Shown: one piece after another, positions 1 to 64,000 of the stretch
How positions within the stretch are numbered: position 1 is the first letter of the stretch
Layout of the letters: each line of letters starts with the position of its first letter
Assembly (NCBI GenBank): GCA_051362555.1
Contig: CM120644.1
Coordinates: 21,784,534 to 21,848,533, forward strand
Direction: 5' to 3'
DNA: 64,000 bases
DNA from: Lingula anatina
Lineage: Eukaryota; Animalia; Brachiopoda
Translations under genes and position numbers: made by a program
The notes under the pieces: generated by a model
Database searches by the model: none
What the model saw: the letters and a program-made list of their open reading frames with translations, nothing else
What the model was told of the DNA's origin: nothing

Positions 1-81
1 GTGCATATGATGTCTCTGTAACCACAAATATTCCCAGTGATCATCAAGACGCCAAGTATGAAATGATTAATTGTCACTCGA

Positions 82-85
<4 letters not shown>

Positions 86-155
<70 letters not shown>
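86..155. repeat. (AT)n microsatellite
   Basis: Direct; the paralogous site at ~56623 has only a few units. Confidence 0.95.
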
Positions 156-157
<2 letters not shown>

Positions 158-491
158 AGTTCCAGGACACCTTGAATGTCACCAAGAAATGTCCAACTAG
201 TACTTGTAAGTGTGTATATCACAAAAGGGTGGTTATTTTACACACTCGTTTTTCACCGACAAAACTGTAAGACGTATAATGTGATGCGTATAAAGGACAA
301 AAAACATTGGTTAGAAATGGGCAAAATCCAAAGCTGTGTAGTCCATATATACAGTTGTATGTGGATGGACGATTAACAACAATTAAGGCATTAATGTGAT
401 GTGGAGACCGAGATATTTCATAAGGTACAGTGAATGGTGCGAATCTCATATTTTTCACATTAATAGGAAATACAATGAAAATCTATATATA

Positions 492-2137
492 CAACATTGG
501 TCAAAAAGGTTGCCCCACCCCCAGTTCCATGTGCTTTTATTTATAAATGATTACATCACATCACAGGTGTTAATTGCTATGAATGGTGATTTACATTCCA
601 AATACCATAACTAACATGATTAGTGGTACAGATAATACAAACTTGTGGGTAAGATATCTATATTTAATACCATTTATTCACATTTATTTCATGTACCCCC
701 TCAAATCCGATGTTCCACTGCTATTTCCACGGAGGTAAAGAAATGCCCATTTAAATTTAAATGGCACCACCAAATTTACTGACATTTAGCATTAGGGTGT
801 GCTCGTTAAAGGCCACGTGTCTATTAGCGTGTGTGGCTACCGTGCACTGTAATTACCTCCTGTAGACGGCGCCACTGCCTTCAACAAGAGTAACAATTCT
901 GTTTTGTGGGATATTGCACCATGTTTCCTAAAAAGCTTGGCGGAATTGGGCCAGACTATTTGCCGCTTGGTTCTCCTCTGGATTGCACACTTCAATTCGT
1001 GCCACGGGTGCTCAGTAGGTTTATTATCAGGATTCATAGATGGTTAGTCTAGCTTCAGAACATTGGGTTTCTTGCAACAAATCACTCACCAGACGAGAAC
1101 TGTGTGCAAGCGTGCTGTCATGATGAAGCCTGGATTACCCCCGAAGTCCCCTCTTGAAGATGGAATGAGGTATCAGTTGAGAATGTTAGGTTCAGTGACC
1201 CAGAACTACCAGAACATGGTCAACCATTACTGGGAACAAGGTGGTTTTGCTGAAGGATCATGGTTTTTCTTGTATGCCTACGATGGTCAAATTAGGGCCC
1301 GTAGACATGTTGCTGAAAGCATTTTAGATTGTTTGTGTAGGATAATATCGCCTGAGGTGTCAGGTCAGTCCAGGTTTGGAGAGAATACCAAGCTCATGGT
1401 TTTAGTGCATTGTTCTTTCCGGAAAAGAACGTTATTGGAGCAATTCACTGAAACGCTCTCAACAAATATATCACGTCATTTGCCAGAGGTGACTCCAGGG
1501 ATATTGCAGGCGTCATCGTGGAAATGCACTTGCTCACAAATCTCGTTTGCTGAGTGATTTGTTGCAGAAACCAAATGTTCTGAGGATGGGTCAAACACCT
1601 TTGAGCCCATGTAGTTATTAACCTAACTAAACATCTGTGGCATGAATTGAAGTGTGCAATGCAAAGGAGAATCAAACTCCTAATAATCTGGACCAACTCC
1701 CCCCAAGTCTTTAGGAAGAATGGGACAAAATCCCATAAAACAGGATGGTAACCTTTGTTGAAGGCATGCCGCGCCGCCTACAGGAGGTAATTACAGTACG
1801 CGGTAAACACAAACGCTACTAGACAAGGAGCCTTTAACGAGCACACCCTAATGCTAAATGTGTGTAAATTTGGTGACATTCGGTGGTGTCATTTCAATTT
1901 AATGGACATTTCTTTACCTCTGTGAAAATCACAGTGAAACGACGGATTTGAGGGGGTACATGTAATAAATGTGAATAAATGGTATTAAATATTGATTTCT
2001 TCACCGCTAGTTTGTATTTCCTGTACCACTAACCAAATGTTAGTAATGGTATCTGGAATGAAAATCACCATTTATAACAATCTTCACTTGTGATGTGATC
2101 ATTTATAAATAAAAGCACATGATACTGAAGGCGGGAT
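492..2137. mobile_element. Decayed Tc1/mariner-derived element with very long inverted arms
   Basis: TA|CAACATTGGTCAAAAAGGTTG left end; ~492-1135 is a diverged inverted copy of ~1500-2137. NPDNKPTEHPWHELK resembles the Tc1 SPDLNPIEHLW motif. Right tip truncated. Confidence 0.75.
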
Positions 2138-2591
2138 AATGGATTGATGAAATGGACAGAACACGAACCCGATCGAGATAGTTTGACTTGTTTGATATCT
2201 TCCCTCTTCTTCTTATTGATTTAAAGCCTAAAACCTATTTTACGTGCAATAAACTTCAATATAAAGGCGAAATATGCGATTAAATTAAAGTATCCTGTAA
2301 ATGAAAACGATTAAGTGATATAATAGGTAAAGTGGAGAGTCCGAAAATGTGTGTGTGATTGTGTGTGTGTGTGATTGTGTGTGTGTGTGTGTGAGAGAGA
2401 GACGGAGAGAGAGAACTTAAATTTCTGCTTTAAGATTCAGTGTCTTCAGAATGTACCTGTGGTCAAACCAAGTTTAAAAACTACTGTTGATCTAAATTAT
2501 GTCAAGATGAACGTCTGATTTTATAGGCAAAGTGTGCCAGCGTAAGGAGCTCCTAGATGTCAAATAATGCAAAGCCTGGTATTACTTTCAG

Positions 2592-3539
2592 CAGAGCGGA
2601 TTGGATGATGGCGTCATTCCCGAAGAATGGCTTGAGGAAATACAAAGAAGAAAGAAACTTGTGTCCGAGGCATGCCAGAAGTATAAAACGGAAAAAACAC
2701 CTTTGACAAAAGAATGGATTGAAGAAAACGGCAGTCATCTCATCGTAGAAGACCAGTATAAAATCATATATTGCCGCGTACCTAAATCTGGGAACACAAG
2801 TTGGAAGCGCATATTGCTAGCATTGTCTGGTATTATAAACGATACTTCTATGGCTCATGGCAAAAAGGGGCTAAACCCACGTGAAGGAGTTAATAGATAT
2901 TTGCATACGTTGAATACGCTGTCGTTTTCGGAAGCAAAACAAAAACTTGAGACCCACTTGAAAGTTATGTATCTTAGGCACCCCTTAGAACGATTACTTT
3001 CTGTATATCGTAATAAGTTGGAAAGAAATCCTTGGACACATGAGGGTGTCTCTTCACAAGTGGTTCCATACGTTATGAAACACTATCGCGGTGTAGAACC
3101 CATTCTTCCCGTCGGAGTGAGCAGAAGCCGTGGACGGATATCTGGTGTCCTTCCATCTGGAGAAGAGTTCAGTTTTCCAAAAGACGAACTTCCAAGTTGG
3201 GTACCAAAGATTACATTTGAAGAATTCCTTCGTTATGTTGGTGACAATCCAAACTTTCTGAATGGTCATTGGGCGCCCCCAAACGATTTATGTCACCCAT
3301 GCGCCATTCAATATGACGTCATAGGGTATTTTGGGACAATAAGCGAAGATGCAAACAACATTTTGAAACTAGTGCATGCGTACCCAGCTTTCAAATTTCC
3401 AAATATGTACCTTAATCCAGAAACAACGTCTAATTTGGTGAATAGATATTATTCAAATGTATCAAAATCGACGTTGCAGAAAATTTGTCCAATTTACGCA
3501 CTTGATGCAGCAATGTCGGCTGCTAATTTACGTATTTAG
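2592..3539 (+). CDS. Carbohydrate sulfotransferase (Sulfotransfer_2, CHST11-like) copy A, catalytic last exon
   Basis: 5'PSB-like YCRVPKSGNTSWKR, 3'PB-like LRHPLERLLSVYRNK, and HW..LCHPC..YD motif. TTTCAG acceptor ends at 2591 (phase 0); 948-bp exon ending in TAG. The ORF-track TTG start is not the real start; upstream exons lie before the window. Confidence 0.9.
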   Translation, partial: QSGLDDGVIPEEWLEEIQRRKKLVSEACQKYKTEKTPLTKEWIEENGSHLIVEDQYKIIYCRVPKSGNTSWKRILLALSGIINDTSMAHGKKGLNPREGVNRYLHTLNTLSFSEAKQKLETHLKVMYLRHPLERLLSVYRNKLERNPWTHEGVSSQVVPYVMKHYRGVEPILPVGVSRSRGRISGVLPSGEEFSFPKDELPSWVPKITFEEFLRYVGDNPNFLNGHWAPPNDLCHPCAIQYDVIGYFGTISEDANNILKLVHAYPAFKFPNMYLNPETTSNLVNRYYSNVSKSTLQKICPIYALDAAMSAANLRI

Positions 3540-5524
3540 TTAAAGATGCATTTGAAGTCGATCTTTTGTCACAAAAGCCAACCAAATGTTACCACATCCA
3601 AATAGTGTAATTTACAGGACTACCAAAATACATTGCTTAATGTGAAAGTGATATTTGAACGTATTTTTCTGCTTGCTTTCTGTGATTTTTAGGTTACCGA
3701 AGTAGTAAGATAAGATGTTAAGTCACGGTCTTTACAAGAATAAAGTAGGTTACTGGATAGATAAGTAGCTATGTTAGATAAGATAGGTGAGATAAGCAGG
3801 TCATATTTACGATCAAAACTTATAGAAATTGCAGTTTATAGCTCTTTTTTTGTCTGATCTTGTGATTAAATCGATTTATTCTTTGGTATGTTGACATTAT
3901 TTGAGTCATTAGAAACTAATAGAAAGGGTGTAAATGCGTTACTGGGAATTCACGCTCCACAAACGTTCAGTTCAAATGTACCTTTAAACTGAGTTTGCGT
4001 TCTGTTAATACGTTATTGTAATTTAATTGTCAACCGTCCGGGGACAGAAGGCCAAGCATGGATAGAACTTCACAGCAATGCCTGCACTAACGACTGCTAT
4101 GTCTTTTTGCTAGCTTTTTGTTAATTTTTTTGCTTAATTATATAATGCTAACAGCGTAATCGCCCCCAAATTTCAGGAAAATGCTAGAATATGTACTGGG
4201 CTTCAGGTCCCTTGGAGATCTATGTCTTACACTGAAAATGTCAATATTGAAAATATGTTAACTTGAAGATGAATATCTAATCAGTCTGCTTTGCTAGTCG
4301 GGCTCTATTCTTGTCGGAGTATTACAAGAAACGCGATTTTCCTATCAGTAAAGCTCTCACAAAATAATGTTGCTGTCAATTTGATGCAATGTAATTGCAA
4401 TGTAATTGTACCAAATACCATTCAAGTTTACCTACAGTTGTATGTACCGGTATTACAGGTAGCATGGACATTCAGAAAACATCTCGTGAGACTAGATAAC
4501 ATTTTAAGTTTATAGCTAATATGTCATCAAGACATGTAATGTACAACTGGGTATTAATTGGTGGTGGGTAGGTAAGGCAATTAGAACTTAAGAACTTCGG
4601 GAAGTGGGAATAAAGCTGTACTACAAGTAACAAGGACTATGCCATTAAAAATGCTTATGTGTGAAAAGTGAAAATTCCCCCCCCCCCACACACACTAATT
4701 TGCGTAAATGTAAACTGATCATGCTCATTTTAGAAAGCAACCTGCCTCTTTACCAAACAAAACTACTCAGTAAATTTACAAACAATGATAAATAAAATAA
4801 ATATGTTTAGAAGTTATGGGGCTAACGTCACCAAAATTGTGCAAAAACCCAGAATTATCATCGTAAATATAAACCAATCATCTCGATTTTCAGAAGCAAT
4901 CTGCCTCTTTGCCAATTTAAGCAGAGCCACTTCGAAAAACTAAAGTAAAACAAAAGTACTGTATGGCAGTTATGGGACGATCGTCATATGTAGGACAGCG
5001 ACGGCGACAGACAGATCAATCAGAATATGAATAAATAAAAATTAAAATTAAAAATAAAAATAAAATAAAATAAAAATTAGATAAAAATAAAAATTAAAGT
5101 CAACCAATCCCAGGAACAGCCCAAACCCCAGGCGCACGGAAAACCCAAAGAGCCCAAATTGTCCATCCTGATTAAATATATAATTACATAAATTTCCTTC
5201 CTCAACCATGGTACATGTATAAGAGAAGATAGCAGAAATAACAAAGGCATTCCAAACTCCTGCTGCCCAAAAAAGTTAAGCAGTTCATTCTAGGTCTAAC
5301 ATTCAAAAAAAAAAAAAAAAATAATAAAAAATAAAAAAAAAAATAAAATAAAATAAAAAAAAAAGGACAGATATTTACCACAAACTCACAAACGCACAAA
5401 TAAACGCATGCGCACACGTTCACACGTCAGTTACGTAGCCAGTGTCATGTGGGGTGTTATATTAGCATTTTCATCACCAGCATGAAAGTAGTCGTTATCT
5501 CAATCGGCATATCACCTTGCCAAG

Positions 5525-5903
5525 ATGAAGTGGAACGTGTGTCGTACGGTGCTGGGATTTCTTTTCGTTGGTTTTTGCCTTTTTGTCATCGCATTGTACA
5601 CGTACATGGCAGGTAAGACCTTATTTCGCTCTCTCTTTCTCATGTTCTCCTACATAAAATCAAAATATTGTCTGTAAGAATGAATTTAAGTTTTCAAGTG
5701 TACAGCTGGAAAGCATAACCATCACGCGTCTGAAATACTCAATTTTATACTTATAAAGCGGCATTTAATGAATTCTAGGGCGTCTTAGGCGTGATACTAC
5801 TCACCTTAAAGTTGAGGAAAAAGTAGATCAGCTCGAGGCGACTACGATACCTATACATGATATAATGGCAATGATGGGAAATGGACATAGTGAAAATAAT
5901 CAG
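5525..5903 (+). CDS. Sulfotransferase copy B exons 1-2 (signal anchor and stem)
   Basis: Exon 1 5525-5612 MKWNVCRTVLGFLFVGFCLFVIALYTYMA, G|GTAAG (phase 1). Exon 2 5779-5903 after TTCTAG, RLRRDTTHLKVEEKVDQLEATT...SENNQ|GTAAG (phase 0), in frame with the catalytic exon. Confidence 0.8.
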
Positions 5904-7559
5904 GTAAGAAATATGTGTATGCACACATGCATGATTAATACAAAACTGCAAAATATAATTTACTTCCTGCAGTTCACTTTGACATAAGGGAATTGCAAAA
6001 CATTTGTCTCTGAATGCTACTTTCATACCATGAATCATCAATCTAGAACGAACATGTTGAATGTCGTGATCTATAACGATCTATCTCAAGTTCTAGAATA
6101 TTCCATGTTTTCAAATAAACCATATTTTTCAATGAAAAAAGGAAACCGTGAAACCACTCGAAGCTCGCAGATTTTATGGATGGTTTTCACGCATTATTTC
6201 ACATAAAAATGTGCTTTACGTTTTAAAAGTCGATGTTAACATTGTGAGAAAGGTAAGAGGAATACGTGTGTTTTGGAAATTTGCTGAATCATGGCACAAG
6301 TTCATGGCCAAAATTTGCTATACAGCCCGTGTGTATCTCGCAACTTGTACTGCAATTGGATGTCACACTACACTACATAGTGACAGTGGAATTAGCTTGT
6401 GATTTTAGACTGTATGCAATTATATTGTCGGTGTGTCGAGTGAATATATTCACTTAAAATTAGCGTCATCTGTAATATTCATCAAAATAACATGAATCCA
6501 TGTGTAAAGCTTTACATACTACTGGTATCTAACATAGCGACCAGCTGTGAATGTAGCTGCATACCGTGTAGCACTCAAGAAGATCATTTTAAGAATATTA
6601 CTGTTTGCACAACGTCAGGTATTATGTAGGTTTGTATATTCAAGCATATTTTACATTTCAGTGATTTAATTAAAAAATGATAGTTTGATTATTTTAATTA
6701 ATTGCACCGTTGTCTAGTAACAACAGCAAATAAAGAGAAAATACAATTCACATTCAGCAATGTTTTAATTTGCCTTTTTTGTATGTTTAGACCTAAAACT
6801 TGCTGGGTTTTTACCACAAAATAAGTCACTGTGTCCAAAACCTCACCAAACATAAAAAATTATTTTGTCCTACAGCAAATAACACAATTTAAAATAAAAT
6901 AATGATATCACAATATATATATATATTTCTAACTAAAGTTTGCGGCAACTAGTTTGCGGGAGTTTGCAAGAAATGTTTGTATATTGCTGCTAATTTGCAG
7001 AAAATTTGAAATAACAATTTAAGTTTGCAGCAGGTTTGCAAGAAAGTCTTTATGTTCTGGCAAATTTGCGGCAAATAAGCAGCAAATTTGTAGAAAACTT
7101 GAAGCGAATTTGCAAGAATTTGCCAGAACAAAGAATTTCTGCCAGAATTTTTGTGAATGAGCGAAAGAGTTTGCGATATGCGTGATATTTTGCTAAGGGA
7201 GAGTTCCTCGAGACGTTGGGGGATGTTAAACATTGTGTACAGCCAAGTGTAAAAACTATAATTAATCTAAACGATGTCAAGATGACCTCCTGGCTTTATG
7301 GACAAAGTATTCCAGCGTAAGGAGAACCATGATGTCAAAATTGAGATATTACGTGTGTTATTGTGGACACAATATCATTGTGAAGACATTCCCATTTTCC
7401 TAGAGTGAAATATTTATAACATTTTCGTGGGGCCTGATAATAATTGACACTAGTCGCTGAGAATGCTTAGATTTTTCTCCAGATAGTAATAAAAAAAATC
7501 GATTAAATACTCACCACAAACCTTTTCTTTGACCATTCGTGAACATGCAAACCACGAGT

Positions 7560-7591
<32 letters not shown>

Positions 7592-8928
7592 AAGAGAAAG
7601 AAAGGAGATTTATATTAAGACGCGCATATATTCTTTACGTTGTTAAACGTTAGATCAATCAAGTGTTAAAACTCGAGCCCATGAGTATGAAATCAAAATG
7701 TGTCAGCGTAAGGAGCACCATAATGTCAAATAATACATGTCGACTAACGGCAGTACTTTTTATTTCTTTCAGCAGAGCGGTTTGGATGATGACGTCATTC
7801 CCGAAAAATGGCTAAAGGAAATACAAAGAAGAAAGAAACTTGTGTCCGAGGTATGCAAAAAGTATAAAATGGCAAAAATGCCTTTATGTCTCCTTGATCT
7901 AAAGGTTCAATACGATGCCGAGAAAGGAGCAATAAAGTGACAAACACAAGTATGATGTTCGAAACTTGGCCGTTGCCGGCCGCTTTTATTGTGAATCCTT
8001 ATACTAAAATGAATTAAATTTTGATGTTAAAATTAATTAATTGTGACAGTGCCAAAATACGTAATTTTTTACGCCTGAAAAGACTATTTTATATATAATT
8101 CCCAAAGAACATAGTGCAGACGTTTTAATTTGTGGGGTTGCAAAGAGGCCGAAAAGAAAAATCTAGCCAACGACCGGACGAAGCACGTCGATGTAATCTA
8201 AACTAGAGGACAAGCTAAATCGGCCTAAACGGTGGACGACAGATAAGCTGCGGCGTGCTACCCAACCCTAACTCCCTCATTTTGAGGGAGGGGGAGGTAC
8301 GCTCTTTTCCTTATGATAAACGGGCCATACAGCGAGGAGTAGAGCTCTCCATTCTGTCATCCCTAGTTAGAGAAATTTAGAATTAGAAATTTCAAGTGTG
8401 CCCGCCGGTCTATTATGAATTATGTCTACCAAAAACCAGTAACTGAGCTCCTGAAATAAAGGGTATAATGGAGATAATAAATCACTGGTCAGCGTGAATT
8501 GCTGGACCGAACAAGTTACAAAAATTGAATGGGAAATTAAAAATAAAAAGAAACGGATGAGAATCTGCATGTCTTGCTAGATCTCTGAGGGGGTGGGGGG
8601 GTGAGGTCCGCATGTCTTGCTGGACCCAACAAGTAACGTCACTTGAAGTTAAACATATAAAAAGTTAAACATATAAAAATAAAAAGAAATGGGTGGGAGA
8701 GAATCTGCATGTCTTGCTAGATCTCCGGAAAAAGGGGTGGGTATGAGGGCCGCATGTCTTGCTGGCCTTCGGCATGAAAGCGAGATTGAATGTAAAATGA
8801 TAAATGATAACTAATATAGCCTATGGACAGTGTCACTAAATGAAACTTGTGAAAGTCAGATTTGATAAATGTCACTAAACGTGCGCGGGTGAATCCTCCG
8901 TGCGAGTATATCAATGCGCTAAATAGTC

Positions 8929-9525
8929 CTATTCAAATTGTCCAGTTGCTTGGCTTGACCATAGTGTTGGAGTGCGGATGTATTTCTTGAAAGAGTCCGA
9001 GTTCCAACGACCGAGCCGTCTTATCTGAGCGTCCGACAGGTTATTCTGCACCGCCAGGGAAGCGGCTCCTATTCTGAAACTGTGTCCTTTAAAGCGCGTA
9101 GGGTCCAAGTGACAGAATCGAAGATCCCTCGCCAGCTGTTTGTTGAAGACGTCCCGATGAATGGGTGTGAAGTTCGGGTGACAGAAAAGTGGGCCTGGTG
9201 TGTCCCCCCTCAGCTTGATGTAGTGATCTAAGGCACTTACCCCGCACAAGGGATTGCTTTGAGGGCCAATAACAATGGAAAAAGGAGAGCCTTTAGTGTT
9301 ATGCTTGTAGTTTGAAATTACTAATTCGACTGACTGTTTCCCATCATGATTCGAAAAGAACTTTACGTTTTCCCGGGAGAGGGAGGGGTTGGGGGCCCCC
9401 GATCCCCTAGCTGTCATCTCGCCTATACGTAAAAACCCGTGAAAGGCTGTGAGGTACATTGCCCTGAAGAGTGACATGGTGTAGGAATTGGAAAGGGTGA
9501 GTTCCAAAGCTCTAACAAGTTTTAG
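8929..9525 (-). CDS. Tyrosine recombinase catalytic domain, N-terminally truncated
   Basis: FHGFLRIGE (R), YKHN (K), GHSFRIGAAS (HxxR), LGRW, FKKYIR (Y nucleophile). No Met start or N-terminal domain. Confidence 0.9.
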   Translation of the reverse strand, partial: LKLVRALELTLSNSYTMSLFRAMYLTAFHGFLRIGEMTARGSGAPNPSLSRENVKFFSNHDGKQSVELVISNYKHNTKGSPFSIVIGPQSNPLCGVSALDHYIKLRGDTPGPLFCHPNFTPIHRDVFNKQLARDLRFCHLDPTRFKGHSFRIGAASLAVQNNLSDAQIRRLGRWNSDSFKKYIRTPTLWSSQATGQFE

Positions 9526-11219
9526 TGAACTAAAGCTTCATTGTCGGTGAAGAGCATGACACACCTATTCCTTAACTCCGAGGCCCAAAGGTCAACTGCC
9601 GCGACAATTGGGTAAAATTCTAGCAAGGTGATATTGCAGTTTTGAAAATGCTTTGGCCAAGCCCCGAAAAACCAATTGTTCCTAAATATCGCCCCATATC
9701 CGAGGGAGGCTGCAGCATCAGTGTACAATTTCAGAGCGGGGGAGGTAAGCCATTTGAAATCAAGGAGGAATGATTTCCCGTTGTAGTCGGAAAGAAAGTT
9801 GGCCCAGGTCTCTAGATCCAGTTTGGCCTGTCTAGACAGCCGGATGAAGTGGTGGGGTTTTCTGATACCTATCGTTAGATCAATGAGTCTGCGGAGGAAG
9901 GCCCTGCCCGGTAGAACTACTGAACAGGTGAAATTCAAGAGCCCTATGAGCGATTGTAGCTGTTGTAATGTTACTTTTGCCCTACCCAGGAACTCGGATA
10001 TGAGAGACCGGCACTTTGAGACTTTATCGTCAAGTAGCCTGGCTCCCATCAGATCAGTAACGAGCTCAATACCAGCGAAAGGAAGGACTCTGCTAGGGCC
10101 AAGCGTTTTCTCGCTTGCAATAGGTACGCCTAGATCATTACAGAGGGCCAGGAAATTTTGGAGGTCCTGCTGACACTTTTCAAACGTGGGGGCTATGAAC
10201 AGAAAGTCGTCCAGAATGTGAACCATGGAGTGGGCCTTAAGTTTGTGCTCCGCAATCCATTGCAGAGAGGTACTGAACATTTCGAATATTCTACAGGACG
10301 AGGAGCATCCCATTGGTAGACGCGTGTCAAAATAATACTCATTGTTCCATGTAAACCCTAGAAGGTGATGATCGTCGGGGTGAACCATAAGAATTCTGAA
10401 AGCAGACTCCACGTCAGTCTTGGCCATCCAGGAAGATCTACCTGAGATATTGATGAGCTCTATTGCATTCTCTATAGAATGGTACTGCACGGAGGAGAAT
10501 TCCCTGTCAATGCCGTCATTAACTGACTGTCCGTGAGGAAAGGAAAGGTCGTGGATGAGCCTAAACTTGCCAGGATCTTTCTTCGGGTGGAGACCAATGG
10601 GCGATATTGCTAAATTGGGGAAAGGTTTGGAAGTAAATGGACCGGCCAACCTACCTAGTTCTAATTCAGATGACAACTTTTCATTCACCACGTCGGGCCT
10701 GTCTAGAGCTGACTTGTGGTTACGAGTAGAAGACGGGGATTGAGACCCATTGTGACCTAACTTGAAGCCGATAGTGAAGCCCGAAACAAGTTGCTTTCTT
10801 AAATCAGAAGGATAACCAGAAAGATATTTATTGAGTTTGTTGGGGTCTACTGGGGTTTTTAGGACCCTGGGGGGTAGATGGTGAGTTTCTGTTGGCCCGT
10901 GAGGGGTAGGAGGGGCGGGCAGCTGCTCTATTCTCCGATCTGGGACACTGGGACGCTGGGTGGGTACCCCCTGAGCATCTGAAACATTTGTGGTCGTACG
11001 TGCAATCCCCCCTACAGTGGTTTCCGGAGTGAAATTTGTAGCAGACCCCTTGGGGAAATTTACGAAATGGCTGCCTAGATGTGAATGACCCCCTTGGGCG
11101 AAATTGCTGGACATTGTTATTTGGGCGAGAATTGAGAAGAGCCCTGTTCCAAAGATCCCAATTAGTATCCTCCCAAGGGTCACCAGACCTTTCTTTGTTA
11201 GCCCTGAAGTTGCGGTCAT
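9522..11219 (-). CDS. pol: Reverse transcriptase-RNase H (DIRS/Ngaro type), C-terminally truncated
   Basis: KFRLIHDLS, KTDVESAF, RLPMGCSSS, HILDDFLF, LQSLIGLLNF; RNase H LYTDAA...ITLLEFYPI...FTDNEALV, then an abrupt stop before the last RNase H motifs. Confidence 0.9.
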   Translation of the reverse strand: MTATSGLTKKGLVTLGRILIGIFGTGLFSILAQITMSSNFAQGGHSHLGSHFVNFPKGSATNFTPETTVGGIARTTTNVSDAQGVPTQRPSVPDRRIEQLPAPPTPHGPTETHHLPPRVLKTPVDPNKLNKYLSGYPSDLRKQLVSGFTIGFKLGHNGSQSPSSTRNHKSALDRPDVVNEKLSSELELGRLAGPFTSKPFPNLAISPIGLHPKKDPGKFRLIHDLSFPHGQSVNDGIDREFSSVQYHSIENAIELINISGRSSWMAKTDVESAFRILMVHPDDHHLLGFTWNNEYYFDTRLPMGCSSSCRIFEMFSTSLQWIAEHKLKAHSMVHILDDFLFIAPTFEKCQQDLQNFLALCNDLGVPIASEKTLGPSRVLPFAGIELVTDLMGARLLDDKVSKCRSLISEFLGRAKVTLQQLQSLIGLLNFTCSVVLPGRAFLRRLIDLTIGIRKPHHFIRLSRQAKLDLETWANFLSDYNGKSFLLDFKWLTSPALKLYTDAAASLGYGAIFRNNWFFGAWPKHFQNCNITLLEFYPIVAAVDLWASELRNRCVMLFTDNEALVH

Positions 11220-11976
11220 AAGCTAACCAGTCCCCCCTTAGCCCTGCTAAGACCCTGATGTCTTCAGCGTATTTAAGTAAATTGGGCGCCTCCTGGGGGT
11301 GTTTAAGGGTGTACACTGACATGAAAGTGTGAAAGGCCGTTGTCCATTGGGACATGGAGGTGATCTGAGGCCTTCTACCCTGGGAGACTACCAGTGTGAT
11401 TTTACCGTGGTTGTTTTCCATGGCCAATGGGAGGGGGTCGCCGGGTTGGGGCAATTGCGCTGACTGGTCTTGGAGGAGTAGTGACATGTCGACAAACTCG
11501 TTCCCCCAAATTCGATCTTTTAATTTGTCGTCGACTAGGGCGTGTAAGGGAATGGACTTAGTTGAATACCTATTAGTCTGGGGGGATACTATACCTGTGT
11601 CCGCTGAAGGAGGAGTAGGCGGAGGGTTTTCTGGCAGATTGCGCTGGCCCGACTGAGGTGCCACCGAGTTGGCTGCCAGTGTTGCCATGGCTTGTGACAT
11701 CTCCTTCAGAATGTTGAAGATGGCCTGGTTGTCCACGGGCTGCGGGGTTGAATGTGAACTCCCAGAAGTTGAGGGTAAGGAAGTGTCCGCAGAGGAAGGT
11801 GCAGATTTACGAACAAGTTGCTTCCCCTTACTGACTCGCGGGCGTTTTTCCGATGCTGGAGAGGGGCCGGCGGAAGAAGTGCTCGCAGTAGAGGGAGTAG
11901 GGTGAGTTCTGCTTGCCCGGCGTTTGTTTGGAGTACTCTCAGGAGCTGTTGAACTTCTTGATCTCTTGGGAGGCAC
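10828..11976 (-). CDS. gag: gag-like ORF1 of YR retrotransposon
   Basis: Low-complexity S/P/T-rich N-terminus, W..YDRNFR motif, C-terminal Cys/His knuckles CYKFHSGNHCRGDCTYDHKCFRCSGGTHPASQC. Overlaps the RT ORF in another frame. Starts at GTG preceded by an acceptor-like TTTTCAG. Confidence 0.8.
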   Translation of the reverse strand: MPPKRSRSSTAPESTPNKRRASRTHPTPSTASTSSAGPSPASEKRPRVSKGKQLVRKSAPSSADTSLPSTSGSSHSTPQPVDNQAIFNILKEMSQAMATLAANSVAPQSGQRNLPENPPPTPPSADTGIVSPQTNRYSTKSIPLHALVDDKLKDRIWGNEFVDMSLLLQDQSAQLPQPGDPLPLAMENNHGKITLVVSQGRRPQITSMSQWTTAFHTFMSVYTLKHPQEAPNLLKYAEDIRVLAGLRGDWLAYDRNFRANKERSGDPWEDTNWDLWNRALLNSRPNNNVQQFRPRGSFTSRQPFRKFPQGVCYKFHSGNHCRGDCTYDHKCFRCSGGTHPASQCPRSENRAAARPSYPSRANRNSPSTPQGPKNPSRPQQTQ

Positions 11977-12850
11977 TGAAAAGTGTAATGAAGAGAGCAG
12001 CAGACAGGTGAAATTTTTTGTAAGTTCCCATGTAGTTTTTTATTACTCGGAGGAGACGGGGAAGGTGGCGGGTATCAAAATCGTACTGAGTCGAATTGAG
12101 CAGTGATCCGTTGATTGTTCTCTTGCGACTGTCGTGCGTGAGAGCAAAGTGAGAAAGAATACTATCGTACATTTCGTTAAACGCGACGGCGCGTACCTTG
12201 TGGAACACACCTGACCTAGTTCAACCTGATTGGGCAAAAATTAGTAACGAACCAAATACTCTGATTGGATAAGAAAGATTGGCCAATCACAGCCCACTGC
12301 CGATGCAGCACTGAATCCACGATTCTATGTGCAGCATTGAATCCGAGGCTCGTCAGTTCATGCAGCACTCAATCCGAGGTTTGTACAAGTATGGCAAAAT
12401 TACAATGCGAATCCCGTCGGAACTAGGTTACAATCCGTCGCCATAAAACAACGTTTGACTCAGCCGCCAAACTTCCCTTTATGTCTCCTTGATCTAAAGG
12501 TTCAATACGATGCCGAGAAAGGAGCAATAAAGTGACAAACACAAGTATGATGTTCGAAACTTGGCCGTTGCCGGCCGCTTTTATTGTGAATCCTTATACT
12601 AAAATGAATTAAATTTTGATGTTAAAATTAATTAATTGTGACAGTGCCAAAATACGTAATTTTTTACGCCTGAAAAGACTATTTTATATATAATTCCCAA
12701 AGAACATAGTGCAGACGTTTTAATTTGTGGGGTTGCAAAGAGGCCATAACCTTGGGATCGCAGAGGCCAAGGAAAACCCCACAAAGGACAAAGGAGCCTG
12801 CTGATAAGGACAGAAAGTTTCCAGATGAGTAAGTAGTGCGTAATGAGTAG

Positions 12851-13574
12851 AGGTCGGAAATGTAAAGACACAAAACGTGCCGCTCACCTAGGCGTAGCTA
12901 GGCGGACAAAAATATTACAAAAATAAGGCATGAAAAAATATGCCACTCAACCTGAAAACCAGGTCGGAAAAGTAAAGACACAAAACGTGCCACTCACTCT
13001 GACGAAGCAGAGCGGAATATAAAGACACAAAACGTGCCACTCACCTAGGCGTAGCTAGGCGGACAAAAATATTACAAAAATAAGGCATGAAAAATTATGC
13101 CACTCAACCTGGAAACCAGGTCGGAAAAGTAAAGACACAAAACGTGCCACTCACTCTGACGAAGCAGAGCGGAATGTAAAGACACAAAACGTGCCACTAA
13201 CCTAGGCGTAGCTAGGCGGACAAAAATATTACAAAAATAAGGCATGAAAAAATACGCCACTCAACCTGAAAACCAGGTCGGAAAAGTAAAGACACAAAAC
13301 GTGCCACTCACTCTGACGAAGCAGAGCGGAATATAAAGACACAAAACGTGCCACTCACCTAGGCGTAGCTAGGCGGACAAAAATATTACAAAAATAAGGC
13401 ATGAAAAAATATGCCACTCAACCTGAAAACCAGGTCGGAAAAGTAAAGACACAAAACGTGCCACTCACTCTGACGAAGCAGAGCGGAATATAAAGACACA
13501 AAACGTGCCACTCACCTAGGCGTAGCTAGGCGGACAAAAATATTACAAAAATAAGGCATGAAAAATTATGCCAC
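12851..13574. repeat. 157-bp tandem repeat (~4.5 units) built of three double-hairpin submodules, inside the retrotransposon
   Basis: AAAGACACAAAACGTGCC.CT.ACCTAGG recurs at 12864, 13021, 13178, ~13335 and 13492. Confidence 0.93.
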
Positions 13575-15810
13575 GTCGTTGCCGACTGGAGTAGGATAGA
13601 GGATAAAAGGAAGGAAAATTACCGGTGGTCCTGAAAAGGTCGGGACCTGACAAAAGGGGTAGATGCGCCTATGGGCTTGTTAGCTGATCAAAATCGTACT
13701 GAGGCGAATTGAGCAGTGATCCGTTGATTGTTCTCTTGCGACTGTCGTGCGTGAGAGCAAAGTGAGAAAGAATACTATCGTACATTTCGTTAAACGCGAC
13801 GGCGCGTACCTTGTGGAACACACCTGACCTAGTTCAACCTGATTGGGCAAAAATTAGTAACGAACCAAATACTCTGATTGGATAAGAAAGATTGGCCAAT
13901 CACAGCCCACTGCCGATGCAGCACTGAATCCACGATTCTATGTGCAGCATTGAATCCGAGGCTCGTCAGTTCATGCAGCACTCAATCCGAGGTTTGTACA
14001 AGTATGGCAAAATTACAATGCGAATCCCGTCGGAACTAGGTTACAATCCGTCGCCATAAAACAACGTTTGACTCAGCCGCCAAACTTCCCTTTAACAAAA
14101 GAATGGATTGAAAAAAATGGCCACCATCTTATCGTAGAAGACCAATATAAAATCATATATTGCCGTGTTCCTAAATCGGGGAACACAAATTGGAAGCGCT
14201 TATTACTAGCACTGTCTGGTATTATAAACGATACATCTATGGCTCATGGCAAAAAGGGGCTAAACCCAATGAATGCAGTTAAAAGATATTTGCATACGTT
14301 GGATACGCTGTCGTTTTCGGAAGCAAAACAAAAACTTAAGACCCACTTGAAAGTTATGTATCTTAGGCACCCCTTAGAACGATTACTTTCTGCATATCGT
14401 AATAAGTTGGAAAGAGATCCTTGGACGCATCATAGCGTCTCGTCGCAAGTGTTTCCCTATGTTATGAAACACTATCGCTGTGTAGAACCCATTATGGATG
14501 CCAAAGATAACATTTGAAGAATTCCTTCGTTACGTTGGTGACAATCCAAACTTTCTGAATGGTCATTGGGCGCCCCCAAACGATTTATGTCACCCATGCG
14601 TCATTCAATATGACGTCATAGGGTATTTTGGGACAATAAGCGAAGATGCAAACAACATTTTGAAACTAGTGCATGCGTACCCAGCATTCAAATTTCCAAA
14701 TGTGTACATTAATCCAGAAACAACGTCTAATTTGGTGAATAGATATTATTCAAATGTATCAAAATCGACGTTGCAGAAAATTCGTCCAATTTACGCACTT
14801 GATGCAGCAATGTCGGCTGCTAATTTACGTATTTAGTTAAAGATGCATTTGAAGTCGATCTTTTGCCACAAAAGCCAACCAAATGTTACCACATCCAAAT
14901 AGTGTAATTTACAGGACTACCAAAATACATTGCTTAATGTTAAAGTGATATTTGAACGGATTTTTCTGCTTGCTTTCTGTGATTTTAGGTTACCCAAGTA
15001 GTAAGATAAGATGTTGGGGCACGGTCTTTACAAGAATAAAGTAGGTTACTGGGTAGATAAGTAGGCAGTATGTTAGATAAGATCAGTAAGATATATTTAC
15101 GATCAAAACTTATAGAGATTGCAGTTTATAGCCCTTTTTTGTCTGATCTTGTGATTAAATCGATTTATTCCTTGGTATGTTGACATTATTTGAGTCATTA
15201 GAAACTATGCTTGCACTTACGACTGCTATGTCATTTCGCTAGCTTTTTGTTAATTTTTTTGCTTAATTATAAAATGCTAACGACATATTCGCCCTCAAAT
15301 TTTAGTAAAATGCTAGAGTTTGTACTGGGCTTCAGGTCCCTTGGAGGTCTATGTCTTACACTGAAAATGTCAATATTAAAAATATGTTAACTTGAAGATG
15401 AATATCTAATCAGTCTGCTTTGCTAGTCGGGCTCTATTTTTGTCGGAGTATTACAAGAAACACGATTTTCCTATCAGTATGTTGAAGAAAACTCACAAAA
15501 TAATGTTGCTGCCAATTTGATGCAATGTAATTGCAATGTAATTGTTCCAAATACCATTCAAGTTTATCTACAATTGTATGTACCGGTATTACAGGTAGCA
15601 TAGACATTCAGAAAACATCTCGTGAGACTAGATAACATTTTAAGTTTACAGGTAATATGTCATCAAGACATGTTATGTACAACTGGGTATTAATTGGTGG
15701 TGGGTAGGTAAGGCAATTAGAACTTAAGAACTTCGGGAAGTGGGAATAAAGTTGTACTACAAGTAACAAGGACTATGCCATTGAATATGCTTATGTGTGA
15801 AAATTGAAAA

Positions 15811-15850
<40 letters not shown>

Positions 15851-16395
15851 CTTAGCGTATATGTAAACTGCCTCTTTACCAAACAAAGCCACTCAATAAA
15901 TTTATTTAAAAAATAAATAAATAGGTTTAGAAGTTATGCAAAAACCCGTAAATATAAATCAATCATGTCGATTCTCGAAAGCAACCTGCCTCTTTACTAA
16001 TTCAAGCAGAGCCACAAAATTTAAAGTAAAACAAAAGTACGGTTTGGCAGTTATGGGACGATCGTCATGTGTAGGACAACGACGGCGACAGCGACGTCTC
16101 GGCCAGACAGACCTATCAGAATATAGACAGACACTTACAATGTCTGTACATAAAAATTAAAATCAACCAATCCCAGGAACAGCCCAACCCCCATGTGCAC
16201 GGAAAACCCAAATAGCCCAAGCAGTACATTTTGACTAGAGGGTGAGAGAGGTGATAGGGATGACAGGGGCTAGTTGGCCCAGTTAGATAATTTTGGCCTT
16301 GTAGAACTAATTAGGCATGGTTAGAGTAACTAAACCGGTTTATAAGTAAGCCCTATGAACTAAGCTACGTATGCAACGTCATTATTTTTCAAATA

Positions 16396-17671
16396 CAGAC
16401 TTGACATTTAATATGGAATATTTTTTTCCAAATTGCTTTTCATCATTTTTTTCCCTATTTTGCTGACTGATAAATGAAAATAAGGATTAAAATCGCGTTT
16501 TAATAACTTTTATTTATATCTTTGATGTCATTGTGACATCAGTTCATCTATTGAATTCGCCAGTGAAGCAAACAAAAATGCATTGCTTATTTTAGGTCAT
16601 ACGACAACCATTGAAAGCGATGTTTTAGATCTCTATATTTTCCAAATTATCGTCTTTAAAAGAGTTATACGCCCCACAAAGGACCCTCATGTCAGTGTCT
16701 TGTCTCAGCAACGGTGGCTGTTACACCTGACCTTATCTGGCTGCTACCAGAGCTTTCAAGCGGCAAGGCATTCCTTAGGATAGGTTTTTAGAGTTTTATC
16801 TGGAAAAAAATTCCAGGCAACGGTCAAAACTTGTCCAGTGTGGTTCAGTTTTGTTGTAGGACATGCAGGCCGTTGATTCGGAGAGTAATAACCTACCCAC
16901 GTATTGTCTGTGTGGTTCAAATAGGGCGATTTTGATGACCAATGTATCTGCTCAATCCCTTGGCTCTGTAAGTTATCTGCTATTAAAAGTGCTCTGTGTG
17001 AACGGGCAATCTCATCGTTTAACCTAAAATTGTTCCTAAGGTACCCCCTATCAAATGATAGTCAAATGGTTCCCACATTATTCCTTTATTTCATCTGGTT
17101 TAGGTTTTCATCAATGACTATCATTGGTGTTTTGGCACCAATGTTGTATTCACTCCAAATACTGACGCTGTCAATGACCTACATTGGCCGTGGTCTCTGT
17201 GTAGGTACATCAGTCTGGGCATAACTCCATAAAACTGTGCAGACCATTCCCTTTGACAATAATCTGTCTGGTAATATCTGTCTTTTTCGTGCCACTCTGG
17301 CACAGATTAACAATTTTGTAAAACATTGTTTTACTCATTTTACGAACTGCAAAACTGACCGCTTGCATGCAAAATTTCAAAATTTTCTATGCAGTAGTTG
17401 CCGACATATGGATACTTTTTTAACAGGATCATGCTTCGCCAAAGCCAAGCTTTGGCTAGCCCAAAGGAGCACTACCCAATTAAATCACTGCATATTACAC
17501 AATGCAGCAGTGCACCAGACTTGGTAGTCAGTTAATTGGTAGCGACACACCTGACTTCACACTTCTCCAGTCAGATGTTTTATGTGAGATCTGACTTTTA
17601 TGAAAAAAGAACGCATTTTTACCAAGGTATACCTTTGAAACTGAAATATTTCATATTAAATGTCAAGTCTG
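16396..17671 (-). mobile_element. Non-autonomous Tc1-like DNA transposon
   Basis: TA|CAGACTTGACATTTAATATGGAATAT ... ATATTTCATATTAAATGTCAAGTCTG|TA. The - strand remnant LQSQGIEQIHWSSKSPYLNHTDNTW resembles Tc1 WPxxSPDLNPIE. Confidence 0.82.
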
Positions 17672-20039
17672 TATAATGCTTGATGGCTCACAATTTGACA
17701 AATAACGCAATTGGCGTCAGGGGGCCAAATTGTTAGTTGCCAGTTCTAAAGGGACGAAAAAGTTGTGCACATTAGTTCATGAAGAAAAGTAGGTCAAAGG
17801 TCAATTTGAAGGTCGCAGTATGATTACCAGTATATGACGTCATATTCAACTTCAATAATAACTTTGTCTCTATCTCTGTCTGTTTTTGAGATATAAAAGA
17901 TAAAAAAATTGCCAAGTTCAATTTTAAGCCGCACTTTTTTATTTTTCTGAATGACATCCTCTTGGGACCCTGAAATCGGTGCGAGAGGGCGAAAAAAAAA
18001 ACAGCCAAAATATATATATATATATATACTGCTTAAGTAAAGGAATGCTGTCAGTACACAAATTTACCACAGAAACACGTGCCAAACTAACACTTTGTCT
18101 TTATCCATGCTCTCAAAATATAAAAGCATTGTCAATACTTCGTAGAAAGGTAAAAAAGTCATGAATACATATGCTGCACATTACCAAATCTATATTAAGG
18201 TTATTTTATGCATTTTGTTGGTTTACCAATCAATAAAACAAATAATAAACAAACAGTGTGTCTTTATTTGTGCTCTCAGAATATTAAAGCATTATGAACA
18301 CTTCACAGAAATGTTTAAAAGTCATGCAAAGAAATGCTTAATAATACCAAATCTATTAAAGGTCATTTCGGTCAATGCCGTTTTGTCTACTTTGACTTGC
18401 AGGAAGCAGCCAAACTGTCGGGTGGCCTCTCCGACCTTCAGCCCACCAAATACCTCGACGCCCTTGTCGTCCCTGTTTCCGCTACAAAAAACATGTGCTG
18501 CTTTGGACAGTATATCACTGAAATTTTTCGGGCGATAATCGCGGCCGCCGCCAGCCTTTAGTATAATTATAGAAAGGTGATATCTCCATGCCCAATATCA
18601 ATGGCATACCAATCCCAAACGACGGCCTCCTTCCTCTTTATGACTTTAATTGTCGTGTAACTTGACAGTAAGTAATCCTTGAGATGAATTTGACGGCAAA
18701 GCAGCCAATTTCCACGTGGCGATAATACGCATGCGCAGAAAGCTCATTTTCCGGCAAAATTCAATAAGGACGTTTGCGACAACCGACTTCATTGGGGTGA
18801 GTTTTTTTCTTTCGGAGAGCGGACGAAAATCGGTGCGCGCGCAGGATGTCACTCATAAAAATAAATTGTGTGGCCTTATGGTGAAAAGTACCTTGTAGCT
18901 ATTTAAAAACCGGTCTCTTTAATAGCCTACGCTGTCCACATCTTACGTGCTATTGCGCAAGCCCCCGACAGTGACAATGATAGGGGGGTTACGATGGGCA
19001 GCGCAGGTCACTCACAACGACGGGTACTGTTAAGCCAGTCATTTAGCCTTTAACTTGACTAAACATGTTTTGCTTTGTATCAAGCGTCCTTCAGTCTTGC
19101 TGTTGCGGAAGCTCCGGCGGGAAATATCTGAACCATGCCGATATTCATCCTGACTTTCGACTTTAAATGTTTTATTGTTTTTTTTTATCAAAGTCTTATT
19201 ACATGTGAAAATAGTCATGTTTTCATACGTTAAGAAAATGATAGGAATTGTAGAAAAAGCGACTCATACATCAGGGGTAGAAAATAAGAGCTTGCAGCAC
19301 TATAATCCATATTATTCATCACCAAAAGTCTCCGCTTCACTTTTTTCTCCCAAATTACAACGATCTGTTGACAACTGAAAGGTGTTAGCCATACCTCAGG
19401 GCAGTGGGAGATAATGGCCGTGGTTTGAATTTGATTAAAACTGATAAAAATATATTTTGAAGGCATTTTCTAGCTTCGAGTTCCTGTCAGCACTGTCATG
19501 GTTTATATAAGCTTTTAAAATGATGATAATGTGACTTTCGGTCAGCCATTTATATAATTTTTTCCACAATTCCTTTGGTTTGGTAGATATTTTGCATTTT
19601 CAAATGCTAAATATCTACCAAAATTAAAATTTTGCCAATTTTGGACAAGGGTGCATTGCGACGAGCGACACACTTATACCCAAGTACCGACAAAGCCCAA
19701 AATTCACATAAATCAAGTTGAGATTATATGTGACCTACATACAAGGGATGGAAATAGGGTCTGTTGTACATGTTGTTTAGGAGGCGAAGCGGTAGGTTAG
19801 TAAGTAAGTTTATTATGACATGGCAACCAAAATGGAGTGAGAATAAAATATACAAATTTACAAATAAAAATATTGATATACAGGTATAATATAGGATATG
19901 CGAATAGGACTTAATGAGATTTAAAAAATAAATAAATAAATAAAATAAATTTTTGCACAGGCATCTGAAAGTTAGTTTAAAAGAGGATTGAGTAATGAAA
20001 ATTAAATACAATAAAGGCCAAAATGAGTTTCAAAAGTAA

Positions 20040-20203
20040 AACTCGGACCACTAATGGTTTAATAAAGAGAAAGGAATAAAAGTGTTTTAAAACGCTCAGT
20101 TCTAATTTTTGGTATGCTAAACTTTGACAGGCTATTTCTTAGTCTCCTGTGTGGATTGCAGGTTAAAAGGTAGTTCAGCTTGTCTGTGTCATTTTGTATT
20201 TTT

Positions 20204-20259
<56 letters not shown>

Positions 20260-20640
20260 TTTGCAGAGTTCAAATCTGGGCTCTTATAATGTAATAAGTT
20301 TTGCTTTGGCTAGAGCATCAACATAAATTAATTCAGGGGAAATTATCCTTAGTGCCCTTGACTGGATGGATTCTATTATTTTACATTGTTCTCCAGTTAA
20401 TCCAGGGTGCCACACAGGACAAGCATATCCAACCACAGTCCGAATTAAACTCTGATATACCTGAAAATGATCAGATGAGGACAGTTTAGCACGTTTTTTG
20501 CATGCTTTTTTATAGATAAAATCAACATGTTCAGACCATTTAAGATTGTTAGTAATAAAAACTCCCAACAGTTTGAAATGGGATACTTCACTGACACGAT
20601 TTCTTCTAATATTAACTGATTGACATTTTCTCTGTGATTG
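20040..20640 (-). mobile_element. 3' fragment of a non-LTR retrotransposon (L2/CR1-group)
   Basis: FKLLGVFITNNLKWSEHV...YACPVWHPGLT...IESIQSRALRII; decayed, interrupted by an A-run at ~20206-20257. Confidence 0.8.
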
Positions 20641-21118
20641 TGTAAACGTGGTGACGTGGCAACGGAGCCGGCAGACGATACCGGTCGGGGCTAAAACCAT
20701 GTGTACTGCCAGCGACGCGCTGACGGTACAAATTATATAATTCTATAAATTTCCTCACTCTCAACCATGGTACATGTATAAGAGGAGGTAGCAGAAATTA
20801 CAAAGACATTCCAAACTCCTGCTGCCTAAAAAAGTAAAGCAGTTCATTCTAGGTCTATCATTTATCTACAAAAAATAAATATATATAAAAATAAATAAAA
20901 ATAAAATTAAAATAAAAAAATCGAAAATTTCTAAAATCAAACACCTCTACCGCAGGACATATACCGGTATTTACCACTAACTCACAAACGCACAAATAAA
21001 CGCATGCGCACACGTTCATACGTCTGTTACGCAACCTGTGTCATGTGGGATTTTATAACTGCATGCATCACCAGCATGCAGGTAGTCGATATTTTGATCG
21101 GCATATCACCTTGCCAAG

Positions 21119-21486
21119 ATGAAGTGGAGTGTGTGTCGTACGATGCTGAGATTTCTTTTCGTTGGTTTTTGCCTTTTTGTTATCGCATTGTACATGTACG
21201 TGGCAGGTAAGACCTTATTTCGCTCTCTCTTTCTCATGTTCTCCTACATAAAATCAAAATATTGTCTGTAAGAAGTGTACAAGTGTACAGGTGGAAAGCA
21301 TAATCATCACGCGTCTGAAATATTCAATTTTATACTCCAAGCTGCATTTAATGAATTCTAGGGCGTCTTAGGCGTGATAATACTCACCTTAAGGTTGAGG
21401 AAAAGGTAGACGAGCTCGAAGCGACTACGATACCTATAAAAGATATAATGGCAATGATGGGAAATGGACAGAGTGAAAATGACCAG
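21119..21486 (+). CDS. Extra (orphan or alternative) sulfotransferase exons 1-2
   Basis: Exon 1 21119-21206 MKWSVCRTMLRFLFVGFCLFVIALYMYVA, G|GTAAG. Exon 2 21362-21486 open, CAG|GTACG. No catalytic exon before the next exon pair at 24025. Confidence 0.7.
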
Positions 21487-24024
21487 GTACGAAATCAGTG
21501 TATGCACCAAATATGGTAAGTTTTGTACATTGTCACAGATAAGAAATGCGAGAGATATTTTTTTAAAGATCTGTATTAAGACTGGTAATGGTATGAAAGC
21601 AAATACCTCAAGTTTTACTGGAAAAAATATCTTTGTTAATATTGACAAACTAAATTAAAATATAATAAAAAATAATAAAAAGTACACAATGAAACAACAC
21701 ATGCATGATTCATAAAACCTGATGTACGAAAAAAAAAAAAAAAAAAAAAAAACGGATGTACAATATACAAACTATAAGACAATCTATGTACCAGTACAGA
21801 AATAAATTGAAATTGAAAATAATTGTTAATACTGAAAAACTATATTGAAAGATAATAAAAAAAATAATAAATAGTACACAGTGAAGCAACACATGCATGG
21901 TTCATAAAAACCTGATGTCTGAAAAAAAGTGATGTACAATATGCAAACTATAATTTACTACACGCAGTTCATTTTGATATTGCAAAACATTTTTCTCTGT
22001 ATGCTACTTTCATACCATGAATCATCAATCTAGAACATGTTGTATGTCATGAACTACAACTATTTCTCTCAAGATCTAGATTATTCCATTTTCTCAAATA
22101 AACCGCACTTTGAAATGAAAAAAGTAAACCATGAAAAAGCTGGCAGATTTTATGGAGGGTTCACACTCATTGTTTCACATAAAAATACGCTTTAGGTTTT
22201 AAAAATCGATGTTCACATTGTGAGATAGGTTAGAGGAATATAGATCATTTGTATTTTAAACATCAGTAGTTGCTCAAAAACATCTAATTAAACCCATATA
22301 ATTTGTTGCAAGCATCATTACTTCATAAATTCAAGCTGCAGATTAAAAATTCATCCATACACATGCAAAAGAATAATCAAACGCCATAACATTGCACACT
22401 TTCTATGGATTTTAATGGGATTTTAATATGGCCTCTCTTGAATACGGATGGTGTTAAATACAAAAACGCTCATAATTACCCATGTTACAATCATTCCGAA
22501 TTTTCACACACCTTTCTTTTGTGTGCCTAGTATACAGTTATTCATGTCAGTAGAGGGAGTGCTCCCCACGTGCACGATAGAGAACTGGCAGCAGGACATT
22601 CTATCTTATAGTGCCACCAATCTTTGCTTTGGGATTCATAGAAGGGCTTTTGGTGGGTTGGATTGTGAGTAGAATGTTGTTGTCGTTTATAAAATCTTTT
22701 ACCAAGCGATTTGGGGAAGCATTATCTTGCTGCAAGCGAAAGTTACCCTAGAATATTGCACGTGCAAATAGGATCTAATGATTTTGTTAGATATTTCTGT
22801 ACGCCACGGCTTTAAAGTTTTCTTCCAGAAGAACCGATTGGCTGGCCCCAATGGAACAAAAACACCACAAACATGGACAGAACCGCCCCCTGCAGCTTAA
22901 TTTCTTGTACATTTTGTAAGCTATTTTGTCAGCACACCGTTTTTGTAATGTTTCGTTTATCTTTTTCACTGCTAAACTTTGAGGAAAACAAACATTTTTG
23001 ACCATAATCGGCCCATATTATTTCGCCAGCTTTGGTCTAGATGAGTGAACAGTTGCTCATCGTGTGTGTTGAGGTTCATTGTTATCCTTTCACATAACGG
23101 ATTGATGAAATGGACAAATTCGCTTTGAATTCGAACCCGATCGAGATACTCAGATAGGTTGACTTGTTTATTGTAGTTGTTCTTATTTAAATAAAATATT
23201 TAAAGTCTAAAATCCACATTTGTTCAATTGATTTTTCAATTGGAAGATAAAATATACGATTAAAGTTAAAGTAAAACAATTAAACAAAAATTAAGTGAAA
23301 ACACCGCCAATTCCACAGGTATATATAAGGGGTTTAGTCACATGGCATTTTAAGGTCACGCATTGAAAATCGCAAAAGAAACCAAAACAAATTTAAAACT
23401 GCATTACTTCAAATACAATAATCTAAAAAGCTGTTATTCACACTTGCCCTGCGTTTAAAAGGATGTCAGTTTTTCACTCTGGTGGGAAAAGTGCCATAAA
23501 ACGGATTTTCCTGGGGTTATCGGCAATTTCATCATATTTTACAATGGTCAACGGATATTCAGAATTAGTGGATTGGTCTCTTCAAGTGTTGTGTAATAAG
23601 ATGTTATTACGGAAGGTAGCCTTCTATGAAGGTCCACGCAGTCATTGACTGAGTTTCGTTCAATAATTATCTTTATTTCTATGCAAAACCTTTTAAGATG
23701 TGTTCACTAATCATTTAACAGGGTTCCCAGTGGTTTGAAAAGCTTAATTTATCTAATTCAATGAAGAAGATTCAAAGTAAAACAATGAGAAAGTTAATAT
23801 TGATGGCATGGAATGTATTGTAGATTCCATTTAATATATATAGATATCAGGCCACAAATATGTAATTTTGTATAACACAAATGAACCATTTACTGTCCCG
23901 CATGGAAAGTAAAAACAGTTATCATGAAATAATTTAATAATCGTATGATGAAATGACTGTAGTGCATTTCCTTCATCAGTTAGTTGGCTTTTAGATCAAA
24001 ACATTAGGAAGACGACTTCCCAAG

Positions 24025-24450
24025 ATGAGGTGGAGTTTGCGCCGTCGTGTGATCCTGGCTTTCCTTTGCTTTAGTTTTTGTCTTTTTGTCGTCTCATTCA
24101 ATGTGAGAGGTAAAGACCCCCTTTTGAGCACGCTCTCTCTCTCTCTCCTACATGTACAAAAAATCAAATATTGTCTTGTCCATACGAATAATTAACATTC
24201 CGAGGAATATGTTAAGGCAACAATTTGATCACTTTTCATTAGCTAGGGCGGAAAATGTAACAATCAGCCCTTTACGGTCTGAAACATTAAATTTTATATT
24301 TTAAGCGACACTTAATGAATTCTAGGGCGTCTTCCACGCAATACTTATCACCGTAAGGTTGAGAAAAGGGTAGACCAGCTCGAGTCGACTACGATACCTA
24401 TAGAAGACATAATGGCAATGATGGGAAATGTACAGAGTGAAAATGACCAG
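24025..24450 (+). CDS. Sulfotransferase copy C exons 1-2
   Basis: Exon 1 24025-24109 MRWSLRRRVILAFLCFSFCLFVVSFNVR, G|GTAAA. Exon 2 24326-24450 (125 bp), CAG|GTAAG. Phases fit. Confidence 0.82.
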
Positions 24451-25426
24451 GTAAGAAATCAGTGTAAAAATACCTACATGTATGCACCAAAGTTGACAAT
24501 TTTTGCATATTGTGACCATTATACAATTAGTAGATTAGTGGGAAAAAGTCTATTATATGTATTAAAACTGTGAAATCAAATATTTCAAGTTCAACTTTAA
24601 CTGAAAATCTCTCTTGCAAATATTGATAAACAAAAATAAAAGATAAACATGTAAATTAATTTTCAATATTAATACAACGTACAAGCGATATCAATAGTAA
24701 CGATAACTAAGGCAGCATTAGGGCAAGTGCAGGCTCGAGAAGAAAATGTTTTGCTAGGGGCGGGGCCCGCGGGAAACATTTTCTTTAAGGACCTAAATTT
24801 GGCCACATTTCCCTAAAAACATAAACGCATCTTGTTATGGCATTGACAATTAGCTGTTAACATACCGAGGGTATGGGGTATGTGGCACACATACTAATTC
24901 ACCAACTGTTTTGACCAATGCGATGTGGTCTTTTTGCAAATTTCAATTAATTTCCATTCCCATTTTCGCGGAGTGGAATTTGTAGTACAATATTTTTTGT
25001 TAAAAGTATAAAAGAAATTACACAAGTCTCTGTGAGTGCTTTCACTTTGAGCCCACACTTCCATCAGAGGGTGCCTGGAATATCTATTCCAAATCAACGT
25101 CATTTATGGAAACTAGTAGTGAAACCCATGAACAAACATACATGTAGGTGTGCGCGCACACACATTTGTGTGATTGTTTGTGTGTTTGTGTGTGTGTTGT
25201 GTGTGTGTGTGTGTGTGTGTGAGAAAGAGAGAGAGAGAGAGAGAGAGAGACTTACATTACTGCATTAAGATTCAGTGTCTTCAGAATGTACCTGACGTCA
25301 AACCAAGTTTAAAAACTACGGTTGATCTAAATTATGTCAAGATAAACATCTCGTGTTATGGACAAAGTGTGCCAGCGTAAGGAGCTCCAAGATGTCAAAT
25401 AATGCAGAGCCTCTTATTACTTTCAG

Positions 25427-26374
25427 CAGAGCGGATTGGATGATGACGTCATTCCCGAAGAATGGCTTGAGGAAATACGAAGAAGAAAGAAACTTGTGTC
25501 CGAGGCATGCGAGAAGTATAAAACAGTAAAAATACCTCTGACAAAAGAATGGATTAAAGAAAACGGCGGCCATCTCATCGTAGAAGACCAGTATAAAATC
25601 ATATATTGCCGTGTACCTAAATCTGGGAACACAAGTTGGAAGCGCCTTTTGCTAGCATTGTCTGGTATTATAAACGATACTTCTGTAGCTCATGGCAAAA
25701 ACGGATTAAACCCACGTGATGCAGTTGAAAAATATTTGCATACGTTGGATACGCTGTCGCTTTCAAAAGCAAAACAAAAACTTAAGACGCACTTGAAAGT
25801 TATGTATCTTAGGCACCCCTTAGAACGATTACTTTCCGCATATCGTAATAAGTTGGAAAGAAATCCTTTGACACATGATGGTGTCTCATCGCAAGTGGTT
25901 CCCTACGTTATGAAGCACTATCGCGGTGTAGAACCCATTCTTCCTGTCAGTGTGAGCCAACGCCTTGGACGGATATCTGGTGTCTTTCCATCTGGAGAAG
26001 AGTTCAGTTTTCCAAAAGACGAACCGCCAAGTTGGGTACCAAAAATAACATTTGAAGAATTCCTTCGTTACGTTGGTGACAATCCAAACTTTCTGAATGG
26101 TCATTGGGCGCCCCCAAACGATTTATGTCACCCATGCGCCATTCCGTATGACGTCATAGGGTATTTTGGGACAATAAGCGAAGATGCTAACAATATCTTG
26201 AAACTAGTGCATGCATACCCAGCATTCAAATTTCCAAATATTTTCCTTAATCCAGAAACAACGTCTGATTTGTTGAACAAATATTATTCAACAGTATCAA
26301 AATCGACGTTGCAGAAAATTCGTCCAATTTACGCACTTGATGCAGCAATGTCAGCAGCTAATCTACGTATTTAG
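25427..26374 (+). CDS. Carbohydrate sulfotransferase copy C catalytic exon
   Basis: Intact 948-bp exon with PKSGNTSWKR, RHPLERLLSAYRNK and LCHPC motifs; TTTCAG acceptor. Confidence 0.92.
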   Translation, partial: QSGLDDDVIPEEWLEEIRRRKKLVSEACEKYKTVKIPLTKEWIKENGGHLIVEDQYKIIYCRVPKSGNTSWKRLLLALSGIINDTSVAHGKNGLNPRDAVEKYLHTLDTLSLSKAKQKLKTHLKVMYLRHPLERLLSAYRNKLERNPLTHDGVSSQVVPYVMKHYRGVEPILPVSVSQRLGRISGVFPSGEEFSFPKDEPPSWVPKITFEEFLRYVGDNPNFLNGHWAPPNDLCHPCAIPYDVIGYFGTISEDANNILKLVHAYPAFKFPNIFLNPETTSDLLNKYYSTVSKSTLQKIRPIYALDAAMSAANLRI

Positions 26375-28953
26375 TTAAAGATGAATTTTGCCACAAAGCC
26401 AACCAAATGCCACTACATCCAAATAGTGTAATTGGGAGGATTTGTTTTGCTTGCTCTCTGTGCTGTTTATAAATGGGGCAGATAAATAGGCTAGATAAGT
26501 AGGTAAAATTTAAAGAAAATTTTAATGAAGATGCAGTTAGTAGAACTTTTGTGGCTAGTCGTTTGAATTCCTTTGTTGATCCCTTGATATATTAGAATAT
26601 CAAAATACATCGCTTAACATTGCCTAAAACTAGATAATTCAACGGATTTTTTCTGCTTGCTTTCTGTGCTGTGTATAAACGGGCCATATTCTAGTAAGTA
26701 GGCTAGGTACCCTGTAAGTAGGTCAAATTTATGAAAAATTGAAAGAGAATTTAAGGTGCAGTTTATAGCTCTTTTGTGGCTGATCGTGTGATTAATTCAG
26801 TTGATCCCTTGGAATCGTACACATTATTTTAATCGTTTTATGACGCATTCAGAACAGCAAACTAACAGATCCTCGGATCAAATGTGGCCGACCCACTTGA
26901 ATATTTGTTGCGTAATCCCCAAGGGGAATCTATTCAGAGTCCAATTCGAAATTAAGCGGCAAGCTTTTTAAGTGTGTCGTCAAATTTGATCCGCGGATGC
27001 TAGTTTGCTGTATCAGCCCTTAGAAACCAGTGGGTTTTCACGTTCCACAAACGCTCAGTTCCAGTGTACCTTTAAACTGAGTTTGCGTTCTGTTAGCACG
27101 TAATGGAAATTCAATTAGATTGTCAACCATCCAGGGACAGAAGGCCAAGCATGGGGATAATTTCTGAGCTATGCATGCACTAACGACTGCTATGTCCATA
27201 TTGACGGCGATGACAATAATTTGGCGTCCTAAGGTGGGAGCAACAAAGTGGCGGGACCTATATGAGGCTTCGGGAGTTGGGCACCACGTTGGCCTCAATG
27301 TCGGCATTATTAATGGATAAATAAATACGGAATTTAAATGAACATATATCGTGTTATATATCTTAAATGAAACTGCTTTTATATTGGTGTAAAAAATTCC
27401 TGGTTTGATATAAATACTTACTAGGAAAGCTCATTGACATTTTAATTCTTTTATTTTTTCAGTGTAATCCTATGACAATGCCTGAATTGATACTAAGTCA
27501 TGAATTTTTCCAACTTTCATCAAGTTTCATCCAGATAAGATTCCGATTGGCAATATTTTAGAGTTTTAAACTGTCATTAAGATAGACGTTTGCGCAAGAG
27601 GGTTAACCACAGTTTACCATTGTCATCAACCGTTTCCACGTCTATAAGTAATTTGTTGGTGTAACAATAAATCACTACCCGCCCAAACACCGAAGATTAA
27701 TTGCTATTTACCGATGTCGGAGTGTTTTAAATTCATAGTTGGCAACACAACTGGATTCAAAAATAATTGTCCAGATAAAGGCTAAAATTTCCAGCACTTT
27801 CTCTCATTCATTTGATTTCATGCAAAAGTAAGACTAAAACTAATGGTGGTTAAGTTAATTATTTGATAGATCATTTATATTTTAAACTTCAGTTGCTCAA
27901 AACATCTAATTAAATCCATAGATTTTGTTATTAGCATCATAATTTCATAAATGCACAGCTGTATCAATGGAGATCGAAAATGTTTAATCTATTCGCTGTT
28001 ATATTTAGAAAAATTAATTATTGACCATTAAGATCTCATATTGGTCTTCCCTCTTGGGTCTAGATCCGTGAACAGTTGCTCATCGTGTTTGTTGAGGTTC
28101 ATTGTTATCCTCTCACATAATGGATTGATGAAATGGACAGATTCGCTCTGAATATGAGATACTTATATAGGTTGACTTGTCTGATGTAGTTGTTCTTTTC
28201 TTCTTCATTTAAAGTCTAAAATCCATTTGATGTTCAATAGACTTTTCAATATGAAGATAAAATATACGATTAAAGTTAAAGTAAAGGAAAATGATTAAAC
28301 AAAAAAATCTTAATTAAGTGAAAACATAGCTAATTTTATATATCAGGTAACGTGGAGAGTAAGAAAATGTAACTAGTTCAGGGCTTTAGTCTCATGGCAT
28401 TTCAAGGTGACTCTTTGAAAATGCCAATATGACAATTATGAAATTTTCACAAAGAAACCAAAACAAATCTACATTACTTCAAGAACAATAATCCAATAAA
28501 GCTGTTATATATATACAACTGATATGCTAATATTATGCACCGGCATTGCATGCAAAAGTATATCAAACCCATATATATTTAAAGCTTGCGTTTCTTTCTT
28601 TGGCTTGTACATCGTCTGCAGTGTGATGAATCCCTCCAATTGGTCAACCAGCATACACTATCCATTTTTTATTCTGCTCTAGAAAAATATAAATCACTTG
28701 CAATTGTTTGACTCCTCCTCTACTTGTTTAAATCTAGACGCCACCTGGCCGTCACTTTAAGAATATTATACTTTGTTATACGCCCTTTCAGACTGAGCGG
28801 AAACTCTGAAATCTACATGTCGTCCCTCTTAGTATAAGGAAGAACAACTCTAAATTTTGGCGGGAAAAGTGCCATAAAAAGATTTTCCTGGGGTAAACAA
28901 CGATGTTCTCATGCTAACCGATAGTAAATGAATCCGTTTTGACATTCAAAGTA

Positions 28954-30600
28954 CAGGGTTGCTACTTAATATGGAATATTTTTTATCATTGTTATTTTTG
29001 AGTGCTGATTAAATATTTTTTGGTTTGATTCATCAAAAAAGTATATCATTGAGTGAGAATAATATCCAGTCTTCCATTGTGAGATATTTTGGTCAATAAT
29101 ATCAAATCTGATATAAGATGACATTCAAAAGAAAAGAACACCCACAGAAAACCATATCAACAGTTTGATGTCAGTATTAACTTTAAGCTAAGATATTAAA
29201 GAAAATGATAGCCTCCGGACAGTGATATGTTACACAGCAAAAAAATCATTACAGTAAATCATGAAAAGTCATCAATAGCGGGTATGACCTCCAGCAGCCG
29301 CTTGCAGCGCCATCATGCCATATCCTGTGACAAGTTTTTTAGAGTTTGGATGCGGATATCATTCCGCGCAGTGATATTTGCCTGTCGCATTACATCACTA
29401 TTTACCGGCCGATGACCATAGCTGTTAATTCTCTGAGTTACTTCCGCCCACAGAATTTCAATTGGGTTCATTACTGGGGAGTGTGCAGGCCAGGGCAGTT
29501 GCTGAACCCACTGGTTTTGAAGAAAAACAGTGATTCTGCGAGCTCGATGTTGGGTTGCACAGTCGTCTTGGTACACAAATCTGTTCCTAAAGATGACTCT
29601 TACAAATCGAAGCATTGTTTGCTGTAGAATATCTCTGTAGGAACCCTGGTTGAGGTTGCCTCCCAGAAAAACCAACTGGTTTTGGGCACCGGCATGGAAT
29701 GCTCCCCAAACAGAGACGTTACCACCCCCTGCTTGCACCCTAAGTAGTACACAATCATCGTTTTATGCCTCTTGTACGCGTCGGCGGACACGGATTCGAC
29801 AGTCAACCCCCAAAATTCCATATCTGACCTCGTCACTGAAAACGACGTGATTCCAGTGTTTTGGCTGCAAAAGCACGTGGTCCCCATTGCAGACGTCGCT
29901 TTATATGACCTGCTGTTAACAGTGGTTTACGTACTGGTCTTCGTGCAAAATAACCAGTTTGCTGTAATCTTTTGTTCACAAGGGACCTTGAAACGGGCGT
30001 TTGAAAGGCATTCTGCCACTCTTTTTTGAGGACACTGGTTGTCTTTGTACGACCAGCACGGCGCACTCTAAGGAGAAGGCGATCCTGTCTTCTTGGTGTG
30101 GTACACGGACACCCTGATGGAAGTATTGGAGTTGGTGCCCCTGTTGTAGCATTTGTTTGGAGGACTTTACTAACGGTTCCTGAAAAATGTTGAATTGTCT
30201 GGCAATGGCTGTCCGTTTCTAGCCATTTTCTCCGAGAGCAAGAATCCCATAGTAAGCTGCGTTGCTTAGCTGTCGAACCATATCTTCTCTAAGGTAACTG
30301 ACAAGTTTCAGAGCGATCCCTTTGTTGCTTCTCTAAATACACTCCAAAGATTGACCAAACCCATGCGCTTTTATACAAGGGCAGAAATTGCCAAAAAGAC
30401 CACCCCTCACATTTCTGACCACAGAACATGCAACTGCTTACATTAATTGTTTCGAAAGTTGCATGGTAATTAGGTAACACACCTGGCTACACATAAAGTG
30501 ACACCTCAGTTTTGGATTTAAAATAGTTGGAGAGAAATTCAATATTTTGTAGAACATTTTCTCGACAAAAAATAATATTCCATATTAAGTGGTAACCCTG
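28954..30600 (-). mobile_element. Tc1 transposon, full length, with frameshifted transposase
   Basis: TA|CAGGGTTGCTACTTAATATGGAATAT ... ATATTCCATATTAAGTGGTAACCCTG|TA. Fragments RRPVRKPLLT, GGGNVSVWGAF, YQDDCATQH, WPAHSPVMNPIE. Absent at the paralogous site near 23500-23600. Confidence 0.92.
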
Positions 30601-31224
30601 TAAGTTGTTTTTAAGTGTTTCTTAAGATGTTAAATTACGGAGGGTAGTCTTGTATGACAGTCAACGTAGTTTGATGGGAAGCTTAGATTTCAGAATAATT
30701 GCGTTGTCCCTCGATCGGTTGAATTACTGTGAGATTTAATTACTGTGTCCCTGCAGGACTCTTATTTTGGCGGTAATCTCTTAAGAGCGTCTATGAAGGC
30801 CCACATCGTCCGATGGCAAGCACATATTTCAGAATGATTGCGATAACCGCTGATTTGATGGTAAAATGGAATTCATTATATATCTATGTGTTTTTTAGAA
30901 TGTATTTAGTATGGAATTTTGAATATCATTTGAAGTGCTGTACGAACTTTTTGCCTCTTATATTTACAATGTGTATGATACGTCAGAATGGAATGCCCTC
31001 TGAATTCCATTTAATATACAGATATCGGGTCACATATTTGTACTTTCTGTTCCATTAATGAGCTCATTAGTGTTCCACATGGAAAGTGTACATTTGTACA
31101 TCAATATATCATGAAGTGATGTTACGTTACCTGTATCGTGTGGACTGAAATGACCATAGTTAATTTCGTTCTTGGGTGAGTTGATTTCGATCCACACATT
31201 AGAACAGAACAACAACTTCCCAAG

Positions 31225-31620
31225 ATGAGGTGGATCTTGCTTCGTCGTGCGATACTGGGTTTTCTTTGCTTTAGTTTTTGCCTTTTTGTCATCTCATTCA
31301 GCGTGAGAGGTAAGACCCTCGTCTCTCTTTCCCTCTTTCTCTCAAATATTGTCTATAGGGACGATTATTCGAGTAAAAATGTCAAGGGGGTAATCTGAAC
31401 TCTTTTCAATAGCTAAGGCGGAAAATATAACCGTAGGACATTTATGGTCTGAAATATTCAATTTTATATTTTAATCGACACTTAATAAATTCTAGGGCGT
31501 GTTACGCTTGATACTAGACACCTTAAGTTTGAGGAAAAGGTAGATCAGCTCGAGGCGACTACGATACCTATACAAGACATAATGGCAATGATGGGAAATG
31601 GACATAGTGAAAATGACCAG
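31225..31620 (+). CDS. Sulfotransferase copy D exons 1-2
   Basis: Exon 1 31225-31309 MRWILLRRAILGFLCFSFCLFVISFSVR, G|GTAAG. Exon 2 31496-31620, CAG|GTAAG. Confidence 0.82.
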
Positions 31621-32139
31621 GTAAGAAATCAGTGTAAAAAATACCTATGCACCAAAGTGGACAATTTTGTTCATTGTGACCATTACACAATTAGTAGATT
31701 ACTGTGAAAAAGGTCTATTGTATGTATTAAAGCTGTAAAATCAAATATCTCAAGTTCAACTGTAATTGAAAATCTCTCTTGCAAATATTGATAAACAAAA
31801 ATAAAAGATAAACATGTAAAATAAATTTCGATATTAATACAATGTACAAGCAATATCAGTAGAAACGATAACTAAGACAGCAATAAGGGCAAGTGGACAC
31901 TTAGAATAAAATCGGAGTCCAAGTAACTCCAAACTTGGAGTCCACCAGTGGTGCCTAAAATAACTCCCAATTGGGGTCAAGTTGACTCTGATGGAGTAAC
32001 GCCATTCCAGACCCCACAGGAGGGTCACAATTGACTGCATTCACACATCCCTTCATCCCTTGATTTATCTCTACAAAAGAGTCACCATGACCCCATACTA
32101 AGGAATTTTTGACTCCTTGGCCCATTGTAAAACGAAACA

Positions 32140-32266
32140 GCAACAACAATGCCAAGCGGGGAGACAGCAGGTACCGGTTTTCAAAGACCGACGTGTCCCG
32201 GCGGAGATTTGAACCCACGTTCTCCTGCTTTGGAGGTGGGCATTCTAACCACTAGACCATCCGATT
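32140..32266 (-). mobile_element. tRNA-derived SINE head / tRNA pseudogene
   Basis: - strand A box TGGTCTAGTGG and B box GGTTCAAATC at tRNA spacing; stems pair poorly; non-tRNA body follows. Confidence 0.6.
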
Positions 32267-32324
32267 GCATATGACATAGGAAAAGCAATAACGAACAGTT
32301 TGTAAATCTGGTAATAAACAGCAT

Positions 32325-32371
<47 letters not shown>

Positions 32372-33473
32372 TCCCAGCCCGAGAGCAACTGAGCTGCCGC
32401 TAGTGGGAATTTAGACACACCGGAAGTTATAATATTTTGAATCGAGTAAAATTCTGAAGATTTACAAGGTGTCAGAAACGGTGGAATATCTGGACTATTA
32501 AGCCAATGAAAGTACTGTTATGCATTTTCTCATTTAAAAAAAATAAATTTCAATTTCGATGGGATGCATTTTGAGTTGATCTAGGTCCGATTTTGTGTAA
32601 AAAAATGAGTTTGAAATCGAAATTCTGTGAAAGCAATTACAAAAGTTCAACTTTACCCCTAATGTTTGTACCCTTAGAGGTCTCGTGCCAACTTGAAATT
32701 ACACTAAATTGTGGCAAATTTATTCATCTTTTTGCCATAGTAACCATAAAGGGAATTATCCATTAAGCCAGAAGTGTCTTGATTCAATCCACAGTCGTGT
32801 CATACCAAGACATGGCACTCGTAAGATCCGTACAGTGGCCTCGTTTGCACTATGTGCATTAAAGGGCCATCCAGCCTCGTTTGGGTTTTTTTTTGTACGC
32901 TAGAACACAATCAATAGCCAGACTGTAAATGTATTGACATACTAATACTAGGCTGGAGTTGGAAGAAACAGGGAAATAAAAAAAAAGATAATTCGTTAGG
33001 ATGCTCATGTTAATAAATGTTACATATTTTTCTAAGGTAAATGGGTATTTTTGATGAGGCTAACTTGTAGGGTATATTAATAATTTTATTAAAAGATGAA
33101 AAGATAACAACAGAATTAAGCCAAGTATTATACTTCATTAATTTTTGTTTAAATATTTATATTTAAATTTGAGATAACTTGTATGCCAACTAAAATAAAA
33201 CAATCAACCCAAGAGCAAATATCAATACACTTACATACAGTAATATGCAAAAATATATTTTTATCAAAAGTATTTTTTTTTATTTTCACAACATATAGTG
33301 ATTGGTATAAATACATGAATCTACATCAGTACACTTCACATTGCAGTTCATAAGATGTTTCTTTTAATAGGAAGGTACCTCTGCATTTAACATATATAAT
33401 ATCAATTAACTTTCAAAAACTAAACTTTTGCTTATTAGTCACGTTCTAGTCCATCTTTGTTGCATCCGAAGTG

Positions 33474-33805
<332 letters not shown>

Positions 33806-34302
33806 AGTGGTTAAACTACATTGTGATGATACAATAACAATTAGCATAAGCAACAGCATAGGTCAAAAATATCCTTAATTAATTGCATATGCCAGAGGTT
33901 GTGTCATGGTGCTCTACATGAATGTTGCAAAGCATTTGGAATTGATGGGTGCTACTGTCATGAGGGTTGCAGGTTCCATTCATGTGGTCTTCATTTAAGC
34001 CTAGTAGAAATAAAAAAATCAATAGCATATAATATTCCAACTATGAAAATATTCTTAATCTAATGATAAAAATAACAAACCGGGAAAATTTACACACACA
34101 TGCACACAAGAACTGAAATAAATACAATAATAGTAATATCTGACAATTTAGTCTTTAAGCCACTGTATTGAACATTCTCAATCAACGACAGTATAAAAAA
34201 TGGAAGGGTAAAAAAAAATCTTATATGTACCCCCGTATTTAGGTTATTATAGACTACCCCCCACCCCCCGCACACACTCGAGAGCGCATACACACCCGGT
34301 AC

Positions 34303-34334
<32 letters not shown>

Positions 34335-34523
34335 CGTAGAGAGAGAACTTACATTACAGCATTAAGATTCAGTGTCTTCAGAATGTACCTGTGGTCAAAC
34401 CAAGTTTAAAAACTACGGTTGATCTAAATTATATCAAGATAAACATCTCATATTATGGACAAAGTGTGCCAGCGTAAGGAGCACCAAGATGTCAAATAAT
34501 GCAAAGCCTCTTATTACTTTCAG

Positions 34524-35471
34524 CAGAACGGATTGGATGATGACGTCATTCCAGAAGAATGGCGCGAGGAAATACGAAGGAGAAAAAAACTTGTGTCCGA
34601 GGCATGCGAGAAGTACAAATCTGTAAAAATACCTCTGACAAAAGAGTGGATTAAAGAAAACGGCGACCATCTCATCGTAGAAGACCAGTATAAAATCATA
34701 TATTGCCGCGTACCTAAATCTGGGAACACAAGTTGGAAGCGCCTTTTGCTAGCACTGTCTGGCATTATAAACGATACTTCTATGGCTCATGGCAAAAACG
34801 GATTTAACCCTCGTGATTTGGTTAAAAAATATTTGCATACGTTGGATACACTGACGTTTTCGGAAGCAAAACAAAAACTTGAGACTCACTTGAAAGTAAT
34901 GTATTTGAGACATCCTTTGGAAAGATTACTTTCTGCATACCGTAATAAGTTGGAAAGAAATCCTTTAATGCATGCCGATATCTCTTCGCAAGTGGTTCCC
35001 TACGTTATGAGACACTATCGCGGTGTAGAACCTATTCTTCCCGTCAGTGTGAGCCAAAGCCGTGGACGGATATCTGGTGTCTTTCCATCTGGAGAAGAGT
35101 TCAGTTTTCCAAAAGATGAACCGCCAAGTTGGGTACCAAAGATAACATTTGAAGAATTTCTTCGTTACGTTGGTGACAACCCAAACTTTCTTAATGGTCA
35201 CTGGGCGCCCCCAAACGATTTATGTCACCCATGTGTCATTCAATATGACGTCATAGGGTATTTTGGGACAATAAGCGAGGATGCAAACAATATCTTGAAA
35301 CTGGTACATGCGTACCCAGCATTCAAATTTCCAAATATGTTCCTTAATCCAGAAACAACGTCTAATTTGGTAAAAAGATATTATTCATCAGTATCAAAAT
35401 CGACGTTGCAGAAAATTCGTCCAATTTACGCACTTGATGCAGCAATGTCAGCAGCTAATTTACGTATTTAG
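34524..35471 (+). CDS. Carbohydrate sulfotransferase copy D catalytic exon
   Basis: Intact 948-bp exon, same PAPS-binding motifs, TTTCAG acceptor. Confidence 0.92.
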   Translation, partial: QNGLDDDVIPEEWREEIRRRKKLVSEACEKYKSVKIPLTKEWIKENGDHLIVEDQYKIIYCRVPKSGNTSWKRLLLALSGIINDTSMAHGKNGFNPRDLVKKYLHTLDTLTFSEAKQKLETHLKVMYLRHPLERLLSAYRNKLERNPLMHADISSQVVPYVMRHYRGVEPILPVSVSQSRGRISGVFPSGEEFSFPKDEPPSWVPKITFEEFLRYVGDNPNFLNGHWAPPNDLCHPCVIQYDVIGYFGTISEDANNILKLVHAYPAFKFPNMFLNPETTSNLVKRYYSSVSKSTLQKIRPIYALDAAMSAANLRI

Positions 35472-36836
35472 TTAAAGATGAAGAAGTTTTTTTGCCACAA
35501 AAGTCAACCAAATACCACTGCATCCAAATAGTGTAACTGGGAGGAATATCAAAAAACATCACTGAATATTACCTGAAAAATGATATTTGAGCAGATTTTC
35601 TGCTTGCTTTCTTTGATATAAACGTTTGATATAAACGGGGCAGATATATAGGCTAGATAAATAGGTCAAATTTAAGAAAAATTGAAAGAGAATTAAGGTG
35701 CAGTTTATAGCTCTTTTGTGGCTGATCGTGTGATTAATTCAGTTGATCCCTTGGCATTGTACACATTATTTTAGTCGTATGGCGCATTCAGAAAAGCAAA
35801 CTAACAGATCCGCGGATCAAATATGGCCGACCCACTTGAATGCTTGTTGCGTGATCTCCAAGGGGAATCTATTCCCAATCTGTGCCCAATTAGAAGTTAA
35901 GCGGCAAGCTTTTAAGTGTGTCGCAAAATTTGATCCGCGGATCTGTTAGTTTGCTGCATCAGCCCCTAGAAACCAGTGGGGATTCAAGTTCCACAACGCT
36001 CAGTTCGAATGTATCTTTAAACTGATTTTGCGTTCTGTTAGCACCTCAGAGCAATTCCTGCACTAACGGCTGCTATGTCCATATTGATGGCGATGACAAT
36101 TTACCGGTAATTTGGCGTCCTTAAGGTGGGAGCAATAAAATGGCGGGACTTAAGTAACGAGTTAAGTAACGGACTTAAAATGGCGGGACTTAACTAACGA
36201 GGCCTCATACAATTGTATGAGGCCTCGTTAGTTGGGCACCACGTTGGCCCCAATATCGGCAATATAAATAGATAAATAAATACGGAATTTAAATGAGCAT
36301 ATATCGTGTTTAATATCTAAAATGAATCTGCTTTTATTATTTGATACTAAAAGGGACGTAAAATTATTTGAAAAAAAAAAAGCAAACACACACACACTCT
36401 ATATACATGGAGACGTACATTGAGTATGGTAATCGGTAGAACGATAACAGTATATATTTGGATTATAAAGATGATTTGCCGGCATAATCACTTTTTCAGG
36501 TCTAATCTTGATAAAGGCGCAAAGAATTGATAAATTTCAGTTCTCATTCAGTAGTTGCCTGTCCTATTCATTACCAAGATCAATGCATGCTGATCAAATA
36601 TTGATTCCAGTGAATGTAGAAAACTGCCCACATTATTGAAAAGACACCGCCAACTGGCACGTGATTACTTCACTAAACATTGGTGAAAATAGTTCTTGGT
36701 GGAGGTCTTCGCTGTGGTTTTCTAATGGAATGGAAGGTCATCTCGATTCGTCACTGCATGCATCGAGACTCCTACGCACCGATTCCCCTCTCCTCCAGCA
36801 CCTGTCGGCTGCTGCGTCGTCGTCCCCGTGCACTTG

Positions 36837-37025
36837 GTCTTACCAGCCAATATTTCGTCTGCTTGCAGTCTTACCAGCCAATATTTCATCTGCTTGCAGT
36901 CTTACCAGCCAATATTTCGTCTGCTTGCAGTCTTACCAGCCAATATTTCGTCTGCTTGCAGACTAACCAGCCAATACTTCGTCTGCTTGCAGTCTTACCA
37001 GCCAATATTTCGTCTGCTTGCAGTC
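36837..37025. repeat. 31-bp minisatellite, 6 copies
   Basis: Unit GTCTTACCAGCCAATATTTCGTCTGCTTGCA. Confidence 0.92.
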
Positions 37026-37184
37026 AGAAATCATCATGTTGTCACATCTATCACAACCTCATTCCCTGGCTGATAAGAACAGACAAATACAAGTAGTTAT
37101 AGACAAAAAGAATCTTCACAAGTGTATGGACCACAGTATCTTGATAGGCTACTGAGGGTCTCAGCAATGTACATGCAGTGCTTA

Positions 37185-40100
37185 TGCCCCTATTTCACAC
37201 AGACCACGAATCCCACGAATCGCCAGGAATTGAAAAAATTCAGGATTCGTGAGGATTCGTGAGATTTTGCCAATTTTCTGGTCTAATTCGATACGCTCTA
37301 CGATTCAGTTACCATACAGGTGCGATAGTGTTACGAATATTCGTGGGATTCGAGAAAAGCACCACAACACCACAGCTTAGTTATCAAATCCAGGCCTACC
37401 CAACTACCAGACTCGGCACCTAATGATCCTGAATTCACCGGTAGATCGGACCACAACAGCCATTTTCAAGGATTGTATCAGTACGCGCTTCGATGTAACA
37501 GACGCGACACCGCTCTTGCCTAGAACGCGATGTGATAGTGATGATTCTCAGCGGGGTTGGAAAGTAGTGCATCTCATTTCAAAATTTGTTCCGGTGTAAC
37601 ATGAAAATCTGACTCCCCCAAAAATGTGACTCCCCAGTCAGATTTTCACTATGAAAATGTGACTCCCCAGTCAGATTTTCACTATGAAAATGTGACTCCC
37701 CTCATGAAATTTTGACTCCCCCCACAAAACTTTATAAATCTTATTTTATTTGAGTATATGGTTTTTATATTGTAGTATGCATAATGGAGGATACATTGGT
37801 ACTTTTTGTTAGTTTGCAGCTGAAAATGTTAATGAGAAAATAAGAAAATTAAAAATGTGTATTTTCCACCCAGTGACTCCCCTAAGAAAAAGCTATTTGA
37901 TATTTGGCGATCATTTCAACATCTTTCCCTTAAGTGCACTTTATGAAGAATATATTGGATATATCTTCATATTCATACCCATGGGATTTGGACTCCCATG
38001 AAGAAAAGGCCCTATTTTATATTCAGTCACCCCACAACACAGGCCCTTTTTCACATGGTTTGCATTGTGACGTATATTTTTTTAGCATTTAAGTTTGATG
38101 GTGAAAATTTTGGTGAACATTGATAATTTTTGAAACAAGCATTGATCTTACTAACTGTAAGATTTGGACTCCCGTAGTCTAGCCTTTTCATAGGAGACAT
38201 TGGGTGGAAAAATACACATTTTTAATTTTTTTTTATTTTCTCATGAAAATTTTCAAAAAGTGCCAATGTATCCACCATTATGTATACTACAAGATAAAAG
38301 TTATATACTCAAATAAAATAAGATTTATAAAGTTTTGTGAGGGGGAGTCAATATTTAATGGAGGGAGTCAGATTTTCATTATGGAATTTTGACTGGGGGA
38401 GTCAGATTTTCATGGGAGTCAGATTTTCATATTACACCGGGTATGATACTGTGAAATGCGTACTGACGCCGAGTGCCGAGTCTGGTAGTTGGGTAGTCCT
38501 GAAATCTATACTCTCTTTATTCCCAGGATGTTGCCTGGTTTTATCCAAAACCGCGTGGTTGTAAATTTACGTTAGATAAGTCCTAGTAAATTGAGATATA
38601 ATAGCAATTACTACACGAAAGTAAAATGGGACCAATTAACGTTAGATTACATTGTTAATACGAGCAGCGTACCCATGCCCACGGCTCAATTAAAATCAAT
38701 TCCCGTATTTAAGATATATTCTGCGGCCTGCACAATATGCGAAAATGTAGGGGGTAGAAACCTGTGAAAAGCATGTGGTTTCACCAAGAGGTAGTGCCTT
38801 GTGATTACGAGAAGAGGTAGTGTACACATCTAAGAGGAACACCATGCACTAGTACTGACAGACCAAATTCCTTATTCTGGTATCTATTCTGTCCTGCTAT
38901 TTTAATAGCAGGACAGAATAGATACTGCATGTCTTAAAAGACAGCGGAGAAACTCAAGGACTGCCTCACATCCCGATACTCTCCTGTTGCGGATCCCATG
39001 CCAAACGAACACAAACAACGGGAAAATGTTCACACCTTTATTCACGCACATACACTGACATGGTGAAACTAAAAAATAACAAAATAATGAAAGGTAAACA
39101 CCAAACTGATAATATAAAAATACACAAATATAATATAAACTGAATACAAATATAAAAAGAAATAATGAATTAATTATAAGAAATGGGAAATGTTGTGCAT
39201 ACTATAAATTTGGCTAGACAACACGACTTATGCTTTTACATATACATGGTGCAAATGGTTAACAATACGTACAGAGAAATGTAGCTTTTCCCGCTCGATG
39301 GTGATCCACAGATTTTGCCGAAGTGACTACTAAATCCTGACACTTGGCGACCTGAGCCTTCTGCTCGTCAATTCAGCCCCCTTTACACTGGACGGCGTCC
39401 CTTCTGCGTCCAACAGTTCGGCCCCATTTGAGAGTTAAAGAATTATAATACTTTACGTGCCGACAACTGGCCGATCATTGAGCATTCATTCTGATACCAA
39501 ATCAATGCTCGTGCCTCCTTATTAAGACCACAGCGATGCCAAATTTCATGGTCGCAGAAAGGACGCCGTCCAGTGTAAAGGGGATATTACAAACGTGGCC
39601 GTGCCCAGATCTACTGCTGGCCGTATATATACTGAGCAAATCATTTGCATAACAAAACAAAGATGACTAGTAATACGACCGTAACCGCAACTTGTTGTCG
39701 TAAGCGACAACACTCCCATAGGAAAGTCAGGCCTCATAAACGATCGCTAGCTTCAGATTCCCTGGCGCATTAAACGCCAATGTTAACGAGCCCCACCTCA
39801 GATTAACAAACACAACGTAAAGTTACCGAGCACAAACTTAGCGTTTCCATGCACTATCAATTTGTCCAGCTTCCATCGGGGCCCCCGGTTGCTTACATAC
39901 GGGTTCTTTTTATCAACTTAGGACTATTTTCAAGATGGTGGAAAATACTAGAGACATAATGGTGGAACTTTCAGAGATTTCTGGGCGCAAACGAGTTATA
40001 TTATCTCCCCTTTCTGTCTCTTTGACGAAAGAGAAAGGATTGAAAACGTCCACGCCATGGCCAAATAAAATTATTCGTCGACTATTTTCACCGACTCAGA

Positions 40101-40995
40101 AATATCTGTTTCCATGTATCAATATTTTAACTTGAGCAAAATAAACGTAGAATATATAAAAATTCTCAAAACAAACCAAACTGCTGCATTAGTATGTTCC
40201 ACTATCCATACCGCGTATGAATACAGCAGCAATGCGTTCTCGACAACCTTCGGCTCATACGTAACATACCAAACGGGCAGATAAGCGGATCAACGGGTAG
40301 TGCTTGGAAACGCTAAGTTAGTGCTCGTTAACTTAACGTTGTGCTTGTTAATCTGAGGGGGGGGGGGCTCGTTAATATTGGCGTTTGCACTCGGGAATCT
40401 GAGGCTCGTTCTGGGATGCGCCTAATCAATTTATGTGGCCTGAAAGTGAGAAGCACTCGGTTTATCATTCATGTACATCAAAAGCCGCTGACCGGTATAA
40501 AAGGACAGCACAGTAACATGACTATTTATATATGTACACCCATGAATAGATAATTATTAATTACAATCAGTGCTGTATCTCTATTATGTCCTGGCTTACA
40601 TGTATATGCCGATTGCTTTTTCTCTAGTAGGCGATCGATATCTTTCTCACAGACCACGAATCCCACGAATCGCCAGAAATTGACAAATTTCAGGATTCGT
40701 GAGGATTCGTGAGATTTTGCCAATTTTCTGGTCTAATTCGATTCGGCTGGAATCGCACGAATATTGTCCAGAAATTCACTACGATATTTTGGAATCGGGA
40801 GTTCGTGGCCAAAATTTTGAACAGCTCAAAAATTTTGCCACGAATTCCCGATTGATCAAGAATTGCCAGAACTGACTAAGAATATATACGAATCTGTTAA
40901 GAACTTCACGAACTGATTACGATTCAACCACGAATCCTGAAATTCGTCAATTCATGGCCATTCGTGGGATTCGTGGTCTGTGTGAAATAGGGGCA
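37185..40995. mobile_element. Composite element bounded by Harbinger-like TIRs
   Basis: TTA|TGCCCCTATTTCACACAGACCACGAATCCCACGAAT ... ATTCGTGGGATTCGTGGTCTGTGTGAAATAGGGGCA|TAA; left end repeated at ~40645-40742. Confidence 0.65.
37591..38440. mobile_element. MITE with CCGGTGTAA TIRs and GACTCCCC subterminal repeats
   Basis: CCGGTGTAACATGAAAATCTGACTCCC ... GGGAGTCAGATTTTCATATTACACCGG. Confidence 0.8.
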
Positions 40996-41277
40996 TAAGA
41001 CAGGTGAAACACTGCCCTAAAGTTTTGTGGGAGAGATGTCAAGATTTGCGATTTTCAAGATACAAATCGGATTGAAAGACAAAGAATCCTAAAACCCGTA
41101 TTTTTATGTTCATTCAGTTTCAATATTGGCCCGCATCGAATGTACAGTACTTGCCACATTAATATACAATAAATGACCTTAAATTGTTTATAAGTCTGTT
41201 AGGTGAACTGTTATAATTGCACTTTTCATCTCCACGAGGTATAGTTGATATTTCGATCAGTTAATTACCTTGCCAAT

Positions 41278-41670
41278 ATGAAGTGGGTGTGTCGTACAAT
41301 GCTGGGATTTCTTCTCGTTGCTTTTTGCATCTTTGTCGTCTCATTGCACGTGGGAGGTAAGACCTTTTGCTCTCTCCTTCTCATGCTCTCCTACATTAAA
41401 TCAATATATTATCTGCAGGAACGAATACAATTTCAATAACTAGAAGCAATGATAACAGTTTTAAGTGCAAAGGTGGAAAGCATATAATCATTACGCGTCT
41501 GAAGTATTCAATTTTATAGTTAAAGTGGCATTTAATGAATTCCAGGGCGTTCTACGCGTGATACTATTCATCTTAAACTTGATGAAAAGGTAGATCAGCT
41601 CGAGGCGACTACGATACCTATACAAGATATAATGGCAATGATGGGAAATGGACATAGTGAAAATGACCAG
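41278..41670 (+). CDS. Sulfotransferase copy E exons 1-2
   Basis: Exon 1 41278-41356 MKWVCRTMLGFLLVAFCIFVVSLHVG, G|GTAAG. Exon 2 41546-41670 after TTCCAG, ending CAG|GTAAG. Confidence 0.82.
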
Positions 41671-43866
41671 GTAAGAATTAAGTGTATGCACACATGAATG
41701 CAAAAACTGTAAAATATAATTTACTACCCGCAGTTCATTTTGACATGAGGACATTGCAAAACATTTGTCTCTGAATGCTACTTTCATACCATGAATCATC
41801 AATCTAGAACGAACATGTTGAATGTCGTGAATTATAACGATTTATGTCAAGATCTAGAATATTCCTTTTTTTCAAATAAACCATATTTTTCAATGAACAT
41901 GTCATAAAAATAAGGCCAAGTGCAGGCCCGAGTAAAAAAACTGTGCAATGACAAGGCCTGCCGGCCGAAGTATATTCCAGGAGGTGAATTTGGAAACGAC
42001 TTACCTGATAGTCTTACCTCGCACTGCTTCATATATGCAGATGAAATACTTCAATCTTTATCCGTCTACGCCCGATGACAGTAATACCCAAGACACCCTC
42101 CAATACGACACATATACCATACCCTGAAACACGATAATCTAAGTGGAAACTTACTTTTTAAACCTAAAAAGTGCCACAAAGAGACTTTTAATATGAAAAG
42201 CAAAAAATGCAGACAAGTACAGCCCCTTTGACGACACGCCTATAACAAAGGGAAAAATACAAACACCTTGGGTTTATTCTTTATCACAAGCTTGATTGCT
42301 CTGAATGCACTACATATATTTTAACCAAGGTTAAAAAAGCATTAAATCCTTTAAAACCGCCTTCTAAAACTCTAAACCTAAAAAATATACTCTACAATGT
42401 GTACATTTCTCTGTTTGACTATTGCGATGTCCTCTATAGCACAGTGTCTCTACAGAATCCATCAAAACTCCCTCCGGTATCAGGCTAGCCTTACTATAAG
42501 GAGGGCCCTGTAGTCAAAGTAGTCAAACAACTTAACTGGATTTCCCTGGAGGAATCTAGAAGGAATCAAAAAGATATGTATAATATTCACAATCAAGAAA
42601 TGAATCCACGCTTGCTTTGAGAACATCCTTGAAAGGAGACTACATAGTCCCCAAATAATCTGCATACAAAGGCCCTAATACTAAATGCTTTTTTTATGAC
42701 AAGCTGGGATGATTTAACATCACACAGAAAAGTTCACTCTATGCAACTTCACTCAAATATAATCTTAAAAACGAAAAACTTCCACCAGCAACAATTTCCA
42801 CCACACATCTAAATCTCCAAATACATAATGCAAAAACTGTAGTTTTCTTATATGACCACAAGTGGACAGATGTGACTTCTCCCATCTGTTAATGTGGAAA
42901 AGCTTTAACCATTCGAAATTTTTCTTTCAATGGCCTCAGAAAAGGTTGAGATATTGTGCTTTCTACGAATCTTTTGAAGATACCCTTCGTGCCAATTATG
43001 CACATTTTATGACTTAACTTGATAAGATTTCCCTGTTTCTACATGACAGAAAAAATTGAAAGAAAGTTTTGTTGTTATTTTGATGGAAGATTAACGAATA
43101 TGTCACCAAAACGTTGCAATTACAGATTAGAGAATAACGCTCAGTAACCCTTAAACTGTTATGCCTTCTAACGACTTGTTTAAAAACTCCGGAATGGAAG
43201 GAAATTTTCGCTGTAGAGCTGGCAAAGGACGATTGATTAAGACTTATGCTACAGTCACGCGAGTTTTAAAACCCACCAGGATTGTGCTCTATCCACGAAG
43301 TTAGAAAATCCTTGATACACACTTTTAACTACATGTATTTGCTACGCAATTCCCATTATATCTTACGTAATATCAATAAAAACATATTCAAGCATCCCCG
43401 TCTCAAAAATGAGCTGGATATGGTTCATATATTTTTCATAAATTTCTTTGACTTCTACCAAGAACTATAACGTATCAAAATTAGATTGAAATTGCTATGG
43501 CAGAATTTTTCATTTTTGCATTTTTCTGTCAATTAGGGCCGTTTTTGCAAATAACACACTGTAATAAAAGTAAAGCTTTTCGGACGCCACCTATCGAAAA
43601 ACAGCTGGATTACCCCCAATTTTCTTCATCTTCTTTACTTATATGGTGAGCACATTTTATCTCAAAATTTTTATCAAAATCGTGAGGGAAGGAATGGTGT
43701 TTTGAGACAGCCTCCTAAAACGAGCTGCTGTGTACATCTAATTAGCTTTCTTATTATTTATGCATGTGCTTGATACTTGTACATCTGTGTATTTATTGAA
43801 AACTTGCATGTATGCTGGTGCTAGCTTTAATTGAATTATCAATGATTCACAAAAACGGATGCAATA

Positions 43867-44245
43867 CAACATTGGTCCAAAAGGTTGTCCCACCCCCATT
43901 TCCATGTACTGTTAATTACAAATGATCAGCTCACAGGTGTAAATTGTTATAACTAGTGCTTTTTATTCCAGATACCATGTCTAAAATGATTAATGGTTAA
44001 AAAAAATACAAAATAGTGGTGAAAATATACACATTTTATACAATTTAGTCAAATTTATAACAGGTACCCCCAAAATCCAATGTTTCATTGTGATTTCTAC
44101 AGATATAAAGAAATGTCTATTAAATTGAAAAGACGCCATCAAATGTCACCAAATTTACACACAATTAGCATTAGGATGTGCTCTTTAAAGGTCACGTGCC
44201 TAATAGCGTGTGCGTCTACCGCATAGCCCAATTGCAATTCTGGTA
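43867..44245. mobile_element. Solo terminal arm of the same Tc1-derived family
   Basis: TA|CAACATTGGTCCAAAAGGTTGTCCCACCCC, similar to 492-860. Confidence 0.65.
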
Positions 44246-44541
44246 CAGTTCTTACTTGTATAAATATGATAATTTTACAACACATAAGAAAAACCAATAT
44301 CTTATACAAATGTCTTTATACAGAAAAACTATAAGGAATAAAAGGGAAAACCAGTGTCTGTACAGCAGCGCTGACCTACTTCGAATGATCGCGTACCCTT
44401 CTAACGTAATCTGTTCTCCGTTTGAATACAGCGCCCGCTGAATTACTCGCAAAAGACCCGTTAAACGACCCGTTAAACGATAATAAATACATATACAGGT
44501 AATACACATCGACTAACGACAGTGCATTTTATTTCTTTCAG

Positions 44542-45489
44542 CAGGGCGGTTTAGATGATGACGTCATTCCCGAAGAATGGCTCGAGGAAATACAAAGACG
44601 AAAGAAACTTGTGTCCGAGGCATGCCAGAAGTATAAAACGGAAAAAACGCCTTTGACAAAAGAATGGATTGAAGAAAACGGCAGCCATCTCATCGTAGAA
44701 GACCAGTATAAAATCATATATTGCCGCGTACCGAAATCGGGGAACACAAACTGGAAGCGCTTATTACTAGCACTGTCTGGTTTCATAAACGATACTTCTG
44801 TAGCTCATAGGAAAAACGGATTAAGCCCAAGTGGTGTGGTTAAAGAATATTTACATACTTTGGATACTCTGTCGCTTTCAAAAGCAAAACAAAAACTTCA
44901 GACCCACTTGAAAGTAATGTATTTGAGACATCCTTTTGAAAGATTACTTTCTGCATATCGTAATAAGTTGGAAAACAATCCTTTGACACATGATGTTGTC
45001 TCATCGCAAGTGGTTCCATACGTTATGAAGCACTATCGCGGTGTAGAACCTATTCTTCCCGTCAGTGTGAGCCAACGCCTTGGACGGATATCTGGTGTCT
45101 TTCCATCAGGAGAAGAGTTCAGTTTTTCAAAAGACGAACCGCCAAGTTGGATACCAAAGATAACATTTGAAGAATTCCTTCGTTACGTTGGTGACAACCC
45201 AAACTTTCTGAATGGTCATTGGGCGCCCCCAAACGATTTATGTCACCCATGCGTCATTCAATATGACGTCATAGGGTATTTTGGGACAATAAGCGAAGAT
45301 GCAAACAACATTTTGAAACTAGTGCATGCGTACCCAGCATTCAAATTTCCAAATATGTTCTTTAATCCAGAAACAACGTCTAATTTGGTGAATAAATATT
45401 ATTCATCAGTTTCAAAATCGACGTTGCAGAAAATTCGTCCAATTTATGCACTTGATGCAGCAATGTCGGCTTCTAAGTTACGTATTTAG
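44542..45489 (+). CDS. Carbohydrate sulfotransferase copy E catalytic exon
   Basis: Intact 948-bp exon starting QGGLDDDVIP; PKSGNTNWKR, RHPFERLLSAYRNK. Confidence 0.92.
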   Translation, partial: QGGLDDDVIPEEWLEEIQRRKKLVSEACQKYKTEKTPLTKEWIEENGSHLIVEDQYKIIYCRVPKSGNTNWKRLLLALSGFINDTSVAHRKNGLSPSGVVKEYLHTLDTLSLSKAKQKLQTHLKVMYLRHPFERLLSAYRNKLENNPLTHDVVSSQVVPYVMKHYRGVEPILPVSVSQRLGRISGVFPSGEEFSFSKDEPPSWIPKITFEEFLRYVGDNPNFLNGHWAPPNDLCHPCVIQYDVIGYFGTISEDANNILKLVHAYPAFKFPNMFFNPETTSNLVNKYYSSVSKSTLQKIRPIYALDAAMSASKLRI

Positions 45490-45724
45490 TTGAAGATGCG
45501 TTTGAAGTCTATCTTTTGCCACAAAAGCCAACCAAATGTTACCACATCCGAAAAGTGTAATTTACAAGTGTTGAGGATATTTTCGAAGATAAAAAAACAG
45601 CAAAAGCGGGAATTAAATAAATAAATAATAATTTTAATATGACGTAAAAAACTGTACAAAAATGTAGAATAAAAATAGATATAAAATGGAAAAATTGATA
45701 TTGTTAAGTCACTGAAATAGACTA

Positions 45725-45870
45725 GGTACTGCTAAGCCAAGGAATGGTAGATCGTGCCGTGGGCCGCTGAGACGAGGTGCTGCAGAGCCGAGGAACGGTA
45801 GATCGTGCCATGGGCCGCTGAGACGTGATACTGCAGAGCCGAGGAACGGTAGATCGTGCCGTGGGCCGCT
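45725..45870. repeat. 51-bp tandem repeat, ~2.8 copies
   Basis: GGTAGATCGTGCC at 45746, 45797 and 45848. Confidence 0.88.
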
Positions 45871-45921
45871 ACTGTAGAAGAGTAGGTTGAACAGTAAAAA
45901 AAAAACTGCCCAGCTTGTATA

Positions 45922-46067
45922 CAGGGCCGTAGCCTGAGCAAAATGCCAGGGGGGCAGTAAGCGGACACGAGGGGGCGAAGCTACCGAGGGGGGAGGGTGT
46001 GGTGTGTAAAATTCCAAATTCCAGGGGGGCAGCTGCCCCCCCTGCCCCCCCGGAGGCTACGGCCCTG
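45922..46067. mobile_element. GC-rich MITE
   Basis: CAGGGCCGTAGCC ... GGCTACGGCCCTG, flanked by GTATA on both sides. Confidence 0.75.
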
Positions 46068-47269
46068 GTATATCTGCAGCGGAAAACTGCTCCTCTTCGG
46101 AAGAGTTCAAAAACGGGTGGGAGGTAGGGTAAACCGTCGCTGACATAAGGAACACCAAAATACATTGCTTAATGTTACCCGAAAAGTGATATTTGAACGG
46201 ATTTTTCTGCTTGCTTTCTGTGTTTTTTAGGTTAATTACCCCAGCAGTTAGATAAGTTGGGAAGATAAGTAGGTCAATTTTACTATCAAATACTTATAGA
46301 AAGTGCAGTTAAAAGCTTTTTTTTGTCTGATCGTGTGATTGATTTGGCATGTCGACATTATTTGCGTTAACGACGATTTCAGATTCGGCCGTGCGCACGA
46401 AAATGTTGCGACACGGTCTTTAGAAGAATAAAGTAATAGAGAACAAAATGTCTAGTTTGGTTTTCAGAATGTATTCCTAACCAATCATCAATATTTCAAT
46501 TACAGAGTCTGATCACGAGAGAGTCCTACACTGTTCGTGCAGAGTCAAACTACAATCTGAGAGAGTGAGATAGTGAGACAGTGTCACTGTGACAAAGTTT
46601 AAAGAATCTTCAAACGCTAGCGTGCAATGTGTCTTAAACTGCTTTAATACTCTTTAATGAATAGAGATGTTCTCAATCATATCATTATTCTTAGATTACA
46701 AAAATGAATAGTTTTTTGGCTTCGCTTTTAAATGATCAGATTGGTAAATATACACACAATGGACAATAGAAGTGTCACCCCTACTGAACCAATACTTTGG
46801 GGGAGATAAATGACTGTGGAATGATATGCTCCTGGTATCATTTTATTGACATCAAATTTCATAAAAAAAACCCAAAATGAGAACAAAATATACATTCTAC
46901 CAATAAATGCAGTTTCAAGTCCAAAATTAGTACTTAGTGGCATAGCCACGTGACCTTTAAATAGCTGCCAGTCTACGAGGCAAGGATTCATATAATTGTC
47001 TGATGCGATCAGGGCTTATGCTGGCCCAAGCATGAAACACTTAATCTAACAGAGTTTGTCTGCTGGTTGGACGGACATTTGTCAAAAGTTTTGACATATC
47101 ATTCCACACATTTTCTATTATGTTTGCATCCGGACTCTGGGCAGGTCACATCACCTTGCGAATGTCCTGTTGGTCAAACCTATCATCAACTTCTCTGGGT
47201 CTGTGACAAGGAGCATTGTAATCCTGGTGTACAAATGGATAATTCCTGTCACCAAACATGTTAGTATTT

Positions 47270-49270
47270 ATATTATTATTATTACCAAACTTGCAATCCG
47301 AGGGTTGGATAATTACAATCATTGCATTTTAATTAAATAAAACCATTAATAAGTAAGAATAAAGGAATATTAAAAGACAAATGTAAACAAATTTAAAACA
47401 AAAAATCTAAAATGCAAGGTTAAAAAAGGAAATAAAAGTCTATCAGTTAATTCTGAAACTTATATATGGCACTTGTTAAAAAGTCACTCATTGATCGTTT
47501 GGTTTTAATTTTAGGTCTTTTGAATGTTTTCTGTTCCCTAAATGAATATTTGACATTTTGTTTTGGTTGTAAAAGATAATACAGTCTATGATCCGGTTCA
47601 TTTGATATACTAATAAACAATTTTTTGCATGCATTGAGCCGTCTTTCACTCAGTAGTTCAAGTTTACTATGTTCACAAGCAGCGTCATATTCAAAATCAG
47701 GATAAATTATCTTAAGAGCTCTTTCTTGAGACTTTTCTACTAGGGCAGTCAATTCATTCGTTAACCCAAAGTGCCAGACAGGGGCAGCATATTCCAAAAC
47801 TGGCCTTATGACAGTCTGGTAATAAGTTACAAGGTCATCAGTTGTAAGGCCTGCACGCTTAAGGTGCTGAAGGAAATAAATCCTTTTTCTTGCTTTTTTA
47901 GTGATTTTGTCTACATGTACCTTCCATGTGAGGTCATTAGATATATATACACTCCAAGTAATTTAAATGATTCTACAAATTCAATATCTGTTTTGTCAAT
48001 CACGAGCTTAGGGATATCTGCATTCTTGCGTTTAAATGATATGGCCATTTGTTTGTTTTTTTTCCTGTTTAATCGCATGTTGTTTGTCCAAGACCAGTCC
48101 AATGTTGTGTCAGCAATTTCCTGTAATTTGCTGTCATCGAATAGTCTAAGGATCTCAGAAACTGTTGTGTCATCCATACACTTATGGCACAATAATTCAC
48201 CAGGAGGTAGATGCAAATCGTTTATCATCAGGACAAAGAGCAACGGGCCCAGCCATAATCCTTGAGGCACCGAGCCATTTATGCACTACCACTCCGATCT
48301 GACTTGTCCAAGTTTGACTTGCTGTTGTCTTTTAGTGAGGAAAGCGGCAGTCCAGCGAACAATCACATTATGTAAGCCCGTGGTTTTTAGTTTATTGATG
48401 AGCAGGGAATGATCAACGTGATCGAAAGCTTTGGAATAATAAATCAATAGAACTCTAACGACGTTGCCAGCTTCAGTTGCCATAAACCAGTGGTGCATGA
48501 TATCAATCAAAGCATGAGTTGTTCCAGATCTTTTGACCCCACCAAACTGGAACTTGTCCAATAATGGTTCCACAGTTTCAAGTATCCATTCACCTACAAT
48601 GGACCCCATATGCTTGGCTAGCACTGGCTCCAAGGAGATGGGCCTGAGATCGTCCTCAACTGATTTAGGGGGGGACTTTTGGTATGGGTACAACATCAGC
48701 TGATCGCCACACTTCTGGGACATACCCTTCTCTCAGTGAACTGTTATATATGGCACATATTGGTTTTGCTAAAAAAAGGTGGGAAATCGCGTAAAAGCCA
48801 GTTAGGTATTTCATCCGGGCCACTGGCATTATGAACCTTTGGGCTCATAAGTTTTGAGCTACTGAGATGATGTATTTGTCAGGGATATGTTCAGGAGGCG
48901 GAGGTATGATAGCACTATCCAGTCAGCAGATACAGACTGAAAGAAACCATTGATATGTTCAGCTAAAGCATGGAAACTGCCATTAAATTTGTCATTGGCT
49001 AATCCCTGAAGATTGTTTGAGTTTGCGTTCAGACCAATCATCTGCTTTGTAGCTTGCCACCATTTTCTTGAATCACCAGATTTAACCTGTTCCACTTTGC
49101 ATTTATAGTGCTTTCTTTTTAGGTTTCTTGACATTCTGTTTACTTTGTTTCGGTATATTTTGTATTGTTCATAGTCATCGGATTGCCAAGTTTTGGACTT
49201 CATTCTGATTGTATTTCGGAAGTCATCATTTACCCATGGTTTATCATTGGAGTGTCTAGTGACTTTGCAG
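47270..49270 (-). mobile_element. 5'-truncated, frameshifted LINE (L2/Crack/Daphne-like RT)
   Basis: DLRPISL, QFGG, YSKAFDHVDH, PQGLWLGPLLF, CMDDTT, EYAAPVWH; (TAA)n-type tail at ~47270-47284. Confidence 0.88.
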
Positions 49271-50477
49271 AGTACTAGATGGTAGCAAGCCTGACACCAA
49301 AATATCGATATATTTCTGGTGATTCATGTTTCCATCAACCACTACCAATTCACCCACGCCATGCAGCCACACACCATGATGAATATGCTGCTCCGGGTTC
49401 GAAAATTCAGTGCATGTGGTTCAAATGCTTTACCAGCAGTTCGCCAGCATCGTACCCGTCTGTCATCAGAGGTCAGACCAAAGCGACACTCATCAGAAAA
49501 AAACTATATAAGACTAATTGTCATGGACTGTACAGTTCCAGATCCCGTTGGCCCCAGTTCACTCTACGTTGCCCATTTTTTAACGATATAAGAGGTTTCA
49601 GTCTTTATACCCTGCTGTACACTCTCTGAGCATGTAACCGACGCCTAGCAGTTTTCACAGACACATTCTTATATGTGAAATTGTTCCACTGTGTTGTCAA
49701 CTGACAAGCAGTGTCGAATCTTGACAGCCTGGACATCAAAATCAGTCGTCGGTCTTCACGGTCAGTAGTTTTTTTTTTGGACGACCCATCAGAGGCAATT
49801 TGTCTCTTGATCCAGTGTTTCTATACCGAGACCAGACCCTCTGCACGGTTCTGACTGAACAATTCAACTGTATCGATATTCTGACATTACTTATATTCCG
49901 CCTCTTCAGGTTAATAACTTAACGTCTATAACCGTTACATAATTGTCTGTATCTACCAACTACCCAACTACCAACTACCCAAATACTGCCTACTTTTATT
50001 ACTCTGATTAAGGGGGTGACACTTCTATTGTCCAGTGTGTGTACCTGAGAAAAGTATACTTGAGAAAAGGTCATTACGACCGGTGTAGTTGGGTTTTCCG
50101 ACTCGAACTACAACAGTCCGTCTCGTAGACTTTAAATGACAAACAAAATGACTTCTGAAGAGCGTTGAAGCCACATCCATGAATTTAGAAAACGCAATAA
50201 TGAATTACGCACACAAAATAGGATTACGTAATCATTGTCAACATAATATTTACATAACTCTTATAAAACCTTATGCATATATATACTAACGACTGCTATG
50301 TTGTTTTTGCTAGGGTTTTGTTTATTTGGAGGCTATAATATATAATGACTAACAGCAACTATAGTACAGGGCTCACGTCCCTGGGAGATCCAAGATCTTA
50401 GTCTTACACAGAAAATGCCAATGTTGAAAATATATTAGCTTAAAGAAGAATAGCTAATCAATTGTGCTGTATTCTAG

Positions 50478-51781
50478 CCCCATAGGATCCAGTTAATGCT
50501 GACCCATAAAGCTCTGCTGTGCCCAATTAATTCTGTGAGCTAGCCTTGAAAAGCCGGGTCACCTCAGTAAATTGGTCATAATTTATTTGTTTGCCTTTAT
50601 TACCCATACAAAGTATACATTTTTAAAAAGCCAATATTTCAGGCTAAATGAAAATAGAATTACATTTAAATTTAACATGCAGTATCAAAAGTTATAGCCG
50701 GTTAAAAACTACATTTTCATTTGGTAATGGGTAAAATAAAACAAAGTTGATTTATCTTATGCACATCAATTTTTTTATTGCTACATACATTTACCTGAAA
50801 ATTCACAGGGATGATGTCAATTATAGTAACTTTCAATCCAGGAAATTTCAGCAATTTGTCTCTATCAATTTTCAAGTTATGATCGTTTTGCTATCAGGTA
50901 TACCAGCTTTTCAGCTCACCTGAACATCGTGGCCAGAGCTGAATAGAAGTCAAATTTTTACACCATCTATGACAAAAACATCTTTAAAACTTATATCATG
51001 AATAAAGGAATATCATCCCCACTGTCTATATCACTGTCACTCGAAAACACCTTATCAGTGTCGTAGTTTTCAATCATTTCAATAACAGTATTCATTCGCA
51101 GGCCCCTTCCGTAGTGAGAAGTCGCCATTTTGATTTTACTTTCACCAGCTAGGTCTAGAAAATCGCCGATTTCTCGCTCATATATATTTCTATCGTCCTT
51201 TATATCATAAATAAATGAATATCAACGCCACTGTCTATGTTACTGTCACACGAAAACTTCTCTTCAAAGTCCGGATTTTCAATCATTTCAATAACAGTAT
51301 CCCTTCGCAGGTCCCTACCGTAGCGAGGAGCCGCCATCTTGATTTTACTTTCTCCAACTAAGTCTTGAAAATCGCCGTTTTCTCGCTCATGTTTTCACAC
51401 CATCTAAACCTCAGCTAGAATAAGACGACTCCCGTGCGCTTTACTTTCCCCACCTTTAATGATTATGCGTTTTCACACCATCTAAACCTCAGCTAGAATA
51501 AGACGACTCCCGTTTACGCCATAACATTTTTGCATAATCATCAAAACTAGCAAATTATTATTTAGTCGCTTCTGCAGATTATAAATATTTCTATCGCCTT
51601 TAAAAATGGTGGCAATGAGAGACAAGAAACATACCCGGATGTTAAACTATATATCATTTCATGACTCACGATACAAAAGAGTACAGAAGACGATCTTTCC
51701 AAGATACGCACATATGCGGTTCTGGGCGTTTGGGGTAAGCGATAATTGAACCGCACATATGCGGTGACGGGCTCTATGGGG
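50478..51781. mobile_element. piggyBac-like non-autonomous element with CTAG target duplication
   Basis: CTAG|CCCCATAG ... CTATGGGG|CTAG; absent from paralogous flanks (~4305, 15435, 60535); internal ~190-bp and ~45-bp direct repeats. Confidence 0.65.
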
Positions 51782-54296
51782 CTAGTTGGAGTATTACAAT
51801 GTTCGTAATATTATCATAACGATAGCTGTTCACAAAATACTATTGCTGCTAAGTTTGATGCAATGTTACTGCACCAATAACAATTAAATTTTACCTACGT
51901 GCCAAAGGTAACATGGACATTCAGAAAAAAAAAAAAAAAACTAGCATACGGCTTCGGGGCCAGACATTGAAAATGGAGAGGAAAAAGGAGAAAATGGTCT
52001 AATAAAGTTGCCTGACCTAAATTTCGGAGTCGCAAATCACACAGTAAGATTGAGGATAATAAGTCACGCAGTTTTCCACACATTTTTAACATATTTTTTA
52101 TCAGTGACAAATGCACGGCGACCTGGACTAATATTGTATATATGTGTAGATGCACGGTGTCTTTATATAACAATGGAAAAGATGTGATTGGCCGGTGAAA
52201 TGAAAACATCAAGTTTTCCTGCGATAGTTTCATATTTATCTTTGCATTTCAAGTATAACTAGAAAAACTAGAAAGTAGAAACCTCCACCAATAATTATTA
52301 TCTACTAATTCAATCATAAAGGGAAGTTATTTGACTGATAGCTTAGTGGGATACCCATGACATACTCTTTACCAGGGCGACAGATTGATTTTTCACAGGA
52401 TATTCACAGATATGTCTTTAGATAAATGGACGATTATTTGGTTCTACGGTTTTTAATTTTTTTCCCCTATAATATCTGCCACCCTGGTAGAAGGTACTCA
52501 TGACAGGGGTGTAAACTGGTCACGCTGTGATTGATTGTGCTTATCCGGTTGCAAAGGCCGGAAGTATCGTTAGAGAATAGATTTCAAAATACCCACGTTT
52601 CATTCGTCGGGCTGAGTCATGATCAGGCATACTGTGGAGAGGGACGGAGCAAAAGAAGCAAATGTCACATAAATTCGCCGTGCAAACGTACGAGTTCTTT
52701 TGATTACTGCGTTTTATCCATATTTATAAGTTTGGTTAGAATCCGGTTGACCACTAAATTCTAGCAGTAAGGTCTAAACGTACCGTATTCACTGGGACGC
52801 TAATTGCAAGTGGGAGGAAATATAAAATAATTTGTTTAATGATGAAGTTGTATTATCACACTAAAAAAAATTAATAAAATGGATGAAATGATTGAATATT
52901 CTCAAATTCGCTGCAGCTTTTTATTCGTTCTTCGGTAGTGCCATAGAGTAAAGAGTTGCAGTAGTCTAAACGAGACGTGATCATCGCATGAACATTGATC
53001 CTGGTAGTTTCTAACAGCGCCGACGTTTCTTAATCTACCGGGGTAATGTTAAAATATATGATTGGGTGAAATTTGATATTTGTCTGATGATACTCAGATC
53101 TATTCTTGCTGGGACATATATACTCCTAAACCGTCTATGGATAAAATTACCAACTGTGTGGCTGACATTCACGACTGGCTCATCATTAACTTTGAAAAAA
53201 TGGAATATTCTAGATTCTGAAATCGTTATACTTCACGACATTCAACATGTTCGTTCGTGATTGTTGATTCATGGTATGAAAGTAGCACTCAGAGCCAAAT
53301 GATTTGCAGTGTCCTGATGTCAAAATGAAATGCGGGTAATAAACTATATTATGCGTGCTTTACATCAATATTTGTTTCATTTTTTATCATGATTGTGTTG
53401 TTTCACAGCTGTTTCCATGTAAGATGAAAAAAAATAGCAAGTGATTCAGTTCCAGGTATAAAAGCCATTGAAAATGCTAATGTGTGAAAAATGATAATTT
53501 CAGACACACACACACACGCGCGATAACTAGCGTAAATGTAAACCAATCATTTTTCATATTTTCGAAAACAACCTGCCTCTTTACCGAACAAGCCACGCAG
53601 TAAAATTTGAATAAAACAAAAGTACGGTTTGGAAGTTCTGGGGCAAACGTCACCAAAATTATGCGAAAACCCATAATAATTACCGTAAATATGAACCGAT
53701 CATGTCGATTTTTGAGAGCAATCTGCCTCCTTACCAAGCAAAGCCACTTGGAAAATTTATAGTAAAACAATAGTATGGTTTGGCAGTTATGGGACGATCG
53801 TCATGTGTAGGACAACGACGGCGACAGCGACGTCTCGGCCAGACAGACCAATCAGAATATAGACAGACACTTACAATGTCTGTACATAAAAATTAAAATC
53901 AACCAATCCAGGAACAACCCACTCCCCAGGTGCACGGAAAACCCAGAAAGTCCAAGCAGTCCATCCTGATTAAATAATTCTATAAATTTCCTCACTCTCA
54001 ACCATGGTACATGTATAAAAGGAGGTAGCAGAAATTACAATGTAAAAGGAATTAAGAATCAGCCCCCCTCCAAAGACATTCCAAACTCCTGCTGCCCAAA
54101 AAAGTAAAGCAATTCATTAAATGTCTATCATTCATCTACAAAAAAAAAAAAAAAAAAAAAAAAAATATTTACCACAAACTCTCAAACACACTAATAAACG
54201 CATGCGCACACGTTCACCCGTCTGTTACGTAGCCAGTGCCATGTAGGGTGTTATAATTATATTTTTATCACCAGCAAGTGGAGTGTGTATCGTACG

Positions 54297-54649
54297 ATGC
54301 TGGGATTTCTTTTCGTTTGTTTTTGCTTTTTTGTCACCGCATTATACACGTACGTGGGAGGTAAGACCTTATTTCGCTCTCTCTTTCTCATGTTCTCCTA
54401 CATAAAATCAAAATATTGTCTGTAAGAATGAATTGAAGTTTTCAAGTGTACAGGTGGAAAGCATAATCATCACACGTCTGAAATATTCGATTTTAAACTT
54501 TAAGCTGCATTAAATGAATTCTAGAGCGTCTTAGGCGTGATACTACTCACCTTAAGGTTGAGGAAAAGGTAGACGAGCTCGAAGCGACTACGATACCTAT
54601 GCAAGATATAATGGCAATGATGGGAAATGGACAGAGTGAAAATGACCAG
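54297..54649 (+). CDS. Sulfotransferase copy F exons 1-2 (ancestral ATG deleted; next in-frame ATG at 54297)
   Basis: Exon 1 to 54360 (KWSVYRT)MLGFLFVCFCFFVTALYTYVG, G|GTAAG. Exon 2 54525-54649, CAG|GTAAG. Confidence 0.7.
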
Positions 54650-56276
54650 GTAAGAAATCAGTGTATGCACCAAATATGGTTAGTTTTGTACATTGTCACA
54701 TAACAGATTAGAAATGTGAGAGATATTTTTTTAAAGATCTGTATTAAGACTGGTAATGGTATGAAAGCAAATCCCTCAAGTTTAACTGGAAAAAATATCT
54801 ATGTTAATATTGACAAACTAAATTGAAATAATAAAAAATAATAAAAAGTACACAGTGAAGCAACATATGCATGATTCATAAAACCTGATGTACGAAAAAA
54901 AAACAAACTGCTGTACAATATACAAACTATAATTTACTACACGCAGTTCATTTTGACATCAGGACATTGCAAAACATTTGTCTCTGAATGCTACTTTCAT
55001 ACTATGAATCATCAATCTAGAACGAACATGTTGAATGTCGTGAACTACAGCTATTTCTCCTAAAATCGAGATTATTCCATTTCTTCAAATAAACCGTACT
55101 TCAATGAAAAAATTAAACCATGGATCCATTCGAAGCTCGCAGATTATGGAGGGTTAATTCCCACGCATCGCTTCACATAAAAATACGCTTTATGTTGTTA
55201 AAATCGATGTTCACATTGTGAGATAGGTTAGAGGAATATAGATCATTTGTATTTTAAACATCAGTTGCTCAAAAACATCTAATTAAACCCATATATTTTG
55301 TTGCAAGCGTCATTACTTCATAAATTCAAGCTGCAGATTAAAAATACATCCCTACACATGCAAAATAATAATCAAACGCCATAACATTGCACACTTTCTG
55401 TGGATTTTAATGGGATTTTAATATGGCCCCTTTTGAATACGGATGGTGTTAAATACAAAAACGCTCATAATTACCCATGTTACAATCAATTCCGAATTTT
55501 CACACACCTTTCTTTTGTGTGCCTAGTATCCAGTTATTCATATCAATAGAGGGAGTGCTCCCCACGTGCACGATAACGGATAGGCAGCAGGACACTCTGG
55601 CTTATAGTGCCACCAATCTATGCTTTGGGATTCATAGCAGGGCTTTTGGTGGGTTGGATTATGAGTAGAATGTTGTTGTCGTTTATAAAATCTCTTACCA
55701 AGCGATTTGGGGTAGCATTATCATGCTGCAAGCGAAAGTTGCCATAGAATATTGCACGTGCAAATAGAATCTAATGATTTTGTGAGATATTTCTGTACGC
55801 CACAGCTTTAAAGTTTTCTTCCAGAAGAATCGATTGGCTGGCCCCAATGGAACAAAAACACCACAAACATGGACAGAACCGCCCCCTGCAGCCTTATTTC
55901 TTGCACATTTTGTAACATATGTCCTCCAGTGAGACGTCACCGGCAGACGGCACCGGTGTGAAAGGAATGCATGTCCCCGAGAAAAACATGTCCTGTGGAC
56001 GTGCGTTCCCTGGGATGTACTGTTCAACCCGGACCTAGATTCCCAGCTGTATTTATATGCAGTTAGGCCATGTATTCCTGTGGGACATAATTTCCTTTCA
56101 CACATACACAGAAATGCATGTCCTACATAATTAATGTCCGTGGCCGAATTTGGATAAGTTGGATAAGTGGACGCATAAGGGCATATGCTTTCTACTTTCA
56201 CCTAAAAATACAAATAATTAAAATGGGAAATGCGGGATCCATATGAAAGGCAAAATTGCGCTCAGAAGAATGTTAA

Positions 56277-56277
<1 letters not shown>

Positions 56278-56351
<74 letters not shown>
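56278..56351. repeat. (AT)n microsatellite inside a ~105-bp direct duplication
   Basis: GCATATG..TCTACTTTCACCTAAAAA...GAATGTTAAGA at ~56181-56278 and ~56356-56450. Confidence 0.85.
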
Positions 56352-56353
<2 letters not shown>

Positions 56354-56735
56354 AGCATATGTTATCTACTTTCACCTAAAAATACAAACAATTAAAATGG
56401 GAAATTCGGGATCCATATGAGAGGCAAATGTGCTCAGAAGAATGTTAAGACAAATAGTAAAAATACATGTATAAACAATAACAGACACATTCAATTCATC
56501 TATCATATAATTATACACGCTTCATTTACGGTCTCAAAGTGCATATGATGTCTCTGTAACCACAAATATTCCCAGTGATCATCAAGACGCCAAGTATGAA
56601 ATGATTAATTGTCACTCGAGCCATATATATACACCAGTTCCAGGACACCTCGAGCGTCACCAGGAAATGTCCAACACGTACTTGAAATTTCACTATTGAA
56701 ATTAAAATAGGAAATAAAATGAAAATCTATATATA

Positions 56736-57909
56736 AAACATTGGTCAAAAAGGTTGTCCCACCCCCAGTTCCATGTACTTTTATTTATAAATGATCACAT
56801 CACAGGTGTTAATTGCTATGAATGGTGATTTACATTCCAAATACCATAACTAACATGATTAGTGGTACAGAAAATACAAACTAGCGGGTAAGATATCCAT
56901 ATTGAATACCATTTATTCACATTTATTTTATGTACCCCCTCAAATCCGATGTCCCACTGCTATTCCCACGGAGGTAAAGAAATGCCCATTTAAATTGAAA
57001 TGACACCACCAAATTTACAGACATTTACAGACATGTTGCAAAATGCTTTTTAGAGGGTTTGTGCAGGATAATATCGCCTGAGATGATGTCAGGTCAGTCC
57101 ACGTTTGGAGAGAATACCAAGCAAATGGTTTCAGTGCATTGTTCTTTCCAGAAAAGAACGGGACAATTCACTGAAACGTTCTCAACAAATGTATCACGTC
57201 ATTTGCAAGCGGTGACTCCAGGGATACTGCAGGCGTCATCGTGGAAATGCAATTGCTCCCAAATCTCGTCTGCTGAGTGATTTGTTGCAGAAACCAAATG
57301 TTCAGAGGATGGAGCAACGACCTTTGAGCCCGGTTATTAACCATACTAAACATCTGTGGCATGAATTGAAGTGTGCAATGCAAAGAAGAATTAAACTCCT
57401 AATAATCTGGACCAATACCCCCCAAGCCCTTTAGGAAGAATGGGACAATATCCGATAAAACAGAATTGCTACCCTTGTTGAAGGCATGCCGCGCCACCTA
57501 CAGGAGGTAATTACACTACGCGGTAAACACAAACGCTATTAGACAAAGAGCCTTTAACGAGCACAGCTTAATGCTAAATGTGTGTAAATTTGGTGACATT
57601 TGGTGGTGTCATTTCAATTTAATGGGCATTTCTTTACCTCTGTGAAAATCACTGTGAAACGACGGATTTGAGGGGGTACATGAAATAAATGTGAATAAAT
57701 GGTATTAAATATTGATTTCTTCACCGCTAGTTTGTATTTCCTGTTCCACTGATCATATGTTAGTTTGTATTTTTTTGTACTACTAATTACGTTAGTTATA
57801 GTATCGTGAATGAAAATCACTATTTGTCACAATCTTTACCTGTGATGTGATCATTTATAAATAAAAACACATAATACTGAAGGTGGGACAACCTTTTTGA
57901 CCAATGTTG
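56736..57909. mobile_element. Paralogous, internally deleted copy of the long-arm Tc1 element
   Basis: TA|AAACATTGGTCAAAAAGGTTGTCCCACC ... GGTGGGACAACCTTTTTGACCAATGTTG|TA; both tips and TA flanks present. Confidence 0.8.
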
Positions 57910-58597
57910 TATATTTACGATCAAAATTTATAGAAATCTAATATTAATTTGTAGTCATTTTTTTTTTGTTTATTAAAAGCGTGTATAGGAGGACATGTAT
58001 ACAAATAATTATAAGAAGCGTAATAGCATTCTTAAACATCTCGTTTAAATCTTCTAAAATTAACACATCATCCATATTAAAATGTCAGAGGACATCTATT
58101 ACTAGTCTAGCTGGGAAAATATGTCCGACTAGGACATCGATACCTGTCTGCAGGACTTAGAATACTAAGTAACGGGTGTCCACTGGACATTAAATCCCAG
58201 GAAATTATGTCCGAGGACATGCGTTCATAGGAATGTCCTATGAACATGCATTACGGCGGACATCCATTCCCTTCAGCTCTCCATCCGTCGACATTTGCAG
58301 CCCTCATCGTGTATGTTGAGGTTCCGTGTGATCCACTCACAACGGATTGATGAAATGGACAAAACACAAACCCGATCGAGATACTAATATAGTTGGACTT
58401 GTTTGATATCTTCCATCTTCTTCTTATTGATTTAAAGCCTAAAATCTATTTTCCGTGCAATAAATTTCAATATAAAGGTGAAATATGCGATTAAATTAAA
58501 GTAAATGAAAACGATTAAGTGATATAATAGGTAAAGTGGAGAGTACGAAAATGTGTGTGTGATTGTGTGTGTGTGTGTGTGTGTGTGTGAGTGTGAT

Positions 58598-58634
<37 letters not shown>

Positions 58635-58800
58635 CGGAGAGAGAGAGAACTTACATTACTGCATTTAGTGGTCAAACCAAGTTTAAAAACTACTGTTGAT
58701 CTAAATTATGTCCAGATGAACACCTGATTTTATAGGCAAAGTGTGCCAGCGTAAGGAGCTCCTAGATGTCAAATAATGCAAAGCCTGTTATTACTTTCAG

Positions 58801-59748
58801 CAGAGCGGATTGGATGATGACGTCATTCCCGAAGAATGGCTTGAGGAAATACAAAGAAGAAAAAAACTTGTGTCCGAGGCATGCCAGAAGTATAAAACGG
58901 AAAAAACGCCTTTGACAAAAGAATGGATTGAAGAAATTGGCAGTCATCTCATTGTAGAAGACCAGTATAAAATCATATATTGCCGCGTACCTAAATCTGG
59001 GAACACAAGTTGGAAGCGCTTATTGCTAGCATTGTCTGGTATTATAAACGATACTTCTATGGCTCATGGCAAAAAGGGGCTAAACCCACGTGAAGGAGTT
59101 AATAGATATTTGCATACGTTGAATACGCTGTCGTTTTCGGAAGCAAAACAAAAACTTGAGACCCACTTTAAAGTTATGTATCTTAGGCACCCCTTAGAAC
59201 GATTACTTTCTGCATATCGTAATAAGTTGGAAAGAAATCCTTGGACGCATGTGAGTGTCTCATCGCAAGTGGTTCCCTACGTTATGAAGCACTATCGCGG
59301 TGTAGAACCCATTCTTCCCGTCAGTGTTAGCCAACGTCGTGGACGGATATCTGGCGTCTTTCCATCTGGAGAAGAGTTCAGTTTTCCAAAAGACGAACTT
59401 CCAAGTTGGGTACCAAAGATAACATTTGAAGAATTCCTTCGTTACGTTGGTGACAATCCAAACTTTCTGAATGGTCATTGGGCGCCCCCAAACGATTTAT
59501 GTCACCCATGCGTCATTCAATATGACGTCATAGGGTATTTTGGGACAATAAGCGAAGATGCAAACAACATTTTGAAACTAGTGCATGCGTACCCAGCATT
59601 CAAATTTCCAAATGTGTACATTAATCTAGAAACAACGTCTAATTTGGTGAATAGATATTATTCAACAGTATCAAATTCTACGTTGCAGAAAATTCGTCCA
59701 ATTTACGCACTTGATGCAGCAATGTCGGCTTCTAAGTTACGTATTTAG
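58801..59748 (+). CDS. Carbohydrate sulfotransferase copy F catalytic exon
   Basis: Intact 948-bp exon, very close to copy A in its 5' half. Confidence 0.92.
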   Translation, partial: QSGLDDDVIPEEWLEEIQRRKKLVSEACQKYKTEKTPLTKEWIEEIGSHLIVEDQYKIIYCRVPKSGNTSWKRLLLALSGIINDTSMAHGKKGLNPREGVNRYLHTLNTLSFSEAKQKLETHFKVMYLRHPLERLLSAYRNKLERNPWTHVSVSSQVVPYVMKHYRGVEPILPVSVSQRRGRISGVFPSGEEFSFPKDELPSWVPKITFEEFLRYVGDNPNFLNGHWAPPNDLCHPCVIQYDVIGYFGTISEDANNILKLVHAYPAFKFPNVYINLETTSNLVNRYYSTVSNSTLQKIRPIYALDAAMSASKLRI

Positions 59749-60911
59749 TTAAAGATGCATTTGAAGTCGATCTTTTGCCACAAAAGCCAACCAAATGTTA
59801 CCACATCCAAATAGTGTAATTTACAGGACTACCAAAATACATTGCTTAATGTTAAAGTGATATTTGAACGGATTTTTCTGCTTGCTTTCTGTGATTTTAG
59901 GTTACCCAAGTAGTAAGATTAGATGTTGGGGCACGGTCTTTACAAGAATAAAGTAGGTTACTGGGTAGATAAGTAGGCAGTATGTTAGATGAGTAGCTAT
60001 GTTAGATAAGACCGGTAAGATAAGCAGGTCATATTTACGATCAAAACTTATAGAAATTGCAGTTTATAGCTCTTTTTCGTCTGATCTTGTGATTAAATCG
60101 ATTTATTCCTTTGTTATGTTGACATTATTTGAGTCATTAGAAACTAATAGAAAGGGTGTAAATGCGTTACTGGGAATTCACGCTCCACAAACGTTCGGTT
60201 CAAATGTACCTTTAAACTGAGTTTGCGTTCTGTTAACACGTCATTGTAATTTAATTGTCAACCATCCGGGGACAGAAGGCCAAGCATGGATAGAACTTCA
60301 GAGCAATGCCTGCACTAACGACTGTTATGTCATTTCGCTAGCTTTTTGTTAATTTCTTTGCTTTATTATAAAATGCTAACGGCATAATCGCCCCCAAATT
60401 TCAGTAAAATGCTAGAGTTTGTACTGGGCTTCAGGTCCCTTGGAGGTCTATGTCTTACACTGAAAATGTCAATATTAAAAATATGTTAACTTGAAGATGA
60501 ATATCTAATCAGTCTGCTTTGCCAGGCGGGCTCTATTCTTGTCGGAGTATTACAAGAAACACGATTTTCCTATCAGTATGTTGAAGAAAGCGCTCACAAA
60601 ATAATGTTGCTGTCAATTTGATGCAATGTAATTGCAATGTAATTGTTCCAAATACCATTCAAGTTTACCTACAATTGTATGTACCGGTATTACAGGTAGC
60701 ATGGACATTCAGAAAACATCTCGTGAGACTAGATAACATTTTAAGTTTATAGCTAATATGTCATCAAGACATGTAATGTACAACTGGGTATTAATTGGTG
60801 GTGGGTAGGTAAGGCAATTAGAACTTAAGAACTTCGGGAAGTGGGAATAAAGCTGTACTACAAGTAACAAGGACTATGCCATTGAAAATGCTTATGTGTG
60901 AAAAATGATAA

Positions 60912-60950
<39 letters not shown>

Positions 60951-61293
60951 TTAGCGATTATGTAAACTGATCATGCTAATTTTAGAAAACAACCTGCCTC
61001 TTTACCAAACAAAGCCACTCAATAAATTTATTAAAAAAAAAAAAAAATAAATAAGTTATGCAAAAACCCGTAAATATAAACCAATCATGTCGATTTTCGA
61101 AAGCAACCTGCCTCTTTACCAATTTAAGCAGAGCCACTCAGAAAATTTAAAGTAAAACAAAAGTACGGTTTGGCAGTTATGGGACGATCGTCATGTGTAG
61201 GACAACGACGGCAACCGCGACGTCTCGGCCAGACAGACCAATCAGAATATAGACAGACACTTACAATGTCTGTACATAAAAATTAAAATCAAC

Positions 61294-61461
61294 CAGGCCC
61301 GTAGCCAGGGGGGGTTCGGGGGGTTCGAAAGAACCGCCCCTTTTGCTGGAAAAAGGTCCACTTTGGGTAAAATTTGATCAAGGTACATGAAGTTTTGATG
61401 GGAAAAGGTCCACTTTTTCAGAAAAAGAACCCCCCTTTTGAAATTGCTGGCTACGGGCCTG
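61294..61461. mobile_element. 168-bp MITE with 5-bp TSD
   Basis: TCAAC|CAGGCCCGTAGCCAG ... CTGGCTACGGGCCTG|TCAAC; empty site AAAATCAACCAATCC at ~16160 and ~53895. Confidence 0.88.
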
Positions 61462-61664
61462 TCAACCAATCCCAGGAACAGCCCAACCCCCATGTGCACG
61501 GAAAACCCAAAGAGCCCAAGCAGTACATTTTGACTAGAGGATCAGAGAGGTGATAGGGATGACAGGGGCTAGTTGGGCCAGTTAGATAATTTTGGTAACT
61601 AAACCGGTTTATAAGTAAGCCCTATGAACTAAGCTACGTATGCAACGTCATTATTTTTCAAATA

Positions 61665-62955
61665 CAGACTTGATATTTAATATGGAATATTTTTTTCCAA
61701 ATTGTTTTTCGTCAGTTTTTTCCTTTGCTGACTGATAAATGAAAATAAGGATTAAAATCGCGTTTTAATAACTTTTATTTATATCTTTGATGTCATTGTG
61801 ACATCAGTTCATCTATTGAATTCGCCAGTGAAGCCAACAAAAATGCATTGCTTATTTTAGGTCATACGACAACCATTGAAAGCGATGTTTTAGATCTCTA
61901 TATTTTCCAAATTATCGTCTTTAAAAGAGTTATACGCCCCACAAAGGACCCTCATGTCAGTGTCTTGTCTCAGCAACGGTGGCTGTTACACCTGACCTCA
62001 TCTGGCTGCTACCAGAGCTTTCAAGTGGCAAGGCATTCCTTAGGATAGGTTTTTAGAGTTTAATCTGGAAAAAAGTCCAGGCAACGGTCAAAACGTGTCC
62101 AGTGTGGTTCAGTTTTGTTGTAGGACATGCAGTTCGTTGATTCGGAGAGTAATAACCTACCCACGTATTGTCTGTGTGGTTCAAATATGGCGATTTTGAT
62201 GACCAATGTATCTGCTCAATCCCTTGGCTCTGTAAGTTATCTGCTATTAAAAGTGCTCTGTGTGAATGGGCAATCTCATCGTTTAACCTAAAATTGTTCC
62301 TAAGGTACCCCCTATCAAATGATAGTCAAATGGTTCCCATATTATTCCTTTATTTCATCTGGTGTAGGTTTTCATCAATGACTACCATTGGTGTTTTGGT
62401 ATTATGTTATATTATGTTATATTAATGTTGTATTCACTCCAAATACTGACGCTGTCAATGACCTACATTGGCCGTGGTCTCTGTGTAGGTACATCAGTCT
62501 GGGCATAACTCCATAAAACTGTGCAGACCATTTCCAGACACAATAATCTGTCTGGTAATATCTGTCTTTTTCGTGCCATTCTGGCACAGATTAACAATTT
62601 TGTAAAACATTGTTTTACTCATTTTACGAACTGCAAAACTGACCGCTTGCATGCAAAATTTCAAAATTTTCTATGCAGTAGTTACCGACATATGGATACT
62701 TTTTTAACAGAATCATGCTTCGCCAAAGCCAAGCTTTGGCTAGCCCAAAGGAGCACTACCCAATTAAATCACTGCATATTACACAATGCAGCAGTGCACC
62801 AGACTTGGTAGTCAGTTAATTGGTAGCGACACACCTGACTTCACACTTCTCCAGTCAGATGTTTTATGTGAGATCTGACTTTTATGAAAAAAGAACGCAT
62901 TTTTACCAAGGTATACCTTTGAAACTGCAATATTTCATATTAAATGTCATGTCTG
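61665..62955 (-). mobile_element. Duplicate copy of the 1.28-kb Tc1-like element
   Basis: Same TIRs and identical flanks as 16396-17671, so copied by segmental duplication rather than transposition. Confidence 0.8.
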
Positions 62956-64000
62956 TGTAATGCTTGATGGCTCACAATTTGACAAATAACGCAATTAACG
63001 TCAGGGGGCCAAATTGTAAGTTGCCAGTTCTAAAGGGACGAAAAAGTTGTGCAATTCAGTTCATGAAGAAAAGTAGGTCAAAAGTCAATTTGAAAGTCAC
63101 AGTATGATTACCAGTATATGACGTCCTATTCATCTTCAATAATAACTTTGTCTCTATCTCTGTCTGTTTTTGAGATATAAAAGATAAAAAATTTGCCAAG
63201 TTCAATTTTAGGCGGCACTTTTTTATTTTTCTGAATGACATCCTCTTGGGACCCTGAAATCGGTACGGTAAAAAAAAAACAGCCAAAAAAAATATATATA
63301 TACTGCTTAAGTAAAGGAAAGCTGTCAGTACACAAATTTACCACAGAAACACAAATTTACCACAGAAACACGTAGCAAACTAACACTATGTCTTTATCCA
63401 TGCTCTCAAAATATTAAAGCATTGTCAATACTTCGTAGAAAGGTAAAAAAAGTCATGAATACATATGCTGCATATTACCAAATCTATATTAAGGTTATTT
63501 TATGCATTTTGTTGGTATACCAATCAATAAAACAAATGATAAACAAACAGTGTGTCTTTATTTGTGCTCTCAGAATATTTTAAAAAGCATTATGAACACT
63601 TCACAGAAATGTTTAAAAGTCATGCAAAGAAATGCTTATAATACCAAATCTATTAAAGGTCATTTCGGTCAATGCCGTTTTGTCTATTTTGACTTGCAGG
63701 AAGCAGCCAAACTGTCGGGTGGCCTGTCCGACCTTCAGCCCACCAAATACCTCGACGCCCTTGTCGTCCCTGTTTTCGCTACAAAAAAAAAAACATGTGC
63801 TGCTTTGGACAGAATATCACTGAAATTTTCCGGGCGATAATCGCGGCCGCCGCCAGCCTTTAGTATAATTATAGAAAGGTGATATCTCCATGCCCAATAT
63901 CAATGGCATACCAATCCCAAACGACGGCCTCCTTCCTCTTTATGACTTTAATTGTCGTGTAACTTGACAGTAATCCTTGAGATGAATTTGACGGCAAAGC

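Follow-up and report, generated by a model that had tools for sequence, protein, structure and literature searches.

The stretch of Lingula anatina DNA analyzed here (64,000 nucleotides, hereafter the window) was found to carry what is probably a young, internally deleted copy of a Ngaro-type retrotransposon, in which the junction B1|A2 lies inside a spliced-out region and whose family likely separates protein-making RNA from copied RNA by this splice. Self-comparison of the window gave the order A1-array-B1A2-gag-RT/RH-YR-B2 on the coding (minus) strand, in a unit of 6.2 kb. The terminal repeat A1 (13687..14094, minus strand, as are all element features below) begins with the core TAAAGG, carries CCAAT boxes at 13900-13842 and the likely promoter, and the internal repeat A2 (12074..12481) is likely a second promoter; both are 408 bp long and differ at one position (13704 vs 12091). 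The internal repeat B1 (12476..12745) and the terminal repeat B2 (7881..8150) are identical, with 270 bp each and an AATAAA signal at 12585-12580 and 7990-7985, respectively. The hexamer TAAAGG is the 6-bp overlap of B1 and A2 (12476..12481), where the tyrosine recombinase is predicted to cross over, and it is also present at both outer ends of the element, including the end of B2. A tandem array of 4.6 copies of a 157-bp unit with 97% matches (12855..13574) lies between A1 and B1, within the spliced-out region; its unit forms a hairpin (folding z = -4.1 against 200 dinucleotide shuffles), and three units contain the 5' splice-site-like motif AG|GTGAGT. Immediately behind A2 there is a C-rich tract (12058..12072).

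Over 7.9-14.1 kb all the repeats were direct, and no inverted terminal repeats with an internal complementary region (ICR) were detected. A sequence-only reading had placed the B1A2 junction 5' of the ORFs and described the repeats as almost identical, and the repeat map bore out both points. Three features described below had escaped that reading: the internal deletion at 9525, the missing intron-like stretch at 13677/13676 and the splicing of array, B1 and A2 out of transcripts. The layout is that of one Ngaro-type element with the junction in front of the genes; this full order was seen in this assembly alone, no read or contig spanning A (408 bp) plus both its neighbours, and for other copies the order is inferred from reads shorter than the element. 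Contig depth, which is no copy number, was higher over A, B and the array than over the ORFs.

Three ORFs were recognized downstream of the junction. The gag-like ORF (open frame 12039-10828, gag 10828..11976) has C-terminal Cys/His knuckles and GTG as its genomic first codon, and a RefSeq protein labelled Lingula anatina is 99% identical to it. It is followed by the RT/RNase H ORF (9522..11222; Pfam RVT_1, E 4e-11), which ends about 80 residues before its homologues do, and by the catalytic half of a tyrosine recombinase (8929..9537) with the R, HxxR, W and Y motifs present. In the Pfam search no family was assigned to this last piece and gag gave just one weak unrelated match; the recombinase piece is 49% identical to a Phage_integrase-bearing protein, and its alignment with a full-length relative begins at residue 151 of the latter, about 150 N-terminal residues being missing. 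Both truncations meet at one point (9524..9525), where run X3 has about 578 extra bases, in a contig of 4165 nt, and where RNA reads show loose ends on either side. In comparison with relatives, the gap of about 580 bp in the window copy corresponds to the end of RNase H and the start of the recombinase (its N-terminal part). Lacking these parts of both proteins, the internally deleted copy is predicted to be dead.

Other shortened forms of the family were also detected. A deletion derivative (9014-11660) without most of gag, RT and YR was present in three runs from three studies (X1, X2, X6). Splicing was ruled out as the cause of the gaps at 9525 and 9014-11660, the ends of which are not GT..AG. 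Additionally, a mini-form of about 300 bp, in which the first 47 bp of A are joined to B from position 27 (14048/12435 to 12719/8124), was found in X1, X2 (with 8 letters between) and X6, and resembles solo AB repeats or SIRE.

The element was assigned on its domains and repeats, its RT matches being unnamed or "uncharacterized". As in Ngaro elements, gag, RT/RNase H and YR are co-oriented with YR last, and the split direct repeats A1, B1, A2 and B2 include an adjacent B1A2 pair. No Pfam methyltransferase match was obtained among 23 RT ORFs, which fits Ngaro and not PAT or DIRS1; neither the methyltransferase (MT) domain after RNase H of PAT-like elements nor the inverted terminal repeats with ICR of DIRS1-like elements were found. 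The short core common to junction and target in tyrosine recombinase retrotransposons is represented by TAAAGG. In Ngaro elements the internal repeats are described downstream of YR (in the part consulted of PMC4157794), and here B1A2 lies upstream of gag; for this reason, the element is filed as a Ngaro-type variant and not as a canonical member.

The transcription of the family was followed in RNA reads mapped from four runs (X11, X12, X14, X17) of nine, using 6-25% of the reads of each run. First mates were nearly all on the plus strand in X11, X12 and X14, which for libraries of the usual type makes the RNA that of the coding strand. In both A copies the 5' half had almost no coverage; depth rose in the 3' half of A1 and dropped inside B2, near its AATAAA. 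Reads were observed over 12016-12091, and across 12260-12469 the depth was 0-1.1.

A major joint from 13677 to 11975 skips the array, B1 and A2. X11 contributed 17 reads with 13 starts and X12 contributed 12 reads with 6 starts, every one of them on the sense strand. No such reads were present in X14 or X17, the raw-read support thus coming from two samples of one study. The same joint was held by contigs of X3 and was not found in the contigs of X1, X2 and X6 among the matches listed. Run X3, labelled "DNA?", gave no coverage of the host flanks and probably consists of RNA; if it were DNA, the joined form would also exist as DNA. The donor sits 10 nt behind A1, and the acceptor (11976..11993), a pyrimidine tract followed by CAG, lies at the gag start. 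The unspliced stretch before the acceptor was covered to a depth of 19-24 in X11 and 11 in X12, about as many reads as cross the splice.

Further joints were recorded in the same libraries. In X14 (98 reads), six reads join a foreign upstream piece, likely a host exon spliced into a copy, to the gag acceptor (11977). A gag-internal donor CAG|GTATAG (11595/11594) was joined to two sequences absent from the window (20 and 8 reads in X11, 6 in X12), and these joints are likely chimeric transcripts from other loci. Six loose-end motifs were searched for in the window and none was found there.

The splice completes the gag start codon. The last base of exon 1, an A, and the TG with which exon 2 opens form an in-frame ATG in place of the genomic GTG, and the spliced gag begins M-P-P-K-R, the gag of relatives mostly beginning M-P-P-K/R. 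On unspliced RNA the first codon is GTG, and the next in-frame ATG lies 92 codons further on, at 11700. The protein XP_013387368 (RefSeq, a second Lingula copy with the same A-C-tract-gag adjacency) has V at the gag start position, and XP_013382405 (a 65% relative) has M. The leader of 1.6 kb contains 11 ATGs, and the spliced mRNA bypasses these together with the B1 poly(A) signal. In the spliced RNA an ATG within A (13783..13785) lies 36 codons before the gag start, in the gag frame and with no stop between; its use would require transcripts that begin farther upstream. In the RefSeq model of the second copy, gag is opened at that ATG, in the A repeat adjoining the ORF. Since this ATG exists and unspliced reads are about equal to spliced ones, RNA started in A2 may be a second source of Gag for which the splice is not needed.

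At the end of exon 1 (13676..13677), where loose ends were found in X1, X3, X11 and X12 besides the joint 11975-13677, other copies contain what appears to be a single extra stretch, at least 293 nt long, with GTAAGT at its beginning and TTTTCAG at its end, these two ends being the parts that were observed. The loose ends at 13676 read AA|GTAAGT and TTTTCAG|G, and the donor side of the window reads AA|GC. The window copy is without exactly the GT..AG stretch, and hence without the donor. Because this absence is exact, the copy probably arose by reverse transcription of an RNA in which the nearer acceptor had been used; an exact intron loss of this kind is natural evidence for an RNA intermediate.

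Relatives were collected as well: 80 of 543 metagenome stretches were kept, 12 came from genome contigs, and none of 95 viral stretches was retained. They are mostly short-read contigs, in which repeats can collapse; none has both repeat pairs resolved plus flanks, and their paths fit either order. The A end of relatives continues in two ways, either through a donor-like site into a long leader and gag, or through a C-rich tract into non-coding sequence. A donor-like AG|GCAAGT lies 9-13 nt behind A in two families, with a weaker AG|GT in a third. An acceptor-like site at most 20 nt from the gag start was found for 14 of 22 gag starts (not all independent, three being one family and one not a true start), whereas one was present at 54 of the 340 ATGs in leaders and at 1476 of all 7858 ATGs (16-19%). 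An acceptor-like site just before the gag ATG together with a long AT-rich leader is common in marine-invertebrate Ngaro-type elements, among them L001, L003, L008, L011, L014, L019, L022, L028, L041, L082, L083 and others, which suggests a clade-wide 5' intron. The B|A junction cores of L003, L014, L025, L048 and L069 are TAAA-like, like that of the window.

The C-tract motif recurs behind the A end in L014, L069 and L087, where non-coding sequence follows; in the window, gag follows. In L069 and L087 the tract stands behind YR, B and A, its canonical place. Scanned over 64 loci, the motif had matches in eight, against one match in 411 kb of shuffled sequence, and five of these eight matches lay in ORFs or elsewhere, away from a shown A end. 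L087 (6320-7228) is a circular contig with a period of 7137 bp, in which a 441-bp repeat occurs twice, 27 bp apart, with the C-tract as spacer; its record is titled as a bacterial MAG and is likely host DNA.

The donor unit precedes the C-tract unit in the window, the order expected of canonical copies, but the ORFs are in the second unit. Motifs shared with relatives suggest that the arrangement arose when a block made of B, A and the C-tract moved into the 5' leader intron, rather than by permutation or by co-integration of a satellite; a permuted canonical copy would show the reverse unit order. The C-tract keeps its position next to the internal junction when the genes are relocated, which makes it a candidate cis element. 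Its segment 12073-12052 can pair with 12490-12463, spanning the B|A junction with the core left out of the helix, at -28.3 kcal/mol; an equally good value was reached by 5 of 100 query shuffles and 0 of 500 junction shuffles. This pairing was dropped as a part of the mechanism, since none of four relatives showed it.

The insertion site was defined at the nucleotide level. The element splits a sulfotransferase-like exon at a shared TAAAGG core, the left part lying at 7776..7886 and the right part at 14095..14836 (both plus strand; Pfam Sulfotransfer_2 in the latter), and five paralogues in the window are uninterrupted at this point. Contigs from three of the four public contig runs (X1, X2, X6) join 7880 directly to 14089, six letters fitting both sides, so that one copy of the hexamer is present at the empty site and TAAAGG at both element ends and at the junction. 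This joint fits recombination between the B|A junction and a host hexamer of the same sequence, a mode proposed for DIRS elements in the part consulted of PMC7192593. The empty site in three of four runs indicates that the insertion is polymorphic or young, in agreement with the recent insertion claimed from sequence alone. That claim had been drawn from the near-identity of the repeats, which is real and by itself dates little, because such repeats would be expected to be re-copied at each jump.

The right part of the host exon carries a 92-bp frameshifting deletion relative to the paralogue at about 58.8-59.7 kb. At least six carbohydrate-sulfotransferase-like exon paralogues (Pfam Sulfotransfer_2, about 88-92% identical) are present in the window, at 2138-4807, 7609-7886 + 14089-15207, 25167-26440, 34303-35617, 44529-45566 and 58341-61057. 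Other flanks adjoin the A start in X3, X6 and X17 (14093-14098 / 12480-12485), and further insertion sites of the family exist.

Several other origins of this arrangement were weighed. An ordinary A-ORFs-BA-spacer-B circle has two identical B|A junctions and could have integrated through the other one, both orders being, as a matter of logic, permutations of one circle. Transcripts beginning in A directly before gag, the RefSeq model that opens there, and contig L014, which reads A-spacer-B-A-leader-gag, are all compatible with such a permutation. Nevertheless, it predicts the C-tract unit first and the donor unit with the ORFs second, the opposite of what the window shows; for the splice, which completes the gag ATG, one RNA must carry the donor unit ahead of gag, and L014 may be a collapsed assembly. 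We therefore regard permutation as unlikely. The sequence-only reading had offered a tandem co-integrate as its alternative, in which a coding A-ORFs-B unit is joined to a parasitic non-coding A-array-B unit with common ends. That reading gains from the short derivatives in X1, X2 and X6 (the joint of A 47 to B 27 and the 9014-11660 deletion), from array reads that differ from the window at several sites, from the fall of RNA depth between B1 and A2, and from the published SIRE of VIPER and solo AB repeats. It did not hold up against the splice data: the donor that completes the gag start belongs to the upstream unit, at the position of the leader donor of relatives, direct repeats also occur in 4 of 14 leaders of relatives, and no stand-alone A-array-B copy came to light. 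A co-integrate is accordingly judged quite improbable.

The absence of the GT..AG stretch could also mean that other copies gained a donor-bearing insertion at 13676 and that the window copy lost no intron, a reading to which the observation of only the ends of the extra stretch lends itself. Those ends are exact GT..AG consensus, with nothing duplicated or lost around them, and relatives have their donor at the same distance behind A, which leaves an insertion gain very unlikely. Finally, collapsed repeats might have been ordered wrongly in the assembly, A and B exceeding the short-read length and no listed piece spanning the stretch. The outer ends, however, rejoin the host exon exactly as in the five paralogues and the empty allele, A1 and A2 differ by one base, and in RNA the unit on the array side is spliced to gag; a misassembly is thus highly improbable. 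Movement of the B-A-C-tract block into the leader intron remains the preferred explanation.

From these data a life cycle can be proposed for the family. Transcription would start in the 3' half of A1 and end in B2, in line with the observed strand and depth. The observed splice, from the donor 10 nt behind A1 to the gag acceptor, would then take out the array, B1 together with the poly(A) signal that it contains, and A2, and make the in-frame ATG. The resulting mRNA would lack the B|A junction and be unable to rebuild full ends. By analogy with the ICR model of DIRS-1, RNA retaining B1|A2 would serve as template, its junction supplying the missing start of A and end of B so that a circle could form; RNA spanning the junction was barely seen (depth 0-1.1 at 12260-12469, in the 5' half of A2). 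The recombinase would likely cross over at TAAAGG with a matching host hexamer, consistent with the hexamer and the empty site, and the window copy itself would likely stem from an RNA spliced at the nearer acceptor, losing the GT..AG stretch and the donor. The donor-like motifs of the array might protect B1 from cleavage, a role that U1 has in EVD.

Taken together, these steps would describe a Ngaro-type lineage in which the replication junction moved into a 5' intron and the gag start codon was split, splicing acting as a switch between mRNA and template and the donor motifs of the array holding off the B1 poly(A) signal. This joint reading is put forward tentatively, with somewhat less than even confidence. 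The partition that it includes, in which spliced RNA would give Gag and not be circularized and unspliced RNA would be copied and give no full Gag, is possible and is held just as guardedly.

The comparison with known systems was limited to the parts consulted of the sources cited here and below. The usual Ngaro order is A1-[ORFs]-B1A2B2 (PMC8547959, PMC9210276, PMC3783388). Like Ngaro elements, the window copy has gag, RT/RNase H and YR on one strand, no methyltransferase or integrase, and two pairs of split direct repeats with a B|A junction; unlike them, it has this junction 5' of gag within a spliced region, and not downstream of YR. The mirrored order proposed from sequence alone therefore stands relative to this usual order, but not as a wholly new architecture. 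An amphioxus Ngaro-like element beside VCBP2/5, reported in 2008, has a distinct arrangement with a repeat duplication "found upstream" of GAG (PMC2632668, Additional file 9). With 225-bp and 338-bp repeats and a label layout that can be read as A-B-A-ORFs-B, it resembles the window copy, a likeness by description only; the account consulted is a descriptive note without splicing, start codon, target core or mechanism. A curation guide also states that other repeat configurations exist. The 5' junction thus has at least this precedent in the literature consulted, which in part refutes the sequence-only reading by the standard that it had set itself, and entries of Repbase and Dfam may already hold the layout.

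The place of the internal repeat also differs among PAT, Kangaroo and SpPat1 (PMC4157794). These elements and TOC share with the window copy the split direct repeats and a lineage-dependent place of the internal repeat, but carry a methyltransferase domain and have this repeat between MT and YR or near the 3' end. DIRS-1 likewise uses an internal copy of its terminal junction to restore ends from a sub-genomic transcript and integrates at a short shared core, and its ICR is required for retrotransposition; it differs in its inverted repeats, its MT domain and an ICR near the 3' end (PMC7192593). The proposed separation of RNA pools by splicing into translation and reverse transcription has counterparts in the Ty1/copia elements BARE1 and EVD (PMC3735527, PMC5580714), and in EVD U1 binding was linked to a suppressed internal poly(A) site (PMC5580714). 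These are LTR elements with a DDE integrase in which the splice yields a Gag-only RNA, whereas the splice in the window removes a replication repeat and completes a start codon. The literature consulted yielded no account of a tyrosine recombinase element in which the junction is spliced over or the gag ATG is divided between exons. The 5' layout has precedent, and the splice-based logic is apparently undescribed.

These results bear on how such elements are annotated and on how they replicate. Tools expecting A-ORFs-BAB clip elements of this kind, and gene models misplace the gag start. The replication model for split direct repeats is carried over from DIRS-1, and the literature search returned no experimental test of it in split-repeat elements. 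The Lingula family is transcribed and polymorphic, and its two RNA classes differ exactly by the B|A junction; the model therefore predicts which RNA is copied. If the proposed cycle is true, the intron-less window copy would represent a natural retrotransposition-indicator event for a split-repeat element.

Follow-up and report, generated by a model that had tools for sequence, protein, structure and literature searches.

In a 64,000-nucleotide stretch of the Lingula anatina genome (hereafter, the window), a tyrosine-recombinase (YR) retrotransposon at 14094-7881 on the minus strand carries an array of 13 double-hairpin modules, and the conclusion that selection acts on the sense-strand RNA structure of this array is well supported. 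We propose, with a probability of roughly 45%, that the array would serve as a multi-site signal by which the zinc-finger Gag of the element selects the full-length transcript to be reverse-transcribed. Among the roles suggested by the original prediction, made from the sequence of this stretch, was a multimeric Gag or packaging site, which is now the leading candidate. The locus bears on how YR retrotransposons choose, package, and prime their RNA; for DIRS-1 no primer is known as far as the available part of the source goes (PMC7192593). To this question it contributes a 47-nt module in which the fixed and the variable positions are defined, a measured splicing event that sets message apart from template, and a candidate binding domain, together with read-level proof of splicing, exact intron loss, and compensatory variants.

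The element and its hairpin array

The element is ordered A1, array region, B1, A2, ORFs, and B2, with the following features.

13687..14094, minus strand: split direct repeat A1, 408 bp, 99.8% identical to A2, starting with the 6-bp core TAAAGG
near 13895, 13881, and 13846, minus strand: CCAAT boxes in A1, from the sequence
13676..13677, minus strand: exon joint from which an intron is exactly absent in the window copy, with loose ends in X1 and X3 DNA contigs and in 8 X12 reads
13553..13617, minus strand: degenerate first module (a weak fourteenth) with a GUCG-GCAA-CGAC hairpin, found by model R1 at E 0.013 with filters off
12851..13574, minus strand: hairpin array, a 157-bp unit x4.6 with 13 modules, each running from a 7-bp hairpin (Y) through an AGU linker to a 5-bp hairpin (X) and a U-rich spacer
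12482..12745, minus strand: repeat B1, 98.9% identical to B2, with AATAAA at 12585 and then a GGCCG-GCAA-CGGCC hairpin
12476..12481, minus strand: core TAAAGG of the internal B-A junction, identical to the hexamer at each end of the element
12074..12481, minus strand: repeat A2, 99.8% identical to A1
11975..11995, minus strand: splice acceptor of gag, a pyrimidine tract and CAG, from the sequence and RNA reads
10828..11975, minus strand: Gag-like ORF encoding one CCCH finger plus one CCHC knuckle, the eight Cys/His invariant in 14/14 aligned proteins
9522..11222, minus strand: RT/RNase H ORF (RVT_1, E 4e-11), interrupted at 9525 in the window copy
8929..9525, minus strand: tyrosine recombinase, C-terminal part, sharing 47% identity across 186 aa with the YR of related locus L001
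8485..8772, minus strand: second hairpin set, five copies (one degenerate), with a stem, a bulged A, and GCA-AGACA-UGC
7881..8150, minus strand: repeat B2, about 270 bp, 98.9% identical to B1, with terminal TAAAGG, the 3' end of the element

The identification as a YR retrotransposon of the Ngaro kind held. The gag, RT/RNase H, and YR ORFs follow in this order on one strand, the split direct repeats and the internal B-A junction share the core TAAAGG, and a YR remnant is present; the L001 YR to which it is similar matches Phage_integrase. In related loci the YR directly follows RNase H, and three full-length relatives scanned for a methyltransferase after RNase H gave RVT_1 only, this stretch being absent from the window copy. 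The same ORF order and split direct repeats, and relatives that appear to lack the methyltransferase and carry an SGNH hydrolase, link the element to the Ngaro superfamily of the DIRS order as described in the available parts of the sources (PMC8547959, PMC9210276, PMC4157794). However, published Ngaro elements are given there as A1-ORFs-B1A2B2, whereas in the window the B1-A2 junction lies upstream of gag, not 3' of the YR, and RNA joints place it upstream of gag in expressed copies too. In addition, the gag ATG of the window element is made by splicing, and neither a hairpin array nor an intron appears in the published descriptions as far as these were available. From its structure and its SGNH-bearing relatives, we assign the element to the Ngaro kind with a variant layout. 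A likely precedent for this layout is the amphioxus Ngaro-like element near VCBP2/5 (PMC2632668), in which repeats of 225, 338, and 225 bp precede the ORFs and a further 338 bp follows them, the repeats being duplicated upstream of gag; the available text of that source does not mention an array, splicing, or structure.

The window copy is broken at the RNase H-YR overlap, with sequence missing at 9525 and near 8381, and RNA reads diverge from it on either side of 9525. A hydrolase profile built from 15 relatives had no match in the window's element. At five empty target sites of the window, the sequence is TCAAAGG or TCAGAGG. The element is inserted antisense in one of six Sulfotransfer_2-like copies in the window (7694-7885 and 14089-14836), a copy that is also frameshifted; the others lie near 2700, 25535, 34632, 44650, and 58909. 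At 12476-12500, the junction core could form a CCTTTA/TAAAGG hairpin, which folds no better than shuffles (z -0.5 and -1.1), and the CATAAAGG core is also found at the B-A junction of one related family (L017, L070, L078).

All 13 modules that had been claimed parse as UCCG-Y-U(G/U)AG(U/C)-X-UU from 13534 to 12865 on the minus strand, with an additional X hairpin outside them at 13572-13555 and a truncated end piece, UCCGACCU, at 12858-12851. As had also been read from the sequence, three Y stems pair at 5/5 bp in each copy, the X stem is either GGCAU/AUGCC or GGCAC/GUGUC with one G·U, and on the plus strand a purine bulge with a C-GNA-G loop is formed by Y1 and Y2. The bulge and loop occur in 9/13 modules, Y3 lacking them, and with its constant C-G and G·U closing pairs Y measures 7 bp. 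Only Y1 offers palindromes that could drive RNA dimerisation. The array is 40% U and 15% A. It has no match in Rfam 15 at E up to 10, and 8 related loci gave 0 Rfam matches at gathering score. Since the 157-bp tandem units (4.6 copies, 97% matches) are so alike, the 13 modules represent 3 independent types, to which 7 point differences among the units are added.

Single modules on the sense strand fold into exactly two hairpins each at -14.5 to -15.6 kcal/mol, compared with -8.2 to -13.3 kcal/mol on the other strand, and the folding z of two units is -5.3 for the sense RNA versus -3.0 for the antisense. In the ensemble of the whole array the X2 hairpin reaches a pair probability of only about 0.4, because identical arms of different modules cross-pair. 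Across 7 distinct rows, 4/7 Y pairs differ on both sides while 98.6% of cells pair, against 15-50% in slid controls; in X, 3/5 pairs were countable in that alignment. Other copies in Lingula anatina, seen via short reads and contigs of the same species, showed the same pattern. Among the rows listed, at least 16 variants fall in one unit, 6 of them in stems, and 0 pairs are broken; five further variant rows of the array are all in loops or linkers. Two double changes, 13480 (U>C) with 13471 (A>G) and 13527 (A>C) with 13518 (U>G), are compensatory, their co-occurrence being taken from counts that match in RNA and DNA runs, not from single reads, and the variants at 13517 and 13532 result in U·G pairs. 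Under random placement of variants, zero breaks occurred in 0.4% of trials, and zero breaks together with two double changes in 0.014%. Overall, there are five separate non-Watson-Crick stem pairs (the Y closing pair, X2, 13255, 13517, and 13532), all of them G·U on the sense strand. Thus, the earlier claim of selection on structure is well supported: stem variants keep pairing, and the wobbles are G·U on the sense strand only.

The same data bear on two other readings. The array might be a neutral minisatellite, its hairpins produced by template switching and amplified by slippage, and it does consist of 3 module types only in units 97% alike, with other periods (110 and about 47 nt) in X17 reads, while about half of the relatives lack such repeats. 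However, template switching restores Watson-Crick pairs with no strand preference, yet the five non-Watson-Crick pairs are all sense-strand G·U; linkers stay constant while stems vary; and other families, too, carry repeated hairpins at the corresponding position. We consider this reading quite unlikely. Very unlikely, in our estimate, is a function of the modules as hairpins of single-stranded cDNA, with GNA triloops recognized by the recombinase, or as a self-cleaving ribozyme. DIRS-1 produces single-stranded cDNA according to the available part of the source (PMC7192593), and the loop variants at 13523 and 13520 preserve the C-GNA-G loop. Against a cDNA role, the closing pairs and one X2 pair become C·A mismatches on the cDNA strand, DNA folding of all three module types is weaker on that strand than on the other, and recombination maps to TAAAGG, 370 nt or more from the array. 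The stability of GNA triloops is not modelled by the folding program. Given that Y3 has no such loop and that the wobble pairs favour the opposite strand, the suggested role of the cDNA triloop was not sustained. Nor was self-cleavage: none of the ribozyme catalytic core patterns searched for occurs on the sense strand of the array (4 loose matches to the hammerhead order lie on the barely transcribed plus strand), reads span the unit joint with 59-72 nt sides, and read ends do not pile up in the array.

Splicing of the array and probable loss of an upstream intron

Transcription was analyzed in stranded poly(A) RNA runs of the same species by label, of which X11 and X12 come from one study. 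The array and the ORFs are read on one strand, with a depth of 22-48 on the sense strand of one array unit versus 0-4 on the opposite strand. RNA depth climbs from about 13850 to 13690, within A1 and below the three CCAAT boxes; transcription starts inside A1. In 14 X11 and 14 X12 reads, 13677 is spliced to 11975, which joins A and the first 10 bases past A1 to gag, and 17 X11 and 5 X12 reads pass from A straight into the gag region; the joint from 13677 to 11975 was absent among those listed for X14 (106 reads). The splice joint reads A/TG CCT CCC AAG AGA, so that the gag ATG is created by the splice and the N-terminus is MPPKR; 10/13 aligned relatives start with MP (9 with MPP), followed by basic residues. 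Because the joining reads skip the array, B1, and A2, these three constitute an intron of the gag message. The array had been placed in a leader, the 5' UTR of gag, and this label proved wrong: it lies between A1 and the B1-A2 junction, in the stretch excised when the ATG is formed. Array RNA is present in the poly(A) libraries.

The structure of the window copy indicates which RNA was copied. Two loose ends were found in other copies. One is donor-like, with GTAAGT after 13677 (the 10-base exon end), in contigs whose diverged A repeat is about 86% alike and which, by sequence, form a sibling group; the other is acceptor-like, a pyrimidine tract with CAG lying ahead of 13676 in contigs that match the array side at 99%. 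In the window copy, 13677 joins 13676 with nothing between. Other copies thus appear to hold an intron before the array, as judged from the two loose ends, each in separate contigs. The donor position at 13677 is the same one that is spliced to gag, and with the first intron lost the window copy therefore has no donor. Since the intron is exactly missing and the array is present, an array-containing RNA was probably the transposition template of the window copy, the simplest reading being that this copy would descend from RNA with the first intron removed and the array kept. As would be expected of a packaging signal, the array is on the copied RNA and not on the spliced message.

Further sites were observed in this region. 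One sibling sequence agrees with the window copy at the first acceptor and over about 40 bases, then departs at 13611, just before the array (9 X11 reads and X1 and X3 contigs); it may lack the array, which would count against the expectation that sibling copies carry it. At 11594-11595, 20 X11 reads exit gag at a CAG/GTATAG donor-like site into sequence not present in the analyzed stretch, which may be a second splice to a part missing in the window copy. Just past the array, at 12780-12850, the sequence resembles a branch point and an acceptor, with two UACUCAU motifs, a pyrimidine tract, and CAGCAG; the motifs could in addition pair with the constant UGAGUGG, to which they are complementary, and no reads among those listed use this site.

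Spacers of related families

We addressed the conservation of this arrangement in 91 related loci (80 of 454 metagenome matches and 11/11 genome matches), which form 42 families at 85% RT identity. In 21 families an SGNH/GDSL hydrolase ORF lies upstream of gag, and 13/15 relatives' ORFs match GDSL families. The spacer between hydrolase and gag begins after the hydrolase stop codon and is U-rich, as in the array region; relatives' spacers are defined by this upstream hydrolase, for which the window copy has no match. A 9-mer is repeated at least 3 times in the spacer before gag in 11/21 families, compared with 0/21 in the RT control; two of the 11 pair with close relatives (76-80% DNA identity), so that about 9 are independent. 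These repeats sit in short hairpins with family-specific loops, such as GGA-UUYR-UCC with varying outer pairs in L027 and L050, UGUAGU in L074 (four copies), and UUUCRC in L053, besides others; the hairpin check covered the relatives apart from 5 rows of L030/L042. Spacers folding at z -2 or lower numbered 8/21, versus 4/21 RT controls, a modest excess.

The refuting test proposed with the original prediction gave a mixed picture. Variants retain pairing, but the window's motif, even as a loose pattern, occurs in 0 of the 91 related loci, and 10/21 related families have no repeated motif in the spacer. With model R1 searched against 93 loci, the best related-locus match reached E 0.07 and formed no array, and a strict two-module pattern had 0 matches in metagenome contigs. 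In viral contigs a one-module pattern gave 2 matches, one sequence found twice, with a single module whose Y arm is unpaired in register; these were rejected, as the R1 value of E 7e-4 applies to pattern-selected sequences and chance, by our estimate, would yield about as many. RT searches of viral contigs found no relatives.

Splicing may also occur in the relatives. In 6/17 families the 200 nt upstream of the hydrolase contain an exact donor-like AGGCAAGT, against an antisense background of 10 in 519 kb, and an acceptor before gag was found in 7/17 versus a background of 0.22 (p 0.06, a weak result). From these sequence signals we infer that the relatives' spacer could be an intron. A conserved GC-type donor-like site, AG/GCAAGT, precedes the hydrolase ORF in L001, L006, L008, L020, L041, and L068, and a weak donor would leave some RNA unspliced. 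In L005/L006 (1834-2413) and L014 (1-250), a three-way-junction-like repeat of the form UGUCAGCC-UUUGAU...CACUGGCUG was observed in two families 76% alike, with periods of 82 and 61 and with inner stems that change. Eleven contigs with Ngaro-type elements (L081-L091) come from bacterial symbiont bins (Sedimenticola, Ca. Thiodiazotropha, Escarpia endosymbiont) and are likely host DNA in those bins.

Two further readings relate to the intron position of the array. According to the first, the main rival though in our view rather unlikely, the modules would act as decoys for U1 snRNP or would regulate splicing, and would thereby keep the internal poly(A) site of B1 from being used, so that transcription from A1 reads through to gag and B2. 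The AATAAA at 12585 lies between the donor and the gag acceptor, and read-through is therefore required; in EVD, a Ty1/Copia element, internal termination is held back by U1, as far as the available text states (PMC5580714). Moreover, there are 8 GTRAG sites in the 724-nt array and 0 in the window's RT and 3' controls, and one long linker carries two AUUUUUG runs, which we take to resemble Sm sites. However, in the four Y3 modules the stem is preserved but GUGAG is broken; U1 pairing is thus not the constant feature, and the first half of each GTRAG site lies within stem Y (pair probability 0.64-0.92). The joints listed for 979 X11 reads include none that leads from a GTRAG site to gag. Relatives' spacers show no enrichment of GTRAG (0.75 per kb vs 0.95 in RT), and L001 and L082 have no B repeat after the spacer. 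According to the second, a host protein would bind the array, which would then promote RNA export or stability and let intron-retaining RNA leave the nucleus or escape decay. The retained-intron position of the array, its U-rich and A-poor composition, the array RNA in poly(A) libraries, and the position of relatives' spacers after the hydrolase stop codon agree with such a role; but a host factor should impose one motif, yet motifs vary between families, and the template of the window copy already had one intron spliced out. Splicing of one intron would by itself aid RNA export. We thus consider an export or stability role unlikely.

A candidate template mark for Gag

Returning to selection of the template by Gag, the template would be the RNA that retains the array and the B1-A2 junction, and the gag start codon would be on RNA without both. 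Because array-retaining RNA cannot start gag at the spliced ATG, Gag and RT would come from other transcripts and would probably capture the template in trans, which would require a mark on the template. In such a mark, the constant junction of the module (the CG/UG helix end, AGU, and GGC), repeated 13 times, would provide avidity and family specificity. The Gag with its invariant CCCH and CCHC fingers supports this reading, and spacer motifs that differ by family and sit in short hairpins fit recognition by an element-coded protein. More tentatively, and with lower probability than we attach to the array itself, each Ngaro family might tag the RNA to be copied with a tandem RNA "operator" array of its own that its CCCH-CCHC Gag would read, with splicing separating coding and template RNAs. 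If true, such family-specific arrays would give the DIRS order its first defined RNA selection signal and would represent natural orthogonal hairpin-protein pairs that co-evolve family by family.

This proposal has parallels and differences in known systems. TOC1 of Chlamydomonas, a PAT-like element without genes, reportedly combines split repeats with an internal 76-bp tandem array, and thus shares with the window element a tandem array in the 5' portion of a retroelement of the YR type; we know of no covarying structure in the TOC1 array. Retroviral packaging signals are likewise stem-loops near the major donor, and zinc-knuckle Gag prefers unspliced RNA, as stated for MMTV in the available text (PMC8096270; also PMC5035971). 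In contrast, the signal there is a single structured domain, whereas the window has 13 tandem modules, and retroviral Gag is made from unspliced RNA, whereas Gag of the window element is made from spliced RNA. EVD has a dedicated spliced Gag message and an internal poly(A) site that needs suppression, according to the available part of the source (PMC5580714), but it is an LTR element, and its splice makes a stop codon rather than a start codon. Our search of the openly accessible literature yielded no description of hairpins, introns, or packaging signals in Ngaro/DIRS elements, and a splice-made gag start codon with exact intron loss in Ngaro was not found in the literature searched.

The 10/21 families without a repeated spacer motif, the modest excess of folded spacers over RT controls, and the sibling sequence that departs at 13611 count against this proposal. 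Position, too, has to be weighed with care in this argument. The skipped stretch also has the B1-A2 junction needed for replication, so that retention of the array alone is no proof of selection. Likewise, the RSV packaging signal is present on both spliced and unspliced RNA in the available text (PMC5035971), and therefore the position of the array by itself is not proof. An equally good candidate for a Gag site is the hairpin set behind the YR, which is more widely conserved and is also on spliced RNA. In the window copy (8485..8772), the outer stems of this set vary yet pair, and among relatives at least 2 copies of one motif were found in 10/20 families, with 0/20 each in the antisense and RT controls. 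The hairpin after the YR stop in relatives (L003, L029, L031, L037, L051, L053, L063, L027, L074) has a long variable stem, a small 5' bulge, 2 bp, and a tetraloop A(U/A/G)GG, the loop of the window variant being AGACA. The AATAAA of repeat B (12585 and 7990 in the window) is followed by a GGCC...GGCC hairpin, and likewise in 5 related families (L001, L012, L017, L031, L065), which include 4/17 families with 1 kb or more behind the YR; this combination is a candidate for a role in 3' end formation or RT priming. The 3' region is linked to B by 18 X11 and 7 X14 reads.
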